NCBI GenBank assembly: GCA_963787125.1
Contig: CAWBBV010000007.1
Location: 64,001 to 128,000 of the forward strand
Source: an uncultured delta proteobacterium
GTDB taxonomy: Bacteria > Desulfobacterota > Desulfuromonadia > Geobacterales > DSM-12255
DNA: 64,000 nucleotides
Direction of reading: 5' to 3'
In this document: one piece after another, positions 1-64,000 of the stretch
How the letters are laid out: each line of letters starts with the position of its first letter
How positions within the stretch are numbered: position 1 is the first letter of the stretch
Notes under the pieces: model-generated
Databases searched by the model: none
Seen by the model: the letters and a program-made list of their open reading frames with translations, nothing else
What the model was told of the DNA's origin: nothing
Position numbers and translations under genes: made by a program

Positions 1-1087
1 GAATCGGCCCTTTCATTTTCTTACGGAGTTTGCGGACCGCCAAAAACTCAAGGATGCGCTCTTTTATTTTCTCAAGACAGTAATGATCCTCATCCAGAAT
101 CACCTGTGCCCTTTTGATATCAAGTGAGTCACGGGTAGATTTACTCCAGGGGATCTCCACCATCCAGTCAAGAAATGTTCTGAGCATGCCCGACTCTGCT
201 GAATCGGGGTGCATCTGCTCCAGTCTGCCCAACTGTTTCAGCGCTTCTTTTTCGATGGTTTTGGGCATTTTGGCAGCTTCGATAGCTTTCCTGATCTCTG
301 CAATCTCTTCCGAACGGGAGTCAGTTTCGCCAAGTTCCAGTTGTATCGCCCGAAGTTGCTCGCGCAGGTAATACTCCTTCTGGCTCTTGCCCATCTCCTC
401 TTTTGCGGCCGTCTGGATCTTGGCCTGCATCCCCAGCAGCTCATGTTCCTTTGCCAGAAATTCGTTTACCTTTGTCAGTCTTGCGACCGGATCGGTAATT
501 TCGAGAAGAGCCTGTGCTTCTTCAACCTTTAGGCCGATATTGCTGGAGACCAGATCCGCTAGGCTGCCGATATCCTGCATGTTCTCGACTATGACGATCA
601 CCTCAGGGGAGACCGGTTTCCCCAAGGCGATAATTTTATTTAGCTGATCCTTGACAGCCCTGACAAGCGCTTCAAGCTCCAGAGAATCCTCAGGCGGCGG
701 CGGCTCGGTAATCCGTTCTATATTGACCTCATAGCAGGGCTCAAGGCTTTCGAACGAGCTGATGCGTGCCTTGGCAAGGCCTTGCACCAGAATCTTTACC
801 CGCCCGTCAGGGAGCTTCAGCATCCGCATGATCATCGCCACTGTACCGACCTGATATATCGCCTCAGGCGCCGGATCCTCCTCACCAAGATCTTTCTGGG
901 TGGCAAGAAAAATCAGTCTGTCTCCGGCCAGAGCCTTGTCGACAGCGTTTATCGAAACTTCACGGCCTACAAAAAGCGGGAGGATCATGTATGGATAGAC
1001 AACTACATCCCTGACTGGTAGAAGCGGGAGTCGGTCCGGAATTTTCAGCTCATCACTCTCCTGTATCGCTTCCATTGCAATTTCCAT
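1..1087 (-). CDS. lon: ATP-dependent Lon protease, N-terminal part (runs off window start)
   Basis: Manual translation from ATG 1087 gives MEIAMEAIQESDELKIPDRLPLLPVRDVVVYPYMILPLFVGRE (LON N-domain); AGGAGAG RBS upstream; no stop seen in the segments translated. Confidence 0.93.
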   Translation of the reverse strand, partial: MEIAMEAIQESDELKIPDRLPLLPVRDVVVYPYMILPLFVGREVSINAVDKALAGDRLIFLATQKDLGEEDPAPEAIYQVGTVAMIMRMLKLPDGRVKILVQGLAKARISSFESLEPCYEVNIERITEPPPPEDSLELEALVRAVKDQLNKIIALGKPVSPEVIVIVENMQDIGSLADLVSSNIGLKVEEAQALLEITDPVARLTKVNEFLAKEHELLGMQAKIQTAAKEEMGKSQKEYYLREQLRAIQLELGETDSRSEEIAEIRKAIEAAKMPKTIEKEALKQLGRLEQMHPDSAESGMLRTFLDWMVEIPWSKSTRDSLDIKRAQVILDEDHYCLEKIKERILEFLAVRKLRKKMKGPI

Positions 1088-1142
1088 TGGTGCTCTCCTA
1101 AATAAGACAGTATTCAGTAGTCGGGTGTCAGTTGAAAGAACT

Positions 1143-1580
1143 TTACGCTGACATCTGGATGCTGACTCCTGACTCCTGATTTCTTCTTGCTATTTTTATC
1201 GATAGAACGCCCCGTTCACAGGACATTGATATCTTCTCGGGATCAAAATTGCTCGGGATCTCGATACTCCGTGAAAAACGACCAAAGTGCCGTTCAAGGC
1301 AGATATAACTCATTGCAGAGTCAATTCTTTCCTGACGCTTTACCCCTTCAAGGCGGATTGTCGACCCAATTGTTGTGATGGTAAAATCGTTTTCAGAAAA
1401 ACCGGGGAGATCAACTTCAATTACATACTGTGAGGCTGATTCGCAAATGTCCATATACGGCGAAAATTCATGCTGAACAGAGCCCTGCTCCTTCAAACGG
1501 AACATGTAATTGAACATCTCGTCCATATGTTGCCTGAACATTGACAAGCAGTCAGCGTCATCGTTTGGTTGAAATGCCAT
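1143..1580 (-). CDS. Hsp20/alpha-crystallin small heat shock protein
   Basis: P-x-x-D-I-x-E...VDLPG...ERHFGRFSRSIEIP...GVLSI motifs; start moved to MAFQP (1580), which has a GGAGGGG RBS. Confidence 0.92.
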   Translation of the reverse strand: MAFQPNDDADCLSMFRQHMDEMFNYMFRLKEQGSVQHEFSPYMDICESASQYVIEVDLPGFSENDFTITTIGSTIRLEGVKRQERIDSAMSYICLERHFGRFSRSIEIPSNFDPEKISMSCERGVLSIKIARRNQESGVSIQMSA

Positions 1581-1614
1581 AGTCCCCCTCCGGCAGATTT
1601 TCACCTAGTATACC

Positions 1615-1631
1615 AGATGATTTAATCATCT
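1615..1631. promoter_or_regulatory. Perfect palindrome AGATGATT-T-AATCATCT upstream of hsp20-lon, candidate operator
   Basis: 8-bp inverted repeat seen directly; overlaps a possible TTGACT-N17-TAAATC promoter on the minus strand. Confidence 0.35.
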
Positions 1632-1803
1632 TTGTCTTGAAAGTCAAGCCATTCCGCCGGATGTCAAAGGGCGTAGAACTGTAATTTATTGAACTTTTCA
1701 GCCCGTCAGTGTATGATTCGGAACTTTAAATGGCAACAGTCCGCAATTTTGAGCAGTTAAGCTGTTTTATTCATGTAACTAGACCCTATGAAGGAACCTA
1801 TAT

Positions 1804-3690
1804 ATGAAAAAGATCATTCCGTTTCTGCTAATAGCTGCGCTTACGTCCGGTTTTACATGGGGGAAAAGCTCTTCTGACAAGTGCGACGAAGCAAAGCAAC
1901 TGGCATTTGGGCTTACATCATTAACCGACAGGGGAAGTCGGCTCGAAGCAGAGGCTGCAATCCGCCAGCTCTGTCTTGACGGTGCAGCTGGTCTTTTTGT
2001 CAAAGGGTATGCTTTTGAAGTAGCCGGAAACCTTGAAAAAGCGCTGCTGTCATACAGGGAGGCGCTGCGGCTGGATCCGGAGTTCGCTCCGGCAAACGGC
2101 AGGGCGGGGCTGATCCTTCTTGAAAACAGGCGCGATGATGAAGCGGCTATTGAGCTGACAAAAGCGATGAAGCTCCATGCTGATGCTCTCTACAATAAGG
2201 GGCTGGCAAAAATTTTCACGGGGAGAAAGCTGTATTCACTGGCTATCTTCCACTACCAGGAGGCGATCAAGAGCTTCCCCTCCGATGCCACCCTTTTTTC
2301 AGGAATCGCCCAGGTTTATCGTGATACCGGCGAAATACTGAAAGCAGAAGAGGCTTACCGGCGGGCACTTGCTTTAAATCCCGGCAACAGGGAGTCACAT
2401 CTTGGTTTGGCAGCTATTTATACCGATTCCAGTCAGTACGATAAGGCTCTTGACCAACTCAAGAAAGCAGAAGTGTCTACACCGCTCGACAAGGATATTC
2501 ACCGTCTGATGGCAGAAATCTACCTTAAAAAGGGAGACGGTGCCAATGCCGAATCAGAGTCGATCCTTGCCGGAATTCAGCCCAAAAAGATCGAGTTGAA
2601 AACAGCTGATGGTGACCTTTTCTTTGCCGCCAGAGAATTTGAAAAGGCCGCAGCTGCATATCGAACAGAAATTGCAGCGGATCCTGAAAATAGAGATCTG
2701 CGCCGTAAACTTGGCAACACTCTTATGCTTGCCGGTCATGAAGATGACGCAATCCTGGCTTATAAAGAGGCGCTGCGACTAAAAGCCGAAGGCCAGGAGA
2801 TTCATTACAATCTTGGCCTTCTTTATGAGAATAAGGGGCTGCATGATGAAGCTGTGGTCGAGTATAAACAGGCGCTGAAATCTGGCGAGAATGTTGATGT
2901 ACGGTACCGTCTGGCTGATATTTATACCAAAAGAGGCAGCCTGCAGCAGGCGATCGAACAGTACAGAATACTGCTAAACGCAACTCCTGCAGACCAGGCG
3001 CTCCTTTTGAAGCTTGCCAAGGCTTACACTCTGGCCGGTAATCAGAAAGAAGCTATAGCTACTTACAAGGAGATGGTTCGGGTAAACTCCGACCATCTGG
3101 ACGCTCACCGCGAACTGGCGGCTCTTTATAAAAAAGGTAACATGCAGGATGAAACTGAAAATGAGTATCGTGAGATATTGCGCCATAAAAAAGATGATAT
3201 GGAGACGCGCAACGCTCTCACTTCAATTTATGTCCGGAAGAAAAGCTATGATGAACTTGTAGCCCTGCTTAAAGAGAGTGTGGCGATGGCTCCACAGGAC
3301 TCGGCCCAACTGTACAAACTTGGTCTTGTTTATGAGTTCCAGAAGGATTACGTTAATGCCGCTGCCAGCTATGAAGAGGCGATCAAGCTGAAGGAAGATA
3401 ATGCCAAGGTCCTCAATGCGCTTGGCCGGATCAACATGAAGACCGGGCATATCAAGGAGGCCAAAGAGTATCTGGAGAAAGCAAAGGCTGCTGATCCGAA
3501 TATGGAAGAGGCTACCCTGTTGCTCAATAACATCCGGGATGAGCTGGCACCGGATCCGTCGAAATACAAGAAGAGCAAAAAAGGCAAAAAGAGTAAAAAA
3601 AGCAAATCATCCAAAAAAAGTACCAAAAAGAGCAGCGCAAAAACCACTAAAAAACCGGCTGCAAAAGCCGCTTCCGGAGCGGGGCAATAA
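1804..3690 (+). CDS. Exported tetratricopeptide-repeat protein with Lys-rich C-terminal tail
   Basis: Signal-peptide-like N-terminus, many TPR units (e.g. A..Y.EAL.L.P, HYNLGLLY), KKSKKGKK tail. Confidence 0.88.
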   Translation: MKKIIPFLLIAALTSGFTWGKSSSDKCDEAKQLAFGLTSLTDRGSRLEAEAAIRQLCLDGAAGLFVKGYAFEVAGNLEKALLSYREALRLDPEFAPANGRAGLILLENRRDDEAAIELTKAMKLHADALYNKGLAKIFTGRKLYSLAIFHYQEAIKSFPSDATLFSGIAQVYRDTGEILKAEEAYRRALALNPGNRESHLGLAAIYTDSSQYDKALDQLKKAEVSTPLDKDIHRLMAEIYLKKGDGANAESESILAGIQPKKIELKTADGDLFFAAREFEKAAAAYRTEIAADPENRDLRRKLGNTLMLAGHEDDAILAYKEALRLKAEGQEIHYNLGLLYENKGLHDEAVVEYKQALKSGENVDVRYRLADIYTKRGSLQQAIEQYRILLNATPADQALLLKLAKAYTLAGNQKEAIATYKEMVRVNSDHLDAHRELAALYKKGNMQDETENEYREILRHKKDDMETRNALTSIYVRKKSYDELVALLKESVAMAPQDSAQLYKLGLVYEFQKDYVNAAASYEEAIKLKEDNAKVLNALGRINMKTGHIKEAKEYLEKAKAADPNMEEATLLLNNIRDELAPDPSKYKKSKKGKKSKKSKSSKKSTKKSSAKTTKKPAAKAASGAGQ

Positions 3691-3740
3691 CTGTACTGAA
3701 TATTTATCGCTAGCTAAGACATCCGCGCGAGGGCTGCCCA

Positions 3741-5597
3741 ATGAAAATTGAAACTCTTATGCAGCAAGCCTGTCAAAAGTTTGCCAATAGACCTGCTTTA
3801 AGGCAAAAAGTCGGCGAAGTTTGGCAAGAGACCACCTATGGGCTGCTCTGGACAGCTTCGGACCGGATTGCGGCGGGGCTGGTACGCGAAGGATTCAAGC
3901 CGGGTGAACATGCGGCCATCCTGGCGCCTTCGTCAACGCGCTGGGTTATTGTCTATCTTGGTATCCTTAAAGCCGGTGGCGTAGTGGTGCCGGTGGACAA
4001 GGAGCTTAAAAGCGCTGAATTGCGCCATGTGTTGGGTGACTGCGATGCCAGGGTGCTCTTCACCGATCAGCCCTACCTCGATACAATTCTGGAGATTGCC
4101 GGTGCCTTGCCGCTGCTCGGCAAGATCGTTACCCTGCACCCCTCCAACAGTGAAGGTGGCATTGATCCGCGAATAGCCCGGGCTGTTGAGGCATTGATCG
4201 AAGAGTGGCAAGGTTTTGTAGCCACCACCGGTATCACTCCGGAGCGAGTTTCCCGCCTGGAGACTCTTGCCAGCAGCGTTCATAGGTCGCTGCTTACCTC
4301 CGGTAAAAACAGAACCGAACAGAGCGCGCCTGACGATCTCTTTTCCCGTGCCAGGCTGCTGCGCAAAGATCTGGCCAAGCAAGGCCGGCTTTTCCCTTAT
4401 GAGGCGCTGGAATACGAGGCGCCACTCCCGCCCAACAACCGCACTACTGACGACATCGCTGTCATTCTTTACACCTCCGGCACCACCGGTCGCTCCAAAG
4501 GGGCAATGCTGAGTCACGGCAATATAGTCTCCAATATCCTCGGGACTTCGACACATTTCGGCTTGACTGATACGATCCATACCCTCTCGTTTCTGCCGAT
4601 AAATCACGTCTTTGAACAGGTCTGCGGTGTTTTTACCCCCCTGTCGCTTGGTGGTAAAGTTTCGTTTTGCGAATCACTCAAAAAGCTCGGCGAGAATCTT
4701 AAAGAGGTGCAACCAACCTTTTTCCTCGGTGTTCCGGCTGTCTATCGCATGCTTTTTGATCGGATCATGAAGAACATCGGCGCTAAAACCATCTCCCAGC
4801 TCCTTTTTTCTTTTCCCATCACCCGGCCGCTCATTACTGCCAAAATCAGGCAGACTTTCGGCTCCGGCACTATTTTTATCAGCGGTGGTGCGGCTCTCGA
4901 TCCGGCTATTGCCTCAGGCCTCACGACCCTTGGTTTTAAAATCTATCAAGGATATGGAATCACCGAGACAGCACCGGTTGTCAGCGCCGAATCTCCTGGT
5001 CGCCAATGTGTCGGCACTGTTGGTCATACGCTCCCCGGGGTGGAGATCCGTATCGACGATCCGAACGAAGAAGGGATCGGCGAAATGATTGTCAAAGGGC
5101 CGAATGTCATGCACGGCTATTACAAAAATCCTCTGGCTACCGCCGAAGTGTTGACAGATGGCTGGTATCGTACCGGTGACCTTGGTCGCATCGACAGTTC
5201 GGGCTACGTTACCATCTGTGGTCGGGTGAAAAACCTGATTGTCACTCCCAACGGCAAGAATGTTTATCCTGAAGAAGTTGAGATTGAACTGCTCAAGAGC
5301 CGCTTCATTGCCGAGGTAATGGTTTACGGTCATAAGGTGGGTGCTGCCGAGGACGTGCACGCGATTATCTACCCGAATCAGGAAGCAATGGATGACTACA
5401 TCCGCAGTAAAGACGCAGCTCCAATGACGGTTGCCGATGTTCAGGCGCTTATTCGTACAGAGGTTCATGCCGCCTGCAACAGCCTGGCCGACTACAAGCG
5501 GATCAAGAAGTTCACGATCCGCGAGGATGAATTCCCCAAGACGACAACTCGCAAGATCAAGCGGTTTGAAGTCGGGGCGACTGTTTCGATGCATTAG
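3741..5597 (+). CDS. fadD: Long-chain fatty acid-CoA ligase (AMP-binding enzyme)
   Basis: YTSGTTGRSKG, QGYGITET, GWYRTGDLG, GRVKNLI, PKTTTRKIKR motifs. Confidence 0.9.
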   Translation: MKIETLMQQACQKFANRPALRQKVGEVWQETTYGLLWTASDRIAAGLVREGFKPGEHAAILAPSSTRWVIVYLGILKAGGVVVPVDKELKSAELRHVLGDCDARVLFTDQPYLDTILEIAGALPLLGKIVTLHPSNSEGGIDPRIARAVEALIEEWQGFVATTGITPERVSRLETLASSVHRSLLTSGKNRTEQSAPDDLFSRARLLRKDLAKQGRLFPYEALEYEAPLPPNNRTTDDIAVILYTSGTTGRSKGAMLSHGNIVSNILGTSTHFGLTDTIHTLSFLPINHVFEQVCGVFTPLSLGGKVSFCESLKKLGENLKEVQPTFFLGVPAVYRMLFDRIMKNIGAKTISQLLFSFPITRPLITAKIRQTFGSGTIFISGGAALDPAIASGLTTLGFKIYQGYGITETAPVVSAESPGRQCVGTVGHTLPGVEIRIDDPNEEGIGEMIVKGPNVMHGYYKNPLATAEVLTDGWYRTGDLGRIDSSGYVTICGRVKNLIVTPNGKNVYPEEVEIELLKSRFIAEVMVYGHKVGAAEDVHAIIYPNQEAMDDYIRSKDAAPMTVADVQALIRTEVHAACNSLADYKRIKKFTIREDEFPKTTTRKIKRFEVGATVSMH

Positions 5598-5639
5598 GGT
5601 CCGGCTTTTCTGATATCTGCAGTGAGACCGCCGGGGTTT

Positions 5640-6662
5640 TTAGAAGCTCTGGCGGTCTTTTGTCTGATGACTTATCTTATAACGCTCTCCAAGTCTCTGA
5701 GCCAGTTCCGCAAACTCTTGCCGTAAAGCTTGCGGGGCATGAACTTCCACTCTGTCACCGAAACCCCGTAACCACCAGCGCAGCTGCAATGAATCGTCAA
5801 CCGTTGCCGTCACTTCGAAACTGCCATCCTCTCGTCCATCGATTGTCTGATTCGCTGCAATCGGAGCCTCTGCAAGTCTCTGTATGTCGGCAGCCCGCTC
5901 AAATCTGACTCTCAGGCAAATCTTGCCACCAAGTGGAAACTTCATCTCTCTGGCAATATAATCGTCCAGATTGAAGCCTTGCGGCAGAGTCACTGTTTTA
6001 TCCAACAAGATAACGTTTTTGATCCGGTGCAGTAGCAGCAGTACCGGGTCAGCGTGCTCATTCAGCGAAGCAACCAGATAGGTCAAGCCTTCCACGAAGA
6101 CCATCCCCAACGGATTTACTTCATGCTCCTTGTTCTTCCCGCCAACTGTCCGATATTTCGCAATAAAACGCCGCTCTTCTAAGAGAGCCGTATACACAGA
6201 CTCGGAAATCTCTTCAGGAACTTGCGGTGGAATAATTGCGAGGTTGCGTGATACCACCTTCACTTTGTCAGGCCAGCGGGAAAGACTTGAATCACTGCAC
6301 TGTTTCAGGCGCTCATCTGCACTTTTGATATACGGCTTGAGTGCCGTCAGGACCCCGTGGGGCAGCATCTGGCCGACATGTTTTTCCGCCAGTTTGAAGG
6401 TAAGCGCTGCCACAGGATCCATGTTGGGAATATCGAAAGCTGCAGCGTCCTTGCTCCAACTCCAGCCTGCCGGGCGGTTGTTGTCACGACTCAGGGGAAA
6501 TAGTCTGGAAAGCTCATTCAGGTCACGCTGAATGGTTCGAATATCAGGTGCAACGCCATCATCCGACTGTAGTCGGTCAAGAATGTCTTTAGTTGAAATG
6601 CGTCTGTGGCGAGAGAACATGCGCAGAATTAACCATTGGCGGTAGATTGTTTCCATTATCAT
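5640..6662 (-). CDS. WYL-domain transcriptional regulator (wHTH-WYL-WCX; BrxR/CapW/DriD-like)
   Basis: N-terminal wHTH (DIRTIQRDLNELS), WYL core (VNPLGMVFVEGLTYLVA...LLHRI), C-terminal WCX (LRWWLRGFGDRVEVHAPQALR). Confidence 0.93.
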   Translation of the reverse strand: MIMETIYRQWLILRMFSRHRRISTKDILDRLQSDDGVAPDIRTIQRDLNELSRLFPLSRDNNRPAGWSWSKDAAAFDIPNMDPVAALTFKLAEKHVGQMLPHGVLTALKPYIKSADERLKQCSDSSLSRWPDKVKVVSRNLAIIPPQVPEEISESVYTALLEERRFIAKYRTVGGKNKEHEVNPLGMVFVEGLTYLVASLNEHADPVLLLLHRIKNVILLDKTVTLPQGFNLDDYIAREMKFPLGGKICLRVRFERAADIQRLAEAPIAANQTIDGREDGSFEVTATVDDSLQLRWWLRGFGDRVEVHAPQALRQEFAELAQRLGERYKISHQTKDRQSF

Positions 6663-6685
6663 AACTCCATAGTGATGTTTTTAGG

Positions 6686-6717
6686 CGACGTATTATGTCG
6701 TTTTATTGGAGTATATT
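6686..6717 (+). promoter_or_regulatory. Putative WYL-regulator site CGAC-N7-GTCG plus -10 (TATATT) 11 bp downstream
   Basis: CGAC 6686-6689, GTCG 6697-6700, TATATT 6712-6717; the same geometry recurs at 19475-19506. Confidence 0.65.
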
Positions 6718-6921
6718 GAATAAAACCGGATTTGCAACGACTATCATTATCAGCAAAAAGGACCTGGTAAATGTCCAGACATGAATCCATGGGTGAACGG
6801 AAGAACTGTTTTTTTGAATGCTAATGAAAGCAAATCAAGTTAGAAAGGATCACAGAATAATGACCCTCAGCAGAGTTATCATACCGGATGTAAAAAACTA
6901 CAGCACCAAAGGGGAGAGACT

Positions 6922-7617
6922 ATGCAACTAACTGACGATGAAATGCTTCTTTTACAGCAGGCCTGCGATAAGCTGGATGACGGTGGAGATTATAGAGGGA
7001 AGAATTTCATTGATAACCTGATGATCACCGTACTTGATTTTCAGATGAATGTAAAAACCGTGAAAAAAGCACGCTATTACTTTATGGAGAAATATCCTGC
7101 CATAATAGAAAATCACGACAGTTCACTCCCTGAGCTTAAGCGCATTCTTGAAAAATATCCCGACAGCAGAGAAGACAACCTGGAGCTGGCCCATGATCTC
7201 TGGGATAACAACCACTGGTCGCGGGCTAAATTTCTCCGCAAACTGATAGAATGCCTTGAGGACAGAGGCGTACATGACCAGGCAACTCTTGTGGCATGGG
7301 CGAAGAGCGCTGACTTTGAAGAAGAGGTAAAAGGACAAATTAAAACCGAAGAACACAGCATGGGGATCGCAATCTTCAAATGGTTACAACTGCGCTGTGG
7401 CGTTGATACCGTGAAGCCGGATGTTCATATCCTCAATTTTATCCATAAAGCTGTCGGTCGAAAAGTTACCCCTGAAGTTGCTGTTGAGGTTTTGGAGAAA
7501 ATTGCCGAAAACTCAAACCGTAAACCAAATTTACTGGATGCGGCGATTTGGAAACTGGGGAGGGATACTCCGAGGAAAAAGAAGAAAAAACGGAAGAGCC
7601 CGAAGAAAAAACGGTAG
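6922..7617 (+). CDS. Hypothetical protein resembling HhH-GPD superfamily DNA glycosylases
   Basis: MGIAIFKWLQLRCGVDTVKPDVHI (degenerate HhH followed by K-P-D-x-H) and C-terminal LLDAAIW; GGGGAG RBS; polybasic tail. Confidence 0.55.
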   Translation: MQLTDDEMLLLQQACDKLDDGGDYRGKNFIDNLMITVLDFQMNVKTVKKARYYFMEKYPAIIENHDSSLPELKRILEKYPDSREDNLELAHDLWDNNHWSRAKFLRKLIECLEDRGVHDQATLVAWAKSADFEEEVKGQIKTEEHSMGIAIFKWLQLRCGVDTVKPDVHILNFIHKAVGRKVTPEVAVEVLEKIAENSNRKPNLLDAAIWKLGRDTPRKKKKKRKSPKKKR

Positions 7618-7654
7618 ACTTGCACTGAAGCAGTTCGATTTGGGCTGGGTTAAT

Positions 7655-7706
7655 AAGAGTCAGGGTGACGCGGCGTGGCAGGCCACAGCATCACCCTGAC
7701 TCTTTT
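7655..7706. terminator. Hairpin between convergent genes, likely intrinsic terminator
   Basis: AAGAGTCAGGGTGA (7655-7668) / TCACCCTGACTCTT (7691-7704) inverted repeat ending in a T run. Confidence 0.65.
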
Positions 7707-7733
7707 CATTCTATGAGCTGCGCTGTTATCGCG

Positions 7734-8519
7734 TTAAACTTCCACCCAGGACGCTGCATCACAGATTTGGAAAACCTTGCCATCCTGCACATGGCAGACA
7801 CCTGCCCAGCCTGCACTTCTTCTTGGCGACATCTCTTCACCAGCCCGGACCGGCACCTTTGCCTGGCGGAATAACGACTCAAGAAAGCTTAAAAAACCGG
7901 CCCCGAAGCCGAATGGCACAACATACACAGAACGCATGAAACCATTGCCGAAATTGCACGATTCTGTGCGCCATTTCCAGATTGTCGCCGGCCCACGGAG
8001 CCCTTTGTCCGCAAGCCACTGTTGCGCCGCAAGGAACATAGTGTCTTCAAAAGAGCCGATATAAGGGAGTCTGTCGACATTCACCTCAAGGCTGGGGAAT
8101 GTGCCTTGTTCCATAACCATGGCAGGAGTCGGAATTTCAACCTTTTCGGGCTCTTCCATGTCGACCTCTTCGGGCTCCTCCACCGGAGCAGTGGCCACTA
8201 TCGGCTCAACCAGTACGACAGTAGCCGCTGGGGCGGTAGTTCTTGTTCTGCGCTGCCGAAAGTTTTTCAGATGTTTTCCGCCGTTGACCTGATTCCCCTC
8301 TCCATCAAAAGCGACAAGCGCAAAGTCCGGATAATTGGGGGTAAAGCGGACTTTTATCCAGGCCGCCAGTGTCAGCGAACCGTCAGCAGCCTTGGTGAAG
8401 GGGTAGTCGCTAAAGCCGCCCTTATCTGCTCTGACCTTATTTCCCGCTGCATTATAAAGTTTTACGCTGAAGCGCTCTACCTGTTCAATCTGCTGTTCCA
8501 GTTCCCGGCATGTACCCAT
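7734..8519 (-). CDS. Hypothetical two-domain protein (261 aa), in frame with an upstream start-less copy of the hsdS 3' end
   Basis: GGAGG RBS 9 nt before ATG 8519 (MGTCRELEQQI); the frame stays open upstream through a low-complexity linker into HsdS C-terminal sequence. Confidence 0.7.
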   Translation of the reverse strand: MGTCRELEQQIEQVERFSVKLYNAAGNKVRADKGGFSDYPFTKAADGSLTLAAWIKVRFTPNYPDFALVAFDGEGNQVNGGKHLKNFRQRRTRTTAPAATVVLVEPIVATAPVEEPEEVDMEEPEKVEIPTPAMVMEQGTFPSLEVNVDRLPYIGSFEDTMFLAAQQWLADKGLRGPATIWKWRTESCNFGNGFMRSVYVVPFGFGAGFLSFLESLFRQAKVPVRAGEEMSPRRSAGWAGVCHVQDGKVFQICDAASWVEV

Positions 8520-8675
8520 GATTGTTTTCCTCCCTGGTTGTACTGCTGCAGGTGCAGCAGCTGTCGATTCCGGCGCTGAAGTTTTCTGCTCCGCCGGTTG
8601 CAGCTGATCCGGCTCAGCCTGCTTTGGCAAGCTACCCTTCTTCCCCGAAGATATCTTAATTGTCCGACCTGATTT

Positions 8676-8864
8676 GATCCGCTCCAGCAGCACCGCCGCC
8701 GGTTCGTCGCTGGGGTTCTGGGGCACCAATTCACCGCGAAAAGCCTTGGCGAGGATGGATTGGGTGAGCTTGTCTACGTGGGTCTTGGCGGTCCGGTAGC
8801 GGGCTTCCAGTTGGTCGGCCAGGGTGAAGAAGGATTCGACCCGGCGGACGATTTCTTGTTGTTC
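8676..8864. repeat. Direct repeat copy A: duplicate of the hsdS 3' conserved region (189 bp)
   Basis: Aligns without gaps to 10694-10882; 13 mismatches by manual count. Confidence 0.95.
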
Positions 8865-8883
8865 GGGGAGAAAGTATAATTGA

Positions 8884-9447
8884 TCAACCCGGAAACACTT
8901 CTTTGAACAACCGCTTGTAATCGGCCTTGAATTCCTTGGGGCGGTCGTTCTGGTAGATCAAATACCCGGCAATCTCCCGCACCTTGGCCATTTCGATATG
9001 ACCACATTCCAGCATCAACCTCAGCAAATCTAGCGTCTTGAACGTTTTGACATCAAAATCATTTGCCAGCGCCAGCATATCGGTATCGTCAGTGACAACC
9101 GGCAATCCAATAACGTAGGCATGGGCAAGCACAGTGACATCCACCCGCGACACCGTGGGGTATGCAGTTCTCTTGTGGTCAAACATGAAGTCGAACGCCT
9201 GCTCGATTTCATTTCTCTCTTGCTTGGATAGTTGCACACGGTGTGAGCGGTTTTCTGTGTATTCCGGGTCATTAACCCATGGAAACTTGTTTCGCAGGCG
9301 GGGACTTTTGTTGTACTCGTCCTGTAGCTCCTTGATTACATACAGGCAGTAGGGCGGTGCGCCGAACTCCGTTTTGAGCAGGGGGCGGATGCTTTGCGCC
9401 AGGCGGAAATAGGTGTTGGTATCGACAAGGATCTTACTTTGCGCCAC
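8884..9447 (-). CDS. PIN-domain protein (putative RNase toxin) paired with ImmA/IrrE protein
   Basis: KILVDTN N-terminal PIN motif, E, D and VVTDD acidic residues; GTG start overlaps the upstream gene. Confidence 0.75.
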   Translation of the reverse strand: MAQSKILVDTNTYFRLAQSIRPLLKTEFGAPPYCLYVIKELQDEYNKSPRLRNKFPWVNDPEYTENRSHRVQLSKQERNEIEQAFDFMFDHKRTAYPTVSRVDVTVLAHAYVIGLPVVTDDTDMLALANDFDVKTFKTLDLLRLMLECGHIEMAKVREIAGYLIYQNDRPKEFKADYKRLFKEVFPG

Positions 9448-10579
9448 TGCAAAGCTCCTCATATACGTTCTGGGCGTCTATGAATGGTATATTGAGGATG
9501 CTTTGGACAAAACTTGCGGGTTTATGACCCGTGTTCAGGTAATTCCTGAGAATATCGAAGAATGGGCTTTTAAAGGTTTCTTTGGCGCAGGCAATATAGC
9601 GGGATGATGGCGGCTCTTTGGTAGCAAAGAGAATTTCGCTTACCGGCTTGAACATTTTATTGAAATTTATAGTCGCCTTATGGATTTCTTTGTCCGAGTC
9701 GAGATCGATCCTTTCCGTCCCCTTGAACTCGGCGTACTTGTTGATTTCGTAGTAAACCGTTAGCGGCGACACAACAAGCTTGGCGGCGGTCTCCTTGATG
9801 CGGTTGATCTGCTGGCCGATGTTGCTCGTGTTCCGTAACGCCTCGTACTCCCTGGCTGCCAGCTCCTGGGGAATCAGCAGCGCCCCGGCAAACGCCTCGG
9901 CAAAATCCTCCCCATCGTCGCCCTGCAGTTGCGGAGCGAGAACGTGGCCCAATTCATGGGACATCCAGAACTTGAAATCATGCAGACGGCAATCGAGGTT
10001 AAGGTAAATCCAGGTTGACAGCGACTCGGGCAAATGGATATGGAGGGCGTTTTCATGCTTGTCCTTGTGCGCCCAGAGCACCGGTACAAGAACAGCATGG
10101 AGTTTGCCAAAGAAATCGATCAATTTCTCAAAGTGGATTTCGCCACCTTCAAGCACACCGATCTCTTCCCGTACCCGCCGGGCGGCCTTGTGTACGTACT
10201 CGTAGTCGCTCACCGGTTTGCGGAGCGTTGCCGGCTGGACCTGGTCGTCGAAGGGAAGAAATGGAACAAGCGCTTCAAGAATGCGCCCCATATCCTTTGC
10301 CTGTTCCACATATTCCGGGGTTATCTTGTGCGCCCCCTTTTTGCGGAAAGCGACAACCGGCTCGTTCGGTTCCGGGAGCTTGATGACCAGATCCGAGAAA
10401 GACAAGGCGAGCAGACGCGCCAGCTTCAGGAGCTTGTCCGGGCGAGGGTACTTATCCTGTTTGAACCATTGAGAGACGGTTTCGCGGGAAACGTCCAGGG
10501 CTTTGGCAATGGAGGATTGGTTGAGGCCGAGAGCTTCAGCCTGCTGAGACAACTTTTCAATGTTGAGTGTGTTTGTCAT
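9434..10579 (-). CDS. XRE HTH + ImmA/IrrE (DUF955/COG2856) metallopeptidase
   Basis: LNQSSIAKALDVSRETVSQW HTH; FWMSHELGHVL (HExxH) and EDFAEAFAGALLIP motifs. Confidence 0.9.
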   Translation of the reverse strand: MTNTLNIEKLSQQAEALGLNQSSIAKALDVSRETVSQWFKQDKYPRPDKLLKLARLLALSFSDLVIKLPEPNEPVVAFRKKGAHKITPEYVEQAKDMGRILEALVPFLPFDDQVQPATLRKPVSDYEYVHKAARRVREEIGVLEGGEIHFEKLIDFFGKLHAVLVPVLWAHKDKHENALHIHLPESLSTWIYLNLDCRLHDFKFWMSHELGHVLAPQLQGDDGEDFAEAFAGALLIPQELAAREYEALRNTSNIGQQINRIKETAAKLVVSPLTVYYEINKYAEFKGTERIDLDSDKEIHKATINFNKMFKPVSEILFATKEPPSSRYIACAKETFKSPFFDILRNYLNTGHKPASFVQSILNIPFIDAQNVYEELCSGAK

Positions 10580-10627
10580 GGGTAACCTGTATACAACATT
10601 GTCAACTTTTGTCAACTACAGTATACG
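10580..10627 (-). promoter_or_regulatory. Sigma70-like promoter/operator of the ImmA-PIN pair
   Basis: Minus strand has tandem TTGACA-aaag-TTGACA, then TATACA, flanked by two GTATAC palindromes, just before ATG 10579 (possibly near-leaderless). Confidence 0.5.
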
Positions 10628-10639
10628 TTTTTTACGTTT

Positions 10640-11974
10640 TTAGTGCCGGACTTTTTTGGTCTTTGCTGGTGTGGTCTTGGCCCGCTCTGCCCGGATACGC
10701 TCCAGCAGCACCGCCGCCGGTTCATCGCTGGGGTCCTGGGGCACCAATTCGCCACGGAAGGCCTTGGCGAGGATGGATTGGGTCAGCTTGTCTACGTGGG
10801 TCTTGGCCGTCCGGTAGCGGGCTTCCAGCTGATCGGCCAGGGTGAAGAAGGATTCGACGCGACGGACGATTTCTTGTTGTTCCTCTGGAGAGACAATCGG
10901 GAATTCGAGCGATCCAACGACTTGCTGATTCAGATTCGTCATCGTACTGCCGACGGAACCCTCTTCAAGGAAGGCACAAGTATAGGGGCTTCGCAGCAGT
11001 AAGCAGAGAAAGTCGGGAACAACATTTTTGCTGGTTGCCCGTAGGATAAGCGACCCGGTCCCACACATAAGACCAGGAGCGCGAACCACTGCAGCTCGTC
11101 CCATTTCACCCCTTCGGCCGAGAACAATATCTCCCGGTCGCAGTACATATCGAGTAAGTTCCTTCATTTTGGTTTCAGAGACGCTTTGATCTGCATTGGG
11201 AAATATTTGACCTTCCCGAATATGCATGGGGTTGATTAAAGGGACTCCGTTCGATACGTAGTCATGCTTGTGAAGTGCACTGCCGAAAGGTCCTGTTTGA
11301 ACGGAAACATCTTGCTTTGAAAGCGTGGACCATTCCCATTCTTCAACCTTGTTTTCCTCCCTCCAATCCGCCGTCAGCCGCCCGGAGCAGGCAGCGGCCA
11401 GCACCGCCTGGCGGAAGCGCTTGAGGATGACCGGAATCTTCGCCAGCCGCTGCTGGCTGGTGTCCACCTTGGCGAGCACCTCTTCCAGTTTGGCGACGAT
11501 GCGGCGTTGTTCGTTGAGGGGGGGGAGCGGGATTGGATGCCTTCTAACAATTTCCTGACTGATGTTAGGTTGTGCACCCCCTTGTCCAAGCTCAATAAAT
11601 GTCTGTCTTTCGGAGAATAAATAGAAAAAAGCATATTTTTCTGCAACGAGATTTTCGTTCGGGATTAGATTGGCGCAGGCTTGATTTGTCGCAGCAGGGA
11701 AAGTCATGATGCCAAGCTTGCCAATCGTAGCACCGTAGAGCGCCATGGAGATTGTCCCGGCAGGCAGCATTTTTGCTGATGAACTTTTGAGGCCGCTTTC
11801 GGTGATTTCTTCGTCCGTCTTTAGAATCAGGCCATCGGGCAAATCACCACTTTTTACCCATGGGATGCCTTTCCCGAAATACTCGGGTTTGCTACGCGAG
11901 GGGGTTCCCCCGCTGCACCAACTTCCAATTTCAGCGAGTGCAGTATTAACCCACCCCTGCAGTAATTCACTCAT
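10640..11974 (-). CDS. hsdS: Type I restriction-modification specificity subunit
   Basis: Two target recognition domains (GGTPSR...; QTGPFGS...) each followed by a conserved region (PLPPLNEQRRIV; PEEQQEIVRRV...LAKAFRGEL). Confidence 0.96.
   Translation of the reverse strand: MSELLQGWVNTALAEIGSWCSGGTPSRSKPEYFGKGIPWVKSGDLPDGLILKTDEEITESGLKSSSAKMLPAGTISMALYGATIGKLGIMTFPAATNQACANLIPNENLVAEKYAFFYLFSERQTFIELGQGGAQPNISQEIVRRHPIPLPPLNEQRRIVAKLEEVLAKVDTSQQRLAKIPVILKRFRQAVLAAACSGRLTADWREENKVEEWEWSTLSKQDVSVQTGPFGSALHKHDYVSNGVPLINPMHIREGQIFPNADQSVSETKMKELTRYVLRPGDIVLGRRGEMGRAAVVRAPGLMCGTGSLILRATSKNVVPDFLCLLLRSPYTCAFLEEGSVGSTMTNLNQQVVGSLEFPIVSPEEQQEIVRRVESFFTLADQLEARYRTAKTHVDKLTQSILAKAFRGELVPQDPSDEPAAVLLERIRAERAKTTPAKTKKVRH
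10694..10882. repeat. Direct repeat copy B (3' conserved region of hsdS)
   Basis: Matches 8676-8864 at an offset of 2018 bp. Confidence 0.95.
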
Positions 11975-11987
11975 CTATCTTCACGCC

Positions 11988-12068
11988 TTTCTTTGCGCCC
12001 TTTGCGTCTTTGCGGTAAAAAGATTCTAAAGACTTCGAACCGCGAAGACGCAAAGATCGCCAAGGAAA
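11988..12068. repeat. REP-like intergenic inverted repeat built from CTTTGCG-type units
   Basis: CTTTGCGTCTTTGCGGT (12000-12016) / ACCGCGAAGACGCAAAG (12039-12055), one mismatch, with imperfect extensions. Confidence 0.75.
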
Positions 12069-12075
12069 CAAAAAT

Positions 12076-12378
12076 CTATTCTGATTCGCTCAGTTGGACC
12101 GAATCATCCAACAATTGCCTGCCATGCCGCACGGTCAGAATGTGAATGTCATCCGTCACCTTATAGATAACTCGATAGTTGCCATAAATCAGCTCACGAA
12201 TATCTGAGCGTTTCAGTTCCGGGACAACCCGGCAGCTCAGGGGTTGCTCCGGCAATCCACCCACCGTTTCGAACAGCTTTTTTACCCATTTTTCAGCGGC
12301 AGAAGGCTTGTCTCTGGCAATATAGCGGGCAATATCCCGCACGCGTTCCAGAGCCAAGGGCGACCAGACGACCTTCAT
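12076..12378 (-). CDS. RelE/ParE family toxin
   Basis: MKVVWSPLA...IARYIARDKPSAA...RELIYGNYRVIY...ILTVRHGRQ. Confidence 0.92.
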   Translation of the reverse strand: MKVVWSPLALERVRDIARYIARDKPSAAEKWVKKLFETVGGLPEQPLSCRVVPELKRSDIRELIYGNYRVIYKVTDDIHILTVRHGRQLLDDSVQLSESE

Positions 12379-12656
12379 TGCGCAATACCCGCGAGAATGT
12401 GCGTCAGAGCCTCATCATGGCTTAGTCCATTGCCTGACGCCAATTGACGTTCCGCCGCATGAACGTCCTGCAGCAATTCAAGCTGCTCCAATAGTTCCTC
12501 ATATTTCGCTACATCAAGCAGCACCGCAGCACTGCGGCCATGATTGGTGATGACAAGTGGCCGGTGAGTAGTCTGTACCTGTTTTATGAAACCGGTTACA
12601 TTGCCGCGAAACGTTGACAAGGGCTGAATATCGTTAACCAGCGAAAGTTGCGCCAT
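12375..12656 (-). CDS. Phd/YefM family antitoxin
   Basis: DIQPLSTFR...RPLVITNHGRSAAVLLDV..YE; ATGA overlap with the toxin gene. Confidence 0.92.
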   Translation of the reverse strand: MAQLSLVNDIQPLSTFRGNVTGFIKQVQTTHRPLVITNHGRSAAVLLDVAKYEELLEQLELLQDVHAAERQLASGNGLSHDEALTHILAGIAQ

Positions 12657-12721
12657 ATTCGTACCTCCTATATTTTGTACTTTATTATGTACATATTTTT
12701 ACCCAGTTGCAACTAACTTTC

Positions 12722-14176
12722 TCAAACCTCCGCCCCCTCTTCCCGCTCAATCAGCCGGATGATCTCCCGCAGATCATCCACCACCGCCTCCAGCTCGGTG
12801 ATCGCCTCGGCGGCCAGATCCTGGGGTTCGGGGAGTTCGTTGCCGTCCTCAAGCGATTCGTCCTTCAACCAGGTGATATCCAGCTTGTAGTCGCGCCCCT
12901 TGATATCGGCCAGGGTGAAGGGGCGGAAACGGCCCGTTTCGCCGCCATCAGTGCGGGGTGAGCGGCCATTGGGGTCTTTGCCGTAGGCAGCGTCAAACTC
13001 GGCAAAGTGCTGGGCTGAAAGGGGCCGGTCCTTCTTGGTGATGCCGGGAACGTTGGAACGGGCGTCGAAAATCCAGACGTCTTTAGTCGGCAGACCTTTC
13101 TGGAAGAAGATGACATTGGCCTTGACCCCCTGGCTGTAGGGGGTGAAGGTGCCGCGGGGGAGGCGCAGCACCGTGTGCAGGTTGCAGTCCTGCATGAGGA
13201 TTTCGAAGACTTCGCCGGCCTTCCCTTCGAAGAGGCAGTTGTCCGGCAGGACCATGGCGGCCCGGCCGCCGGGCTTCAGGGTGTTGACCACGTGCTGGAC
13301 AAAGTTGAGCTGTTTGTTGCTGGTCTCGATGGTGAAGTCTTCCCGGTCCGGCGCCTGATTGGCTCCCTTGGTGCCGAAGGGGGGATTGGTGAGAATGACG
13401 TCAAACTTGTCGGCACCGGGGGGCTCATAAATGGTGTCACCCAGCCGAATCTGCGGCTCCACGTTGTGCAAGTAGAGGTTCATCAGCGCCAGCCGCCGCG
13501 GCCGGGCCACCAGGTCCTGGCCGTAGTAAGTAGAGGTGCGAATCCGCTTGGCATCGGCCCGGTCAAAGGCCCCTTTGGTCTTCTCAAAGAGCCATTCATA
13601 AGCGCAGACCAGAAAACCGCCGGTACCGCAGGCCGGGTCGCAGATTTTAAAGTCGGCCTTGCCCCGCGGATCGGGCTGCATCACCCGGACGATGGACTGA
13701 ATGAGCACGCGAGGAGTGAAATACTGCCCCGCCCCTTTCTTCCCTTCACTGGCGGCCTTCTCCAGCAGCCCCTCGAAAGCGGCCCCCTTCACATCCACAT
13801 CCAGACCGGTCCACTCTTCATCATCAATCAGGCCGATGATCTTTTTCAGGCTGACCGGGCTATTGAACTGGTTCTTGGACTGGGCAAAGATATCCCCCAG
13901 CATCCCCTGCTGACTGCTCAGGGCACGGAGCACTTCGGAGAAATGGTACAGCACCGCCGTGCCGGACTTGTTCCGCAGAGCGGCCCAGCTGCAGTCAGTG
14001 ACGATCTTCTCGTGCTTCTCGTTGACCCAGGAGATGGCGTGCAGCTCAATCCCTTTTTCATCGGACATCTTGAGAAACAGCAGGTAGGTGAGCTGCTCAA
14101 TATAATCGCCATAATCGATGCCGTCATGGCGCATCTGGTGGCAGAAGCCCCAGAGTTTGTTGACAATGTCTGACAT
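12722..14176 (-). CDS. hsdM: Type I restriction-modification N6-adenine methyltransferase
   Basis: GQYFTPR, DPACGTGGFL, NPPF motifs; start placed at MSDIVNKLW (14176). Confidence 0.96.
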   Translation of the reverse strand: MSDIVNKLWGFCHQMRHDGIDYGDYIEQLTYLLFLKMSDEKGIELHAISWVNEKHEKIVTDCSWAALRNKSGTAVLYHFSEVLRALSSQQGMLGDIFAQSKNQFNSPVSLKKIIGLIDDEEWTGLDVDVKGAAFEGLLEKAASEGKKGAGQYFTPRVLIQSIVRVMQPDPRGKADFKICDPACGTGGFLVCAYEWLFEKTKGAFDRADAKRIRTSTYYGQDLVARPRRLALMNLYLHNVEPQIRLGDTIYEPPGADKFDVILTNPPFGTKGANQAPDREDFTIETSNKQLNFVQHVVNTLKPGGRAAMVLPDNCLFEGKAGEVFEILMQDCNLHTVLRLPRGTFTPYSQGVKANVIFFQKGLPTKDVWIFDARSNVPGITKKDRPLSAQHFAEFDAAYGKDPNGRSPRTDGGETGRFRPFTLADIKGRDYKLDITWLKDESLEDGNELPEPQDLAAEAITELEAVVDDLREIIRLIEREEGAEV

Positions 14177-14189
14177 TGGGTTTCCTGTG

Positions 14190-14609
14190 TTATGAGTTGA
14201 ATTGAGCCAGAAACTCTTCTGCGGTGCAGGTTGTGATTGTCGCCGCACGAAAATCCTTTCGATTACGGGTAACAATGACAGGCAGGCTATTTTCTAGAGC
14301 GGTATAGTACTGAATTGCATCCTCAAAATCGCTGAAATTAGAATCAAGTGCCTTGGCAATGACAGTGTCGTCAACAGGCAGTATAGGCACAAGCTTGCGC
14401 AGATTTTTTAATGCTTCAACCGCCTTATGTGAGCCTATGGATTTACGCAGTACGTAATGGAGGTTTGCATAGGTCAGCGAAGAGGCACAAGCCTCAACCT
14501 TTCCTTTGTCAATCGCGGAAAAAAGGGCAGCAGCTTGGAAGTAAAACGGTTCGCGTCGACAGAAAAGATCAAGAAAAATATTGGTGTCGATGAATATGCG
14601 CTGTTTCAT
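14190..14609 (-). CDS. PIN-domain (VapC-like) toxin
   Basis: IFIDTNIFLD...DFEDAIQYYTA...IVTRNRKDF. Confidence 0.92.
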   Translation of the reverse strand: MKQRIFIDTNIFLDLFCRREPFYFQAAALFSAIDKGKVEACASSLTYANLHYVLRKSIGSHKAVEALKNLRKLVPILPVDDTVIAKALDSNFSDFEDAIQYYTALENSLPVIVTRNRKDFRAATITTCTAEEFLAQFNS

Positions 14610-14851
14610 CGGTATTTTTTCTCAAGATAGTCAGTGTACTCTTCCCTGAAATTATCAGCAGCATCAGGAGGCAGGATACCGGAAAGACTTGCCACTATCG
14701 GCGTGATTTCTTCCGTTGAACTATCTTTGCGCACAACCAGTTTCAGATAGTTTTCCACCATATTGGAAAGGCTTCGATGCTGCTGGCGCGCATATTCCTT
14801 GGCCTGTTCGATCACATCGCTTTCAATGCTCAAGGTCAGTTTGGTCTGCAT
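14606..14851 (-). CDS. RHH-type antitoxin (DUF6364-like)
   Basis: TKLTLSIE..VIEQAKEYA....SLSNMVENYL; ATGA overlap with the PIN gene. Confidence 0.85.
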   Translation of the reverse strand: MQTKLTLSIESDVIEQAKEYARQQHRSLSNMVENYLKLVVRKDSSTEEITPIVASLSGILPPDAADNFREEYTDYLEKKYR

Positions 14852-14862
14852 GGCACACCTCC

Positions 14863-14898
14863 TACGTATAAAATATTACATGCTATACGTATTGTCAA
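14863..14898 (-). promoter_or_regulatory. Autoregulated TA promoter with palindromic operator
   Basis: TTGACA (14898-14893), 17 bp, TATTTT; operator arms TACGTATA 14863-14870 / TATACGTA 14884-14891; AGGAGG RBS. Confidence 0.7.
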
Positions 14899-14904
14899 CT
14901 TGCT

Positions 14905-17607
14905 TTACACCGCTACCGCCTCATTAAACCGCTTCACCAGCACTTCCAACTTACCGCTAAACTCCCGGTTCGCCCGCCCCCAACCCCCGGCATGGGAAAA
15001 GACAGGCATATCATCAAAATCATCCCGGCTAATGGAGAGGTTCTGCACCAGATGCACCCGCACCCGTTCCAGCCATTCCAGCTGCTGCGGGGTAAACGTC
15101 TGCCCGCCGGTGATCCGCATCATGGCCCGCTGTACCCGCTCCTGGGCGGTGAACAGCTCTTTCTCCGCCGCTGCCGCATGCTGCACCATGGAGATAATGT
15201 CGGCCATGGCCTTGTGATAGGTCAGCTCATGGGCCTTCTGCAGCCGCTCTTCGTTGAAGCGGAGTGACGCAGCTGCCAGCTTGCTGCGCAGTTCGGTCAG
15301 GGCGGCCACATTCCAGTCAGCCGGCCGATCGAGCAGGATCTGCACTGCCTCGATATCGCTTTTATGCTCCCGGATGTAGTTGGCAAAGGCCGTCAGATAG
15401 TCCGCCGGCTTGTATTCGTTCCCTTCGTTATCCCGAATCAGCCAGACGCTCTCCACCTGATCTTCCACCTCATACCCTTTGAGAAAAGTCCGCTCCGGGC
15501 GTTTGTAATTAACCAAAAGGTCCTGGAAACCGGGATTGCGCAGCAGTTCCATGGTGGCGGCGAAGCGGCTCTTGAGGTTCTGCGGCAGTTCGTCGGCATA
15601 GCGGGCCAGGTCGCCGCAAGCAATGAAGGCGCTGAAATCGGTACGGGATTCGCCGCTCATCTCCTTGTCGATCCGCTGCAGCCGCTTGACCAGACAGCGG
15701 CTGTTATACTCCCGATCCCTGTTCTGCCAGATATCCTCGATGATCTCGATGATTGTGCGGGTCTTGGGAGCCGGTTTCATGGCGGTAATAGCGGTGGCGC
15801 TGCGGAAGAACTCCAACAGGGTGCCATCGAAGCAGTCAAAGACGGTGAAGTGGGACTTGTCCGGGTATTTCTCCCCCTTGCGGGTGCCGCGGCCGAGCAT
15901 CTGCTCGAAGAGGATGCGGGACTTGACCTGGCGCAGGAAAACGATGAACTCCAGATCGGGGATATCGACGCCGGTGGTGAGCAGGTCAACAGTGACGGCA
16001 ATGGATGGCTGGGGGCGGTTGCGGAACTCACGAATCCGCTGCAGCGGCCGGTCCACCCGGCCGGTGATCTTGGCGGCAAAGGAATCACCCTTGCCGAAGA
16101 CCTCCCGCGCCAGCTCCACCAGCTGATCGGCATGGGAAGTATGGGGCAGGTCGTTGGCAGCAAAAATCAGCGTCTTCGGGAAACGGCCGTATTTTGCTTC
16201 GTGCTCGGCAGCGTACGTTTTAATTTCTTCCAGAATTTTCCGGTTGGAGCTGGGGACGGTCACCTTGCTTTCCAGTTCCGAAACCTCAAAGCCGCGGTCA
16301 TCTTCCAGATTGTCCAGCTGCTCGGCACCGCTGGCGGTATCCACCAGGCCGACGAGTTCCCCTTCTTTCAGGAAAGCCCCGTTCATCCTGACTTCCGAGC
16401 GGATCGCCACCACATCGTAGTCCACCAGATGCCCTTCACGGATGGCCCGCTCGTATTCGTAACGATAGACCACGTGCTTGAAGAAGGTGGTGGTATGGGC
16501 CGCCGGGGTGGCCGTCAGACCGATCTTGATGGCGTCAAAATGGTCCAGCGTCGCCCGCCAGGTGGCAACCTCCTGAGCGGTGTAGCCGCGGTGGCACTCA
16601 TCGGCAATGATCAGGTCAAAGGCGTGAATCGGGATGTCAAGCTGGCCGGCATCCTCTTCCTCATCCCCTTCGCCGTTGAAAGCGGCATTACGCCCGAAGA
16701 GGTTGATGGTCATCCGCTGAATGGTGCTGATGTAGAGAAAGGCGTCCCCCGGCTTGGGGGCGGTCAGATAGCTGTTGGGAAGCACCTTGGGATCAAACTT
16801 TTCACCCTCTTCGAAATCGCCGGTCTGGAAACGCTGGCTGTAGACTTCATAGATGGCATCGAACTTGTGCCCCGGTTCCGGCTCAAAGGCTGCAAAGGAG
16901 CGGACCGCCTGGGCTGCCAGGGCGCGTCGGTCCACGAGAAACAGCACCCGCAGCGCCACGCCGGACTTCATCAGCCGGTAGACCTGGTTCACCATGGTGA
17001 AGGTCTTGCCGGTACCGGTCGCCATGGCCACCAGCATGTGATGCTGCCGCTCACCGATAGCTTTTTCCACTGCGGTGTTGCACTCCCGCTGGTAGGGGCG
17101 CAGCCGCTGATGGTCGTTCGCCAGCTTCTGCAGGGCACTGCAGGCGGCATCCAGATCCCGGCCCAGCTTTTCCTGTAGGGCTGCGGGGGTGTGAAAGGCG
17201 CTAAGCTGCCGCGAGCGACTGTTTTCGTGGCGAATGTCGTGGTGCCAGATCAGTTCGCCGTTGGTGGAGTAGAGAAAAGGGACATGGTAGGGGCCAAAGG
17301 AAAGGTCACTGCCGCTAACGCCGCGTGAGTAGCGCTGGGCCTGGGTCAGGACGTTCTGCGGACCGAGGGATAGTTTCTTTGCCTCAACAATACCAAGGAT
17401 CGTGCCGTTAACGCAGAGGGCATAGTCAGCCGGGCCGTTATCAGTCGGGTATTCGACAATTGCACAGCCATCATAGGCAGTAAGCGGTTTGGAAGGTTTG
17501 TACGGACAGATCTTCCAGCCAGAGGAGGTAAGTTTCGGATCAACCAGCTTGCGGCGGGTAAGCCATTCCGAGTTGGCAGTGGAAGCGGCTGTTCTGGATG
17601 AAGGCAT
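14905..17607 (-). CDS. hsdR: Type I restriction endonuclease subunit R
   Basis: ADY...IVEAKK nuclease motif, MATGTGKT, DECH, GLTATP, LLTTGVDIP, QMLGRGTR helicase motifs. Confidence 0.96.
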   Translation of the reverse strand: MPSSRTAASTANSEWLTRRKLVDPKLTSSGWKICPYKPSKPLTAYDGCAIVEYPTDNGPADYALCVNGTILGIVEAKKLSLGPQNVLTQAQRYSRGVSGSDLSFGPYHVPFLYSTNGELIWHHDIRHENSRSRQLSAFHTPAALQEKLGRDLDAACSALQKLANDHQRLRPYQRECNTAVEKAIGERQHHMLVAMATGTGKTFTMVNQVYRLMKSGVALRVLFLVDRRALAAQAVRSFAAFEPEPGHKFDAIYEVYSQRFQTGDFEEGEKFDPKVLPNSYLTAPKPGDAFLYISTIQRMTINLFGRNAAFNGEGDEEEDAGQLDIPIHAFDLIIADECHRGYTAQEVATWRATLDHFDAIKIGLTATPAAHTTTFFKHVVYRYEYERAIREGHLVDYDVVAIRSEVRMNGAFLKEGELVGLVDTASGAEQLDNLEDDRGFEVSELESKVTVPSSNRKILEEIKTYAAEHEAKYGRFPKTLIFAANDLPHTSHADQLVELAREVFGKGDSFAAKITGRVDRPLQRIREFRNRPQPSIAVTVDLLTTGVDIPDLEFIVFLRQVKSRILFEQMLGRGTRKGEKYPDKSHFTVFDCFDGTLLEFFRSATAITAMKPAPKTRTIIEIIEDIWQNRDREYNSRCLVKRLQRIDKEMSGESRTDFSAFIACGDLARYADELPQNLKSRFAATMELLRNPGFQDLLVNYKRPERTFLKGYEVEDQVESVWLIRDNEGNEYKPADYLTAFANYIREHKSDIEAVQILLDRPADWNVAALTELRSKLAAASLRFNEERLQKAHELTYHKAMADIISMVQHAAAAEKELFTAQERVQRAMMRITGGQTFTPQQLEWLERVRVHLVQNLSISRDDFDDMPVFSHAGGWGRANREFSGKLEVLVKRFNEAVAV

Positions 17608-17673
17608 CTTACCCCCGGCTGCGCCGTTAATAAACTTTTACCTGCATTCAATTAGCATGCTTGGGGGGTTTAT

Positions 17674-27076: not shown

Positions 27077-27955
27077 ATGAATGAATTGGTTCAGGTCGTT
27101 AACATTGAAAAGCGTATCTACACCATACGCGGCTTACAGGTGATGCTGGACCGGGATCTGGCGGAACTCTTTGAGGTGAAACCAATACGGCTTCGCGAGC
27201 AGGTCAAACGCAACATCGATCGTTTCCCGGAAGATTTCATGTTTCAGATCTCCGAAGATGAGGTCGATTATTTGCTATCGCAAAATGCGATACCTTCCAG
27301 AAAGCATCTCGGAGGCACTCTGCCATATGTCTTCACGGAACAAGGTGTTGCTGGGATATCTGGGGTATTAACCAGTAACAGAGCCATAGAGGTAAACATT
27401 GCCATTATGCGCGCCTTCGTGAAAATGCGTAAGTTTCTGGCAAACAACGCCGATCTCTTTATGCGATTGGAGAGTATCGAAAAACGCCAACTGGTGCATG
27501 AAATAAAAGTCGATGAAAAATTTGAGCAGCTTTTCAACGCACTTGAAGACAAAAGTATCAAGCCAAAGCAAGGGATATTTTTTGATGGGCAAATCTTCGA
27601 TGCCTACGCCTTTGTTTGCGACCTGATTCGCTCCGCCAGACAGCGGATTATTCTGATCGACAACTATGTGGATGAAAGTGTGTTGACTCTGTTATCCAAG
27701 AGTGAGACAGGGGTAAAAACTCAAATCCTGACAAAAAGCATCGGCAAGGCATTGGCCCTGGATATCGAAAAATTTAACCGGCAGTACCCGGCAATTGACG
27801 TGCAAACGTTCAATTCATCGCACGACCGTTTTCTCATTATCGATGATGACATTTATCACATTGGTGCTTCGCTGAAAGACTTGGGTAAAAAATGGTTTGC
27901 CTTTTCGAAGATGGAAGTCAGCGCGATTGAAATGCTGCAACGGGTGAAGATGTGA
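27077..27955 (+). CDS. ORF6N DNA-binding domain protein with C-terminal PLD-like domain
   Basis: IRGLQVMLDRDLAELFEV...RNIDRFPEDFMFQ...PYVFTEQGVA; C-terminal IILIDNYVD...HDRFLIID...GASLKDLGKK. Confidence 0.85.
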   Translation: MNELVQVVNIEKRIYTIRGLQVMLDRDLAELFEVKPIRLREQVKRNIDRFPEDFMFQISEDEVDYLLSQNAIPSRKHLGGTLPYVFTEQGVAGISGVLTSNRAIEVNIAIMRAFVKMRKFLANNADLFMRLESIEKRQLVHEIKVDEKFEQLFNALEDKSIKPKQGIFFDGQIFDAYAFVCDLIRSARQRIILIDNYVDESVLTLLSKSETGVKTQILTKSIGKALALDIEKFNRQYPAIDVQTFNSSHDRFLIIDDDIYHIGASLKDLGKKWFAFSKMEVSAIEMLQRVKM

Positions 27956-28154
27956 ATGGGGGGATGGTTTGCTGATTGTCAATTGGGAGTTGGAGCGGTT
28001 GAGCCGGGGCTGAGTGGTCGGGGGGAAGGGGTGAATAAGGGGCTGGCATGTGAATACAAAAGCAACTTTGCATCTTGGAAGCCTGGTACCAGGTGTTTAC
28101 GTAAAGAGGCTGGAAACTTAAATGTCTGTTATCTTTTTTATTTTGGAGGGCATT

Positions 28155-29381
28155 ATGAAATTGCGAATCGTATTGCAGTTGTTTGTTCTGCTGTTAACTG
28201 CTGCACAGGCTTTTGCCGGCTTTGATGAAGGATTGGCTGCAGCGAAAGCTGGTAATTTCAAAACTGCTTTGGCTGAATGGCGACCGTTAGCCGACCAAGG
28301 GAATGCCAGTGCACAATATAATCTTGGTGTAATGTATAGCAATGGCGAAGGTGTGTCGCAGGACTTTGCTGAAGCTGCCAAGTGGTATCGCAAAGCTGCG
28401 GATCAAGGGAACGGCAGTGCACAATTTAAGCTTGGTTTTATGTATGATGTTGGCCAAGGTATTTCCAAGGACTTTGCTGAAGCTGCCAAATGGTATCGCA
28501 AAGCTGCGGATCAAGGGATTGCCAGTGCACAATCTAATCTTGGTTTTATGTATCATATCGGCAAAGGTGTTTCCAAGAATTTTGCTGAAGCTGCCAAGTG
28601 GTATCAAAAAGCTGCGGGTCAAGGGAATGCCAGTGCACAATATAATCTTGGTGTAATGTATGCCAATGGCCAAGGTATCTCCAAGGACTCGGCTGAAGCG
28701 GTCAGATGGTATCGTAAAGCTGCGGATCAAGGGGACGCCAGTGCGTACAATGGACTTGGATTCATGTATTTCAACGGTCTGGGGTGTGACAAGGATACTT
28801 TCACCGGAATGAAGTGGTATGCCATAGCCGCATATAACGGCATTGAATTGGCAAAGAACATCTTTGAGAAACATGAGAATGAATTCACTCCTGAAGTGAT
28901 TGCCAATCTCAAGGATGCTGCAAAAGTCTACAGACCCAAAGCCCTGAAGATGTCTCCTGATGACGAGGCCTCCTGGCTCAATACTTACCGTAAGACCTTT
29001 GCCGAGGCTAAAACCTACGGACAAATGAAGCGCTTTATCACTCTATACGTGGATGACGACCCAGAGAACCTGCTCCCAAAGGTGAACGACAAGTTGATTA
29101 CACTGGCCGTTGAGGAGAGTAAGAGAGCAGAAGCTGAGGAAAAAAAGCAAAAGGCAACGCTAAAAAAGCGTCAACAGCAGTTCATAACCAAGCTGAAAAC
29201 AGGCTCTGACAGCCACTGCGGCATGGTTATTGAGATCAAGAAGCCGCTGGCAAAAATCCAGACAATGGTTGGCGAAAAGTGGTTCAGAATCGAGCAACTC
29301 TATCCGAAAGGGGATGCTGACTGTAGATTTGTCAATGGTGAGTACGTAGAAAAGAAAGAACAACAAGCAGCGTTAAAATAA
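28155..29381 (+). CDS. Secreted Sel1-like repeat protein
   Basis: Signal peptide, five 36-aa ADQG.A.AQ..LG.MY..G.G...D..EA.KWY repeats; GGAGG RBS. Confidence 0.9.
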   Translation: MKLRIVLQLFVLLLTAAQAFAGFDEGLAAAKAGNFKTALAEWRPLADQGNASAQYNLGVMYSNGEGVSQDFAEAAKWYRKAADQGNGSAQFKLGFMYDVGQGISKDFAEAAKWYRKAADQGIASAQSNLGFMYHIGKGVSKNFAEAAKWYQKAAGQGNASAQYNLGVMYANGQGISKDSAEAVRWYRKAADQGDASAYNGLGFMYFNGLGCDKDTFTGMKWYAIAAYNGIELAKNIFEKHENEFTPEVIANLKDAAKVYRPKALKMSPDDEASWLNTYRKTFAEAKTYGQMKRFITLYVDDDPENLLPKVNDKLITLAVEESKRAEAEEKKQKATLKKRQQQFITKLKTGSDSHCGMVIEIKKPLAKIQTMVGEKWFRIEQLYPKGDADCRFVNGEYVEKKEQQAALK

Positions 29382-29434
29382 CAAAATAGCGGGGATTGGA
29401 CTGACCCCATGTAGCAAATATACAGGAGGCACTT

Positions 29435-29965
29435 ATGAGGCAAAAACTGATACTTATACTGGCACTTTTTATTATATTTACAGGGAACGCCTTTGCAGCA
29501 TCTCAAAAAACTATCAAGGCCAAATTACTCACTGGTCAAATTGCGTCTGAAAGTCACGGTTCAGACGTTGTTGCTACAATACTACATGAACCTTACAACG
29601 AGTGCTTCATTATTGGTAAAGCGAAGGCCAATATGGAGAATAGGATAATTTCAATTGAGTTCAACAATATCAGCTGTATTACAAACAATAGCGCAATAGA
29701 GTATTCTCTTAATAATTGGCCTGTAATAAGTGGCAGCACGATAGGCATAAAAGCTAAAAAAGGGACTACAAGCAAAAGCACTTTGGCAATCATTGACTCA
29801 AATATTGCGCTTTTAACTAAAATAAAAGCAAATATCTCGCAAAACAATGAACTCATAACGATGATCAAGAGTTTAGAGTCTGCAAAAAATGGATACTTGT
29901 ATCTAGAAAGCGGCTCTATAGTCAGTATACAGGCTAATGGAGATCCCGTACAAATCCACCCTTGA
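29435..29965 (+). CDS. Hypothetical exported protein, AT-rich, weakly TraB/VirB10-like
   Basis: Signal peptide (GNAFA), AGGAGG RBS, ECFIIGKA....RIISIEFNNISC segment. Confidence 0.6.
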   Translation: MRQKLILILALFIIFTGNAFAASQKTIKAKLLTGQIASESHGSDVVATILHEPYNECFIIGKAKANMENRIISIEFNNISCITNNSAIEYSLNNWPVISGSTIGIKAKKGTTSKSTLAIIDSNIALLTKIKANISQNNELITMIKSLESAKNGYLYLESGSIVSIQANGDPVQIHP

Positions 29966-30047
29966 CCTAAGAGGATAGGCGGTGTCGGCCCTTTAAAGTG
30001 GAACCACTGCAAGTAGCCCTATGTTCAAAAACAATGCTGGAGCTCCA

Positions 30048-30446
30048 ATGGACCACGAACGGCTACAAGAAAGAATCGGAGATTATCTAAAGGCTGCCGG
30101 GCAGCTGGAAAAAGCCGCTCGACAGCCAAAGGACGAGTACTTGCGAGACTCGGTGATTCAGCGGTTCGAGTTTACCCACGAGTTGGCCTGGAAGATGCTC
30201 AAGCTCCGTCTGGAACAGGAACATATCTTTGCGAGAACACCGCGGGAAACGCTGCAGGAGGCGCTTCAGGCCGGTTTTATCGAGGACGGCAACGCCTGGA
30301 GCGATCTGCAGAAGATGCGCAATCTGACCAGTCATACCTACAATGAATCGTTGGCTGACGATGTCTACGGTTTCGTCATCGAGCATGGCGTTCGGCTGTT
30401 CCGGCAACTGGCGGACAAGGCTTCATCATGGCTGACGACAAACTGA
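30048..30446 (+). CDS. HEPN / HI0074-family nucleotidyltransferase substrate-binding protein
   Basis: RDSVIQRFEFTHELAWK and RNLTSHTY (RX4H) motifs. Confidence 0.92.
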   Translation: MDHERLQERIGDYLKAAGQLEKAARQPKDEYLRDSVIQRFEFTHELAWKMLKLRLEQEHIFARTPRETLQEALQAGFIEDGNAWSDLQKMRNLTSHTYNESLADDVYGFVIEHGVRLFRQLADKASSWLTTN

Positions 30447-30760
30447 TCTTCGGTCTGGCCGAACACCATTACCGGACGCTCGTAGAAGTATTCGGGCGTT
30501 TTTGTTCCATTGAACGGGTGCTGATTTTCGGCTCCCGGGCTAAGGGGACTGCTGCTCCCTGGTCGGATATAGACCTGGCGGTGATTGCCCCCGGGATGTC
30601 AGATGGGGAATTTTCACGGCTTTTGCAGGAGCTGGAGGCACTCCACCTAGTGTTCAAGCTTGATCTAGTGCACTGGGACAGGCTCACCGGTCAGCCGAAG
30701 CTGCTGGAATCGATCGAAAGGTATGGCCTGGATTTCCTACAGCACGGTAAGAGTTTCTGA
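30428..30760 (+). CDS. Minimal nucleotidyltransferase (MNT)
   Basis: IFGSRAKG....SDIDLAV motif; overlaps the HEPN gene. Confidence 0.92.
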   Translation: MADDKLIFGLAEHHYRTLVEVFGRFCSIERVLIFGSRAKGTAAPWSDIDLAVIAPGMSDGEFSRLLQELEALHLVFKLDLVHWDRLTGQPKLLESIERYGLDFLQHGKSF

Positions 30761-30806
30761 CAATACCGGCAAACACATTACCAATCATAACTCGAAGGAG
30801 ATATAT

Positions 30807-31250
30807 ATGACCCACAAACTAAGAAGCAACAGCGGCTTCACCCTTATTGAGATCATGGTTGTTATCGTCATTCTGGCCCTGCTGGCAGCGCTGGTCGGTC
30901 CGAAGATCATCGGCAGAAGTGATGATGCCAGGGTTGCCGATGCCAAGGTGCAGATACGGAACATGGAGACTGCGCTGAAACTCTACAAGCTCGACAGCAG
31001 CGCCTTTCCGACAACGGATCAGGGGCTGTCGGCCCTGGTTTCAAAGCCGACAACAGGGCTCATTCCGAAAAACTTCAGAGCAGAAGGTTATCTGGAGAGC
31101 AAAACTCTGCCGAAAGATCCATGGGGCAATGAGTATATTTATCTGTCCCCAAGTGAGCATGGCGACTATGAACTCTGTTCCTGGGGTTCAGACGGTGCCA
31201 AGGGGGGCGAAGGGAAGGCAGCGGACATCTGCAGCTGGAACATGCAGTAG
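30807..31250 (+). CDS. gspG: Type II secretion major pseudopilin
   Basis: GFTLIEIMVV, YKLD...PTTDQGL.AL, PKDPWGNEY; AAGGAG RBS. Confidence 0.96.
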   Translation: MTHKLRSNSGFTLIEIMVVIVILALLAALVGPKIIGRSDDARVADAKVQIRNMETALKLYKLDSSAFPTTDQGLSALVSKPTTGLIPKNFRAEGYLESKTLPKDPWGNEYIYLSPSEHGDYELCSWGSDGAKGGEGKAADICSWNMQ

Positions 31251-31255
31251 AGGCT

Positions 31256-31396
31256 GAAAGGCTAAGGGCGGGAACTGGGAATTGGAATCTGTAAAGGCCA
31301 AAAACAAAGGGCGTGAACTGGGAGCTTGGAACTGGAAAAACTTTACAGATCCCAGTTCTCGCATTTCTGGACTTTCCAGTTCCCAGGTTTCCGGCT
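31256..31396. repeat. 141-bp heptamer-rich hairpin element in the gspH leader
   Basis: GGAACTG/GGAATTG units on the left, CCAGTTC units on the right; ATCTGTAAAG 31287-31296 / CTTTACAGAT 31341-31350; flanked by GGCT direct repeats. Confidence 0.6.
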
Positions 31397-31881
31397 TCAC
31401 CCTCATAGAGCTGCTGGTGGTTCTTGTACTGCTCTCCATAACTGCCGCCCTGGTAGCGCCACGCCTTCCGGCAACTGACAGCATGAATCTGAAGAGCTCG
31501 GCGAGATCCATGGCCTCACTGCTACGCTATTTAGGAGAGCGCTCGATCGGCAGCAAGAACATCTATCGCCTCCATATCAACATTACTGATAACAGCATGA
31601 AGGTTACCCGAAAACTTGCAAGCGGAGATGAAATCCCGCCGGATGATCAGCTGCTTGCAAGGAGTGTCCTTGCCGCTGGTGTTACTATGACGGCTGTGCA
31701 GAGCCCCAGGCTAGGCAAGGTGACGGAGGGAGAGGTGCTGATCGATTTTGGTGCCGGCGGTCTTTCCGAGTTTCTTACCGTTCACTTGAACTCCCCAAAA
31801 GGAGAAAGCTTTACTGTCGTCGCTTATCCTCAAGGGGGGAAGGTCAAGCTCCTCCCTGGTTATCAGGACGTGACCCTGTGA
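31282..31881 (+). CDS. gspH: Type II secretion minor pseudopilin H
   Basis: GFTLIELLVV prepilin motif; position after gspG; start uncertain. Confidence 0.85.
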   Translation: MESVKAKNKGRELGAWNWKNFTDPSSRISGLSSSQVSGFTLIELLVVLVLLSITAALVAPRLPATDSMNLKSSARSMASLLRYLGERSIGSKNIYRLHINITDNSMKVTRKLASGDEIPPDDQLLARSVLAAGVTMTAVQSPRLGKVTEGEVLIDFGAGGLSEFLTVHLNSPKGESFTVVAYPQGGKVKLLPGYQDVTL

Positions 31882-32216
31882 AAGGCTTTACGCTTCTGGA
31901 GGTGCTGATATCGCTGGCAATTATGGCTGGCGTTATCATGACCGTGATTGTCTCCTTCAACTACCACCTCGGCATTGTGGTCCGGGACAAGGAGGAGACC
32001 GCTGCGGTGCTTCTGGCCAGGGCAAAAATAGATGATCCGGCTTTTCTCGTTCTTCCAACGGGGAAAGGGAACTTTGCGCCGGATCGAGCTGATATCTCCT
32101 GGGAAAAGAGCATTACTGCCACTGAGCTTCCCGGCGTGCAGCGGCTGCTGTTAACCGTCAGCTGGGATGGTAATAAAAGGAGTCTTTCGCTTGTCCGCTA
32201 TGCTGTCAAGCTCTGA
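31878..32216 (+). CDS. gspI: Type II secretion minor pseudopilin I
   Basis: KGFTLLEVLISLAI; operon position. Confidence 0.85.
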   Translation: MKGFTLLEVLISLAIMAGVIMTVIVSFNYHLGIVVRDKEETAAVLLARAKIDDPAFLVLPTGKGNFAPDRADISWEKSITATELPGVQRLLLTVSWDGNKRSLSLVRYAVKL

Positions 32217-32823
32217 TAACAGGGTACAGGCAGGATTTACCCTGCTGGAAATACTGATTGCCCTGGCGCTCCTTGGAGTGCTTGCCGGTGCGCTCTACGG
32301 CACCTACTTCTCGCTGATCAAGGGGCGTGAAGCTGCCAATGAAGGGATGGAGGCAAGAAGAGAGTTGCGAACGACCCTGGATCTGCTACGGCGGGAGATC
32401 AACTCGGCTCTTTATAACAAAAATAACAAAAGGCTCCACTTTTCGGTAGAGGACAGGGATGTTTTCAGCAAGCCGGCATCAGTTCTGGCCTTCACGGCGA
32501 TTGCCTCGCCACAGCCGGGTGGCCTGGTCGTTTCTGATCAGGTTGACCTGAAATACGAAATTCTGGAGCGGGAGAAGCAGCTGATCCTTACCCGCCGGGC
32601 AAAGGATATCTATCACTCCGGTGAAGCGGCTCGTTATCCGCAAATGGAGAATATCGAAGGCTTCTTGGTTGAATGCAAAAACGGCGATAAATGGGTCAAA
32701 ACCTGGAATGCGCCAGCCGTTAATTTTAGTCTGCCGGAAGCGGTGCGGGTAACTGTTACGGTTAAGGATGGAGAGAAAACAGCCACCTACACAGTGCTGG
32801 CAGCACCGAGGTTGACTCAATGA
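32200..32823 (+). CDS. gspJ: Type II secretion minor pseudopilin J
   Basis: AGFTLLEILIAL; C-terminal W...W.....LPEAVRVT. Confidence 0.88.
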   Translation: MLSSSDNRVQAGFTLLEILIALALLGVLAGALYGTYFSLIKGREAANEGMEARRELRTTLDLLRREINSALYNKNNKRLHFSVEDRDVFSKPASVLAFTAIASPQPGGLVVSDQVDLKYEILEREKQLILTRRAKDIYHSGEAARYPQMENIEGFLVECKNGDKWVKTWNAPAVNFSLPEAVRVTVTVKDGEKTATYTVLAAPRLTQ

Positions 32824-33773
32824 AAGTCGACAACCGCGGCTTTGCTCTGGTGTTGACCCTGATCGTCACGGCCCTGCTGGTGGCGCTTGTGGTCGAGTTC
32901 ATCGCCGAGGTTTACGTTGATACTTCTGCAAAATCGAGTTATGTTGCCGCGCAAAAAGCCGGGCTCATGGCTGAATCCGGCGTTTCCGGAGCGCTTGCCA
33001 TGCTCCGGTTCGCGCTGCCGTCCAAAAACTATACCTCGCTGCACGACCTCTGGGCAAAGCCGCTGGATCTTCCCGAGGAGCAGGGTGCGCTCCATGTGAC
33101 GGTGGAGGATGAAAGTGCCAGGCTCTCGCTCAATCAAATTGTCGGCGCCAACGGAACATTCATCGATGAAAACGACCCGACCGGTTCTTATTACGGCACG
33201 GCACTTCGCCTTTTCAGGCGGTTGAAGCTGCCGGCAAATGATCTCTGCGACGCGGTTGCCGACTGGATTGATGATAATGATATCCCCAAGCCGGGCGGCG
33301 CTGAAAACCAGTGGTACCTGGCGCGCAAGCCCTCATTTCCGGCAAAGAACGCCAGGCTGGGCAGTTTTGAGGAGCTTGCCCTGGTGAAAGGTTTCACTGC
33401 GGATATTATGGAAAAGATCAGACCTTTTGTAACTGTTTATGCTGAAAACAGTGTTGCTGCGCCGATAAACATAAATACTGCGCCAAAAGATCTGTTGACG
33501 GCGCTAGACGAGCGGATTAGCGATTCTGTTGCCGAGCAGATTGTTGAGTTTCGCAAAAATACTCCGTTCAAAGACAAAGCGGACCTTGTCAGAGTCCCGG
33601 GAATGGAACAGATTGCTACCGGACTGCAGAGCCGCATCACAGTAAAGAGCAATATCTATCGTATCAAGGCCGAGGCTCAAGTGGATGGTACAACCAGGAT
33701 TGTGGAGGTAGTTGCCGCTTTTAGCGCTGTTGCCGGCGCGGCGCCTGCCATCCTTTACTGGCGCGAGTATTGA
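32820..33773 (+). CDS. gspK: Type II secretion minor pseudopilin K
   Basis: RGFALVLTL, DWIDDND, EELALVKG, ININTAP. Confidence 0.92.
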   Translation: MKVDNRGFALVLTLIVTALLVALVVEFIAEVYVDTSAKSSYVAAQKAGLMAESGVSGALAMLRFALPSKNYTSLHDLWAKPLDLPEEQGALHVTVEDESARLSLNQIVGANGTFIDENDPTGSYYGTALRLFRRLKLPANDLCDAVADWIDDNDIPKPGGAENQWYLARKPSFPAKNARLGSFEELALVKGFTADIMEKIRPFVTVYAENSVAAPININTAPKDLLTALDERISDSVAEQIVEFRKNTPFKDKADLVRVPGMEQIATGLQSRITVKSNIYRIKAEAQVDGTTRIVEVVAAFSAVAGAAPAILYWREY

Positions 33774-33795
33774 TGGAGTTTCCAGAGGTGTTTGC

Positions 33796-35094
33796 ATGTT
33801 CATAACCGTAATCCAGAAAAAAACCGATGAATTCATCCTGTCCCGCTATCAGCGCAGGCGCGGGACTCTCCAGTTTGTACGTGGGGTAAGGCATAGGTTG
33901 GCCGATACTGACGTCAGCTGTGACGACATTCTTGCCACCTGGGCCGGTGAATGTCAGGGTGACAGAATAGTTTTGGCATTACCGCCATCGCTACTGTCAA
34001 TCCGTGAGCTTGACCTGCCGGTTTCCGACCGGAAAAAGTGTCGGGAGATACTCCCTCTGGAGCTTAAAGGGGAACTGGCTTCAGACGCTGAAGAACCGGT
34101 TTTCGAGGCGTTGCCCCTTGCAGGCGGGAAGATGGCCGCTATCTGGGCAAAACAGACGGTTGTGGCCGCGGAGATAAAAAGTCTCGCCGATAAAGGTCTT
34201 GACCCGGAAGTTGTTACCTGTTCGCTGTTCAATTGGCAGAATCTGCTTCCTGAAAGTTGTGATGGTGCGGTAGCTGTTACTGACGGTGAGAGTGTGGCGG
34301 TCTTCTTGGACAAAAAACCGCTCTTTTTCAGGGCATTGCCACAAAGTGGCGACAGTCCGCTGGCGGTCACCCTGGCTGCTGTCGAACTTGCAAAAGGGGT
34401 CAAGGTAGAAAGAACCTTCACCCTGGGAGATTTCCAGCCGGAAAGTTTGCTGGAGACGACGCATCTACCTCCCGGGAACGCACTGGCGATTGCCTTCCCA
34501 GGAGACGTTGCTGCCGCTGCTGATCTTGCGCCGCAATTTTCCATGGCAATGGAGTTTGTAACCGGTGAGTCGATAAACTTTCGCAGAGGATTATTAAGCT
34601 TCACTAAAACCCGCGACAAGTTCAAGAAAAAACTGCGTCTTACCTACGCTCTTGCCGCTACAGTCGTGCTACTTGTACTCGCTGAAGCGGGGGTTAGGTA
34701 TTTTATTGCTCAAAGGGAGCTGACTTCGCTGAATATGTCAATCGGCAGCATCTATAAAGAGGTTTTCCCGACGCGGACAAAGCCTGTCGATGAAGTTTCC
34801 GAGCTTAAAGCGGAGATTAAAAAACTGGGGGCAGCTGGCTCTGAAGGGGTTCTGGCGCTTCTGAACAAACTGACTGAGGCCAAGGGCGATGATCCGCGCG
34901 AGATCTACGAGGTGGATTTCGACGGCAGTCAGGTTTCGGGCAGAGGTTATGACCGTTCCGCTCAAAGCGTAAATGACTTCAAGACCAAAGCTGCCCAGCT
35001 TTTCGCAAGTTTTGAGGTGAGTGAGATTAAGAGCCGTCCTGACGGTACAGTCAGTTTTGCTTTCAAAGGCACCTCCAAAGGGGGTGTGAAATGA
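33796..35094 (+). CDS. gspL: Type II secretion protein L
   Basis: Actin-like N-terminus, INFRRG motif before a TM segment, operon position. Confidence 0.85.
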   Translation: MFITVIQKKTDEFILSRYQRRRGTLQFVRGVRHRLADTDVSCDDILATWAGECQGDRIVLALPPSLLSIRELDLPVSDRKKCREILPLELKGELASDAEEPVFEALPLAGGKMAAIWAKQTVVAAEIKSLADKGLDPEVVTCSLFNWQNLLPESCDGAVAVTDGESVAVFLDKKPLFFRALPQSGDSPLAVTLAAVELAKGVKVERTFTLGDFQPESLLETTHLPPGNALAIAFPGDVAAAADLAPQFSMAMEFVTGESINFRRGLLSFTKTRDKFKKKLRLTYALAATVVLLVLAEAGVRYFIAQRELTSLNMSIGSIYKEVFPTRTKPVDEVSELKAEIKKLGAAGSEGVLALLNKLTEAKGDDPREIYEVDFDGSQVSGRGYDRSAQSVNDFKTKAAQLFASFEVSEIKSRPDGTVSFAFKGTSKGGVK

Positions 35095-35627
35095 GTCTCC
35101 GGGAGCAATTTAACGAAATGGAACCCGCTGCCAGACTTCGCTGCGGTTACTGCATCGCAGCGCTGTTGCTGCTGGCGATTGTCTACACAGCGCTTCACGA
35201 CAGGATTGTGAAGCTGGAAAAGAAGCGGGTCAGTAGGGAAGCAGCCCTGACAGAAATTATGCTACTGAAACAGCGTCATCGTGAGGCTAATGCAGGCGCG
35301 CAGAAGCTTGCCAACAGACTCTCTGCCGTGACTGCCGATGACACTCTTGCCAAGCTGATCGAAGAGATCGGAATAAAAGGGAAGGGTATCCAGATAAAAT
35401 CCCTGAAAGGGGAGGATAGGCCCGGATTCAGTGAAGATGCCGCTGAAATCAGGTTTGAAGGGCTATCCGCGAATGAAGTTGTAAATCTGCTTTATCGCCT
35501 GGAGAAAGGGGTAAAGCCGGTAGTTATAAAAAAAGCCAATCTGAAGACACGCTACGATGAACCGGCGAAACTGGATGTAACCCTCAGTGTAGCTCTCCTC
35601 AAACCAGCTGCCCAGGAGAAGAGATGA
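35091..35627 (+). CDS. gspM: Type II secretion protein M
   Basis: N-terminal TM, coiled coil, ferredoxin-like C-terminus; operon position. Confidence 0.8.
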   Translation: MSLREQFNEMEPAARLRCGYCIAALLLLAIVYTALHDRIVKLEKKRVSREAALTEIMLLKQRHREANAGAQKLANRLSAVTADDTLAKLIEEIGIKGKGIQIKSLKGEDRPGFSEDAAEIRFEGLSANEVVNLLYRLEKGVKPVVIKKANLKTRYDEPAKLDVTLSVALLKPAAQEKR

Positions 35628-36466
35628 AGCTGTTCAGATTCTGCCGTATTGCAGGTCTGACTCTTGGCGGAGTGATTCTCTTTATCATTCTTACCGCGCT
35701 CTTTATTCCGGCAAAATCACTGCTAAACGCCGCCAACCGAGGGCTGACGCAGTATGGGCTGAAGCTTGAAGCAATAAGTTTCGGTAAATTATTGCCTCTG
35801 GGGATAAAAGGGACTGGAGTGACGCTCTCGTCAGAGTCGGGAGAGCTTCTTAAAGTAAGAACGGGACGTGTCTCAATTGAGTTATTGCCACTTCTGTCAG
35901 GCAGGCTGATTCTCTCAATTGGTGCTGATATCGGTTCAGGTTCGCTGGTCTCTTCCCTGTCGCTGTTGCGCAGCCCGTCTACTTATTTGGAGCTTAAAAA
36001 CGTTCGCCTTGAAGATATTCCTTTTTTTCAGTCCGTTGCCGGGATGAAAGCCGGCGGGATTCTATCCGGAAAAGTTGAGATAGCTGGTCTGTTGGCAAAA
36101 GCAAAAGGCACTGTCCAGCTGGAGGTGAAGGGTGCGGAGTTGAGTGGCATTAAAATTGGCGCGATGCCGCTTCCGGACGCTTCTTACCATACAGTGCAGG
36201 GGCTGATAAAAGTTGCCGAGGGCAAGGGTTCAATAGAGAGCTTTACCCTTCAGGGCGCGGATCTTTATATCAGGCTGAAAGGGGGGCTGCCGCTTGTTGA
36301 CCCCCTTCCGGCAACTCCGCTTGACCTGTCGCTCGAAATTATGCCCAAACCTGAACTGCTTGAAAAGCAGAAGTTTGTTTTTCTGCTATTGGTTAAATAT
36401 CAGGATACTCCCGGTCATTATCTCATTCCGGTCAAGGGGACTCTCGGCAAGCCGCAGGTGCTGTAA
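35624..36466 (+). CDS. gspN: Type II secretion protein N
   Basis: N-terminal TM, beta-rich body, ends GTLGKP; last gene of the gsp operon. Confidence 0.8.
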   Translation: MKLFRFCRIAGLTLGGVILFIILTALFIPAKSLLNAANRGLTQYGLKLEAISFGKLLPLGIKGTGVTLSSESGELLKVRTGRVSIELLPLLSGRLILSIGADIGSGSLVSSLSLLRSPSTYLELKNVRLEDIPFFQSVAGMKAGGILSGKVEIAGLLAKAKGTVQLEVKGAELSGIKIGAMPLPDASYHTVQGLIKVAEGKGSIESFTLQGADLYIRLKGGLPLVDPLPATPLDLSLEIMPKPELLEKQKFVFLLLVKYQDTPGHYLIPVKGTLGKPQVL

Positions 36467-36482
36467 CTTGTAGCTTCATAAT

Positions 36483-36520
36483 AAAAGGGCCTGCCGCAAT
36501 TCGTGCGGCAGGCCCTTTTT
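36483..36520. terminator. Bidirectional intrinsic terminator
   Basis: AAAAGGGCCTGCCGCA / TGCGGCAGGCCCTTTTT between convergent gspN and helicase genes. Confidence 0.9.
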
Positions 36521-36569
36521 CAATTATACTTGGTCAGTGGTAACGTTATAGTTGGACAGCTGCTATCAA

Positions 36570-37937
36570 CTACCTTTGACCTCTTTGATGCTCCCCGGCA
36601 GGCCGGCGGTATTCAACAACAACTTCTTTCTGCGCTCTTGGCGCTCCCCATTTCTGGCGACGATCACTTGTCGGCGCAGCTCCGGCACCGGCACTGGCAT
36701 CTTTTCTGAAACCTTTACCCGCAGCATTGGAGACGCCAGGTTTTTTACCTCGGCCTGCTCCAGGTTTGCCGCTGTTTACCGGCAGCCGTGGCAGTTCACG
36801 GGTCGGCTCAAGTCCGACTATGACCTGACGGGGCAGTTTCTGGCCGATGAAACGCTCGATTTTGTCGAGATAGCTGAGTTCATTCAACGAAACGAACGAT
36901 ATTGCCGTTCCTGTTGCCCCGGCACGCCCGGTTCTGCCGATACGGTGGACATAATCCTCGGCAAAGCGCGGCAGGTCGAAATTGATAACATGGCTGATGC
37001 CGTTGACATCAAGGCCTCTGGCCGCAACATCTGTGGCCACAAGCAGTTTGACGCGTCCGCGACGCAGATCGGAGATCGTTCTGTTGCGAGCGCCCTGGCT
37101 CATGTCGCCATGGAGCGCAGCGGCGGAGTGACCTTTGCTGTGAAGATCCATTGCCAGCGCATCGGCATCTTTTTTGGTGGCAGAAAAGATGATGGCGCTG
37201 GAGAGCTCTGTATCGGCAATCAGATGTTGTAGCAGTCTGTTTTTGTGCTGGAAATTATCGGCAACATGAAGCCTCTGTTCGATTTCATCAAGAGTTACCC
37301 GTTTGCCGGCGATTTCAACCCGCTGGGGGTTTTTCAGCATCCGGTTGGCAAGTTTTGTCGCTGCTGCATCCATGGTAGCAGTGAACATGAGGGTCTGACG
37401 GCCTTCCGGTGTCGCGGCGGCAATCTTGTCCATGTCTTCGCTGAAGCCCATGTCGAGCATTCTGTCGGCTTCGTCGAGAATAAGCATTTCTACGCGGCTG
37501 AAATCGATCCGGCGGTTTTCGAGGTGATCCACAAGGCGGCCCGGGGTAGCGACGATGAAATCAACCGGCTGGGAAAGGAGGCGCAGTTGCTCACGATAGG
37601 ACATGCCGCCAAGAATGGCGCCGCTTTTGATACGGCTGAAGCGGCCATAGTTCTTGACAGCATCGGTCACCTGGTTAGCCAGCTCTCTTGTCGGAGTCAG
37701 AACCAGAATCCGCGGGCCTTTGCCTCTTAGAGTTGAAGGGACGGAAAGTTTCTGGAGGGCCGGAAGGACAAAACTGGCGGTTTTGCCGGTGCCGGTCTGA
37801 GCGGAACCAATCAGGTCATGACCAGCAAGAGCAACAGGAATAGCCTGTTCCTGAATCGGGGTCGGGGTTGTGTAGCCGCAAGCTTCAATTGCTTTCAGTA
37901 TCTGCGGGGTGAGGTTGAGTTCTGCGAATGTCATCAT
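36570..37937 (-). CDS. DEAD-box RNA helicase (RhlE-like)
   Basis: Q motif, AQTGTGKT, PTRELA, TPGRL, DEAD, TAT, HRIGRTGRAG. Confidence 0.95.
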   Translation of the reverse strand: MMTFAELNLTPQILKAIEACGYTTPTPIQEQAIPVALAGHDLIGSAQTGTGKTASFVLPALQKLSVPSTLRGKGPRILVLTPTRELANQVTDAVKNYGRFSRIKSGAILGGMSYREQLRLLSQPVDFIVATPGRLVDHLENRRIDFSRVEMLILDEADRMLDMGFSEDMDKIAAATPEGRQTLMFTATMDAAATKLANRMLKNPQRVEIAGKRVTLDEIEQRLHVADNFQHKNRLLQHLIADTELSSAIIFSATKKDADALAMDLHSKGHSAAALHGDMSQGARNRTISDLRRGRVKLLVATDVAARGLDVNGISHVINFDLPRFAEDYVHRIGRTGRAGATGTAISFVSLNELSYLDKIERFIGQKLPRQVIVGLEPTRELPRLPVNSGKPGAGRGKKPGVSNAAGKGFRKDASAGAGAAPTSDRRQKWGAPRAQKEVVVEYRRPAGEHQRGQR

Positions 37938-38200
37938 AATTCCTTTTGTATAGCGGCAAGTCGGGCGAATAAAGGCCGTTTGTGGTGCACGGCACAAATA
38001 TCCAATAGAGTCCGCAGAACTTGGATGACGTCTCTTGCCTTAAGGTCGTCAGCGTCGGCTCTGTGGAGCAGGGCGGCTTTGGCATCGTCGCCAACCGGAC
38101 TTGTAGCTGCGTTGTCAGGAATTTCTGAACAGCAGGGGGGTCAGTGAGCGATGGGAAAGGGAGAGCGGTTAACGGCTCTCCGCCTGAATGAGAAACTGTA

Positions 38201-38950
38201 CTACTTGGTTGAAGCGTCCTCCATGATAACGGCATACTTGTAGCCGCCACCAAAGTCTACATTGTTATGAAATACGCCGGTAAATGTGACAACGTCACCG
38301 GTATTAGGTGAAGCCTGAGTGGTAATGACAAGCTTGTTGGCGCCGTTTTCGCCGGTGCCGTCCTTGATGTGGACCCAGGTACGATTCATGACTCCAGCCG
38401 TAACCTTGACGACCTGACCACGTACTGAGATGATCTTGTCCTGAAGCTCTGCCCGCTTGGCAAAAACTTCGGCAAGATCATAAGCGTTGGCGCCCTTTGC
38501 TTTTTCAACCTTGAGGCCTTCAACGATTGGCTTGCCCTCTTTTTTTGCGTTGCCAGGTGCGGGTGCACTCATGTCAGCACCTTTATGGGCGTTTACTTTT
38601 CGCCTTTCATTATACTTATCAGTCGGTCCGCTTGAGAAAACGATCTGTTTGAAAGTTTTATTGAGCGCTTTACTGGTCCATTCGCCCATCGGAGTGCCGG
38701 CATGGAGTTCAACTTCTTCACCAACCTCAACGTAAAGTACCGGAATGGCAACCCAATCCTTAAAGCCGTCAACATCAAGCAGCATGTATGTGTAGCCACC
38801 ACTATCCATTGTTTCCAGCACTTTACCGACTATCGGCTTGGCAGTCACCTCTTCAGCCGCCGCAGCTGGTTTCATGTCAGGCATTGCAAAGGCTGATGAA
38901 GTCAGGCTCAGAACTGTTATGAGAGTTGCTGCTGCAGTTTTGATTTTCAT
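38201..38950 (-). CDS. Exported OB-fold protein (NrfJ-like)
   Basis: Signal peptide; GKVLETMDSGGYTY; VRGQVVKV..GVMNRTWVHIKDGTG; DFGGGYKY. Confidence 0.7.
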   Translation of the reverse strand: MKIKTAAATLITVLSLTSSAFAMPDMKPAAAAEEVTAKPIVGKVLETMDSGGYTYMLLDVDGFKDWVAIPVLYVEVGEEVELHAGTPMGEWTSKALNKTFKQIVFSSGPTDKYNERRKVNAHKGADMSAPAPGNAKKEGKPIVEGLKVEKAKGANAYDLAEVFAKRAELQDKIISVRGQVVKVTAGVMNRTWVHIKDGTGENGANKLVITTQASPNTGDVVTFTGVFHNNVDFGGGYKYAVIMEDASTK

Positions 38951-39019
38951 GTTTGTCTCCTGCTTACAGAGCAACAAAAAAGACCCATAGCTGCCCAGGG
39001 TCTTATTTGTTATAAAGAT

Positions 39020-39097
39020 TGGCGTCCCCTGCCGGATTTGAACCGGCGTCGCCGCCGTGAAAGGGCGGTGTCCTGGGCCGGGCTAGACGAAGGGGAC
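39020..39097 (-). tRNA. tRNA-Glu (TTC)
   Basis: GTCCCCTTCGTCTAGCCCGGCCCAGGACACCGCCC-TTTCAC-GGCGGCGACGCCGGTTCAAATCCGGCAGGGGACGCCA; cloverleaf with encoded CCA. Confidence 0.97.
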
Positions 39098-39338
39098 ATT
39101 TGAGGTTTGAAAGATTTGAATTAAACCGCTGTCGCCTTGGCTCAAAGAATTCTTTTTATACAATAATTAGCATTGCAAGTCAACCACTTATTTGTTTTCA
39201 TCATGGCAAGCCATGCCAGCTGACCTTATTTAAATAGCAATCTGGTTAAACCAGACTAAAACTATCCTGTTGACTTTATCTGCTGTTTGCAATAAATTGT
39301 TCGATGTATACAAACCGTACCGGGGAGGGTAAATCAGA

Positions 39339-39791
39339 ATGAATTTCATAACACTTGAAGAGATAATCAGTTTTGCTGTGGAACGTGAGGATACCGCATA
39401 CCGTCTTTACAAGCGAGCTGCTGAGCTTAGTACCAGTATTGCTTCCAGGAAGATGTTTGAGGAGATGGCTGCCGAAGAAGCCGGCCACAAGGAAGTTTTC
39501 AGCCGTATAGACACTGAAAAGGCCGAAAATCACAGAAGTGTCAGGATTCCTGATATGCAGATTTCGCAATATCTCGTAGACGTACCATTTCGCAAAGATA
39601 TGACGTACCAGGAAATCCTCACTTTTGCCATGAAGGCCGAAGAGTCAGCGTACAAACTTTACGAAGCTGCGGCGGCGGCAACTGAGGACGCGAAACTGAA
39701 AAATGTGCTGAAAGTGTTTGCGGATGTTGAGCGAGGTCACAAGGCGCGGATAGAGCAGCTCTATGACGAGCATGTCCTGACTGAAGGCTAA
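39339..39791 (+). CDS. Rubrerythrin/ferritin-like di-iron protein
   Basis: Duplicated E...Y....EExxH motifs (EEAGH, VERGH). Confidence 0.88.
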   Translation: MNFITLEEIISFAVEREDTAYRLYKRAAELSTSIASRKMFEEMAAEEAGHKEVFSRIDTEKAENHRSVRIPDMQISQYLVDVPFRKDMTYQEILTFAMKAEESAYKLYEAAAAATEDAKLKNVLKVFADVERGHKARIEQLYDEHVLTEG

Positions 39792-39806
39792 GGAGATATA
39801 AACAGG

Positions 39807-40574
39807 ATGCCACGTTCACTTTACTTCGGATTTTTTTCAGTTAGCTTTTTTGTGATTTTATCATTTATAACGATGACAGCCGCAATTGCCGCACCAGTCG
39901 TGCTGATAGACCAGACCCATGATCAGCGCTTTGTAATTGAAAAGGACGGGCCGCTCCAACTGTCAAGTTTTGCTAAAATATTGACAGATGAAGGTTTCGC
40001 GGTAAAGAGCTCATCAGAACCTTTTACGGCTGAAGCTCTAAAAGGTGTGGACGCGGTTATAATTTCAGGGCCTTTCAGAACGCTGGAGCCAGGGGAAGTT
40101 AATCTCCTCCTCGGTTTTCTTGAGCGCGGCGGGCGGCTCTCTTGCATGTTGCATATAGGCTCGCCGTTTGCTGAACTGCTGCATCGACTTGAAGTGGATT
40201 TTACCAACTATGTTCTTTATGAGCAGGAGAATATCATCGATAATGACCCAAGAAATTTCCAGGTCAAGGCTCTGATGTCTGATGCCCTATTCGGCGGTCT
40301 GGATCACTTTTCTCTCTATGGCGGCTGGGCGTTGATGAACACAGCGCCATCCGCCAGAATTATTGCCTCAACATCACCAAAAGCATGGGTCGATCTGAAC
40401 GGCGACAAGAAACTTTCTAATGGCGATGTAGTTCAATCTTTTGGAGTAGTGGTTACCGGCGAGTTCGGTGCCGGCAGGTTTGTGGTGTTCGGGGACGACG
40501 CGATCTTTCAGAACAAGTTCCTTGACGAAAGTAATCGTAAGCTGGCGATGAATCTTGCCAAGTGGCTCAAATAA
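39807..40574 (+). CDS. Exported DUF4350/GATase-like domain protein
   Basis: Signal peptide, VLIDQTH, FLERGGRL, GAGRFVVFGDDAIFQN. Confidence 0.65.
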   Translation: MPRSLYFGFFSVSFFVILSFITMTAAIAAPVVLIDQTHDQRFVIEKDGPLQLSSFAKILTDEGFAVKSSSEPFTAEALKGVDAVIISGPFRTLEPGEVNLLLGFLERGGRLSCMLHIGSPFAELLHRLEVDFTNYVLYEQENIIDNDPRNFQVKALMSDALFGGLDHFSLYGGWALMNTAPSARIIASTSPKAWVDLNGDKKLSNGDVVQSFGVVVTGEFGAGRFVVFGDDAIFQNKFLDESNRKLAMNLAKWLK

Positions 40575-41443
40575 TGAAAACTTACGCTAATATCTCCCCT
40601 GCAACTCAACTTTGTGCTGTTATCGGCAATCCGGTGGCGCACTCTCTTTCGCCGGCTCTCCACAACGCGGCTTTTAATGCTCTTGGCCTTGATTTTGTGT
40701 ATGTTGCCTTCAGAGTTGAAGATCTGAAAAGTGCATTGGCAGGGATGCGGGCGCTCCAAAATTTCCGCGGCATGAGCGTTACGATCCCACACAAATTGGA
40801 AATAATCGACTATCTTGATGATGTCGCCGAGATTGACAGGTTTATCGGCTCTGTTAACACCGTTATCAATGAAGATGGCAGGCTTTGTGGCATTGGCACA
40901 GACGGTCCAGGGGCTCTCAAGGCGATAGTTGATGCTGGAGTGAACCTTGTCGGGAAAAACATTCTCATGCTCGGAGCTGGCGGTGCTGCAAGGGCGATAG
41001 CGTTTACCCTTGCCCGGTCTGCGGCGCTTGACCGGCTGGTTCTCCTGGACCTCAACGAATCGCTGCTCAAATCTCTAGCCGCTGATTTACGAAAAGGCGT
41101 TTCAGTACCGGTTGAGGCTGAATCCCTTGACCAGGGCTCTATTGCTAAAAGGGTATCAGCAGCGGACATCATCATCAACTGCACGCCGGTCGGCATGCAC
41201 CCGAAAGAGAACGCATCGCTCGTTCCGGTGGAACTCTTCAGGGAGGCTCAGACTGTATTTGATGTTGTTTATACCCCCCTCGAAACCAGACTCCTGCGGG
41301 ATGCGGCAGCAAAAGGGTGCAGAGTCATATCAGGAGTCGAGATGTTTATAAATCAGGCCGTGCTGCAGTTCGAGCGTTTTACCGGAGTCGACGCCCCAGT
41401 CGAGGTCATGCGCCAGGTTGTTATGGAGCGGCTCAAAGGATGA
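40574..41443 (+). CDS. aroE: Shikimate dehydrogenase
   Basis: GNPVAHSLSP, SVTIPHK, GSVNT, GAGGAARA, NCTPVGM. Confidence 0.95.
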   Translation: MKTYANISPATQLCAVIGNPVAHSLSPALHNAAFNALGLDFVYVAFRVEDLKSALAGMRALQNFRGMSVTIPHKLEIIDYLDDVAEIDRFIGSVNTVINEDGRLCGIGTDGPGALKAIVDAGVNLVGKNILMLGAGGAARAIAFTLARSAALDRLVLLDLNESLLKSLAADLRKGVSVPVEAESLDQGSIAKRVSAADIIINCTPVGMHPKENASLVPVELFREAQTVFDVVYTPLETRLLRDAAAKGCRVISGVEMFINQAVLQFERFTGVDAPVEVMRQVVMERLKG

Positions 41444-41955
41444 ACATTGTCCTTATCGGTTACCGTGGCACCGGCAAGAGCCATGTCGGTAGGATTTTGG
41501 CGGAAAAATTATCTTTTCCGTATGTCTCGGTTGACAAGGCCATTGTGTTACGTGCAGGGATGAGCATCCCTGAAATTGTCAAACAGTTTGGCTGGCCCGC
41601 ATTTCGGGACAGGGAATCTCTTGAAGTAAGAGAGATTTCAGTCTGGGATAGCATCGTTATTGATACCGGTGGCGGAGTCATAGAGCGTCCTGAAAATATC
41701 GACCATCTTCGGGAAAACGGCTGTATTATCTGGCTTAAGGCCTCTGTTGCGACAATCGTGGCACGGATAGAAGGTGGAGCTGACCGGCCGGCCTTGACAG
41801 AAGGAAAGAGCTTTGTTGAAGAGGTTACAGAGGTGCTGGAAAGGCGAGCACCTTTATATGCTGCCGCAGCGAAATACGAGATAGACACAGATATGCTTGA
41901 GCCTGAAGAGATCGCAGAGCAGATAGTCAGGCTCTGGCAGAAACGCTCTGGTTGA
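41440..41955 (+). CDS. aroK: Shikimate kinase
   Basis: IVLIGYRGTGKS, FRDRE, TGGG, RPAL, RAPLY. Confidence 0.94.
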   Translation: MNIVLIGYRGTGKSHVGRILAEKLSFPYVSVDKAIVLRAGMSIPEIVKQFGWPAFRDRESLEVREISVWDSIVIDTGGGVIERPENIDHLRENGCIIWLKASVATIVARIEGGADRPALTEGKSFVEEVTEVLERRAPLYAAAAKYEIDTDMLEPEEIAEQIVRLWQKRSG

Positions 41956-42044
41956 CGTTTGTGAAAAATGTTTTATTTTCAGCCTGAATCTGATAGTTAG
42001 TAGCAGTCGTTAATATAATCAGGTTGCCGTTCAGAGGATTGAAA

Positions 42045-42389
42045 ATGGATAAACAGCAGATGCTGGATCAGGCAAAGGATAAGCTCTCCCCTTTTGAGAC
42101 CGGCAATATTGCTGAGTTTATTCAGCATCTTACCTTGAAGTCGGCAATGGAGCATCCGTTTATAATAATAGTTTTTCTGCTTTTTGCCTTCTATGCCGTA
42201 GTTAGAAGGTCTAGAATTGTTCTGCTCTTTCTCTTCGCTGTCATATCAATAATGTTACTGGTGAGATATACGCTTGCACCGGAGATAGTTGGTGGTGGTA
42301 TGACGATTGAATCTATTCTCCCTTTTGTCGCCGGCGGTCTGGTCATAGGGGGCGCGCTTATTTACTTTAGTTTTATCAAGAGTGATTGA
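42045..42389 (+). CDS. Hypothetical membrane protein (3 TM)
   Basis: Three hydrophobic segments; plausible RBS. Confidence 0.7.
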   Translation: MDKQQMLDQAKDKLSPFETGNIAEFIQHLTLKSAMEHPFIIIVFLLFAFYAVVRRSRIVLLFLFAVISIMLLVRYTLAPEIVGGGMTIESILPFVAGGLVIGGALIYFSFIKSD

Positions 42390-42456
42390 ATTATTTAGTA
42401 ACTTCGTTAGTTAACGTATCTTAGTTTATCAGGTTAAAGCTGTTTGGAGGTTTTGG

Positions 42457-42738
42457 GTGAAGATAGGTAAACGTGACTGGATTTTTATAGCAATAGTTGC
42501 AGCTGTTCTACTTTTTTTCTACGCGATCTCCGGCAAGGAGAAAACTAAAAAACTGCCGAAGGATGCCACTCATCAGCAGTTTAACGACATGTTGAACTCA
42601 GGCAAGAAAAAGATCGACGTTGATCCGCTCTGCGAAGCTTGTCATGACGGGATCAAAATCAAATTCCCCGAGAAACATCCTGCAAAGCCGGGCGGCGCGC
42701 CGATGCGTTGTCTGTTCTGCCACAAGCAGCAGCATTAA
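42457..42738 (+). CDS. Small membrane-anchored diheme c-type cytochrome
   Basis: N-terminal TM; CEACH and CLFCH motifs plus distal His residues; GGAGG RBS. Confidence 0.82.
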   Translation: MKIGKRDWIFIAIVAAVLLFFYAISGKEKTKKLPKDATHQQFNDMLNSGKKKIDVDPLCEACHDGIKIKFPEKHPAKPGGAPMRCLFCHKQQH

Positions 42739-42774
42739 TCAAGCGAGGGCAGGTATTAGCCCGTCTCACTTACC

Positions 42775-43356
42775 ATGACAACCCTCAATCTGACTGCGGA
42801 ACTCGAACGCCTCATTGCCGATATAACAGCGCGACATGAGGCGTTTTCGCATATAGATCCCACCAGGTTGATGGTTTGTATAAACTCCTCACGCAGCAGT
42901 CGTTGCGGTCTCTTTGCAAAGATACACCCGCTGAGGTTCCCGGAAGGGAGAACTGTCCAGACTGTTAAAAGGGGGCGCGCAACTTACCGCTGCACCATGC
43001 CTGAAGTCTTTCATAAAGGAGTGGATCTGCTTTATGTAATTTACTTCTCCCTTCCGAGATTTTTCGACAGGCCTTTCAGGGATAAACTGATCACAGTTTT
43101 TCATGAGCTATACCATATTTCACCTGCATTTGACGGTGATATCCGCCGTTTTGAAGGGAAAAATTATGCTCATGGCAGTTCGACCAAAAAATATAACAAG
43201 CTGATGGAACGTTTTGTTGATGAATATCTGCAGAAGCATGACGGAACGGGACCGACTACTTTTCTGGAACAAGAACTGTCCATATTGAGAGAGATGCACA
43301 GGGCTATTGTCGGGAGGAAGATGGTTGTGCCGAAGATTAAAGTGGAGAGATTATGA
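42775..43356 (+). CDS. Putative Zn metallopeptidase
   Basis: TVFHELYHISP (HExxH) motif. Confidence 0.7.
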   Translation: MTTLNLTAELERLIADITARHEAFSHIDPTRLMVCINSSRSSRCGLFAKIHPLRFPEGRTVQTVKRGRATYRCTMPEVFHKGVDLLYVIYFSLPRFFDRPFRDKLITVFHELYHISPAFDGDIRRFEGKNYAHGSSTKKYNKLMERFVDEYLQKHDGTGPTTFLEQELSILREMHRAIVGRKMVVPKIKVERL

Positions 43357-43381
43357 CGGCTTGGCACTGACTGCCAAGCCG
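43357..43381. terminator. Hairpin between convergent genes
   Basis: CGGCTTGGCA / TGCCAAGCCG inverted repeat. Confidence 0.6.
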
Positions 43382-43394
43382 CCTGCTGTTTTAT

Positions 43395-44051
43395 TTACGC
43401 CATCTCAATAACGGTCTTTACGCACTTTTCAATGCCGTCAGCAGCCTCACTGATGCACCCTGCCAGCATGTATGCGGGGGTCGTGACAATCCGGTTTTTT
43501 TTGTCGACGACAAATTCGCGAACCTGACAATCGAGGTGAACGCTGCCGGTAGCATTAATGGCTGCAGCCGTTCCTGGATCATTGCCGATGGTGACTGCAG
43601 GCGCACACTCTTTGCCGAGGACGGCGGCAATAAGAGCTGGAGCTATACAGATGGCGCCGATCGGTTTTTTAGCCGCAATTATCTCCCTGATAAGTCGGGC
43701 TACTTCGGGATTTACTGAGGCGTCAGCGCCTTTACTGGCAAAATCACAAAGATTTTTTGCAGCGCCGAAGCCGCCGGGGAAGATAATGGCATCAAGGTCG
43801 GCAGCACTTATTTTGGCTATGTCAGTGATATTGCCTCTGGCGATGCGCGCTGATTCAACCAGGACATTTCTTTTTGCTCCTGTCGGTTGACCGGCAAGAT
43901 GGTCGATTTCAACAAGCTCCATATCCGGCGCCATGCAGACGGCTTCTGCACCGTTTCTGTCGATGGCGAGCAGAGTAAGCACTGCTTCGTGAATTTCGCT
44001 GCCGTCATAAACTCCGCAACCTGAGAGAACCACACCTATCTTCTTTTTCAT
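43395..44051 (-). CDS. elbB: ElbB/ES1 family glyoxalase (DJ-1/PfpI superfamily)
   Basis: LSGCGVYDGSEIHE, ESARIARG, PGGFGAAKNL, TTPAYM. Confidence 0.95.
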   Translation of the reverse strand: MKKKIGVVLSGCGVYDGSEIHEAVLTLLAIDRNGAEAVCMAPDMELVEIDHLAGQPTGAKRNVLVESARIARGNITDIAKISAADLDAIIFPGGFGAAKNLCDFASKGADASVNPEVARLIREIIAAKKPIGAICIAPALIAAVLGKECAPAVTIGNDPGTAAAINATGSVHLDCQVREFVVDKKNRIVTTPAYMLAGCISEAADGIEKCVKTVIEMA

Positions 44052-44072
44052 AGTTTTTACCTCCGGCAAAAT

Positions 44073-44657
44073 TTACTTCGAGTACAGGACTGCAACAGCT
44101 TTCGCTTTTGCGCTGCCAAGGGAGACGTAGCCGTGCGACTCGGACGAGTCGTAGTAGATGCTGTCGCCAGGTTGTAAAATCATTGTCTCCTGGCCGTAGT
44201 GGAATTCGAGTTCACCACTTAAAAGATAGATGAATTCTTCGCCGTCATGCTTATAGAGAAGCGAATCATCCCAGTTGCCGGACTCAAACTCTACCAGGAA
44301 CGGCTCCATGGATTTATGCCTCATGCCGGGGGCAAGTGAATGGTAAAGATAACTCTGGGGGGAGTCATTACCGGTGCGCCTGCGGCTCGATAATATATCA
44401 CTGCTGCGGAGCAGGACCAGTTTCTGTTTGTCCTCCGCCTCCTCAAAGAAAAAATGGATGCCGACTTTAAGGCCTTTGGCGATTTTAAGCAGTGTGGCGA
44501 TCGGCGGGATGACCTGATTGTTCTCAATCTGGGAGAGGAGAGGCTTTGAGAGCCGCGACAGGTCGGAAAGATCCTGCAGAGTAAGGCGCAATTCTTTCCT
44601 GAGTTTCCTGATCTTTTCTCCGATATTGAGTTCTCTAACATCACATTGATTGTTCAT
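44073..44657 (-). CDS. XRE HTH + cupin transcriptional regulator
   Basis: IGEKIRKLR...LSQIEN; HDGEEFIYLLSG...GDSIYYDS..SH. Confidence 0.92.
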   Translation of the reverse strand: MNNQCDVRELNIGEKIRKLRKELRLTLQDLSDLSRLSKPLLSQIENNQVIPPIATLLKIAKGLKVGIHFFFEEAEDKQKLVLLRSSDILSSRRRTGNDSPQSYLYHSLAPGMRHKSMEPFLVEFESGNWDDSLLYKHDGEEFIYLLSGELEFHYGQETMILQPGDSIYYDSSESHGYVSLGSAKAKAVAVLYSK

Positions 44658-44810
44658 GCCTTTTTCTCCTCGACGCTTTATATTCCAAAGCACGCCAAGG
44701 GTCAACACTGTTTTACATCCAGGCTCATGTCCGGTAAATGCCTTGACATGAGGCTAAGCAGTGACATAACATCACATATTTGATTTATGAAAAGAGTGCC
44801 TGGAGGGTTT

Positions 44811-45641
44811 TTGAGCTGGAAAGCGATAGGGCTATTTGACTCAGGTGTGGGCGGACTGACAGTTCTCCGGGAAATTGTCAAGGTTCTCCCGCAAGAAGAC
44901 ACTGTCTATCTTGGCGATACTGCCCGAGTGCCGTACGGGACAAAATCACCGGAGACGGTTGTCCGTTTTGCCCGGCAGATAACCTCCTTTTTGATAAGTC
45001 GTGATATCAAGCTGCTTGTGGTAGCCTGCAATACTGCTTCGGCAGTTTCGCTTGAGGAGTTGAAAGCCGAGTTTGCAATTCCGATTGTGGGTGTCATAGA
45101 GCCGGGCGCACTTCAGGCGGTCTCTGTCACCAGAAACGGCAAGGTGGGAGTAATCGGGACTGCCGGAACAATCAGAAGCAGTGCCTATACAAAAGCTATC
45201 AAGCGGATCAATCCTGATATCGAGGTGATTACTGCCGAGTGTCCTATGTTTGTCCCCCTTGCTGAAGAGGGGTGGATCGATAATGATGTTGCCAGGCTGA
45301 CCGCAAGTATGTATCTGAAAAATCTCAAGGATAGTGGTGTTGATACTCTGGTTCTCGGCTGTACACACTACCCACTCCTGAAAGGTATCATCAGCGAAGT
45401 AATGGGCGAAGGTGTCACGCTTGTCGATTCTGCCCAGGAGACTGCCAGGGTGGTGAAGGAGATCCTCGCTGCAAGGGGCGAAACAAGACCGGTGCAGGAG
45501 AAGGGGAATCACCATTTTTTTGTGACTGACGTTCCGGCCGGATTTATTCGTGTTGGCAATCGCTTTCTTGGTGGAGCCCTCGGAGATGTTTATCAGGTGA
45601 ACCTTGAAGATTATATTCCGACAGGGAGGGCCGAGGGGTGA
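44811..45641 (+). CDS. murI: Glutamate racemase
   Basis: FDSGVGGLTV, ACNTA, LGCTHYP. Confidence 0.97.
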   Translation: MSWKAIGLFDSGVGGLTVLREIVKVLPQEDTVYLGDTARVPYGTKSPETVVRFARQITSFLISRDIKLLVVACNTASAVSLEELKAEFAIPIVGVIEPGALQAVSVTRNGKVGVIGTAGTIRSSAYTKAIKRINPDIEVITAECPMFVPLAEEGWIDNDVARLTASMYLKNLKDSGVDTLVLGCTHYPLLKGIISEVMGEGVTLVDSAQETARVVKEILAARGETRPVQEKGNHHFFVTDVPAGFIRVGNRFLGGALGDVYQVNLEDYIPTGRAEG

Positions 45642-46240
45642 AAAGCCACAAGAGTCCAAGACGGGGTGTATGGATCATTGTCCTGGCGTTTCTGCTACTG
45701 GCGGTTTTCCTCGGAGCACTGCTTTTCAGGAAACATGATAGAGCAATAACACCGCCACCGCCACCAACTGAACTGCAAAAATCCGGGCTTGTAACGGTGA
45801 CACTTTTCTTTGCAGCACCGGCAGGCGAAGGTCTGGTAAGGGAAGGCCGCGAAATCGAGCCTTGTGAAGAACTTTCGGCCTGTTTCGAGGAGATTCTGGA
45901 AGAGCTCATTAATGGGCCGTTGAGCGATCTGGCCCCGGTGTTACCTGCAACAGGAATGTTCAACAGTGTCGCCCTTGATGGCAAAACTGCCCGTGTGGAC
46001 TTTGCCCATGAACTGCTTGATGGCCTGCCGCCGGCAAGCAACAGCGAGCTGTATGCAGTCTATGCAGTGGTCAACTCCATCTGCTTCAACTTCCCGCAGG
46101 TGCAGCAGGTCGTCTTCACGGTGGATGGAACACCGTTGACAACATTAAAAGGGCATCTGGATACAAGTAAGGCGATTTCTCCTGATTTTTCTCTTGAAAA
46201 AGGTGTTGAAAAATCTAAAGAAGTGAAAGGGAAAAAATGA
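45638..46240 (+). CDS. GerMN domain membrane protein
   Basis: TM, VTLFFA, EELINGP, E..AVYAVVNS, LKGHLD; adjacent to murI. Confidence 0.85.
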   Translation: MKSHKSPRRGVWIIVLAFLLLAVFLGALLFRKHDRAITPPPPPTELQKSGLVTVTLFFAAPAGEGLVREGREIEPCEELSACFEEILEELINGPLSDLAPVLPATGMFNSVALDGKTARVDFAHELLDGLPPASNSELYAVYAVVNSICFNFPQVQQVVFTVDGTPLTTLKGHLDTSKAISPDFSLEKGVEKSKEVKGKK

Positions 46241-48654
46241 TAGCAAAAGATTTTATGCAGACCATTGAAGAACAGGTCCTGGTGCTGGACGGGGCAATGG
46301 GGACGATGCTGCAGGAACGCGGCTTGAAGCCAGGGCAGTCGCCGGAAGAGATGAATCTGACCATGCCGGAAGTTGTTGCAGCCGTTCATCAGGAATATCT
46401 GGATGCAGGGGCTGATATTATCGTTACAAACAGTTTTGGTGGTAGCCGCGAAAAACTTTCCCACTACGGACTTGAAGGTCGTTTGACGGAGATAAATGCT
46501 GCCAGCGTAAAGATCGCCAAACGAGTTGCCGGTGATAAAGCCTATGTGGCCGCATCGATAGGGCCGACGGGACGTTTTGTGGAACCGGTAGGTGATTTGA
46601 CGTTTGATGCAATGGCCGACATCTTCCGCGAACAGGCAAAAGCACTGATAGAAGCCGGGGCGGACCTGATAACTCTGGAAACGTTTCTCGATATCAAGGA
46701 GATCAGGGCTGCGGTTATTGCGATTCGTGAATTGTCACAGACAATTCCGGTCATTGCCATGCTCACTTTTGACAATAACGGCAGAAGCGTTCTTGGGACA
46801 TCCCCTGAGGCTGCGGCCATAACGCTTGAGGCGGTTGGCGCGGATATCGTCGGTTCAAACTGCGGTCTTGGAGTTGATGGCATCTACGATATTCTCGCCG
46901 CAATGCGCAAAGTCACGTCGCTGCCACTCATTTCCCAGGCAAATGCAGGCTTGCCGTTGCTTGTTGACGGAAATACTGTTTTTCCAGGAACTCCCGATGA
47001 TATGACTGCCTACCATGAGCGCCTGCTTGCTCTCGGGGTCAAGGTTATCGGCGGTTGCTGCGGCACAACTCCGGCACATATCAGGGCGATGAAGACTGCT
47101 CTGGCAGGCAAAGATCAGCGTCAGACTATTGCCGGTCCACCAGCGGGCACTACGTTTCTCTCGAGCAGAAGCGGGCATGTGGCTTTAGGCAACGGCAATC
47201 TGACAGCTATTATCGGTGAGCGGATCAACCCTACGGGCAAGAAAGGTTTCGCGGCAGAGCTGCGCGATGGTAAGGTCGGCTATATCCGCCGTGAAGCCGT
47301 TGAACAGGTGGCGGCAGGAGCTACTCTGCTTGATGTCAATGTCGGCACTCCCGGGATTGATGAGCCGGCAGCGATGGAGCGGGCGATCTTTTCTGTTAGC
47401 GGCGCGGTTCAGGTCCCATTAGTGATTGACTCTTCCAGTCCTGAAGCTCTTGAAGTAGGTCTCAAGGCGGCTGACGGCAAGGTGCTGGTTAACTCGGTAT
47501 CTGGAGAGAAGAAAAGCCTGGAGCGTATTTTGCCGCTGGTAAAAAAATACGGAGCTGCGGTGATCGGTCTGGCACTTGACGAGATCGGAATTCCCCCTAC
47601 CGGTGACGGCAGAGCTGAAGTCGCCGGCCGCATTATTGCGGCTGCTGATGCAATTGGCATTCAGCGCAACAATGTCGTTATCGACTGCCTGACACTGACA
47701 GTCAGCGCTGAGCAGAAGCGGGCTCTTGAGACTCTCAAGGCGCTGCGTGAGGTTAAATCCCGTTTTGGTGTGAACACGGTGCTTGGTGTCAGCAACATAT
47801 CATTTGGACTCCCTTCAAGACCGCTCATATCTTCAACATTCTTCACAATGGCCATCGCGTCCGGACTGGATGCAGCCATAATTAATCCGAAAGAGACGCC
47901 GATGATGGCCGCGTTCCGTTCTGCCATGGTGCTGCTCGGCCGGGATGTGGATTCAACAGCCTATATTGCCGCCTACAGCGGAGTGCAGGTCGAAATTCCG
48001 CAGACTGAGACCAAAGGTGAACCGGCAGATATCAGGAAACGCCTGGGACAGGCAGTTATTGCCGGTGATGTCGAGGGTGTTACGCCGCTGGTTGAGAGCG
48101 CTCTTGCCGATGGCTTTACACCGATGCAGATCAGTAATGAAGGGCTGCTTCCCGGTTTGGAAGAAGTCGGCAGACGCTTTGAAAAAAATCTGTTGTTCCT
48201 CCCGCAGGTGATGCGCTCCGCAGAGACAATGCAGACAGCCTTCACCAGACTTAAAGCCGAACTGCACGGTCTGGGAATCGAGCCATTGGCAAAAATTCTC
48301 ATGGCAACGGTGGAAGGTGATATTCATGATATCGGCAAGAATATTCTCTGTACCCTGCTGGAGAATCATGGCTTTGAGGTTATTGATCTGGGCAAGAATG
48401 TTTCCGCCGAACGAATAGTTGCTGAAGCCGGAGCGAGAAATGTTGATGCTGTCGGGCTCTCGGCACTCATGACCACAACCATGTCTGAAATGGAAAATGT
48501 TGTCGGAAAACTGAAGGCTGCCGGGATAAAGACCTTTACCATGGTTGGCGGTGCTGTTGTTACTCAGGAATATGCTGATAGTATCGGTGCCGATCTGTAT
48601 GCAAAAGACGCCATGGAGGCGGTAGCCCGGATCAAGGAGCTGTTGAAAAAGTGA
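46237..48654 (+). CDS. metH: Cobalamin-dependent methionine synthase (Hcy, pterin, cap and B12 domains; no AdoMet reactivation domain)
   Basis: LDGAMGT, GGCCGTTP, IGERINPTG, DIHDIGKN, LSALMTTT. Confidence 0.9.
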   Translation: MIAKDFMQTIEEQVLVLDGAMGTMLQERGLKPGQSPEEMNLTMPEVVAAVHQEYLDAGADIIVTNSFGGSREKLSHYGLEGRLTEINAASVKIAKRVAGDKAYVAASIGPTGRFVEPVGDLTFDAMADIFREQAKALIEAGADLITLETFLDIKEIRAAVIAIRELSQTIPVIAMLTFDNNGRSVLGTSPEAAAITLEAVGADIVGSNCGLGVDGIYDILAAMRKVTSLPLISQANAGLPLLVDGNTVFPGTPDDMTAYHERLLALGVKVIGGCCGTTPAHIRAMKTALAGKDQRQTIAGPPAGTTFLSSRSGHVALGNGNLTAIIGERINPTGKKGFAAELRDGKVGYIRREAVEQVAAGATLLDVNVGTPGIDEPAAMERAIFSVSGAVQVPLVIDSSSPEALEVGLKAADGKVLVNSVSGEKKSLERILPLVKKYGAAVIGLALDEIGIPPTGDGRAEVAGRIIAAADAIGIQRNNVVIDCLTLTVSAEQKRALETLKALREVKSRFGVNTVLGVSNISFGLPSRPLISSTFFTMAIASGLDAAIINPKETPMMAAFRSAMVLLGRDVDSTAYIAAYSGVQVEIPQTETKGEPADIRKRLGQAVIAGDVEGVTPLVESALADGFTPMQISNEGLLPGLEEVGRRFEKNLLFLPQVMRSAETMQTAFTRLKAELHGLGIEPLAKILMATVEGDIHDIGKNILCTLLENHGFEVIDLGKNVSAERIVAEAGARNVDAVGLSALMTTTMSEMENVVGKLKAAGIKTFTMVGGAVVTQEYADSIGADLYAKDAMEAVARIKELLKK

Positions 48655-48739
48655 TAGCACTGCAATTACAACTGTTGCAACAGGCTGATTATCATGGTAG
48701 TTTGCATTAATTACGTCATTTGGCGGACAGGTAGACTCG

Positions 48740-49270
48740 ATGCTGGTCGGCTATAATCACAACATAAGATACAAGGGTGAAGTATTCCATGTCCAGACTG
48801 AGGACAGCGGCATCAACACCCCTCATATCATTACGCTCCTTTACCGTGGCGGCAATATTCTTGCCTCCAAAAAGACGAGTTATGCCGATATAGTCAAGAT
48901 GGGCAATCTCAGTCAGGTGGTTGAGGAGTTGATGAAGGAGCAGCATAAGGATATGCTCCGGCGGCTGAAGAACGCGGAGTTTGATGCCAGGTTAGGCCTG
49001 GACGGCATAGCAGAAACGCCGTCAGCCACCGCTCCGGCGCAGCCACCAGCAGCAACTGCTACAACCGAACCTGTGCCGCCGCCGAAAGTTGAACCGGCAC
49101 CGCCACCGGTGCCAGTGCAAGTGCCAGTGCAAGTGCCAGTACTACCCAGGGTCGAAGCGGCGCCGATTCCGGAACAGTTGGCTCCACCCCAAAGCAAAGT
49201 TCCGGATCATAAACTGAATCTGGATGATCTGATTTTTGATTTTCTCTCAACCGGTGATGATAAGAATTAA
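48740..49270 (+). CDS. Hypothetical protein with Pro-rich linker
   Basis: GYNHNIRYKGEVFHVQTEDSG N-terminal domain, Pro/Val linker, LDDLIFDFL end. Confidence 0.8.
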   Translation: MLVGYNHNIRYKGEVFHVQTEDSGINTPHIITLLYRGGNILASKKTSYADIVKMGNLSQVVEELMKEQHKDMLRRLKNAEFDARLGLDGIAETPSATAPAQPPAATATTEPVPPPKVEPAPPPVPVQVPVQVPVLPRVEAAPIPEQLAPPQSKVPDHKLNLDDLIFDFLSTGDDKN

Positions 49271-49282
49271 AACAATGAAAGG

Positions 49283-50131
49283 ATGCTCTTAGTGAACGAA
49301 ACTGTTGCAGTACTCCAAAAGAAGGCAAGAAAACTGCGGGTCGATATAATCAAGACCCTGCACCGCTCCAAGTCCGGCCATACTGGCGGCTCCCTCTCTG
49401 TAATCGATCTGGTTACGACACTTTACTATCACAAGATGCGTCATAAGCCGACGGATCCGAAATGGTCGGGGCGTGACAGGTTTGTCCTGTCCAAGGGACA
49501 TGCGGCCCCGGCACAGTACGTCGCTCTGGCGGACTGCGGCTACTTCCCGACGGAAGATCTGACCATGCTGCGGCAACTCGGCAGTCATCTTCAGGGTCAT
49601 CCTGACAGCAAGGGGACCCCAGGTGTTGAAGTCTGTACCGGATCACTCGGGCAGGGACTTTCCATGGCTAACGGTATGTCGCTGGCCTTAAGGCTTGATA
49701 ACAGTTCAAGTCGCGTTTATACGATCCTCGGAGATGGTGAGCTTCAGGAAGGGCAGGTCTGGGAGGCTCTCATGGCAGCCTGTCACTACCGGCTTGACAA
49801 CCTCTGTATTATGATCGATGCAAACGGTCTTCAGATTGATGGCGATGTTGCCAAAGTCATGAATGTTGAGCCAATAGGCGATAAACTCCGTGCTTTTGGT
49901 TGCAATGTGCTTGAAATAGACGGTCACGATATTGCCCAGATCATGGCTGCTCTTGATGCTGCTGAACAGGTCAAGGGGAAACCGACTGCCATTGTGGCAA
50001 GGACAGTAAAGGGGAAAGGGGTCTCTTTCTTTGAAAACAAGGCATCGTATCACGGGGTCACCCCGTCTGACGAGGAGCTGCCCAGAGCACTTGAGTGTCT
50101 GGGAGAGGGCTGTAACGGGGGTGAGAAATGA
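49283..50131 (+). CDS. Transketolase, N-terminal subunit
   Basis: GHTGGSLS, DRFVLSKGHA, LQGHP, GDGELQEG. Confidence 0.95.
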   Translation: MLLVNETVAVLQKKARKLRVDIIKTLHRSKSGHTGGSLSVIDLVTTLYYHKMRHKPTDPKWSGRDRFVLSKGHAAPAQYVALADCGYFPTEDLTMLRQLGSHLQGHPDSKGTPGVEVCTGSLGQGLSMANGMSLALRLDNSSSRVYTILGDGELQEGQVWEALMAACHYRLDNLCIMIDANGLQIDGDVAKVMNVEPIGDKLRAFGCNVLEIDGHDIAQIMAALDAAEQVKGKPTAIVARTVKGKGVSFFENKASYHGVTPSDEELPRALECLGEGCNGGEK

Positions 50132-51063
50132 GTATGATTGCAACACGTGACGCTTATGGCGATGTGCTGGCTGCGCTTGGCGAAGAGAATGAAAATATAG
50201 TGGTGCTGGATGCTGATCTCTCCGGTTCTACCAAAACATCGTTGTTTGCAAAGAAGTTTCCCGAGAGATTCTTCAACATGGGGATTGCCGAAGCGAACAT
50301 GATCGGGACCGCTGCCGGCCTGGCTGCTGCCGGTAAGATTCCATTCGCCTCCACTTTTGCCATTTTTGCTGTTGGCCGGGCGTGGGAGCAGGTTCGCCAG
50401 TCGGTCGCCTATCCCAAGGCGAACGTAAAGATAGTTGCAACGCACAGTGGTGTGACCGTTGGCGAGGATGGTGGGTCGCATCAGTCGGTAGAAGATATAG
50501 CCATTATGCGGGCCGTTCCCAATATGACCGTAATTGTCCCTGCTGACGGGATTGAGACTGCCCTTGCTGTCCGGGCTGCCGCCGATTTTAACGGGCCGGT
50601 TTATGTGCGTCTCGGACGCGGCAAGGTGCCGACTATTTTTGATGACAGCTACAAATTTGCCATCGGCAAAGGTGTTCAGCTTCGTGCCGGCACTGACCTG
50701 ACTTTTATCGGTACTGGCCTGATGACAGCCCAGGCGCTATTAGCAGCCGAGACACTTCAGGCCGAAGGGATTTCTGCCCGTGTCCTCCATATCGCCACCA
50801 TAAAACCTCTTGATGAAGATCTGATCCTTGCTGCTGCGCGGGAAACCGGCGCAATAATTACCGCAGAAGAGCACTCCATTATCGGTGGCCTTGGCGGCGC
50901 TGTTGCCGAGCTTCTCTCTGAGAGATGTCCGGTAAAACTGCAAAGGGTCGGGATAAAGGATCGTTTCGGGCTCTCCGGTAAAGGTGATGAACTGCTCAAA
51001 TATTTTGGGCTCCTGCCGCAAAACCTTGTAGATGCCGCAAAAGAGCTGCTTGCGAGGAGATAG
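50128..51063 (+). CDS. Transketolase, C-terminal subunit
   Basis: DADLSGST, GIAEANM, GEDGGSHQ, EEHSIIGGLG. Confidence 0.95.
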   Translation: MSMIATRDAYGDVLAALGEENENIVVLDADLSGSTKTSLFAKKFPERFFNMGIAEANMIGTAAGLAAAGKIPFASTFAIFAVGRAWEQVRQSVAYPKANVKIVATHSGVTVGEDGGSHQSVEDIAIMRAVPNMTVIVPADGIETALAVRAAADFNGPVYVRLGRGKVPTIFDDSYKFAIGKGVQLRAGTDLTFIGTGLMTAQALLAAETLQAEGISARVLHIATIKPLDEDLILAAARETGAIITAEEHSIIGGLGGAVAELLSERCPVKLQRVGIKDRFGLSGKGDELLKYFGLLPQNLVDAAKELLARR

Positions 51064-51606
51064 ATGTCAGTTCGGCTGACCAGATCCGAAGCAGGATTTA
51101 CCTATATTGCGGCGCTCTTCGCGGTCGTGGTGATGGGTATCATGCTCGGAGTTACCGGTCAGAGCATGCGGGTCATAATGCAGCGCGAAAACGAGAAGGA
51201 ACTTATTTTTCGCGGCCTGCAGTACCGGGATGCGATTGAAAGCTGGACGAGGAAAGGCGCAATGCCGCTTCTCGACATCAAGTATCTTATAAAGGATCCA
51301 CGTTCTGCAACTGGCGCCAAATATCTGCGCCAGCTTTATAAGGACCCTTTTACCGGTAAGGATTTCAAACTGATTATAGATCCGAATACCAAGGAGATTC
51401 AGGGGGTTGCCAGCACCAGCAGCCAAGAGCCTTTTAAGGTTGGAAACTTCCCTGATGTTATCGCTGCCTTTGCAGAGAAAAAGAAATACAGTGACTGGGA
51501 GTTTGTCTATAAGCGGCCGGTCCGGTCAGCAACCGGCGCACCGCCGGCTAATCAACAGCAGCAGCAGCAAATATCTCTTCCGCTCTCTTCCCCCGAGTCT
51601 CTCTGA
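51064..51606 (+). CDS. Orphan type II secretion/pseudopilin-like protein
   Basis: AGFTYIAAL prepilin-like N-terminus, RENEKELIFRG..YR.AI, YLRQLYKDP. Confidence 0.8.
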   Translation: MSVRLTRSEAGFTYIAALFAVVVMGIMLGVTGQSMRVIMQRENEKELIFRGLQYRDAIESWTRKGAMPLLDIKYLIKDPRSATGAKYLRQLYKDPFTGKDFKLIIDPNTKEIQGVASTSSQEPFKVGNFPDVIAAFAEKKKYSDWEFVYKRPVRSATGAPPANQQQQQQISLPLSSPESL

Positions 51607-51664
51607 ACCTGTCAGGGGAACTACTTAACTCGGGGTCTCACTTGGTAGATATTACGGAGTCGGG

Positions 51665-53161
51665 TTGTTATTTAAAAGTCTGACATCGAAGGTGATTGTT
51701 ATCTCCATCGCCCTTCTTGCCTTTGGTATAAGCGTTTTTGCGCTTCTAAATCTGAGGCGTGAACGTGCCCAGTTGATAACTTCGGCACGAGAAGGCTCTG
51801 AACTCCTTATCCAGACAATTGAACGCAGCATCTACAACTCCATGAGGATCGGGAATACAGAAGAAACCCAGTCAATTCTGGAAATGGTGGCCCAAAGTCA
51901 AAAGCTTCTGGCGGTGAGAATATTTCACCCCCACGGAGCAGTGCTTAAATCTTCCCACCCAAGTGAGATCGGTAAGCCGGTTAATAATGACGATTACCAG
52001 CTTTATCTGAACAACAGATACGAAGGGATCACTTATGCAGATCAGCATGGTGAGGTTCTTCGGATGATCAAGCCGATTTACAATACTGATCAATGTCACA
52101 CCTGTCATGGCCATAAAACCAAGGTTATCGGTGTCCTTGACGTCAATTATTCTTTGGCCGAGACTAAAAAGAGAATGTTTGAAGTTACTCAGTTGTTCGT
52201 CTTTTCAACCATTGCGACAATCGCCTTTCTTTCGATCTCCATTGCGTTTGTCATGTTTCGTCTTGTCAGGTCACCACTGAACGGGATGATCGAAAAGATG
52301 GCAAAAGTAGAAGGAGGAGATCTTTCCGTCAGGATTGCTCATGCTCCCAAAGACGAAATCGGACGTCTTACAAACAGTTTTAACTCAATGATTGATCGAC
52401 TCGATAAGGCCAAGAAGGAGTTGGACATTTATCACTTTAACCAGATGGAGCGGGCTGACAGGCTTGCTTCAATCGGTGAGATGGCTGCCGGTATTGCTCA
52501 CGAGATTAAGAATCCGCTGACAGGAATTGCCTCTGCAATAACTATAATCAACGATGATTTCCCCCCGTCTGATCCGCGAAAAGAGATTCTTGGTGAAGTG
52601 CTGGAGCAGGTTAAACGTATGGACAAAACGGTAAATGATCTGCTTTTTTTCGGGAAACCGACGGAACCGGAGCCTGTTTGTACCGACTTGAATTCTGTTC
52701 TGCGTAAGACCCTTATTTTTGCTTCTCAGCATCGAGGCAGCAAGGGTGGTCTGATTGAAAAGGTACTGGATCTGCAGGAGGATATCCCGCCCGTATATGT
52801 AGACCCGAAGCAGACTCAGCAGGTTTTTCTGAACCTTATCCTGAATGCAATTCAGGCGATGCAGAGTGGCGGTGTCCTCACCATAAAAACTGCGTTGATG
52901 CACGAAGGTGAAAAGAAATGGGTAACTGTAAGTATTGCCGATACGGGGCAAGGAATCCCTGAACAGATTCTCGGCAAGATTTTTACGCCTTTTTTTACAA
53001 CAAAAGCTCAAGGCACAGGTTTAGGCCTGGCTATCTGTCACAAACTGGTTGCTCAGCAAGGCGGAAACATCAGGGTTGAGAGTGAAGGCGGCAAGGGGAC
53101 GGTGTTCTACATCGATCTGCTGGCTACTTCTACTGAAGAACACACTGATCCTGTTGCATAA
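51665..53161 (+). CDS. Sensor histidine kinase with periplasmic c-heme motif and HAMP domain
   Basis: Two TMs, CHTCH in the periplasmic domain, DEIG HAMP, HEIKNPL, FFTTK..GTGLGL. Confidence 0.93.
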   Translation: MLFKSLTSKVIVISIALLAFGISVFALLNLRRERAQLITSAREGSELLIQTIERSIYNSMRIGNTEETQSILEMVAQSQKLLAVRIFHPHGAVLKSSHPSEIGKPVNNDDYQLYLNNRYEGITYADQHGEVLRMIKPIYNTDQCHTCHGHKTKVIGVLDVNYSLAETKKRMFEVTQLFVFSTIATIAFLSISIAFVMFRLVRSPLNGMIEKMAKVEGGDLSVRIAHAPKDEIGRLTNSFNSMIDRLDKAKKELDIYHFNQMERADRLASIGEMAAGIAHEIKNPLTGIASAITIINDDFPPSDPRKEILGEVLEQVKRMDKTVNDLLFFGKPTEPEPVCTDLNSVLRKTLIFASQHRGSKGGLIEKVLDLQEDIPPVYVDPKQTQQVFLNLILNAIQAMQSGGVLTIKTALMHEGEKKWVTVSIADTGQGIPEQILGKIFTPFFTTKAQGTGLGLAICHKLVAQQGGNIRVESEGGKGTVFYIDLLATSTEEHTDPVA

Positions 53162-53184
53162 TTCGTAATAAGTAAGGGGTTAAC

Positions 53185-54558
53185 ATGAGGAAAATTAAAA
53201 TCCTGGTTGTTGATGATGAGCATCTTATCCGCTGGTCGCTGGAACAGAACCTCAAAAAACAGGGGTATGAGGTTCTTACTGCAGGGAGTGGCGAGGATGC
53301 CTTAAGAATAGTCAGGGAAGACCAGCCAGATCTTATTCTACTTGATATTCAGCTCCCGGGGATCAGCGGTCTTGAGGTCCTTGAGAAAGTTAAGGAGCTT
53401 GACGAAGATATTATCGTTATCATGGTTACTGCTCATGGCGGACTTGAAACTGCAGTTACTGCCATGAGAATAGGGGCTTACGATTATCTGAATAAACCAT
53501 TTAATCTTGACGAAATGGCAATAGTTATCAGAAAGGCACTGGAAACATCCGAACTGCGCCGAGAAGTTGCCTGCCTCAGAAGTGAACATAAAAAGGTCGG
53601 TGCGCCTAACATTATCGGTTCAAGTCAATGCATGCAAAATATCCTTTCTATGATGGAGAAGGTTGCAAGGAGTGAAGCGGCAACAGTCTTGATCCAGGGG
53701 GAATCCGGAACCGGTAAGGAACTCGTAGCAAAGTGGATTCACTACAAATCGAGCCGTGCTGACAAACCGTTTATGGCCATCAACTGCGCCGCAGTACCGG
53801 CAACTTTGCTTGAGAGTGAACTATTCGGTCATGAAAAAGGTGCTTTTACCGATGCAAAAGCCACGAAAAAAGGCCTTTTCGAGTTGGCTGATGGTGGGAC
53901 TGTGTTTCTTGACGAAATTGGCGACATGGAGATGGGAATGCAGGCCAAGCTGCTCCGTTTTCTTGAAGATCGTACCTTTCGCAGAATAGGGGGGGCTAAA
54001 GTAAGTTCGGTAGATGTCAGGATTATCTCTGCAACCAATAAAGATTTGATTAAAGCAATCGAGTCTAAAGATTTCAGAAACGATCTTTACTACCGTCTTC
54101 AAGTGATCCCGATATTCCTGCCACCTCTTAGGGAGCGGCGTGAAGATATTCTCTCTCTGGCCAAACATTTTATCGAAACCTACAAGCGGGAGTTTGCAAA
54201 GCAGGTCAGCGGGATATCTCCGCAGGCGGAAAGGCTTATGGTTGACTACAACTGGCCGGGAAATATCCGCGAACTTAAAAACGTGATTGAGAGAGCCATC
54301 ATTCTCGGCAATGAAGAAATGCTTGCCGTTGACCATCTGCCGACCGAAATAACGTCGCGCATCGCCACTGCGGCGGTTACCGCACTGGTTACCTTCAAGC
54401 TCCCTCCTGAAGGGATTGATATTGAAGAAGTCGAAAAGGAATTGATCAGGCAGTCTCTGGAAAACAACGACTGGAATCAGTCAAAAGCGGCCAAAAAGCT
54501 GAATCTGGGAGTTGATGCTTTTCGCTACAGAATGAAAAAATTCGGATTTTTAAAATAA
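53185..54558 (+). CDS. Sigma54-dependent response regulator (NtrC family)
   Basis: Receiver domain, GESGTGKE, GAFTDA, FLDEIG, WPGNIREL, Fis HTH. Confidence 0.95.
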   Translation: MRKIKILVVDDEHLIRWSLEQNLKKQGYEVLTAGSGEDALRIVREDQPDLILLDIQLPGISGLEVLEKVKELDEDIIVIMVTAHGGLETAVTAMRIGAYDYLNKPFNLDEMAIVIRKALETSELRREVACLRSEHKKVGAPNIIGSSQCMQNILSMMEKVARSEAATVLIQGESGTGKELVAKWIHYKSSRADKPFMAINCAAVPATLLESELFGHEKGAFTDAKATKKGLFELADGGTVFLDEIGDMEMGMQAKLLRFLEDRTFRRIGGAKVSSVDVRIISATNKDLIKAIESKDFRNDLYYRLQVIPIFLPPLRERREDILSLAKHFIETYKREFAKQVSGISPQAERLMVDYNWPGNIRELKNVIERAIILGNEEMLAVDHLPTEITSRIATAAVTALVTFKLPPEGIDIEEVEKELIRQSLENNDWNQSKAAKKLNLGVDAFRYRMKKFGFLK

Positions 54559-54743
54559 ATAAGTAAAAATAGAGAACATAACCAGTAAATAGAAGCTCCT
54601 CTGATACTCATGTAATAACGAGCAACTATAAGTTTGATGGCATCCTTTCACCTGATATCCTGCTGCCGAAGCATCCGTTCAATAAGGCTGTTTCGGCAGC
54701 TACTCACCTAAACCGTGACTTCTTTGATTGCTTCTCCATTTAG

Positions 54744-54760
54744 TGGGCACTGATGTTGCA
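54744..54760 (+). promoter_or_regulatory. Sigma54 -24/-12 promoter
   Basis: GGCAC-TGATG-TTGCA with GG 54746-54747 and GC 54758-54759 (N10 spacing), downstream of an NtrC-type gene. Confidence 0.8.
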
Positions 54761-54842
54761 GTATATGTGATAACCGAGAGGCGTTCAGGAACTCCCTGAA
54801 AAAGAAAATCTAGACATCTCCATTAAACGCGGAGGCTTTCAT

Positions 54843-57791
54843 ATGGTATCCAGTACAACAAGGAAGATAATTTCGCTCGCCATCTCGCTGCTGCTCGTGG
54901 TTATTTCACTGACAGGCGTAGCGCTAGGAGCGACTGCACCGACTGTTACGCAGCTGTCGAGGTATACTCCCGGCTTTGCAGGTGCTCCCGGAAAGATGGC
55001 ACGTGACGCTGCCAACAACTTTTACGTCACTGATTTCTGGGGTAAAGGGATTGTCAAGCTGGACAGGTCGGGAGCCAAGGTTGGTTTCATTGCCACGGTT
55101 GGTCGTCCGTCAGCTGTCGCAGTGCTTCCGGACAACAGGCTGGTGGTGGCTATGACTGCACCGAAGGCTTATGTAGCTTTTTATTCACAACTCGGTTCGG
55201 CTCCGAATATTACAGGTGTAGAAGAGACTGCCCAAAATGGTGGTAAAACGTTTGGCACATCAACTACTCCTTATTACCGTCCGTCTGGTATCACAGTGGA
55301 TGCTGCTGGTTACATTTACGTAGTAGACGCCGGTGACAGCTCTGCGTCAACAACTGTCAATGTTGCCAAGGTAAGGGTTTACGATAGTCTCGGTGTCTTC
55401 AAGAGTGAATTCGGAACACGTACCGCCCCTGGTGGTGTATCGACCGTTAGCGGAGAATTTCAGCAGCCGCAGGGAATTGGTTATGACAAGATAAACAACC
55501 AGATTGTAGTTGCCGACACCATGAATTCAAGGCTTCAGTTTTTCAATGCTTACAGCCAGGGGCTGACCTATCTGTCCAGTATGGGGCTGGCAATCACTAA
55601 TGGGACAAGCGGAGCAGCGACGATTGATGCCGCCGCCCATTTCGGCGATCCTACTGATGTATCTTTTGAGTATAACGGCGCCAGTCTTTACCGGATGTAT
55701 GTGGCTGAGAGAAGTAGAAACGAAATAGCAGTTATTGATATGGAGACAGGTGCAACAAAGGGTTATGACCGTATGCGTATTAACGGGACAAATGTAGCCA
55801 CTGTCGGGCTTAAATACCCTTCAGGAGTTATTTTTGAAAAAACGGCTGCCGGCGGTGTATTGTATGCCAGCAGTGCCGCAACTACTTATCAAACGATTGC
55901 TCCCGTCACCATAACGCCAATCAATGCGAATGTGGCAGCCCTTGGTATTGGGGTTGGTGCGGGTGTCCCCGTACCTTCAATTGCTCTTGCAATCACCCCT
56001 GCAGTACCTCCGACAGTTTCATCGTCAGCGCTTACGGTTACCGGTACGGTTTCACCGGCTAACGCGGTTGCCTGTAGTGTAAACGGCGGCACCGATGTCG
56101 TTGCGACAGGCAGTTGGAGCGCAGCTCTCACACTGGTTTCGGGCAAAAACTACATCCTCTGTAAGAGTACGGATGCAAGCGGAGTCACTACCTTCGCCGA
56201 AGCCTACACTACAAACATTGCTACTCCAGTGCCAGGGCCTACGATTTTAATTACAACACCATCGGCATACACAAACAGCCCATCAATTACCGTAAGTGGC
56301 ACATCTGATACTGCTAATGCAAATGTTCAGCTGGTAAACAGCGCTAACGGTTTAACGGTCTCGACACTGACAGATGCAAGCAAAAAATGGAGTGTTGTTG
56401 TGACTCTTGCTGAAGCTAGCAATCTTATCACCGTTACTGCCTGGACAGCAGGTTCGACTGTGAGTAATCCGGCAACTGTTACGGTAACTGCTGACTTTAC
56501 CAATCCTGCTCTTGCTATCTCTTTCCTGAGTAACGGCAAAACAACTAACAGTGCTGTTCAAAATCTTGCCGGTATAGTTACCGAGGTGAATTTGAAGAGC
56601 ATCGAAGTTAATGGTGTTCCTCTTCTGGATGCTGCTCTGGTTAAATCGGGGAGCAAAACATATTTCTCCGTTCCGATTACCCTGATTCGTGGAACGAACG
56701 TTGTCAGTGTCAAGGCAACAGACCTGGCCGGTAATATTGGGACCGCGACTACAGGGTCGGTAACTCTGAACCCTGAGATCCCGGGCCTTGCAGTTGCCAT
56801 CCCTGCCGACAACTCCTATATGGCTCTACCCAGTTCATCTACCCCTGCGAACGGTTCAGTCGATCCAGTGTTCACCACAATTACTATCCCCGGGTCAGTA
56901 CTTACTCCGGCATCAGGTTTGTGGAGCGGCACATTCACAACTACCGCAGGCTTTAATACCTATGAGTTCAAGTCGTCAGGCGGTAGTACGGAAGTAGCAG
57001 TCAAGAGAACCATCGATGCCACGACCGGCAGTGCTCAGCTTGCTATAACTTCTCCAGCTGCCGATCTTGCAGTTAATATCCCTGCCATAACTATTTCAGG
57101 CTTTGTTGCGGCGAACAGTCCCACCGCTCCAACAATTTCATTAGATGAAAAAACTGCAGTAACAGTATCAACATACACGCAGGGCACAGGTGCTTTCAGT
57201 CATTCGTTTGTGCTTGGTGCCGGGCCGCATTATGTGAAGGTGATCGCCAGCAACGGTACAACTGCTGTGCGTAATATACTGTATGATGCATCGTTGCCTG
57301 AACTGACGCTGCAAGCTGACTCAAAGCTTGCGCCGACAACACTTTCCGGCGCGATCGGCCTTAGCGACAAGATTGTATCGATTACTGCGTCTCTTGGAAC
57401 ACCTGTGATTCCATTTACAATACCGATTAATAAGATGACCTTTGACCCATACGTGCAGAATTCAAGCTCAATAGTTTGGCATGCTAATCTGAACGGTTAC
57501 GCTTATGATACAATTACAGTCACTGTCGAAAGCCCTTCCGGTCAGCAAAAACCGCTTACTCGTGCTGCAGGGATTCCGACAGGTGATATCGATGGTGATG
57601 GTGTGGTAAGGCTTTCAGATGCACTTGCTGCCCTTAGGCATGTTGCCGGTACCGAGGTTCTCACAGGTCAACCTTTGTTCCGAGGGGATGTCGGCGTTCT
57701 GGTTGAAGGTCATGCTGGTCAGGACGGAGTTGTTGATATTTCAGATGCGGTTCTTATTCTTAATAAATCATACGGTCTGCTGACTTTCTAA
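54843..57791 (+). CDS. Large exported protein: NHL beta-propeller, Ig-like repeats, C-terminal dockerin-like domain
   Basis: Signal peptide; RPSGITVD, QPQGIGYD..IVVADT.NSRLQ NHL repeats; Thr/Val-rich Ig repeats; GDIDGDGVVRLSDAL...DGVVDISDAVLIL. Confidence 0.85.
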   Translation: MVSSTTRKIISLAISLLLVVISLTGVALGATAPTVTQLSRYTPGFAGAPGKMARDAANNFYVTDFWGKGIVKLDRSGAKVGFIATVGRPSAVAVLPDNRLVVAMTAPKAYVAFYSQLGSAPNITGVEETAQNGGKTFGTSTTPYYRPSGITVDAAGYIYVVDAGDSSASTTVNVAKVRVYDSLGVFKSEFGTRTAPGGVSTVSGEFQQPQGIGYDKINNQIVVADTMNSRLQFFNAYSQGLTYLSSMGLAITNGTSGAATIDAAAHFGDPTDVSFEYNGASLYRMYVAERSRNEIAVIDMETGATKGYDRMRINGTNVATVGLKYPSGVIFEKTAAGGVLYASSAATTYQTIAPVTITPINANVAALGIGVGAGVPVPSIALAITPAVPPTVSSSALTVTGTVSPANAVACSVNGGTDVVATGSWSAALTLVSGKNYILCKSTDASGVTTFAEAYTTNIATPVPGPTILITTPSAYTNSPSITVSGTSDTANANVQLVNSANGLTVSTLTDASKKWSVVVTLAEASNLITVTAWTAGSTVSNPATVTVTADFTNPALAISFLSNGKTTNSAVQNLAGIVTEVNLKSIEVNGVPLLDAALVKSGSKTYFSVPITLIRGTNVVSVKATDLAGNIGTATTGSVTLNPEIPGLAVAIPADNSYMALPSSSTPANGSVDPVFTTITIPGSVLTPASGLWSGTFTTTAGFNTYEFKSSGGSTEVAVKRTIDATTGSAQLAITSPAADLAVNIPAITISGFVAANSPTAPTISLDEKTAVTVSTYTQGTGAFSHSFVLGAGPHYVKVIASNGTTAVRNILYDASLPELTLQADSKLAPTTLSGAIGLSDKIVSITASLGTPVIPFTIPINKMTFDPYVQNSSSIVWHANLNGYAYDTITVTVESPSGQQKPLTRAAGIPTGDIDGDGVVRLSDALAALRHVAGTEVLTGQPLFRGDVGVLVEGHAGQDGVVDISDAVLILNKSYGLLTF

Positions 57792-57858
57792 TGTCAGAAT
57801 GCTTGCTTGGTACTAAAAACTTTAATCATTTTCTTATAAGCTGTGTTAGGAGTGTACT

Positions 57859-60800
57859 ATGAACAGGTCATTTATCGTAGCAGTACTAACGGTGACAATG
57901 ATTATCATGATGTCTGCTGCGGGGCATGCGATTACACAACCGCATAATTTTTACTGTGACAATTGCCACGGGAAAACTTTAGGCGGCGATGCTAAAGCAG
58001 CTTCTAACCGCTGTATAGCCTGTCATACTACAATGGGCGAAGCTTCCCGGATGCCGATTGAAGCTGGAGACATGTCTAACTACTTCGGCTCAGCTGTTGA
58101 TCAGCCTTCGTCCGGTTCACGAAGTACCCATACATGGGGGGCAACTGCTCCTTATAACCCAAGGGCTTTTGTTCAGGAACCAATTAATACCACTCTAAAC
58201 TCTGGTTATGGTGGTACCACTTTTGTTAACGGCATTTCATGTGCCAGGTGCCATAATGCCAAGGCAACTTTTAACAATTCACCCGGTGTCAATAAGCCGT
58301 TCCTGCGTGTAACGAATGTTAACGACGCAATGTGTCTTGATTGTCACAGGGCAAGACAGACTACTTCACACACCACTGGCTCCCACCCGGTAAATTATCG
58401 GTCATATTCTGCAGCTTATAAATCAAACACCACTGCTTTCAGAAGAACTCCACTAAGCGCTAATTCAAGAAACAAAACTGCAATGCTCGGTAGTTATCTC
58501 ACGACAAGTGGCAAAATAGTCTGTAGTACCTGCCATGCACCTCACTATGCCGACTCAAGCAGCGCAACCCTTGACAATAGAAGTACTGCTAACGGTTTTG
58601 CACAATATTCTGTTTCGACCGGGCTTAAAAACCAGTTTCAGAATTCAAAGGGTCAGCTCTTAAGAACAGATCCACTCGGTGCATCTGCTGCATCTATAAA
58701 CGTTTGTTCAAGTTGCCACAAAGAGACAAAGAACATAAACCATAATGGCAAGGGGCAGAATGTTCAGTGCGATCACTGCCATGGCGCTCACGTCGACTAC
58801 ACTGGTGACACAAGTCTTCCAAACCTTTATCTTGTGAGAAGGGATTTCTCAAATATTTCCATATCAACAGGTAAATTGGCTGCTGGTAAAAAAGCTATTT
58901 ACAATACTGCCACATCGCTCAGTTTCAAAAGAGCCGATGGTAATGGTATCTGTCAGGTATGCCATGCTCCCCCAGCAGGTGGTGTTCATGAGCAGGTTGT
59001 TACCAGAAAAGCTGATTGTATGGAATGCCATAAGCACTCAAATGGCTTCTCGGCAGCTAGCTGTACATCTTGCCATGGTCAGCCTCCTATGACTAGTTAT
59101 ATTGGCGGGCCTAATGGCAAAGCGTCACAGTCCTATGGTCTTGATGAAAGTTTAACTCCGCACTCTACCCATGCTGATCCGGCTTATTATCACTTTGCAT
59201 GTAAGAACTGCCATTATGACGGCACATTGGCCGGCAGCCACAATACCCTGCAGTCTACAGGTACTGCGACCTTCCAGAGTGTGTTTATTAACACTACCGG
59301 TTCAATCGGTTCCCATGCCGGCTTCAAAAACGTTCCGGCTAACTACGATGCCACCAGCAGAACATGCTCTAGTGTCTATTGTCACAGTAATGGTAATCCC
59401 CGTAACGGAACAATCGCTTGGAAATCGTCTACACCTTCTTGGGAGTACGGTAAAAACAAGATCCTCGGACAGGCAACAGAGTGCACAACATGTCATGATA
59501 GCGGTCCTACTCTTAATACCAATGCTCACTATAAGCACGTAACGACAAATAAATTTGGTTGCAATGTCTGCCACGCTGCGACTGTCAATAGTGCGGGCGC
59601 AATTTCAGACCGTACAAAGCATTCAAATGGCGAAAAGGATATTTCCTTCATTACTCGGCCACCCAACTACCAGAGCGTTTTCTCTGCAACATTTAACCCC
59701 GCAGTTGGTGCAGCTACTTGCGTCAACTCTTGCCACACAAATGGTTTTGGCGTAAGTCCGACTACACCCGCCAAGTGGACTGATGCATCTACCGGAGCAT
59801 GTGGTACTTGCCACGCTTCTGTCCCCGTAACAAACCTTCACAGCTTCCATTTTTATAGTTCGATTGGCCCTAAACTTGGGACAAGCTCAACAATATGCTC
59901 AAATTGCCACTCTTACAGTCCTGGCGCCACTACTCATGCGAACGGGGTAGTTGACCTTAAATCACCAACTGCTCCGTGTGCTCCTTGTCACCCTGGGACT
60001 ACACCAAGTTTTACAGTTGGCTCTAAGGTAACGTGCGAGTCCTGCCATACTGGGACGGCTTCTATAGTCGGAGCTGCTACTGCTCCGCTGAAAGACTTAA
60101 ACAAAACTGTCGGTCACGGCAAGTATTCTTCTGCTCAGTTTTCCGGAAAATATGTAACCTGTACAACATGTCATAACGCTTCTGCTCCGCATATCGGCGC
60201 TGGCACAGCTGAAAAGCGCCTGCTGATTGCCGGTAACGGACTGTGCAACAGTTGCCACACTACTGCAGCCGGTAAAATTGTGAATACTGCAAGGCTTGAC
60301 TTGCCAGCGCATAGCGGTTTCAGTCACTACACTACAACCGCTGATGGGCGTGCAAGTGACTGCGCAGGCTGTCACGATACTCATGGTACGACAAATCTAT
60401 TCAGCATCAGAACAGTCATTAACGGTAAGCCGGTTGTTCATAGTGCTGCATCGCCTATTTTCTTCGAGTCGACACCTGATGCTAACGGCAGATACAACGG
60501 CCTTTGTCAGGTCTGCCACACTAAAACTAAATATTTCAGAAATGATGCTCCTATTCCACTACCAACTTCTCATTCAAATTCGCATAACTGTCTGGGTTGC
60601 CACAAGCACAATGGTTTGAATGTCACATTTGCTTTCCAACCTAATGGCAGCTGCGACACTTGTCACGGTTATCCGCCGGTAAGAAATATGGCTGGTCTAG
60701 GGACTCTTGGTAACTATACTAATGCTAAGTTCCAGGATTATTCAGGTGGTGGCGGTGCTCATAGCGTAGTTGGCCACATTCCGAAGACGATCAACAAGTC

Positions 60801-61011
60801 CGGTCTCTCGGCGAACTGTACTAACTGCCACAATGACTTCAACAATAGTCACAATCAGGGTAGTACACCGGTCAAGAAGAGCTTCGTTAACGTAGTAGTT
60901 AACCCGAAATTCAAGTTCAATAATGCGACTTCGATTACTTACAACGCAAATTCCTGTTCTAACGTAAGTTGTCACTTCAAACCGTCACCTAACTGGACTA
61001 CCGGCCTCTAA
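57859..61011 (+). CDS. Large extracellular multiheme c-type cytochrome (27 motifs: 24 CxxCH, 1 CxxxCH, 2 CxxxxCH)
   Basis: Signal peptide; heme motifs counted manually in the translation. Confidence 0.95.
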   Translation: MNRSFIVAVLTVTMIIMMSAAGHAITQPHNFYCDNCHGKTLGGDAKAASNRCIACHTTMGEASRMPIEAGDMSNYFGSAVDQPSSGSRSTHTWGATAPYNPRAFVQEPINTTLNSGYGGTTFVNGISCARCHNAKATFNNSPGVNKPFLRVTNVNDAMCLDCHRARQTTSHTTGSHPVNYRSYSAAYKSNTTAFRRTPLSANSRNKTAMLGSYLTTSGKIVCSTCHAPHYADSSSATLDNRSTANGFAQYSVSTGLKNQFQNSKGQLLRTDPLGASAASINVCSSCHKETKNINHNGKGQNVQCDHCHGAHVDYTGDTSLPNLYLVRRDFSNISISTGKLAAGKKAIYNTATSLSFKRADGNGICQVCHAPPAGGVHEQVVTRKADCMECHKHSNGFSAASCTSCHGQPPMTSYIGGPNGKASQSYGLDESLTPHSTHADPAYYHFACKNCHYDGTLAGSHNTLQSTGTATFQSVFINTTGSIGSHAGFKNVPANYDATSRTCSSVYCHSNGNPRNGTIAWKSSTPSWEYGKNKILGQATECTTCHDSGPTLNTNAHYKHVTTNKFGCNVCHAATVNSAGAISDRTKHSNGEKDISFITRPPNYQSVFSATFNPAVGAATCVNSCHTNGFGVSPTTPAKWTDASTGACGTCHASVPVTNLHSFHFYSSIGPKLGTSSTICSNCHSYSPGATTHANGVVDLKSPTAPCAPCHPGTTPSFTVGSKVTCESCHTGTASIVGAATAPLKDLNKTVGHGKYSSAQFSGKYVTCTTCHNASAPHIGAGTAEKRLLIAGNGLCNSCHTTAAGKIVNTARLDLPAHSGFSHYTTTADGRASDCAGCHDTHGTTNLFSIRTVINGKPVVHSAASPIFFESTPDANGRYNGLCQVCHTKTKYFRNDAPIPLPTSHSNSHNCLGCHKHNGLNVTFAFQPNGSCDTCHGYPPVRNMAGLGTLGNYTNAKFQDYSGGGGAHSVVGHIPKTINKSGLSANCTNCHNDFNNSHNQGSTPVKKSFVNVVVNPKFKFNNATSITYNANSCSNVSCHFKPSPNWTTGL

Positions 61012-61019
61012 TTGACTCT

Positions 61020-61051
61020 GCAGGTGGCTTCCCTGGAAGCCACCTGCTTTT
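61020..61051 (+). terminator. Intrinsic terminator-like hairpin between the two cytochrome genes
   Basis: GCAGGTGGCTTCC / GGAAGCCACCTGC followed by TTTT. Confidence 0.7.
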
Positions 61052-61096
61052 AACTAGTAAAAGAACTGTTTCAGTTTTTAGATAAGGAGTTGACTA

Positions 61097-63121
61097 ATGA
61101 GAAATATTCACGGAGCGGGACACTTCAAATACAGGTTTCTGATACTGTTGCTTTCACTGTTTTCGTTAGTGGTGACGGCGGGAGAGTCGGTAGCAGCGAC
61201 AACCTGTTCTACTTGCCATGGAATGCCGCCACTGGACAGTGGAACTGGTGTACGTACCCCGTCAACAGGGGCTTTTAAAGGTAGCCACCAGGTTCACGTG
61301 AGCCAGCCAGCAGTCGCATCTGACTGTGTTGTCTGTCATAGTGCCGCTGCCGGTTATGATACGAAGCACACTGCAACCTCCGGCAATGTAATCGGTCTCT
61401 CTGCCAGTATCAACGGCGGCACCTACAGCAAAGGAACATTCTTTAATCAGACATCAGTGCCGACAATGGGCAACTGTTCAAATGTACTCTGTCATAGTAA
61501 TGTTTATGGTCCTGGTGGTGGTACTTCTCCGTTTTGGGGGTCAACCGGCAACGGTTGTTCGACCTGCCACACCATCGCAATCGATACTACCGGTCCAGCT
61601 ACAGGTAGCCATGCTAAACATAATATTACTGACTGTACCAAGTGTCATGCTGCCGGTACATCTGCAACTACCAAACCAAGCACTGGTCATCTTGATGGCA
61701 CAATAACAGTAGGCAATGGTTACCCTGTGACCGCTAAGCACACTGCCGGGACTTATACTGGCACATGCTCAACTGCTGTCTGTCATGATAATGGCCGCGG
61801 TGTGTTAGTTCAGACCCCGATCTGGGGGACAACTGTCCCAGCATGTTCTGCCTGCCACGAAGCTGTACCGACAACATTTTCTCACACTAAGCACTTATCT
61901 GGTCTCAGTGCAAAGTTTAATCGTAATGCTGTCTGTGCAGACTGCCATAAAGGTTATGTGCAGGGGACAACTGCAACTGCTGATCACCTTGATGGCAATG
62001 TGGATGTATACTATGCTACACCTGGTGACCTTGGTTACTCTGCAAACAAGGTAAAAGGTTCTGCTCTTGAATCATGTTCCACTGCGTACTGCCACAGTAA
62101 CGGTAAGTCAACTTTTGCTTCACCACTTTGGGGCGCAACATCAGCTGGTTGTGATTTCTGCCATCCAAACCTTTCTGCCGGTCATAATGCACATGTAAGT
62201 ACTCTTCTTTCTGAAGTTACTTTCTATGGCTATACCAGTACTAAATCTGCAGGTACCAGCTATAAATTTGGCTGTTCGATATGCCACCCACTGTCAATAT
62301 CAAATCACATGAATGGTACTATTGATATTGATTTAGCCGCATCTTCTGCCGGTGGACATCTTAAAGCTAATAATGGCGCCGGTGCCGGTATCGATGGGTT
62401 GAAACAGTGCAACAATGTTTACTGTCACTCAAATGGATACAAACCAGGCGCAGCATTTACATATGCAACTACGCCAGTGTGGGGCACCACCTTTACTGGT
62501 GACCGCTGTGCCGCCTGTCACGGTAATTCTCCAAACAGCTCAATTGTCGGGTCTTCAGCTCACTCTGCTCACGTAGTCGGTATCCATTATGATGATATCT
62601 TCAATGGCGTCAGTAGAAAACTTCCTATAGGCGGTGCATCTTCAGTCAATGCCGCCCACGGTAGTAATAGCCGTTCAACAACGATTAACTGCAACATCTG
62701 TCATGCTGCAACCGTATCTACTTTTGCCAACGACTCGAATCCGGCTTGTAGTGGTTGTCATAATGGTACAACAGCGCCACTTAAGAACCCGGCATCACTT
62801 ATTGCTGATACTTCCAAGCATGTTAACGGTACTGTTGATATAGCGTTCGTAAATCAGAAGATAGCTACTAAAGCCCAGTTGGTCGGCGAAGCTTTTAATG
62901 GTTATACAGCTGCTACTTCCGGTGGTTGGGCACGAAACAGCAATAGTATGAAGTTCAAAACTTATACAAGCAGCTACGATGTTACAAAGTCGACCCTTTT
63001 CGCAACCGCAACACCTTATACCACCTCTGCCGGGTGTCTGAACATTGCCTGTCATGCCAGCATACCTGTCAAGTGGACAGATGCTGTAACCTGCACAAGC
63101 TGTCACACACGACTAAAATAA
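61097..63121 (+). CDS. Multiheme c-type cytochrome (17 motifs: 12 CxxCH, 5 CxxxxCH)
   Basis: Signal peptide; repeated CxxCH-CxxCH-CxxxxCH modules; AAGGAG RBS. Confidence 0.95.
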   Translation: MRNIHGAGHFKYRFLILLLSLFSLVVTAGESVAATTCSTCHGMPPLDSGTGVRTPSTGAFKGSHQVHVSQPAVASDCVVCHSAAAGYDTKHTATSGNVIGLSASINGGTYSKGTFFNQTSVPTMGNCSNVLCHSNVYGPGGGTSPFWGSTGNGCSTCHTIAIDTTGPATGSHAKHNITDCTKCHAAGTSATTKPSTGHLDGTITVGNGYPVTAKHTAGTYTGTCSTAVCHDNGRGVLVQTPIWGTTVPACSACHEAVPTTFSHTKHLSGLSAKFNRNAVCADCHKGYVQGTTATADHLDGNVDVYYATPGDLGYSANKVKGSALESCSTAYCHSNGKSTFASPLWGATSAGCDFCHPNLSAGHNAHVSTLLSEVTFYGYTSTKSAGTSYKFGCSICHPLSISNHMNGTIDIDLAASSAGGHLKANNGAGAGIDGLKQCNNVYCHSNGYKPGAAFTYATTPVWGTTFTGDRCAACHGNSPNSSIVGSSAHSAHVVGIHYDDIFNGVSRKLPIGGASSVNAAHGSNSRSTTINCNICHAATVSTFANDSNPACSGCHNGTTAPLKNPASLIADTSKHVNGTVDIAFVNQKIATKAQLVGEAFNGYTAATSGGWARNSNSMKFKTYTSSYDVTKSTLFATATPYTTSAGCLNIACHASIPVKWTDAVTCTSCHTRLK

Positions 63122-63138
63122 GCTTCTTTTAAAGGATT

Positions 63139-63176
63139 AAAATAAAAGAGCCGCTGAAAAGCGGCTCTTTTATTTT
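63139..63176. terminator. Bidirectional intrinsic terminator
   Basis: AAAATAAAAGAGCCGC / GCGGCTCTTTTATTTT perfect inverted repeat between convergent genes. Confidence 0.92.
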
Positions 63177-63194
63177 ATATACCGGTCCTATTTT

Positions 63195-64000
63195 TCAGAC
63201 AGACCAGAATCTCTTTTGAAGTTCATCTAGAAGCGGTGACAGGCTTTTTCGGTCGATAGCTGAGATGAAGAATGCTCCAAGATATTTCGAAAAATACTTG
63301 GTTTTCATAAATGCCAGGGGATCGTCAAGTTTCATGCTGTCCAGCTTGTCTGCTTTATTGAAAATAAGGAGGCACTCTTTTTGGTCCAATTCCAAGTCTG
63401 AAAGTATATCTTCCACGTTTTTAATATGATCCATGAATCTTGGGTTTGTGCAGTCTACAACATGAAGAAGCAGGTCGGCATCGTTGAGTTCTTCCAGTGT
63501 TGCTCTGAATGACCCGAGTAAAGACTTTGGGAGAGAGCGAATAAAACCAACGGTGTCCGTGATGATAACTTCTCTTTCCTGCGGAAATCTCAGACGTCTT
63601 GTTGATGTGTCCAATGTTGCAAAAAGCAGGTTTTCAGTGAAAGTATCACTTTGGGTTAAAGAGTTAAGTAAAGTTGATTTGCCGGCATTAGTATATCCGA
63701 CAATAGAAATAATGGGTAAGCCGGATTTGACCCTTTTTTGTCTTCGCTGAAATCGGTTGTCTGAAAACTCAGAAAGGAGTCGTTCCAGTTTTGATATTCT
63801 GTCCCTGATCCGTCTCCTGTCGACCTCAAGCTTTGTTTCCCCAGGACCTCTACCGCCGATACCTCCCATTAGGCGGGACATTTGAATGCCTTGGCCTGAC
63901 AGGCGGGGAAAAAGGTATTTTAGTTGTGCAAGTTCAACCTGCACCTTTCCGTCAAGGCTTTTGGCTCTTCTGGCAAAAATATCAAGAATCAGTTGAGTTC
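63195..64000 (-). CDS. hflX: GTPase HflX, C-terminal part (start outside window)
   Basis: QVELAQLKY..PRL, GPGETKLEVDRRRI, GYTNAGKST, LFATLD, DTVGFI, NKAD. Confidence 0.96.
   Translation of the reverse strand, partial: TQLILDIFARRAKSLDGKVQVELAQLKYLFPRLSGQGIQMSRLMGGIGGRGPGETKLEVDRRRIRDRISKLERLLSEFSDNRFQRRQKRVKSGLPIISIVGYTNAGKSTLLNSLTQSDTFTENLLFATLDTSTRRLRFPQEREVIITDTVGFIRSLPKSLLGSFRATLEELNDADLLLHVVDCTNPRFMDHIKNVEDILSDLELDQKECLLIFNKADKLDSMKLDDPLAFMKTKYFSKYLGAFFISAIDRKSLSPLLDELQKRFWSV

Follow-up and report, generated by a model that had tools for sequence, protein, structure and literature searches.

Brig1 and Brig3 are described as anti-phage glycosylases that excise a phage-specific modified base and leave abasic sites (PMC11078745, PMC13160076). 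Getz et al. assign Brig1 to the UDG family and report on the Dags, which are found in Vibrionaceae integrons (bioRxiv 10.1101/2025.10.29.685425). According to their preprint, two V. parahaemolyticus defence proteins that lacked annotation adopt HhH-superfamily folds, and protection against a 7-deazaguanine phage was seen for 17 of 22 further integron clusters. The Dags are described there as a polyphyletic set within the HhH superfamily that sequence comparison does not detect; of their homologues, about 45% are reported at ≤20 kb from defence or mobile markers, compared with 3.1% of housekeeping glycosylases. In Dag1, reported to be bifunctional, K118, D184 and the stacking Trp W188 are essential, and D132 is dispensable in part.

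Here we analysed P0001, a protein encoded in the window, by which we mean the whole stretch of 64,000 nucleotides that was studied. Like Dag1 and Dag2, P0001 appears to have an HhH-superfamily fold that cannot be recognised by sequence, and it is the product of a single accessory gene near defence and mobile genes. An HhH fold in an accessory gene linked to defence or mobile genes is how Dags are described, and P0001 is set beside them by this description. Their hosts differ: Dags occur in Vibrionaceae integrons, whereas the P0001 family is found in environmental MAGs of many phyla. We tentatively propose, at somewhat less than an even chance, that P0001 is a stand-alone, monofunctional, modification-dependent anti-phage DNA glycosylase like the Dags.

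The original prediction had taken Brig1 as the precedent for such an activity. What P0001 would share with Brig1 and Brig3 is the concept only, since the folds differ, and the HhH-superfamily Dags fit as the precedent instead. P0001 as a relative of Brig1 was rejected because its fold is of the HhH-GPD type: the model is all-alpha, and no UDG-family chain was present among the matches listed.

The P0001 gene and its surroundings

The P0001 reading frame comprises 231 codons without a stop (Table 1), and its homologues start with M-x-L-T/S at the same place. The hairpin downstream of the gene was overlooked by a simple terminator scan because the loop limit of the scan was 8 nt; strand folding gave -34.8 kcal/mol (z -6.06), and none of 200 shuffles was as stable. 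As the gene has its own ribosome-binding site and terminator, it would therefore form a self-contained monocistronic unit.

The reading of the gene as divergent from a WYL gene, P0002, inside a defence island was borne out. A type I R-M system, an RmrA-like gene, two toxin-antitoxin pairs and the WYL gene lie within 12 kb of P0001, and an ankyrin gene is also found downstream of it in the island. RmrA belongs to the RosmerTA system. The flanking AMP-binding gene has orthologues in 4 of 22 relatives, and in two of these (G010 and G003) nothing else within 16-20 kb of the orthologue matches the window. The same-genus genome G006 carries a copy of the type I R-M system (protein identity 95% for HsdR and 98% for HsdM), in which another WYL paralogue adjoins hsdR. 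P0001 is an accessory gene on the margin of a type I R-M / toxin-antitoxin island.

Because the gene adjoins island genes, P0001 could be an auxiliary to the island, acting with type I R-M or with the RmrA-like module, or a cargo that works only with the WYL protein; the WYL homologues of relatives similarly adjoin variable cargo (HsdR, SNF2, SIR2, DUF2779, TA pairs and one PF21790 OGG-like gene). Against such a role, P0001 has its own ribosome-binding site and terminator, the same R-M system occurs in G006 without the P0001 gene, and across the 34 genome and 80 metagenome loci of homologues described below we found no conserved neighbour or recurring partner gene, R-M genes included. We therefore consider an auxiliary function highly improbable.

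Table 1. Coordinates of the features at the P0001 locus (positions in the window)
Feature	Position	Strand	Description and basis
P0002	5640..6662	-	340-aa HTH-WYL-WCX transcription factor; Pfam WCX 7.3e-17, WYL 1.1e-11; PADLOC WYL 5.5e-27
Divergent intergenic region	6663..6921	.	259 bp between the P0002 and P0001 genes
Candidate WYL operator	6685..6701	.	6-5-6 imperfect palindrome GCGACG-TATTA-TGTCGT (+ strand), 23-39 bp upstream of the P0002 start codon
Shine-Dalgarno-like GGGGAG	6911..6916	+	5 nt before the ATG at 6922; read from the sequence
P0001 gene	6922..7617	+	231-aa HhH-GPD-superfamily protein (predicted); translation, family alignments, AF2 model, fold searches
Intrinsic-terminator-like hairpin	7655..7708	+	14-bp outer stem into UUUU; 38 nt past the P0001 stop codon
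Unknown, 331 aa	7734-8729	-	convergent to the P0001 gene; no family match, no PHROG match
Unknown, 192 aa	8884-9462	-	convergent to the P0001 gene; no family match, no PHROG match
HTH_3 + Peptidase_M78 protein, RmrA-like	9434-10615	-	Pfam; PADLOC RmrA 7.5e-13
HsdS	10640-11974	-	Pfam; type I R-M system 10640..17607
ParE/Phd pair	12076-12656	-	Pfam; embedded in the type I R-M system
HsdM	12722-14275	-	Pfam; type I R-M system
PIN/DUF6364 pair	14190-14851	-	Pfam; embedded in the type I R-M system
HsdR	14905-17607	-	Pfam; type I R-M system

Fold and remote homology of P0001

Sequence searches with P0001 in Pfam, NCBIfam, PADLOC and the PDB sequences gave no significant match, and nothing in PHROGs was significant either (phrog_29694 at E 0.0046 only). 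PDB sequence searches with P0001 and with two family alignments, A1 and A2, returned only chance-level rows (best E 0.8). At E ≤1, PF00730 matched neither P0001 nor any of 48 sampled family members, and PF22175 likewise matched none of the 48; AGOG gave a chance-level match in one of them (E 0.055), and the Pfam scan of these 48 detected no recurring family. That the searches gave no significant sequence link to a characterised glycosylase counts against a Dag-like enzyme.

The AF2 model, built from a 36-sequence alignment, has a mean pLDDT of 95.1 and a pTM of 0.88. It is all-alpha, with 13 helices, and shows the two lobes of HhH-GPD structures, a six-helix barrel containing the HhH and a bundle of N- and C-terminal helices. 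The motif order is that of the superfamily as well: an HhH with a conserved hairpin Gly, here in a degenerate hairpin, is followed by a Gly/Pro-rich loop and an Asp. The best structural match was H. pylori MagIII (PDB 1pu6), and Foldseek gave the same ranking with weak E-values (7.8e-3 and up) and TM of 0.5-0.6. A fold search of the viral BFVD collection found giant-virus 3mA glycosylases only, again with weak E-values.

Two weak sequence alignments point the same way. In a HMMER alignment to the Ogg2-type chain 9o00_A (E 0.8), the hairpin (kGLG), pDvHv on IDRHI and LDaaIW on MDLRIW fall in register. Profile-profile alignment of A2 with 27 Nth-family sequences was full-length but weak (E 0.025, hhalign probability 2%); it matched the hairpin, placed D167 on the Asp of VDTHV and VLDFQM on the ILSAQ helix of Nth. 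The A2 profile had no match to the Nth of P0001's own genome as a single sequence. The HMMER and profile-profile alignments are consistent with one another and with the structural match, and neither is significant alone. The HhH-GPD fold named in the original prediction is supported by the AF2 model and the fold searches, and we are confident that P0001 belongs to this superfamily as a member of an unnamed family.

MagIII resembles P0001 in belonging to the HhH-GPD superfamily and in having no Fe-S cluster; the two proteins are 14% identical and show no detectable sequence match. Assignment to other known members was rejected. Nth requires a Lys two residues after the hairpin Gly and a Cys-x6-Cys-x2-Cys-x5-Cys [4Fe-4S] cluster, and P0001 has neither the GxK Lys nor a C-terminal four-Cys cluster, so it is not an endonuclease III/Nth (PDB 2abk, 1orp), and it differs from MutY as well. 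Nor is it an Ogg2/AGOG enzyme (PDB 9o00, 3n0u, 3fhf): the Ogg Lys (GMKEA) is replaced by Ala, Val or Thr, PF22175 does not match and PF09171 matches at chance level only. In the weak alignment Ogg2 and P0001 do have a D-x3-W motif in common. The PF21790 'OGG' proteins are, like the P0001 family, a rare HhH type, present in 1 of 151 genomes of the order and in 0 of 14 control genomes; the two families show no sequence match (A2 against the G006 protein, E 2.2; P0001 has no PF21790 match).

Motifs and conserved residues

All the features on which the original prediction was built are present in the translation: VKPDVHI (residues 164-170), LDAAIW (205-210), the polybasic tail RKKKKKRKSPKKKR (218-231) and the lack of Fe-S cysteines. 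The three Cys residues (15, 111, 159) are scattered and form no C-terminal cluster, and only C15 is widely kept among relatives. A degenerate helix-hairpin-helix spans residues ~132-158, with HSMG-IAIFKWLQLRCG preceding VKPD, and the hairpin takes the form H-S-[IM]-G in place of L-P-G-[VI]-G. It is followed by the Gly/Pro loop and Asp (G160...K165-P166-D167) and by the second motif, L205-D206-A-A-I-W210.

Conservation was assessed in a close alignment of 36 sequences and a wider one of 48, with identity down to 26%. F40, W94, R101, W126, F132, G148, R158, G160, D167, D206, I209 and W210 are invariant in the close alignment, and R101 and W126 in all 48 sequences of the wider one. D167 is kept in 44/48 and D206 in 47/48 of the wider set, and W210 in 42/48, five of the remaining six having an aromatic residue there. 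The claims of a degenerate HhH before VKPD and of a conserved Asp after the HhH both held, as G148 (36/36) and D167 (36/36 and 44/48) align, weakly, with the hairpin Gly and the Asp of Nth and the Ogg2-type enzyme. P166 is found in 26/36 close relatives and is replaced by Ala in 10. K165, which precedes D167 by two residues, is kept in 35/36 close and 41/48 wider sequences; a Lys at this position has no known catalytic precedent.

Position 150, which corresponds to the Schiff-base Lys of Nth and Ogg, is A, V or T in the family and Lys in 1/36. The absence of Lys at this position and of a Cys cluster therefore predicts that P0001 is a monofunctional glycosylase. Dag1 needs its K118, and the want of a conserved Lys at the Nth/Ogg position in the P0001 family argues against a Dag-like enzyme. 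Other residues recall Dag1: judged from residue numbers given in the text rather than from an alignment, the spacing of D184 and W188 equals that of D206 and W210 (Asp-x3-Trp near the C-terminus), and the less critical D132 has a parallel in D167, which is less conserved than D206.

Basic C-terminal tails occur in 9/36 close relatives, and one longer relative carries an Lsr2 DNA-binding domain, which makes DNA the likely substrate of P0001. Taken on its fold and residues, P0001 is probably a competent glycosylase. It might instead be a fold member that is non-catalytic or does not act on DNA, binding abasic sites or lesions as S. pombe Mag2 does, or hydrolysing free modified nucleosides or nucleotides in the manner of the queuosine-salvage DUF2419. 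We regard such a role as very unlikely.

Among 33 longer P0001 relatives that were scanned, the Lsr2 domain was found in one protein (3e-08) and TPR in two, with weak DinB_2, cREC_REC, DUF1015 and DUF2087 matches; none had a nuclease or lyase fusion partner.

A rare family added to the normal repair set

A word-indexed search found 125 homologues of P0001 at E ≤0.001 among 786 candidates; most are ~210 aa long, and all are named 'hypothetical' save for one stray label. Exhaustive search of 1.84 billion cluster representatives (50% identity clusters) gave 357 matches at E ≤0.001, 142 at ≤1e-10 and 31 at ≤1e-30. These 125 homologues and 357 clusters, along with the confident AF2 model, indicate that the P0001 reading frame is more than a chance one.

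When one genome for each of 185,579 species was scanned with a pattern, 34 family loci were detected, in Bacteroidales, beta-proteobacteria, Desulfobacterales, Patescibacteria, Planctomycetota, Verrucomicrobiia, Anaerolineae, Acidobacteriota and many Actinomycetota/Acidimicrobiia MAGs, and a metagenome scan added 87 relatives, 80 of them retained for analysis. The sources are mainly sediment, soil and other environmental MAGs of many phyla. The P0001 family is thus real and old, with a wide but thin scatter. It had no match on 72,556 plasmids or in 50,697 phage records, and three weak partial matches in a viral contig collection. By its absence from plasmids and phages the family lacks the mobile-element signal reported for the Dags, which weighs against likening P0001 to them. 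Our best reading is that it is a rare, horizontally spread branch of the HhH-GPD superfamily.

The main rival to an anti-phage function is a role in base-excision repair, with P0001 as an accessory glycosylase that acts on alkylated or oxidised purines, similar to MagIII or Ogg; it would serve genome maintenance or self-protection against a genotoxin and may be damage-induced through the DriD-like WYL factor described below. The best structural match, MagIII, is a 3-methyladenine DNA repair enzyme; this speaks against a Dag-like enzyme, and P0001 differs from MagIII in that its family is rare and accessory. The genome that carries P0001 already encodes Nth, MutY and Tag, its Nth and MutY passing PF00730, and therefore P0001 adds to a normal repair set; neither an AAG-type nor an AlkC/D-type enzyme was detected in this genome. 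Furthermore, among 41 genomes (its own and those of 7 same-genus, 15 same-family and 18 same-order relatives) the gene is present in its own genome only, and with 0/40 relatives it falls outside the repair set of the lineage. On these and the following data we consider a repair role doubtful, though a serious candidate; if it is correct, P0001 is an ordinary addition to a well-known superfamily.

Neighbourhoods of the homologues

To describe the neighbourhoods, the longest non-overlapping ORFs were taken at the 34 loci, and the two nearest on each side (121 proteins) were compared with Pfam at 1e-5 and PADLOC at 1e-8. The control consisted of 30 Nth loci (115 proteins), each from a different genome of the phylum to which the window belongs, treated by the same procedure but with Pfam only.

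Genes of defence systems or mobile elements were found near the homologue at 8/34 loci: a methyltransferase-HNH (L001), a DDE transposase (L005), an OLD/Gabija-like ATPase-TOPRIM plus ArdC (L008), HepT and NERD (L010), a Schlafen-type helicase (L011), IstB (L018), a TIR/ThsB-like gene (L027) and Mrr plus an ADP-ribosylglycohydrolase (L033). The count rises to 10/34 with TA-type domains (L023, L030) and to 11/34 with an ankyrin candidate supported by PADLOC only (L021). The Nth control loci had such neighbours in 0/30 cases by the strict list and in 1/30 by the broad list (HEPN in L193). The enrichment (Fisher p 0.005 and 0.003) ignores relatedness among loci; the two sets differ in taxonomy, L013/L015 and L028/L032 are related pairs and not independent, and ORF calling was crude. 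Thus the gene-neighbourhood enrichment expected of a defence gene was seen, in 8-11 of 34 loci compared with 0-1 of 30 for Nth, and it did not extend to the other 23 of the 34 loci, which have no defence or mobile neighbour and argue against a Dag-like role.

The same enrichment speaks against P0001 as a repair enzyme, as does the scarcity of DNA repair neighbours, which were seen at 1/34 homologue loci versus ~4-5/30 Nth loci (Ogg-HhH, ExoVII/HHH, LigD_N, PriA, AP_endonuc_2). Weighing against a Dag-like role, several actinobacterial loci are syntenic with ordinary genes, for instance IclR-AhpC genes at L013 and L015, and this points to stable vertical inheritance there; at L002 the homologue lies between ruvC and a radA-like gene. 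Neighbours without a Pfam match were more frequent around the homologues (69/121 versus 27/115), and this share was dropped as evidence because longest-ORF calling spawns spurious ORFs in high-GC actinobacterial loci. The neighbourhood data fit an accessory, often defence-linked gene, and fall short of proof.

Proposed action of P0001 as an anti-phage glycosylase

If P0001 acts as a Dag-like glycosylase, its HhH hairpin and basic tail would hold duplex DNA, and a non-canonical, probably purine-type base would be flipped into an aromatic pocket formed by W94, W126, W210, F40 and F132. D167 and/or D206 would then catalyse the hydrolytic cleavage of the N-glycosidic bond, without a lyase step. 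Abasic sites would accumulate in invading DNA that is heavily modified and lead to a replication block or to cuts by host AP endonucleases, and unmodified host DNA would be spared. P0001 may in this way deal with phages that escape the neighbouring type I R-M system through their base modifications, as had been suggested at the outset.

An anti-phage P0001 would represent a new sequence family for the HhH defence glycosylases, a class described in 2025, and one that no current annotation library names. It would come from environmental bacteria of many phyla instead of Vibrio integrons and would have an active site without the Lys of Dag1. Through its substrate, a phage DNA modification that is common in sediments and soils could come to light, and the protein could serve as a reagent for mapping the modified base.

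The divergent WYL gene and the possible control of P0001

In the proposed scheme expression of P0001 would be set by the divergent WYL factor, and this is its weakest step. The 259-bp intergenic region contains one sigma-70-like match for the WYL gene (6737..6710, minus strand), and the promoter scan found no plus-strand match for the P0001 gene there; the scan gave 3 promoter-like sites against 2.2 +/- 1.6 expected, which is not above chance. The only operator-like palindrome, near the start of the WYL gene, is a candidate operator and a lead only. GCGWCA-N5-TGWCGC-like palindromes occur upstream of WYL homologues at L160, L162 and L163, with half-sites at L166-L168. The 6-5-6 arrangement recalls the 11-bp repeats with a 5-bp spacer that BrxR is reported to bind (PMC9122601). 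The original prediction had placed P0001 under the putative WYL promoter. The two genes are divergent units, and this claim is not supported because the palindrome lies ~220 bp from the P0001 start and its pattern, with up to 2 mismatches, occurs 12 times in the window against 7.8 +/- 2.9, which is not above chance.

Nor is the pairing with a WYL gene a trait of the P0001 family. No WYL or WCX domain was present among the 121 nearest-neighbour ORFs of the 34 loci, and a phmmer search with P0002 of 3,797 ORFs ≥60 aa from 114 homologue loci (750 kb) gave a single match (L033:3137-4225), two genes from the homologue in the Mrr island.

WYL-regulated defence modules of the BrxR/CapW type have an HTH-WYL-WCX regulator beside the genes that it regulates and an inverted-repeat operator; of these features, P0002 shows the domain architecture. 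DriD activates the damage response on sensing ssDNA. The solved structures nearest to P0002 are the C. crescentus DriD chains 7tzv and 8tp8 (E ~1e-10; PMC10853764), and no BrxR or CapW chain was found at E ≤0.01 in the same PDB search. The defence-linked BrxR repressors are reportedly released by ssDNA during restricted infection (PMC13622015). Because they too respond to ssDNA, the likeness of P0002 to DriD cannot separate repair from defence.

Homologues of P0002 in relatives are 38-65% identical, sporadic, multi-copy and often at contig ends, with variable neighbours: HsdR, SNF2 helicase, SIR2, DUF2779, AAA ATPases, MqsRA, HicB, and HU plus ADP-ribosylglycohydrolase. In G006, a gene for a PF21790 'OGG-like' HhH protein (2.7e-21) comes immediately after a WYL gene with 41% identity to P0002. 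The P0002 group is thus found beside defence cargo and, in two cases, beside HhH glycosylase-like genes, and co-regulation is a lead that these pairings suggest. An unlikely extension of the anti-phage proposal is that the WYL gene and P0001 constitute an inducible cassette, in which ssDNA produced by the type I R-M system or by damage would be sensed and the glycosylase raised as a second line after restriction, removing a base other than those of the Dag and Brig enzymes. If this is so, the G006 pair would make 'WYL plus interchangeable glycosylase' a recurring design, and the pairing of WYL genes with two HhH families in one genus would make a case for silencing of toxic DNA-targeting effectors until infection. 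The titles and abstract openings of the publications listed on anti-phage, deazaguanine/HhH and WYL-glycosylase topics describe no WYL-linked glycosylase. In G006 the PF21790 gene is followed by a divergent DnaE-like gene and a DnaB-like frame, indicating that this copy may sit on a mobile replicon.

A WYL-glycosylase pair and the type I R-M module in a genome of the same genus

In a genome of the same genus (G006), a WYL homologue is followed by a PF21790 'OGG-like' HhH protein, in a gene set that runs from MqsR/MqsA through these two genes to a DnaE-like gene and a DnaB-like reading frame (locus L163). The DnaE-like gene is only 34% identical to the DnaE of the window genome, and the gene set resembles a small replicon, or a mobile element, bearing a WYL-glycosylase pair.

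Elsewhere in G006 (locus L161), a WYL paralogue directly adjoins hsdR of a type I R-M module whose proteins are 95% (HsdR) and 98% (HsdM) identical to those of the window, compared with 84% for a radical-SAM gene and, in other relatives, 70-77% for the flanking AMP-binding gene; the module may have been transferred recently. Between hsdS, hsdM and hsdR, the window carries insertions of a ParE/Phd and a PIN/DUF6364 toxin-antitoxin pair; the latter is absent from the matching segment of the G006 module.

Coordinates of the compared features
Feature	Location	Position (strand)
Palindrome	window	6685-6701
331-aa and 192-aa proteins	window	7734-9462(-)
RmrA-like HTH/M78 gene	window	9434-10615
ParE/Phd pair	window	12076-12656
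Type I R-M genes	window	12773-17616
Type I R-M genes	L161 (G006:C140)	431-5179
PIN/DUF6364 pair	window	14190-14851
Ankyrin protein	window	17674-19044
ORF heading ankyrin-hsdR strand	window	19051-19497(-)
Second palindrome copy	window	19491-19507
Gene set	L163 (G006:C136)	727-6900
WYL homologue	L163 (G006:C136)	1669-2670
PF21790 protein	L163 (G006:C136)	2698-3372
Glycosylase homologue, ankyrin-repeat proteins	L021	848-3847
WYL, Mrr and glycosylase homologue genes	L033	3137-8711

Palindrome copies and neighbouring genes

The palindrome GCGWCA-N5-TGWCGC (6-5-6) was found 5' of WYL genes, and a second two-mismatch copy lies in the window at the start of the ORF heading the ankyrin-hsdR strand. The pattern occurs across the window at chance level; should the copies be genuine, the entire island could be bracketed by sites for the WYL factor. 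Neither the 331-aa nor the 192-aa protein matched Pfam, PADLOC or PHROG. At its end, the RmrA-like HTH/M78 gene shares 29 nt with the 192-aa ORF, which could encode the toxin partner of the RmrA-like protein.

In a candidate-division WS1 MAG (L021), a glycosylase homologue is flanked on both sides by ankyrin-repeat proteins assigned to the PADLOC candidate PDC-M72A, the same model as the ankyrin protein of the island. We also observed, in a Verrucomicrobiia MAG (L033), co-directional genes for WYL, a 760-aa ADP-ribosylglycohydrolase protein, Mrr and a glycosylase homologue; the WYL homologues of two further loci (L166 and L168) are likewise close to ADP-ribosylglycohydrolase genes.

Follow-up and report, generated by a model that had tools for sequence, protein, structure and literature searches.

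The DNA stretch analysed in the current work (64,000 nucleotides, hereafter the window) contains a type I restriction-modification (R-M) operon in which hsdR, hsdM and hsdS are all present and intact, with Pfam and NCBIfam matches covering their full lengths (Table 1). A VapB/VapC-like pair is wedged between hsdR and hsdM, in an interval (14190-14851) that is non-homologous in a same-genus genome (G006). The live hsdS gene, designated allele B, specifies two target-recognition domains followed by a short tail, RAERAKTTPAKTKKVRH. Together these genes constitute a predicted hsdRMS(B) system accompanied by three toxin-antitoxin (TA)-like modules, being VapBC, Phd/ParE and RmrA/PIN. None of the 12 ORFs scanned between 5640 and 17607 contains a recombinase, integrase or transposase domain, and the 231-aa gene returned no match in Pfam, NCBIfam or PADLOC. 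A homologue of the WYL/WCX regulator is located directly after hsdS in relative G147 (L115 synteny).

Table 1 Features of the type I R-M operon and the region downstream of hsdS (positions within the window).
Feature	Position	Strand	Remarks
WYL/WCX regulator	5640-6662	-	Pfam, PADLOC
Gene of 231 aa	6922-7617	+	ORF in window; lysine-rich tail
Independent gene (predicted), 261 aa	7734-8519	-	Two domains (1-90, ~120-261); GGGAGG 9 nt before ATG
hsdS allele A relic	8529-8871 (about)	-	~2 codons (LP), CR2 (copy A, 8676-8864), 49-codon linker ending AVQPGR; truncated on both sides, no start codon; homology to other hsdS begins at 8871-8874
Spacer after PIN stop, 14 nt	8870-8883	-	Homology to L084 reaches 8870; cassette end
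PIN-like putative toxin	8884-9462	-	187-192 aa family; 217 homologues, some with precomputed PF01850
RmrA-like antitoxin/regulator, 393 aa	9434-10615	-	HTH + ImmA/IrrE M78 peptidase
Intact hsdS allele B, 444 aa	10640-11974	-	Pfam Methylase_S (2 stretches); NCBIfam PRK09737 over residues 4-439
Repeat copy B	10694-10882	-	C-terminal conserved region (CR2) of live hsdS
ParE toxin	12076-12378	-	Pfam; hsdM-hsdS gap
Phd/YefM antitoxin	12375-12656	-	Pfam; hsdM-hsdS gap
hsdM methyltransferase	12722-14275	-	Pfam N6_Mtase, HsdM_N
VapC-like, PIN_3	14190-14609	-	Pfam
VapB-like, DUF6364	14606-14851	-	Pfam
hsdR, 900 aa	14905-17607	-	Pfam ResIII, EcoEI_R_C, HSDR_N; 91% nt identity to G006 (same genus)

The C-terminal conserved region (CR2) of hsdS is present twice, as direct repeats of 189 nt that are 93% identical and form a single family in a repeat search, copy A being located 2018 nt downstream of copy B on the same strand, with the RmrA-like and PIN-like genes between them and no further copy in the 4.2-Mb genome. 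An independent recount of the mismatches yielded 13, of which 12 are third-position changes synonymous in the HsdS frame and one is an AAC/GAC (N/D) replacement, so that the coordinates and counts given in the first-pass annotation are exact; nine of the 13 are transitions. Considering that 25% of the possible single-base changes are synonymous, at least 12 synonymous changes out of 13 would be expected with P ~6e-7 under neutrality, and with P ~0.02 if just one copy were constrained. Over the same 189 nt the distance of the CR2 alleles in relatives to A and B amounts to 16-22 nt and 2-5 aa, in agreement with the earlier suggestion that copy A came from a functional hsdS allele (or long behaved as one). 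The 13-nt distance between A and B is smaller than that of either to any sampled allele and both carry four derived states, one of them a unique Ser codon, a pattern that duplication in situ or gene conversion would explain as well as an allelic origin would.

It is extremely improbable that this arrangement is an assembly artefact joining the hsdS ends of two strains. The genome is a 30-contig draft, the best sequencing run covers a fraction of 0.10 of the stretch, and the sequenced pieces leave the PIN/copy-A junction uncovered; however, a mis-join at a common repeat would leave a single copy, not two with 1.8 kb of unique DNA between them, and contamination amounts to 0.52%. Four pieces from run X1 are without differences from 7600-11400, all of them lying outside the junctions.

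Copy A commences at most 2 codons ahead of CR2 and 14 nt past the PIN stop codon, at a junction where the only overlap is short and ambiguous (CTTTC/TC), and its relic is devoid of a recognition domain. The copy-A frame is open from 8957 to 7734 (407 codons), running stop-free into the ATG at 8519, and contains no ATG, GTG or TTG upstream of the TTG at 8729, which confirms the previous description of copy A as start-less at its 5’ end, with that TTG as first possible start, and in frame with the protein encoded at 8519-7734. Beyond the shared LLERI motif the two tails are unrelated, tail B starting with RAERAKTT and tail A corresponding to a linker that aligns with long-tailed HsdS proteins up to A-x-QPGR, where the alignment ends; homology of this linker is weak outside the QPGR motif, and a search of the rest of the window detected no remnant of the missing end domain of the long tail. 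The most plausible view of the open linker is that it once formed the tail of a long-tailed HsdS and was severed behind QPGR, and copy A is, as judged from these alignments, the start-less relic of a second hsdS allele of the long-tailed class. When the linker is read as such, only the in-frame ATG remains to be explained, being a 1-in-3 chance event.

These two tail classes bear on the possibility of an insertion with long target duplication, whereby entry of the cassette at the hsdS end would have duplicated 189 nt of the resident gene, the copies subsequently diverging and being partly homogenised by gene conversion. Such integrase-free insertions are known for R-M gene complexes (Furuta, Abe & Kobayashi 2010, PMC2853133, citing Nobusato et al. 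2000), where direct repeats of 30-420 bp, some ~93% identical, are described, and the mutual closeness of A and B with their common derived states is in line with this scenario. The locus resembles these cases in its integrase-free insert, its long direct repeats and its addiction-type cargo, but differs in that its copies diverge almost only synonymously and continue into a short basic tail and a long-tail linker, respectively; a duplicated target would have its downstream sequence once only, but two different hsdS tail classes are not expected from it. In appearance the copies are two alleles and not the product of duplicating one target, and target duplication is considered quite improbable. 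No empty-site relative was found, relatives G006, G066 and G147 each carrying one CR2 with flanks that differ from those of the window.

The first-pass annotation had proposed that recombination between the copies generates a switchable HsdS C-terminal fusion. Its arithmetic, being a 2018-nt circle and a recombined HsdS of 427 + 313 = 740 aa, holds, and the copy-A frame is indeed open into the 261-aa gene; in addition, HsdS proteins of the long-tailed type occur, as do natural HsdS C-terminal fusions in the same family, for example a 1142-aa protein combining Methylase_S with AAA_15/AAA_21 (L110). The fusion itself was not recovered. Homologues of the 261-aa protein (P0002 and P0007) are stand-alone and align with it from residue 1, and a homologue search with this protein returned 208 matches, among the best 150 of which Methylase_S is absent from the 16 that measure at least 303 aa. 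Likewise, no HsdS carrying the domain was found among the best 120 of 8000 scored candidates, all of which are at most 616 aa, and the domain is absent from the 60 relatives examined. The AlphaFold model of the 261-aa protein has a pLDDT of 89.8 and a best VIA Z of 6.0, without a PDB match at a Foldseek E of 0.001 or below. The gene looks independent, and its annotation should be that of a gene in its own right instead of an extension of HsdS. A programmed or selected switch, in which recombination would reversibly drop the TA cassette, produce the 740-aa fusion and alter R-M behaviour, is very unlikely on these grounds, the more so as no recombinase gene was seen and as a circle lacking a replicon cannot re-insert reliably, so that the event would be one-way.

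The first-pass alternative, in which a +1 frameshift where the PIN gene ends would lead to translation of copy A and to a PIN-CR2-261-aa fusion, is hardly credible at all. The frame relation is correct, copy A lying in +1 relative to the PIN gene, with 24 open codons ahead of the PIN stop; against this, GGT TGA T represents neither a slippery nor an RF2-like motif, the PIN C-terminus is complete in comparison with 187-aa homologues, and CR2 occurs behind PIN in none of the five close relatives with downstream DNA.

The RmrA-like protein encoded between the repeats matches Pfam HTH_3 (E 8.9e-10) and Peptidase_M78 (E 9.6e-06), as well as the RmrA models of PADLOC (best E 7.5e-13), and its gene adjoins the PIN-like gene in 78 of 80 loci from genomes and in 22 of 24 from metagenomes; the four exceptions are located at contig edges. 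RosmerTA systems comprise an RmrA protease-type antitoxin and diverse RmrT toxins (Ernits et al. 2023, PMC10440598). The pair in the window shares with them an HTH + ImmA/M78 protein accompanied by a small putative toxin gene, in a pairing that is conserved across phyla, but its PIN-like partner matches none of the PADLOC RmrT models. The cassette may represent a RosmerTA-like defence or addiction module.

In all four close relatives with upstream DNA (L004, L025, L084 and L085), CR2 precedes the RmrA-like gene. The block formed by CR2, short tail, RmrA and PIN is contiguous in L025 (91.7% nt identity, matching window positions 10903-9140) and in L085 (80.9%, matching 10882-8880); the tails of L025 and L084 are orphans that lack an hsdS body, the L084 insert separating yajQ from rimO, a pair that is contiguous in G009 and G021. 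Of the close RmrA-PIN relatives, five (L004, L084, L085, L086 and L087) have 489 nt or more of downstream DNA, and in none of them is PIN followed by a second tail, which makes the right-hand junction unique to the genome of the window. A search for other cassettes between duplicated hsdS tails, as had been suggested, retrieved locus L146 of G466 (same phylum), in which hsdS is followed by an AAA ATPase gene (NsnB/AriA-like) with a 154-aa gene, tail 2 (commencing 13 nt past the preceding stop codon), HEC-01 A+B and tail 3. This array is an independent instance of the succession hsdS-cassette-tail-cassette-tail. Orphan tails are furthermore situated immediately ahead of an HTH/M78 + DUF4411 pair (L148) and of an AAA_21 + RloB pair (L150). 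Collectively, these loci support the earlier idea that the conserved hsdS 3’ region is a recurrent edge of defence cassettes. Among the 92 distinct genomes with a CR2 match (49/239 and 45/401, two being shared), clear cases of a cassette between tails are confined to the window and G466, while G107 and G614 carry hsdM between their tails. Relic boundaries vary, G107 retaining at least 23 recognition-domain residues and several relics being 5’-truncated inside CR2; five relics (window copy A, L146 tail 2, L084, L025 and L148) have their start between 0 and, at most, 18 codons ahead of CR2, and the stop codon of an unrelated gene lies 13-64 nt upstream.

The best reading of these observations, and one that we regard as somewhat on the probable side, is that hsdS underwent a “C-terminal displacement” of the Rhs type through homologous recombination. 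An hsdS gene of another allele (A, of the long-tailed class) would formerly have ended at the present relic site, and the incoming unit would have consisted of an hsdS CR2 segment, the short tail and the RmrA-like/PIN-like pair, joined to the specificity gene through recombination within or at CR2, the conserved stretch of 189 nt. As a consequence, the live hsdS would end in CR2(B) with the short tail, CR2(A) and the tail formerly attached to the gene would have been pushed downstream as a silent start-less relic, and the locus would represent a type I R-M operon with defence modules stacked onto it. The recombination route (a circle and a single crossover) and the order of events are those that we infer. 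RecA-type recombination between the present copies could release the cassette as a 2018-nt circle, yet only as a by-product, and loss of the cassette would be opposed by the addiction effect of losing the TA pair. Points against displacement are the unique right-hand junction, the few clear cases of a cassette between tails, the non-uniform relic boundaries, the weak linker homology outside QPGR and the fact that A and B are nearest to each other. Furthermore, neither a circle nor a deletion junction nor a donor was observed, the contigs of four runs displaying no joints in the parts that they cover, which lie outside the junctions.

Some of these points would equally be met by a one-off scar in which CR2 homology played no role, either through decay of a second full hsdS once located downstream of the cassette or because a segment with hsdS(B), RmrA and PIN entered and took the place of the greater part of hsdS(A), the recombination being illegitimate, with or without facilitation by homology. 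In this scenario the deletion would have stopped beside CR2 by chance. The downstream copy is unique relative to the five close relatives, the junction overlap is short and ambiguous, multi-hsdS type I loci occur (e.g. G107), and the relic is also cut on its 3’ side after QPGR, from which it follows that the region underwent other rearrangements. However, the clustering of five relic starts just ahead of CR2 is hard to obtain from random deletion ends in a 6-kb operon, and arrays separated by tails recur, for which reason we consider a one-off scar unlikely, albeit deserving of some weight. Returning to C-terminal displacement, a tentative and rather doubtful extension is that CR2 of hsdS acts as a recombinase-free attachment site, whereby CR2-tail-cassette units would circularise between two CR2 copies and re-enter a related hsdS by a RecA-dependent single crossover.

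The question addressed by this locus is how defence islands grow without dedicated integrases, and its duplicated hsdS end is best seen, on present sequence comparisons, as a scar of defence genes stacking behind an R-M operon rather than as a built-in switch. Should recombination recurrently be anchored at the conserved hsdS end, type I R-M operons would be landing pads besides being defence genes, and new cassettes could be added without breaking the specificity gene; orphan tails would then be datable scars that give the order of acquisition, as well as search handles for new defence cassettes. If the attachment-site extension is true, HsdS would stay intact while older units are pushed downstream, providing a general route for defence-island accretion behind type I R-M operons and accounting for the orphan tails located ahead of cassettes at unrelated sites.

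Defence genes embedded in type I R-M loci have precedents, as PrrC is reportedly found within EcoprrI, and RloA/RloB-type “restriction-linked” genes (Pfam PF13707) are embedded in or abut such loci. The similarity is that hsd operons harbour cassettes of TA-like and ATPase type, the window having three TA-like modules, but the descriptions of those loci drawn upon here concern gene content and are silent about a duplicated hsdS tail that would mark an insertion. Phase-variable hsdS shufflons, as outlined by Atack et al. 2020 (PMC7394358), likewise display a partial hsdS beside a live hsdS and recombination in conserved regions, with inverted repeats, alternative target-recognition domains and usually a recombinase; the locus does not match this type of system, as its repeats are direct, its relic is without recognition domain and no recombinase was seen in the 12 ORFs.

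The closest likeness is to rhs loci, for which Jackson et al. 2009 (PMC2935791) proposed that a single crossover of a circular intermediate displaces the attached tip without deletion. In that account start-less fragments lie behind an intact gene, each with a piece of the conserved region and an older, different 3’ tip, while new tips bring a core fragment and no integrase is involved. The gene concerned here is instead hsdS and the conserved piece is a 63-codon CR2 helix, the “tip” being a short non-essential tail together with whole defence cassettes (RmrA/PIN, or the ATPase pairs of L146) rather than a toxin domain with its immunity gene, and HsdS function is predicted to be unchanged by the swap. 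A silent downstream fragment on the same strand, a different 3’ tip and, at another locus (L146), serial fragments are all found, as in rhs-type arrays, and the orphan CT/immunity arrays at cdiA/rhs loci are likewise among the closest known counterparts.

The hsd locus lies as a whole on the minus strand, in the order hsdR, a VapBC-like pair, hsdM, a Phd/ParE pair, hsdS, an RmrA-like gene, a PIN-like gene, copy A (a downstream, start-less relic of hsdS) and a 261-aa ORF, with copy B being located within the intact hsdS. In a genome of the same genus (G006), hsdR and hsdM are 91-92% identical to those of the window, yet the gaps holding the Phd/ParE and DUF6364/PIN_3 pairs are without homologous DNA. 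Between parE and hsdS, close to the start of the latter, there is an inverted repeat that could represent an operator or a terminator. The WYL/WCX regulator gene has a counterpart directly after hsdS in genome G147 (locus L115; 67% nucleotide identity), and in the window three elements intervene between the two, namely the relic together with the 261-aa gene and a lysine-tailed gene of 231 aa.

Features of the hsd locus and its surroundings (window coordinates)
Feature	Position	Strand	Remark
hsdR	14905-17607	minus	
DUF6364/PIN_3 pair	14190-14851	minus	VapBC-like; between hsdR and hsdM
hsdM	12722-14275	minus	
Phd/ParE pair	12076-12656	minus	between hsdM and hsdS
Inverted repeat	11988-12067		29-nt arms, 83% complementary, 22-nt loop
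hsdS	10640-11974	minus	intact, two-domain, 444 aa
Copy B	10694-10882	minus	within hsdS
RmrA-like gene	9434-10615	minus	HTH_3 + Peptidase_M78; matches PADLOC RmrA models
PIN-like gene	8884-9462	minus	
Copy A	8676-8864	minus	relic
261-aa ORF	7734-8519	minus	
WYL/WCX regulator gene	5640-6662		

A repeat search of the window retrieved a single 189-nt direct-repeat family, the two members of which (copies A and B) are 93% identical, are spaced 2018 nt apart and are the only two copies in the genome. Manual counting reproduced the 13 mismatches reported by the first-pass annotation, 12 of these being third-position changes that are synonymous in the HsdS frame and one being an AAC/GAC (N/D) difference. 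Only one quarter of the possible single-base changes in the repeat is synonymous, so that the occurrence of at least 12 synonymous changes among 13 has a P of ~6e-7 under neutrality and of ~0.02 if one copy evolved freely. When compared over the same 189 nt with G006, with genome G066 and with the orphan tail of locus L025, copies A and B differ by 16-22 nt and 2-5 residues, which is a distance typical of alleles and shows the same bias towards synonymous changes, and this supports the proposal that copy A was derived from another functional hsdS allele. The two copies are nearest each other (13 nt) and have four derived states in common, one being a Ser codon absent from the other sampled alleles; the copies have probably undergone partial gene conversion or share a common origin, either of which would also explain why the relic has not decayed.

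The homology of copy A to other hsdS genes begins at 8871-8874, approximately two codons (L-P) ahead of the first codon of CR2, the 63-codon conserved C-terminal region of HsdS. The start of the relic thus coincides with the border where the variable recognition domain gives way to CR2. The 14 nt from the PIN stop codon to this start are homologous to the post-PIN sequence of L084, a metagenome locus. As had been claimed, copy A is devoid of a 5' start codon (the first being a TTG at 8729) and its frame, open for 407 codons from 8957, runs without a stop into the 261-aa protein and through to 7734. Beyond the residues LLERI the two copies diverge wholly, with copy B continuing into a basic tail of 17 residues that ends in a stop codon, and copy A into a 49-codon low-complexity stretch. 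An alignment anchored on CR2 matches this stretch to the tails of long-tailed HsdS proteins (L004 of Geobacter hydrogenophilus, P0312, P0382, P0308 and P0346) up to the motif A-(M/V)-QPGR, the similarity being weak outside the motif. These long-tailed proteins (the first encoded at L004:4077-5831) carry after CR2 a low-complexity linker of ~50 residues and a conserved end domain of ~50 residues (AMQPGRDYSRA...RGARY), for which no Pfam match was found; following QPGR, the window instead encodes K-T-I and then the ATG at 8519. No remnant of the missing end domain was found by tblastn in the window below E 0.04, nor any near 5000-9000. Most simply, and with moderate confidence, the "linker" of copy A would be the true tail of a former hsdS allele (A) that was cut a second time after QPGR, which would explain the absence of a stop codon from the linker and would leave only the in-frame ATG, a 1-in-3 event, to chance.

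The uninterrupted frame had also been taken to indicate a switchable fusion, and the arithmetic of that proposal holds: recombination between the copies would release a circle of 2018 nt and join 427 and 313 residues into an HsdS of 740 aa. The two copies as they now stand could, mechanically, recombine and excise the cassette; this would remove an addiction-type pair, and the product would be one-way. Among nine sequencing runs compared with the window by word content, the best share was 0.10 and no RNA run was found to contain the window; the contigs of four runs showed no joints and contained only four short pieces identical to the window, all away from the junctions. When 1.84 billion representatives were searched exhaustively by profile, 208 matches to the 261-aa protein were obtained, the best 150 of which include no HsdS fused to this domain; among the matches listed, Methylase_S was found by Pfam scan in none of the 16 of at least 303 aa. 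Longer proteins containing CR2 or linker words were likewise scored, and the best 120 of 8000 were all ordinary HsdS of at most 616 aa, none being fused to the 261-aa domain. The 261-aa protein was not found in the genomes of 60 relatives. These searches do not support the switchable fusion, and translation of copy A by a +1 shift from the PIN gene, offered as an alternative, is not supported either.

The 261-aa protein consists of two modules (residues 1-90 and ~120-261), each of which is also found alone, and alignments starting at residue 1 are obtained with the full-length homologues P0002 (253 aa) and P0007 (285 aa) and with dozens of 90-aa proteins. The sequence GGGAGG, whose bases also specify the P-G-R codons of the relic, is located 9 nt before its ATG. 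On this evidence the ORF is read as a separate gene. Its N-terminal 90-residue module is widely found by itself as a small protein, is repeated 22 times in one protein of 1327 aa and 11 times in another of 2403 aa (P0006 and P0097), and is also fused to ankyrin repeats, the C-terminal module being found fused to SAP domains. The protein had no match in Pfam, PADLOC, NCBIfam or PHROGs. Its structure is predicted confidently (pLDDT 89.8), and a Foldseek comparison with the PDB returned nothing at E <= 0.001, with the N-terminal domain barely covered by the fold searches; the best VIA-align Z (6.0) corresponds to a generic ferredoxin/ACT-like match of residues ~137-243 only. In G012, a genome of the same family, a single ORF of 1142 aa (L110:3296-6724) combines a complete HsdS (Methylase_S, CR2 and linker) with an AAA_15/AAA_21 ABC-type ATPase, and constitutes a natural fusion of a specificity subunit and a defence ATPase. 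Since natural C-terminal fusions of HsdS occur in the same bacterial family, a past fusion of HsdS(A) to the 261-aa protein is possible.

The PIN-like protein belongs to a well-conserved family of 187 aa. Of 80 genome loci and 24 metagenome loci, 78 and 22, respectively, have an RmrA-like gene directly upstream of it, the four misses lying at contig edges; the flanks of 16 of the 80 genome loci contain a tblastn match to HsdR, HsdM or HsdS of the window. Upstream DNA is available for four close relatives (RmrA 78-95% identical), and each of these carries an hsdS CR2 in front of RmrA. Locus L004 has the order hsdR-hsdM-hsdS (long tail)-RmrA-PIN, and L085 combines a full hsdS, different in its recognition domains, with homology to the window that is unbroken between the first base of CR2 and a point 4 nt beyond the PIN stop codon (10882-8880). 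In L025, 91.7% identical over 10903-9140, hsdS is represented by an orphan tail alone, which follows the 3' end of an unrelated methylase, and the PIN gene is truncated. In L084, a frameshifted orphan tail is found 29 nt after the yajQ stop codon, followed by another HTH/M78 pair, RmrA, PIN and rimO; as yajQ and rimO are adjacent in genomes G009 and G021, L084 carries an insert of 3.6 kb, the left edge of which is the hsdS tail. The additional pair of L084 (2505-3507), a split HTH (124 aa) and Peptidase_M78 (208 aa) between the orphan tail and the fused RmrA-like gene, places two ImmA-type modules side by side. A tail after PIN was found in none of the five relatives with downstream DNA, which counts against a cassette between two tails as the unit. 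The hexamer ACTTTC, shared by both L084 ends and the window junction, was rejected as a crossover core because it is only 6 nt long, was noted post hoc and is missing in L025, and because the L084 borders fall inside replaced gene ends. A promoter as the reason for tails staying before cassettes was also rejected, as a consensus scan of the minus strand at 7738-12200 found none in CR2 or tail.

The 63-residue CR2 was searched in 239 genomes of the order (49 matched, including G000, the genome of the window) and 401 of the phylum (45 matched), which, with G000 and G024 common to both sets, amounts to 92 distinct genomes. Clear cases of a cassette between tails number two of these 92, with several related scars besides. 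In G466 (L146, C298:6500-12769), three hsdS tails in direct order enclose two different cassettes, the order being hsdS, an AAA ATPase (NsnB/AriA-like) with a 154-aa gene, a full CR2 copy beginning 13 nt past the stop codon of the latter, HEC-01 A+B (E 3e-184 and 6e-76) and a third, partial tail. The middle tail of G466 is nearer in sequence to the CR2 start of the window than to that of its own neighbour. A 1.2-kb repeat (tail plus Bro-N gene) flanks hsdM on both sides in G107, and two partial tails surround hsdM and a Schlafen/AlbA gene in G614. Orphan tails directly precede an HTH/M78 + DUF4411 pair in G567 and an AAA_21 + RloB pair in G268, and a similar ATPase + 220-aa pair, judged from ORF sequence only, lies behind one in G432. 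G132 and G510 were discarded as cassette arrays, both being IS-interrupted hsdS genes. In five relics the start lies 0 to at most 18 codons ahead of CR2 and the stop codon of an unrelated gene is found 13-64 nt upstream, which is suggestive of a preference for the recognition-domain/CR2 border; this preference is not uniform, since other relics extend further into the recognition domain or are truncated within CR2. The recurrence in relatives, together with G466, supports the idea that the hsdS tail may serve as a docking site for defence cassettes, in the form of a recurrent process that leaves scars.

In the literature searched, no paper was found that reports hsdS tails as direct repeats enclosing defence cassettes. 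The cassette is a putative addiction-type pair that resembles RosmerTA, defined by RmrA, an antitoxin of the protease type, together with a variety of partner toxins (PMC10440598), on its antitoxin side (HTH_3 + Peptidase_M78), and differs in that none of the PADLOC models matches its PIN partner. Of the two integrase-free patterns on record, "insertion with long target duplication" of restriction-modification genes (Furuta et al. 2010, PMC2853133) fits less well with the allelic differences between copies A and B and with their two different tail classes. The anatomy of the window matches the other, the "C-terminal displacement" proposed for rhs, in which silent fragments, each consisting of a conserved-core piece and an older tip, follow an intact gene, and for which Jackson et al. 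invoke one crossover with a circular intermediate that brings in a core fragment together with a new tip (PMC2935791). A corresponding crossover inside CR2 would restore a complete HsdS, and insertion would thus be costless; the core fragment would here be CR2, and the tip, as compared with rhs, a dispensable tail plus a defence cassette.
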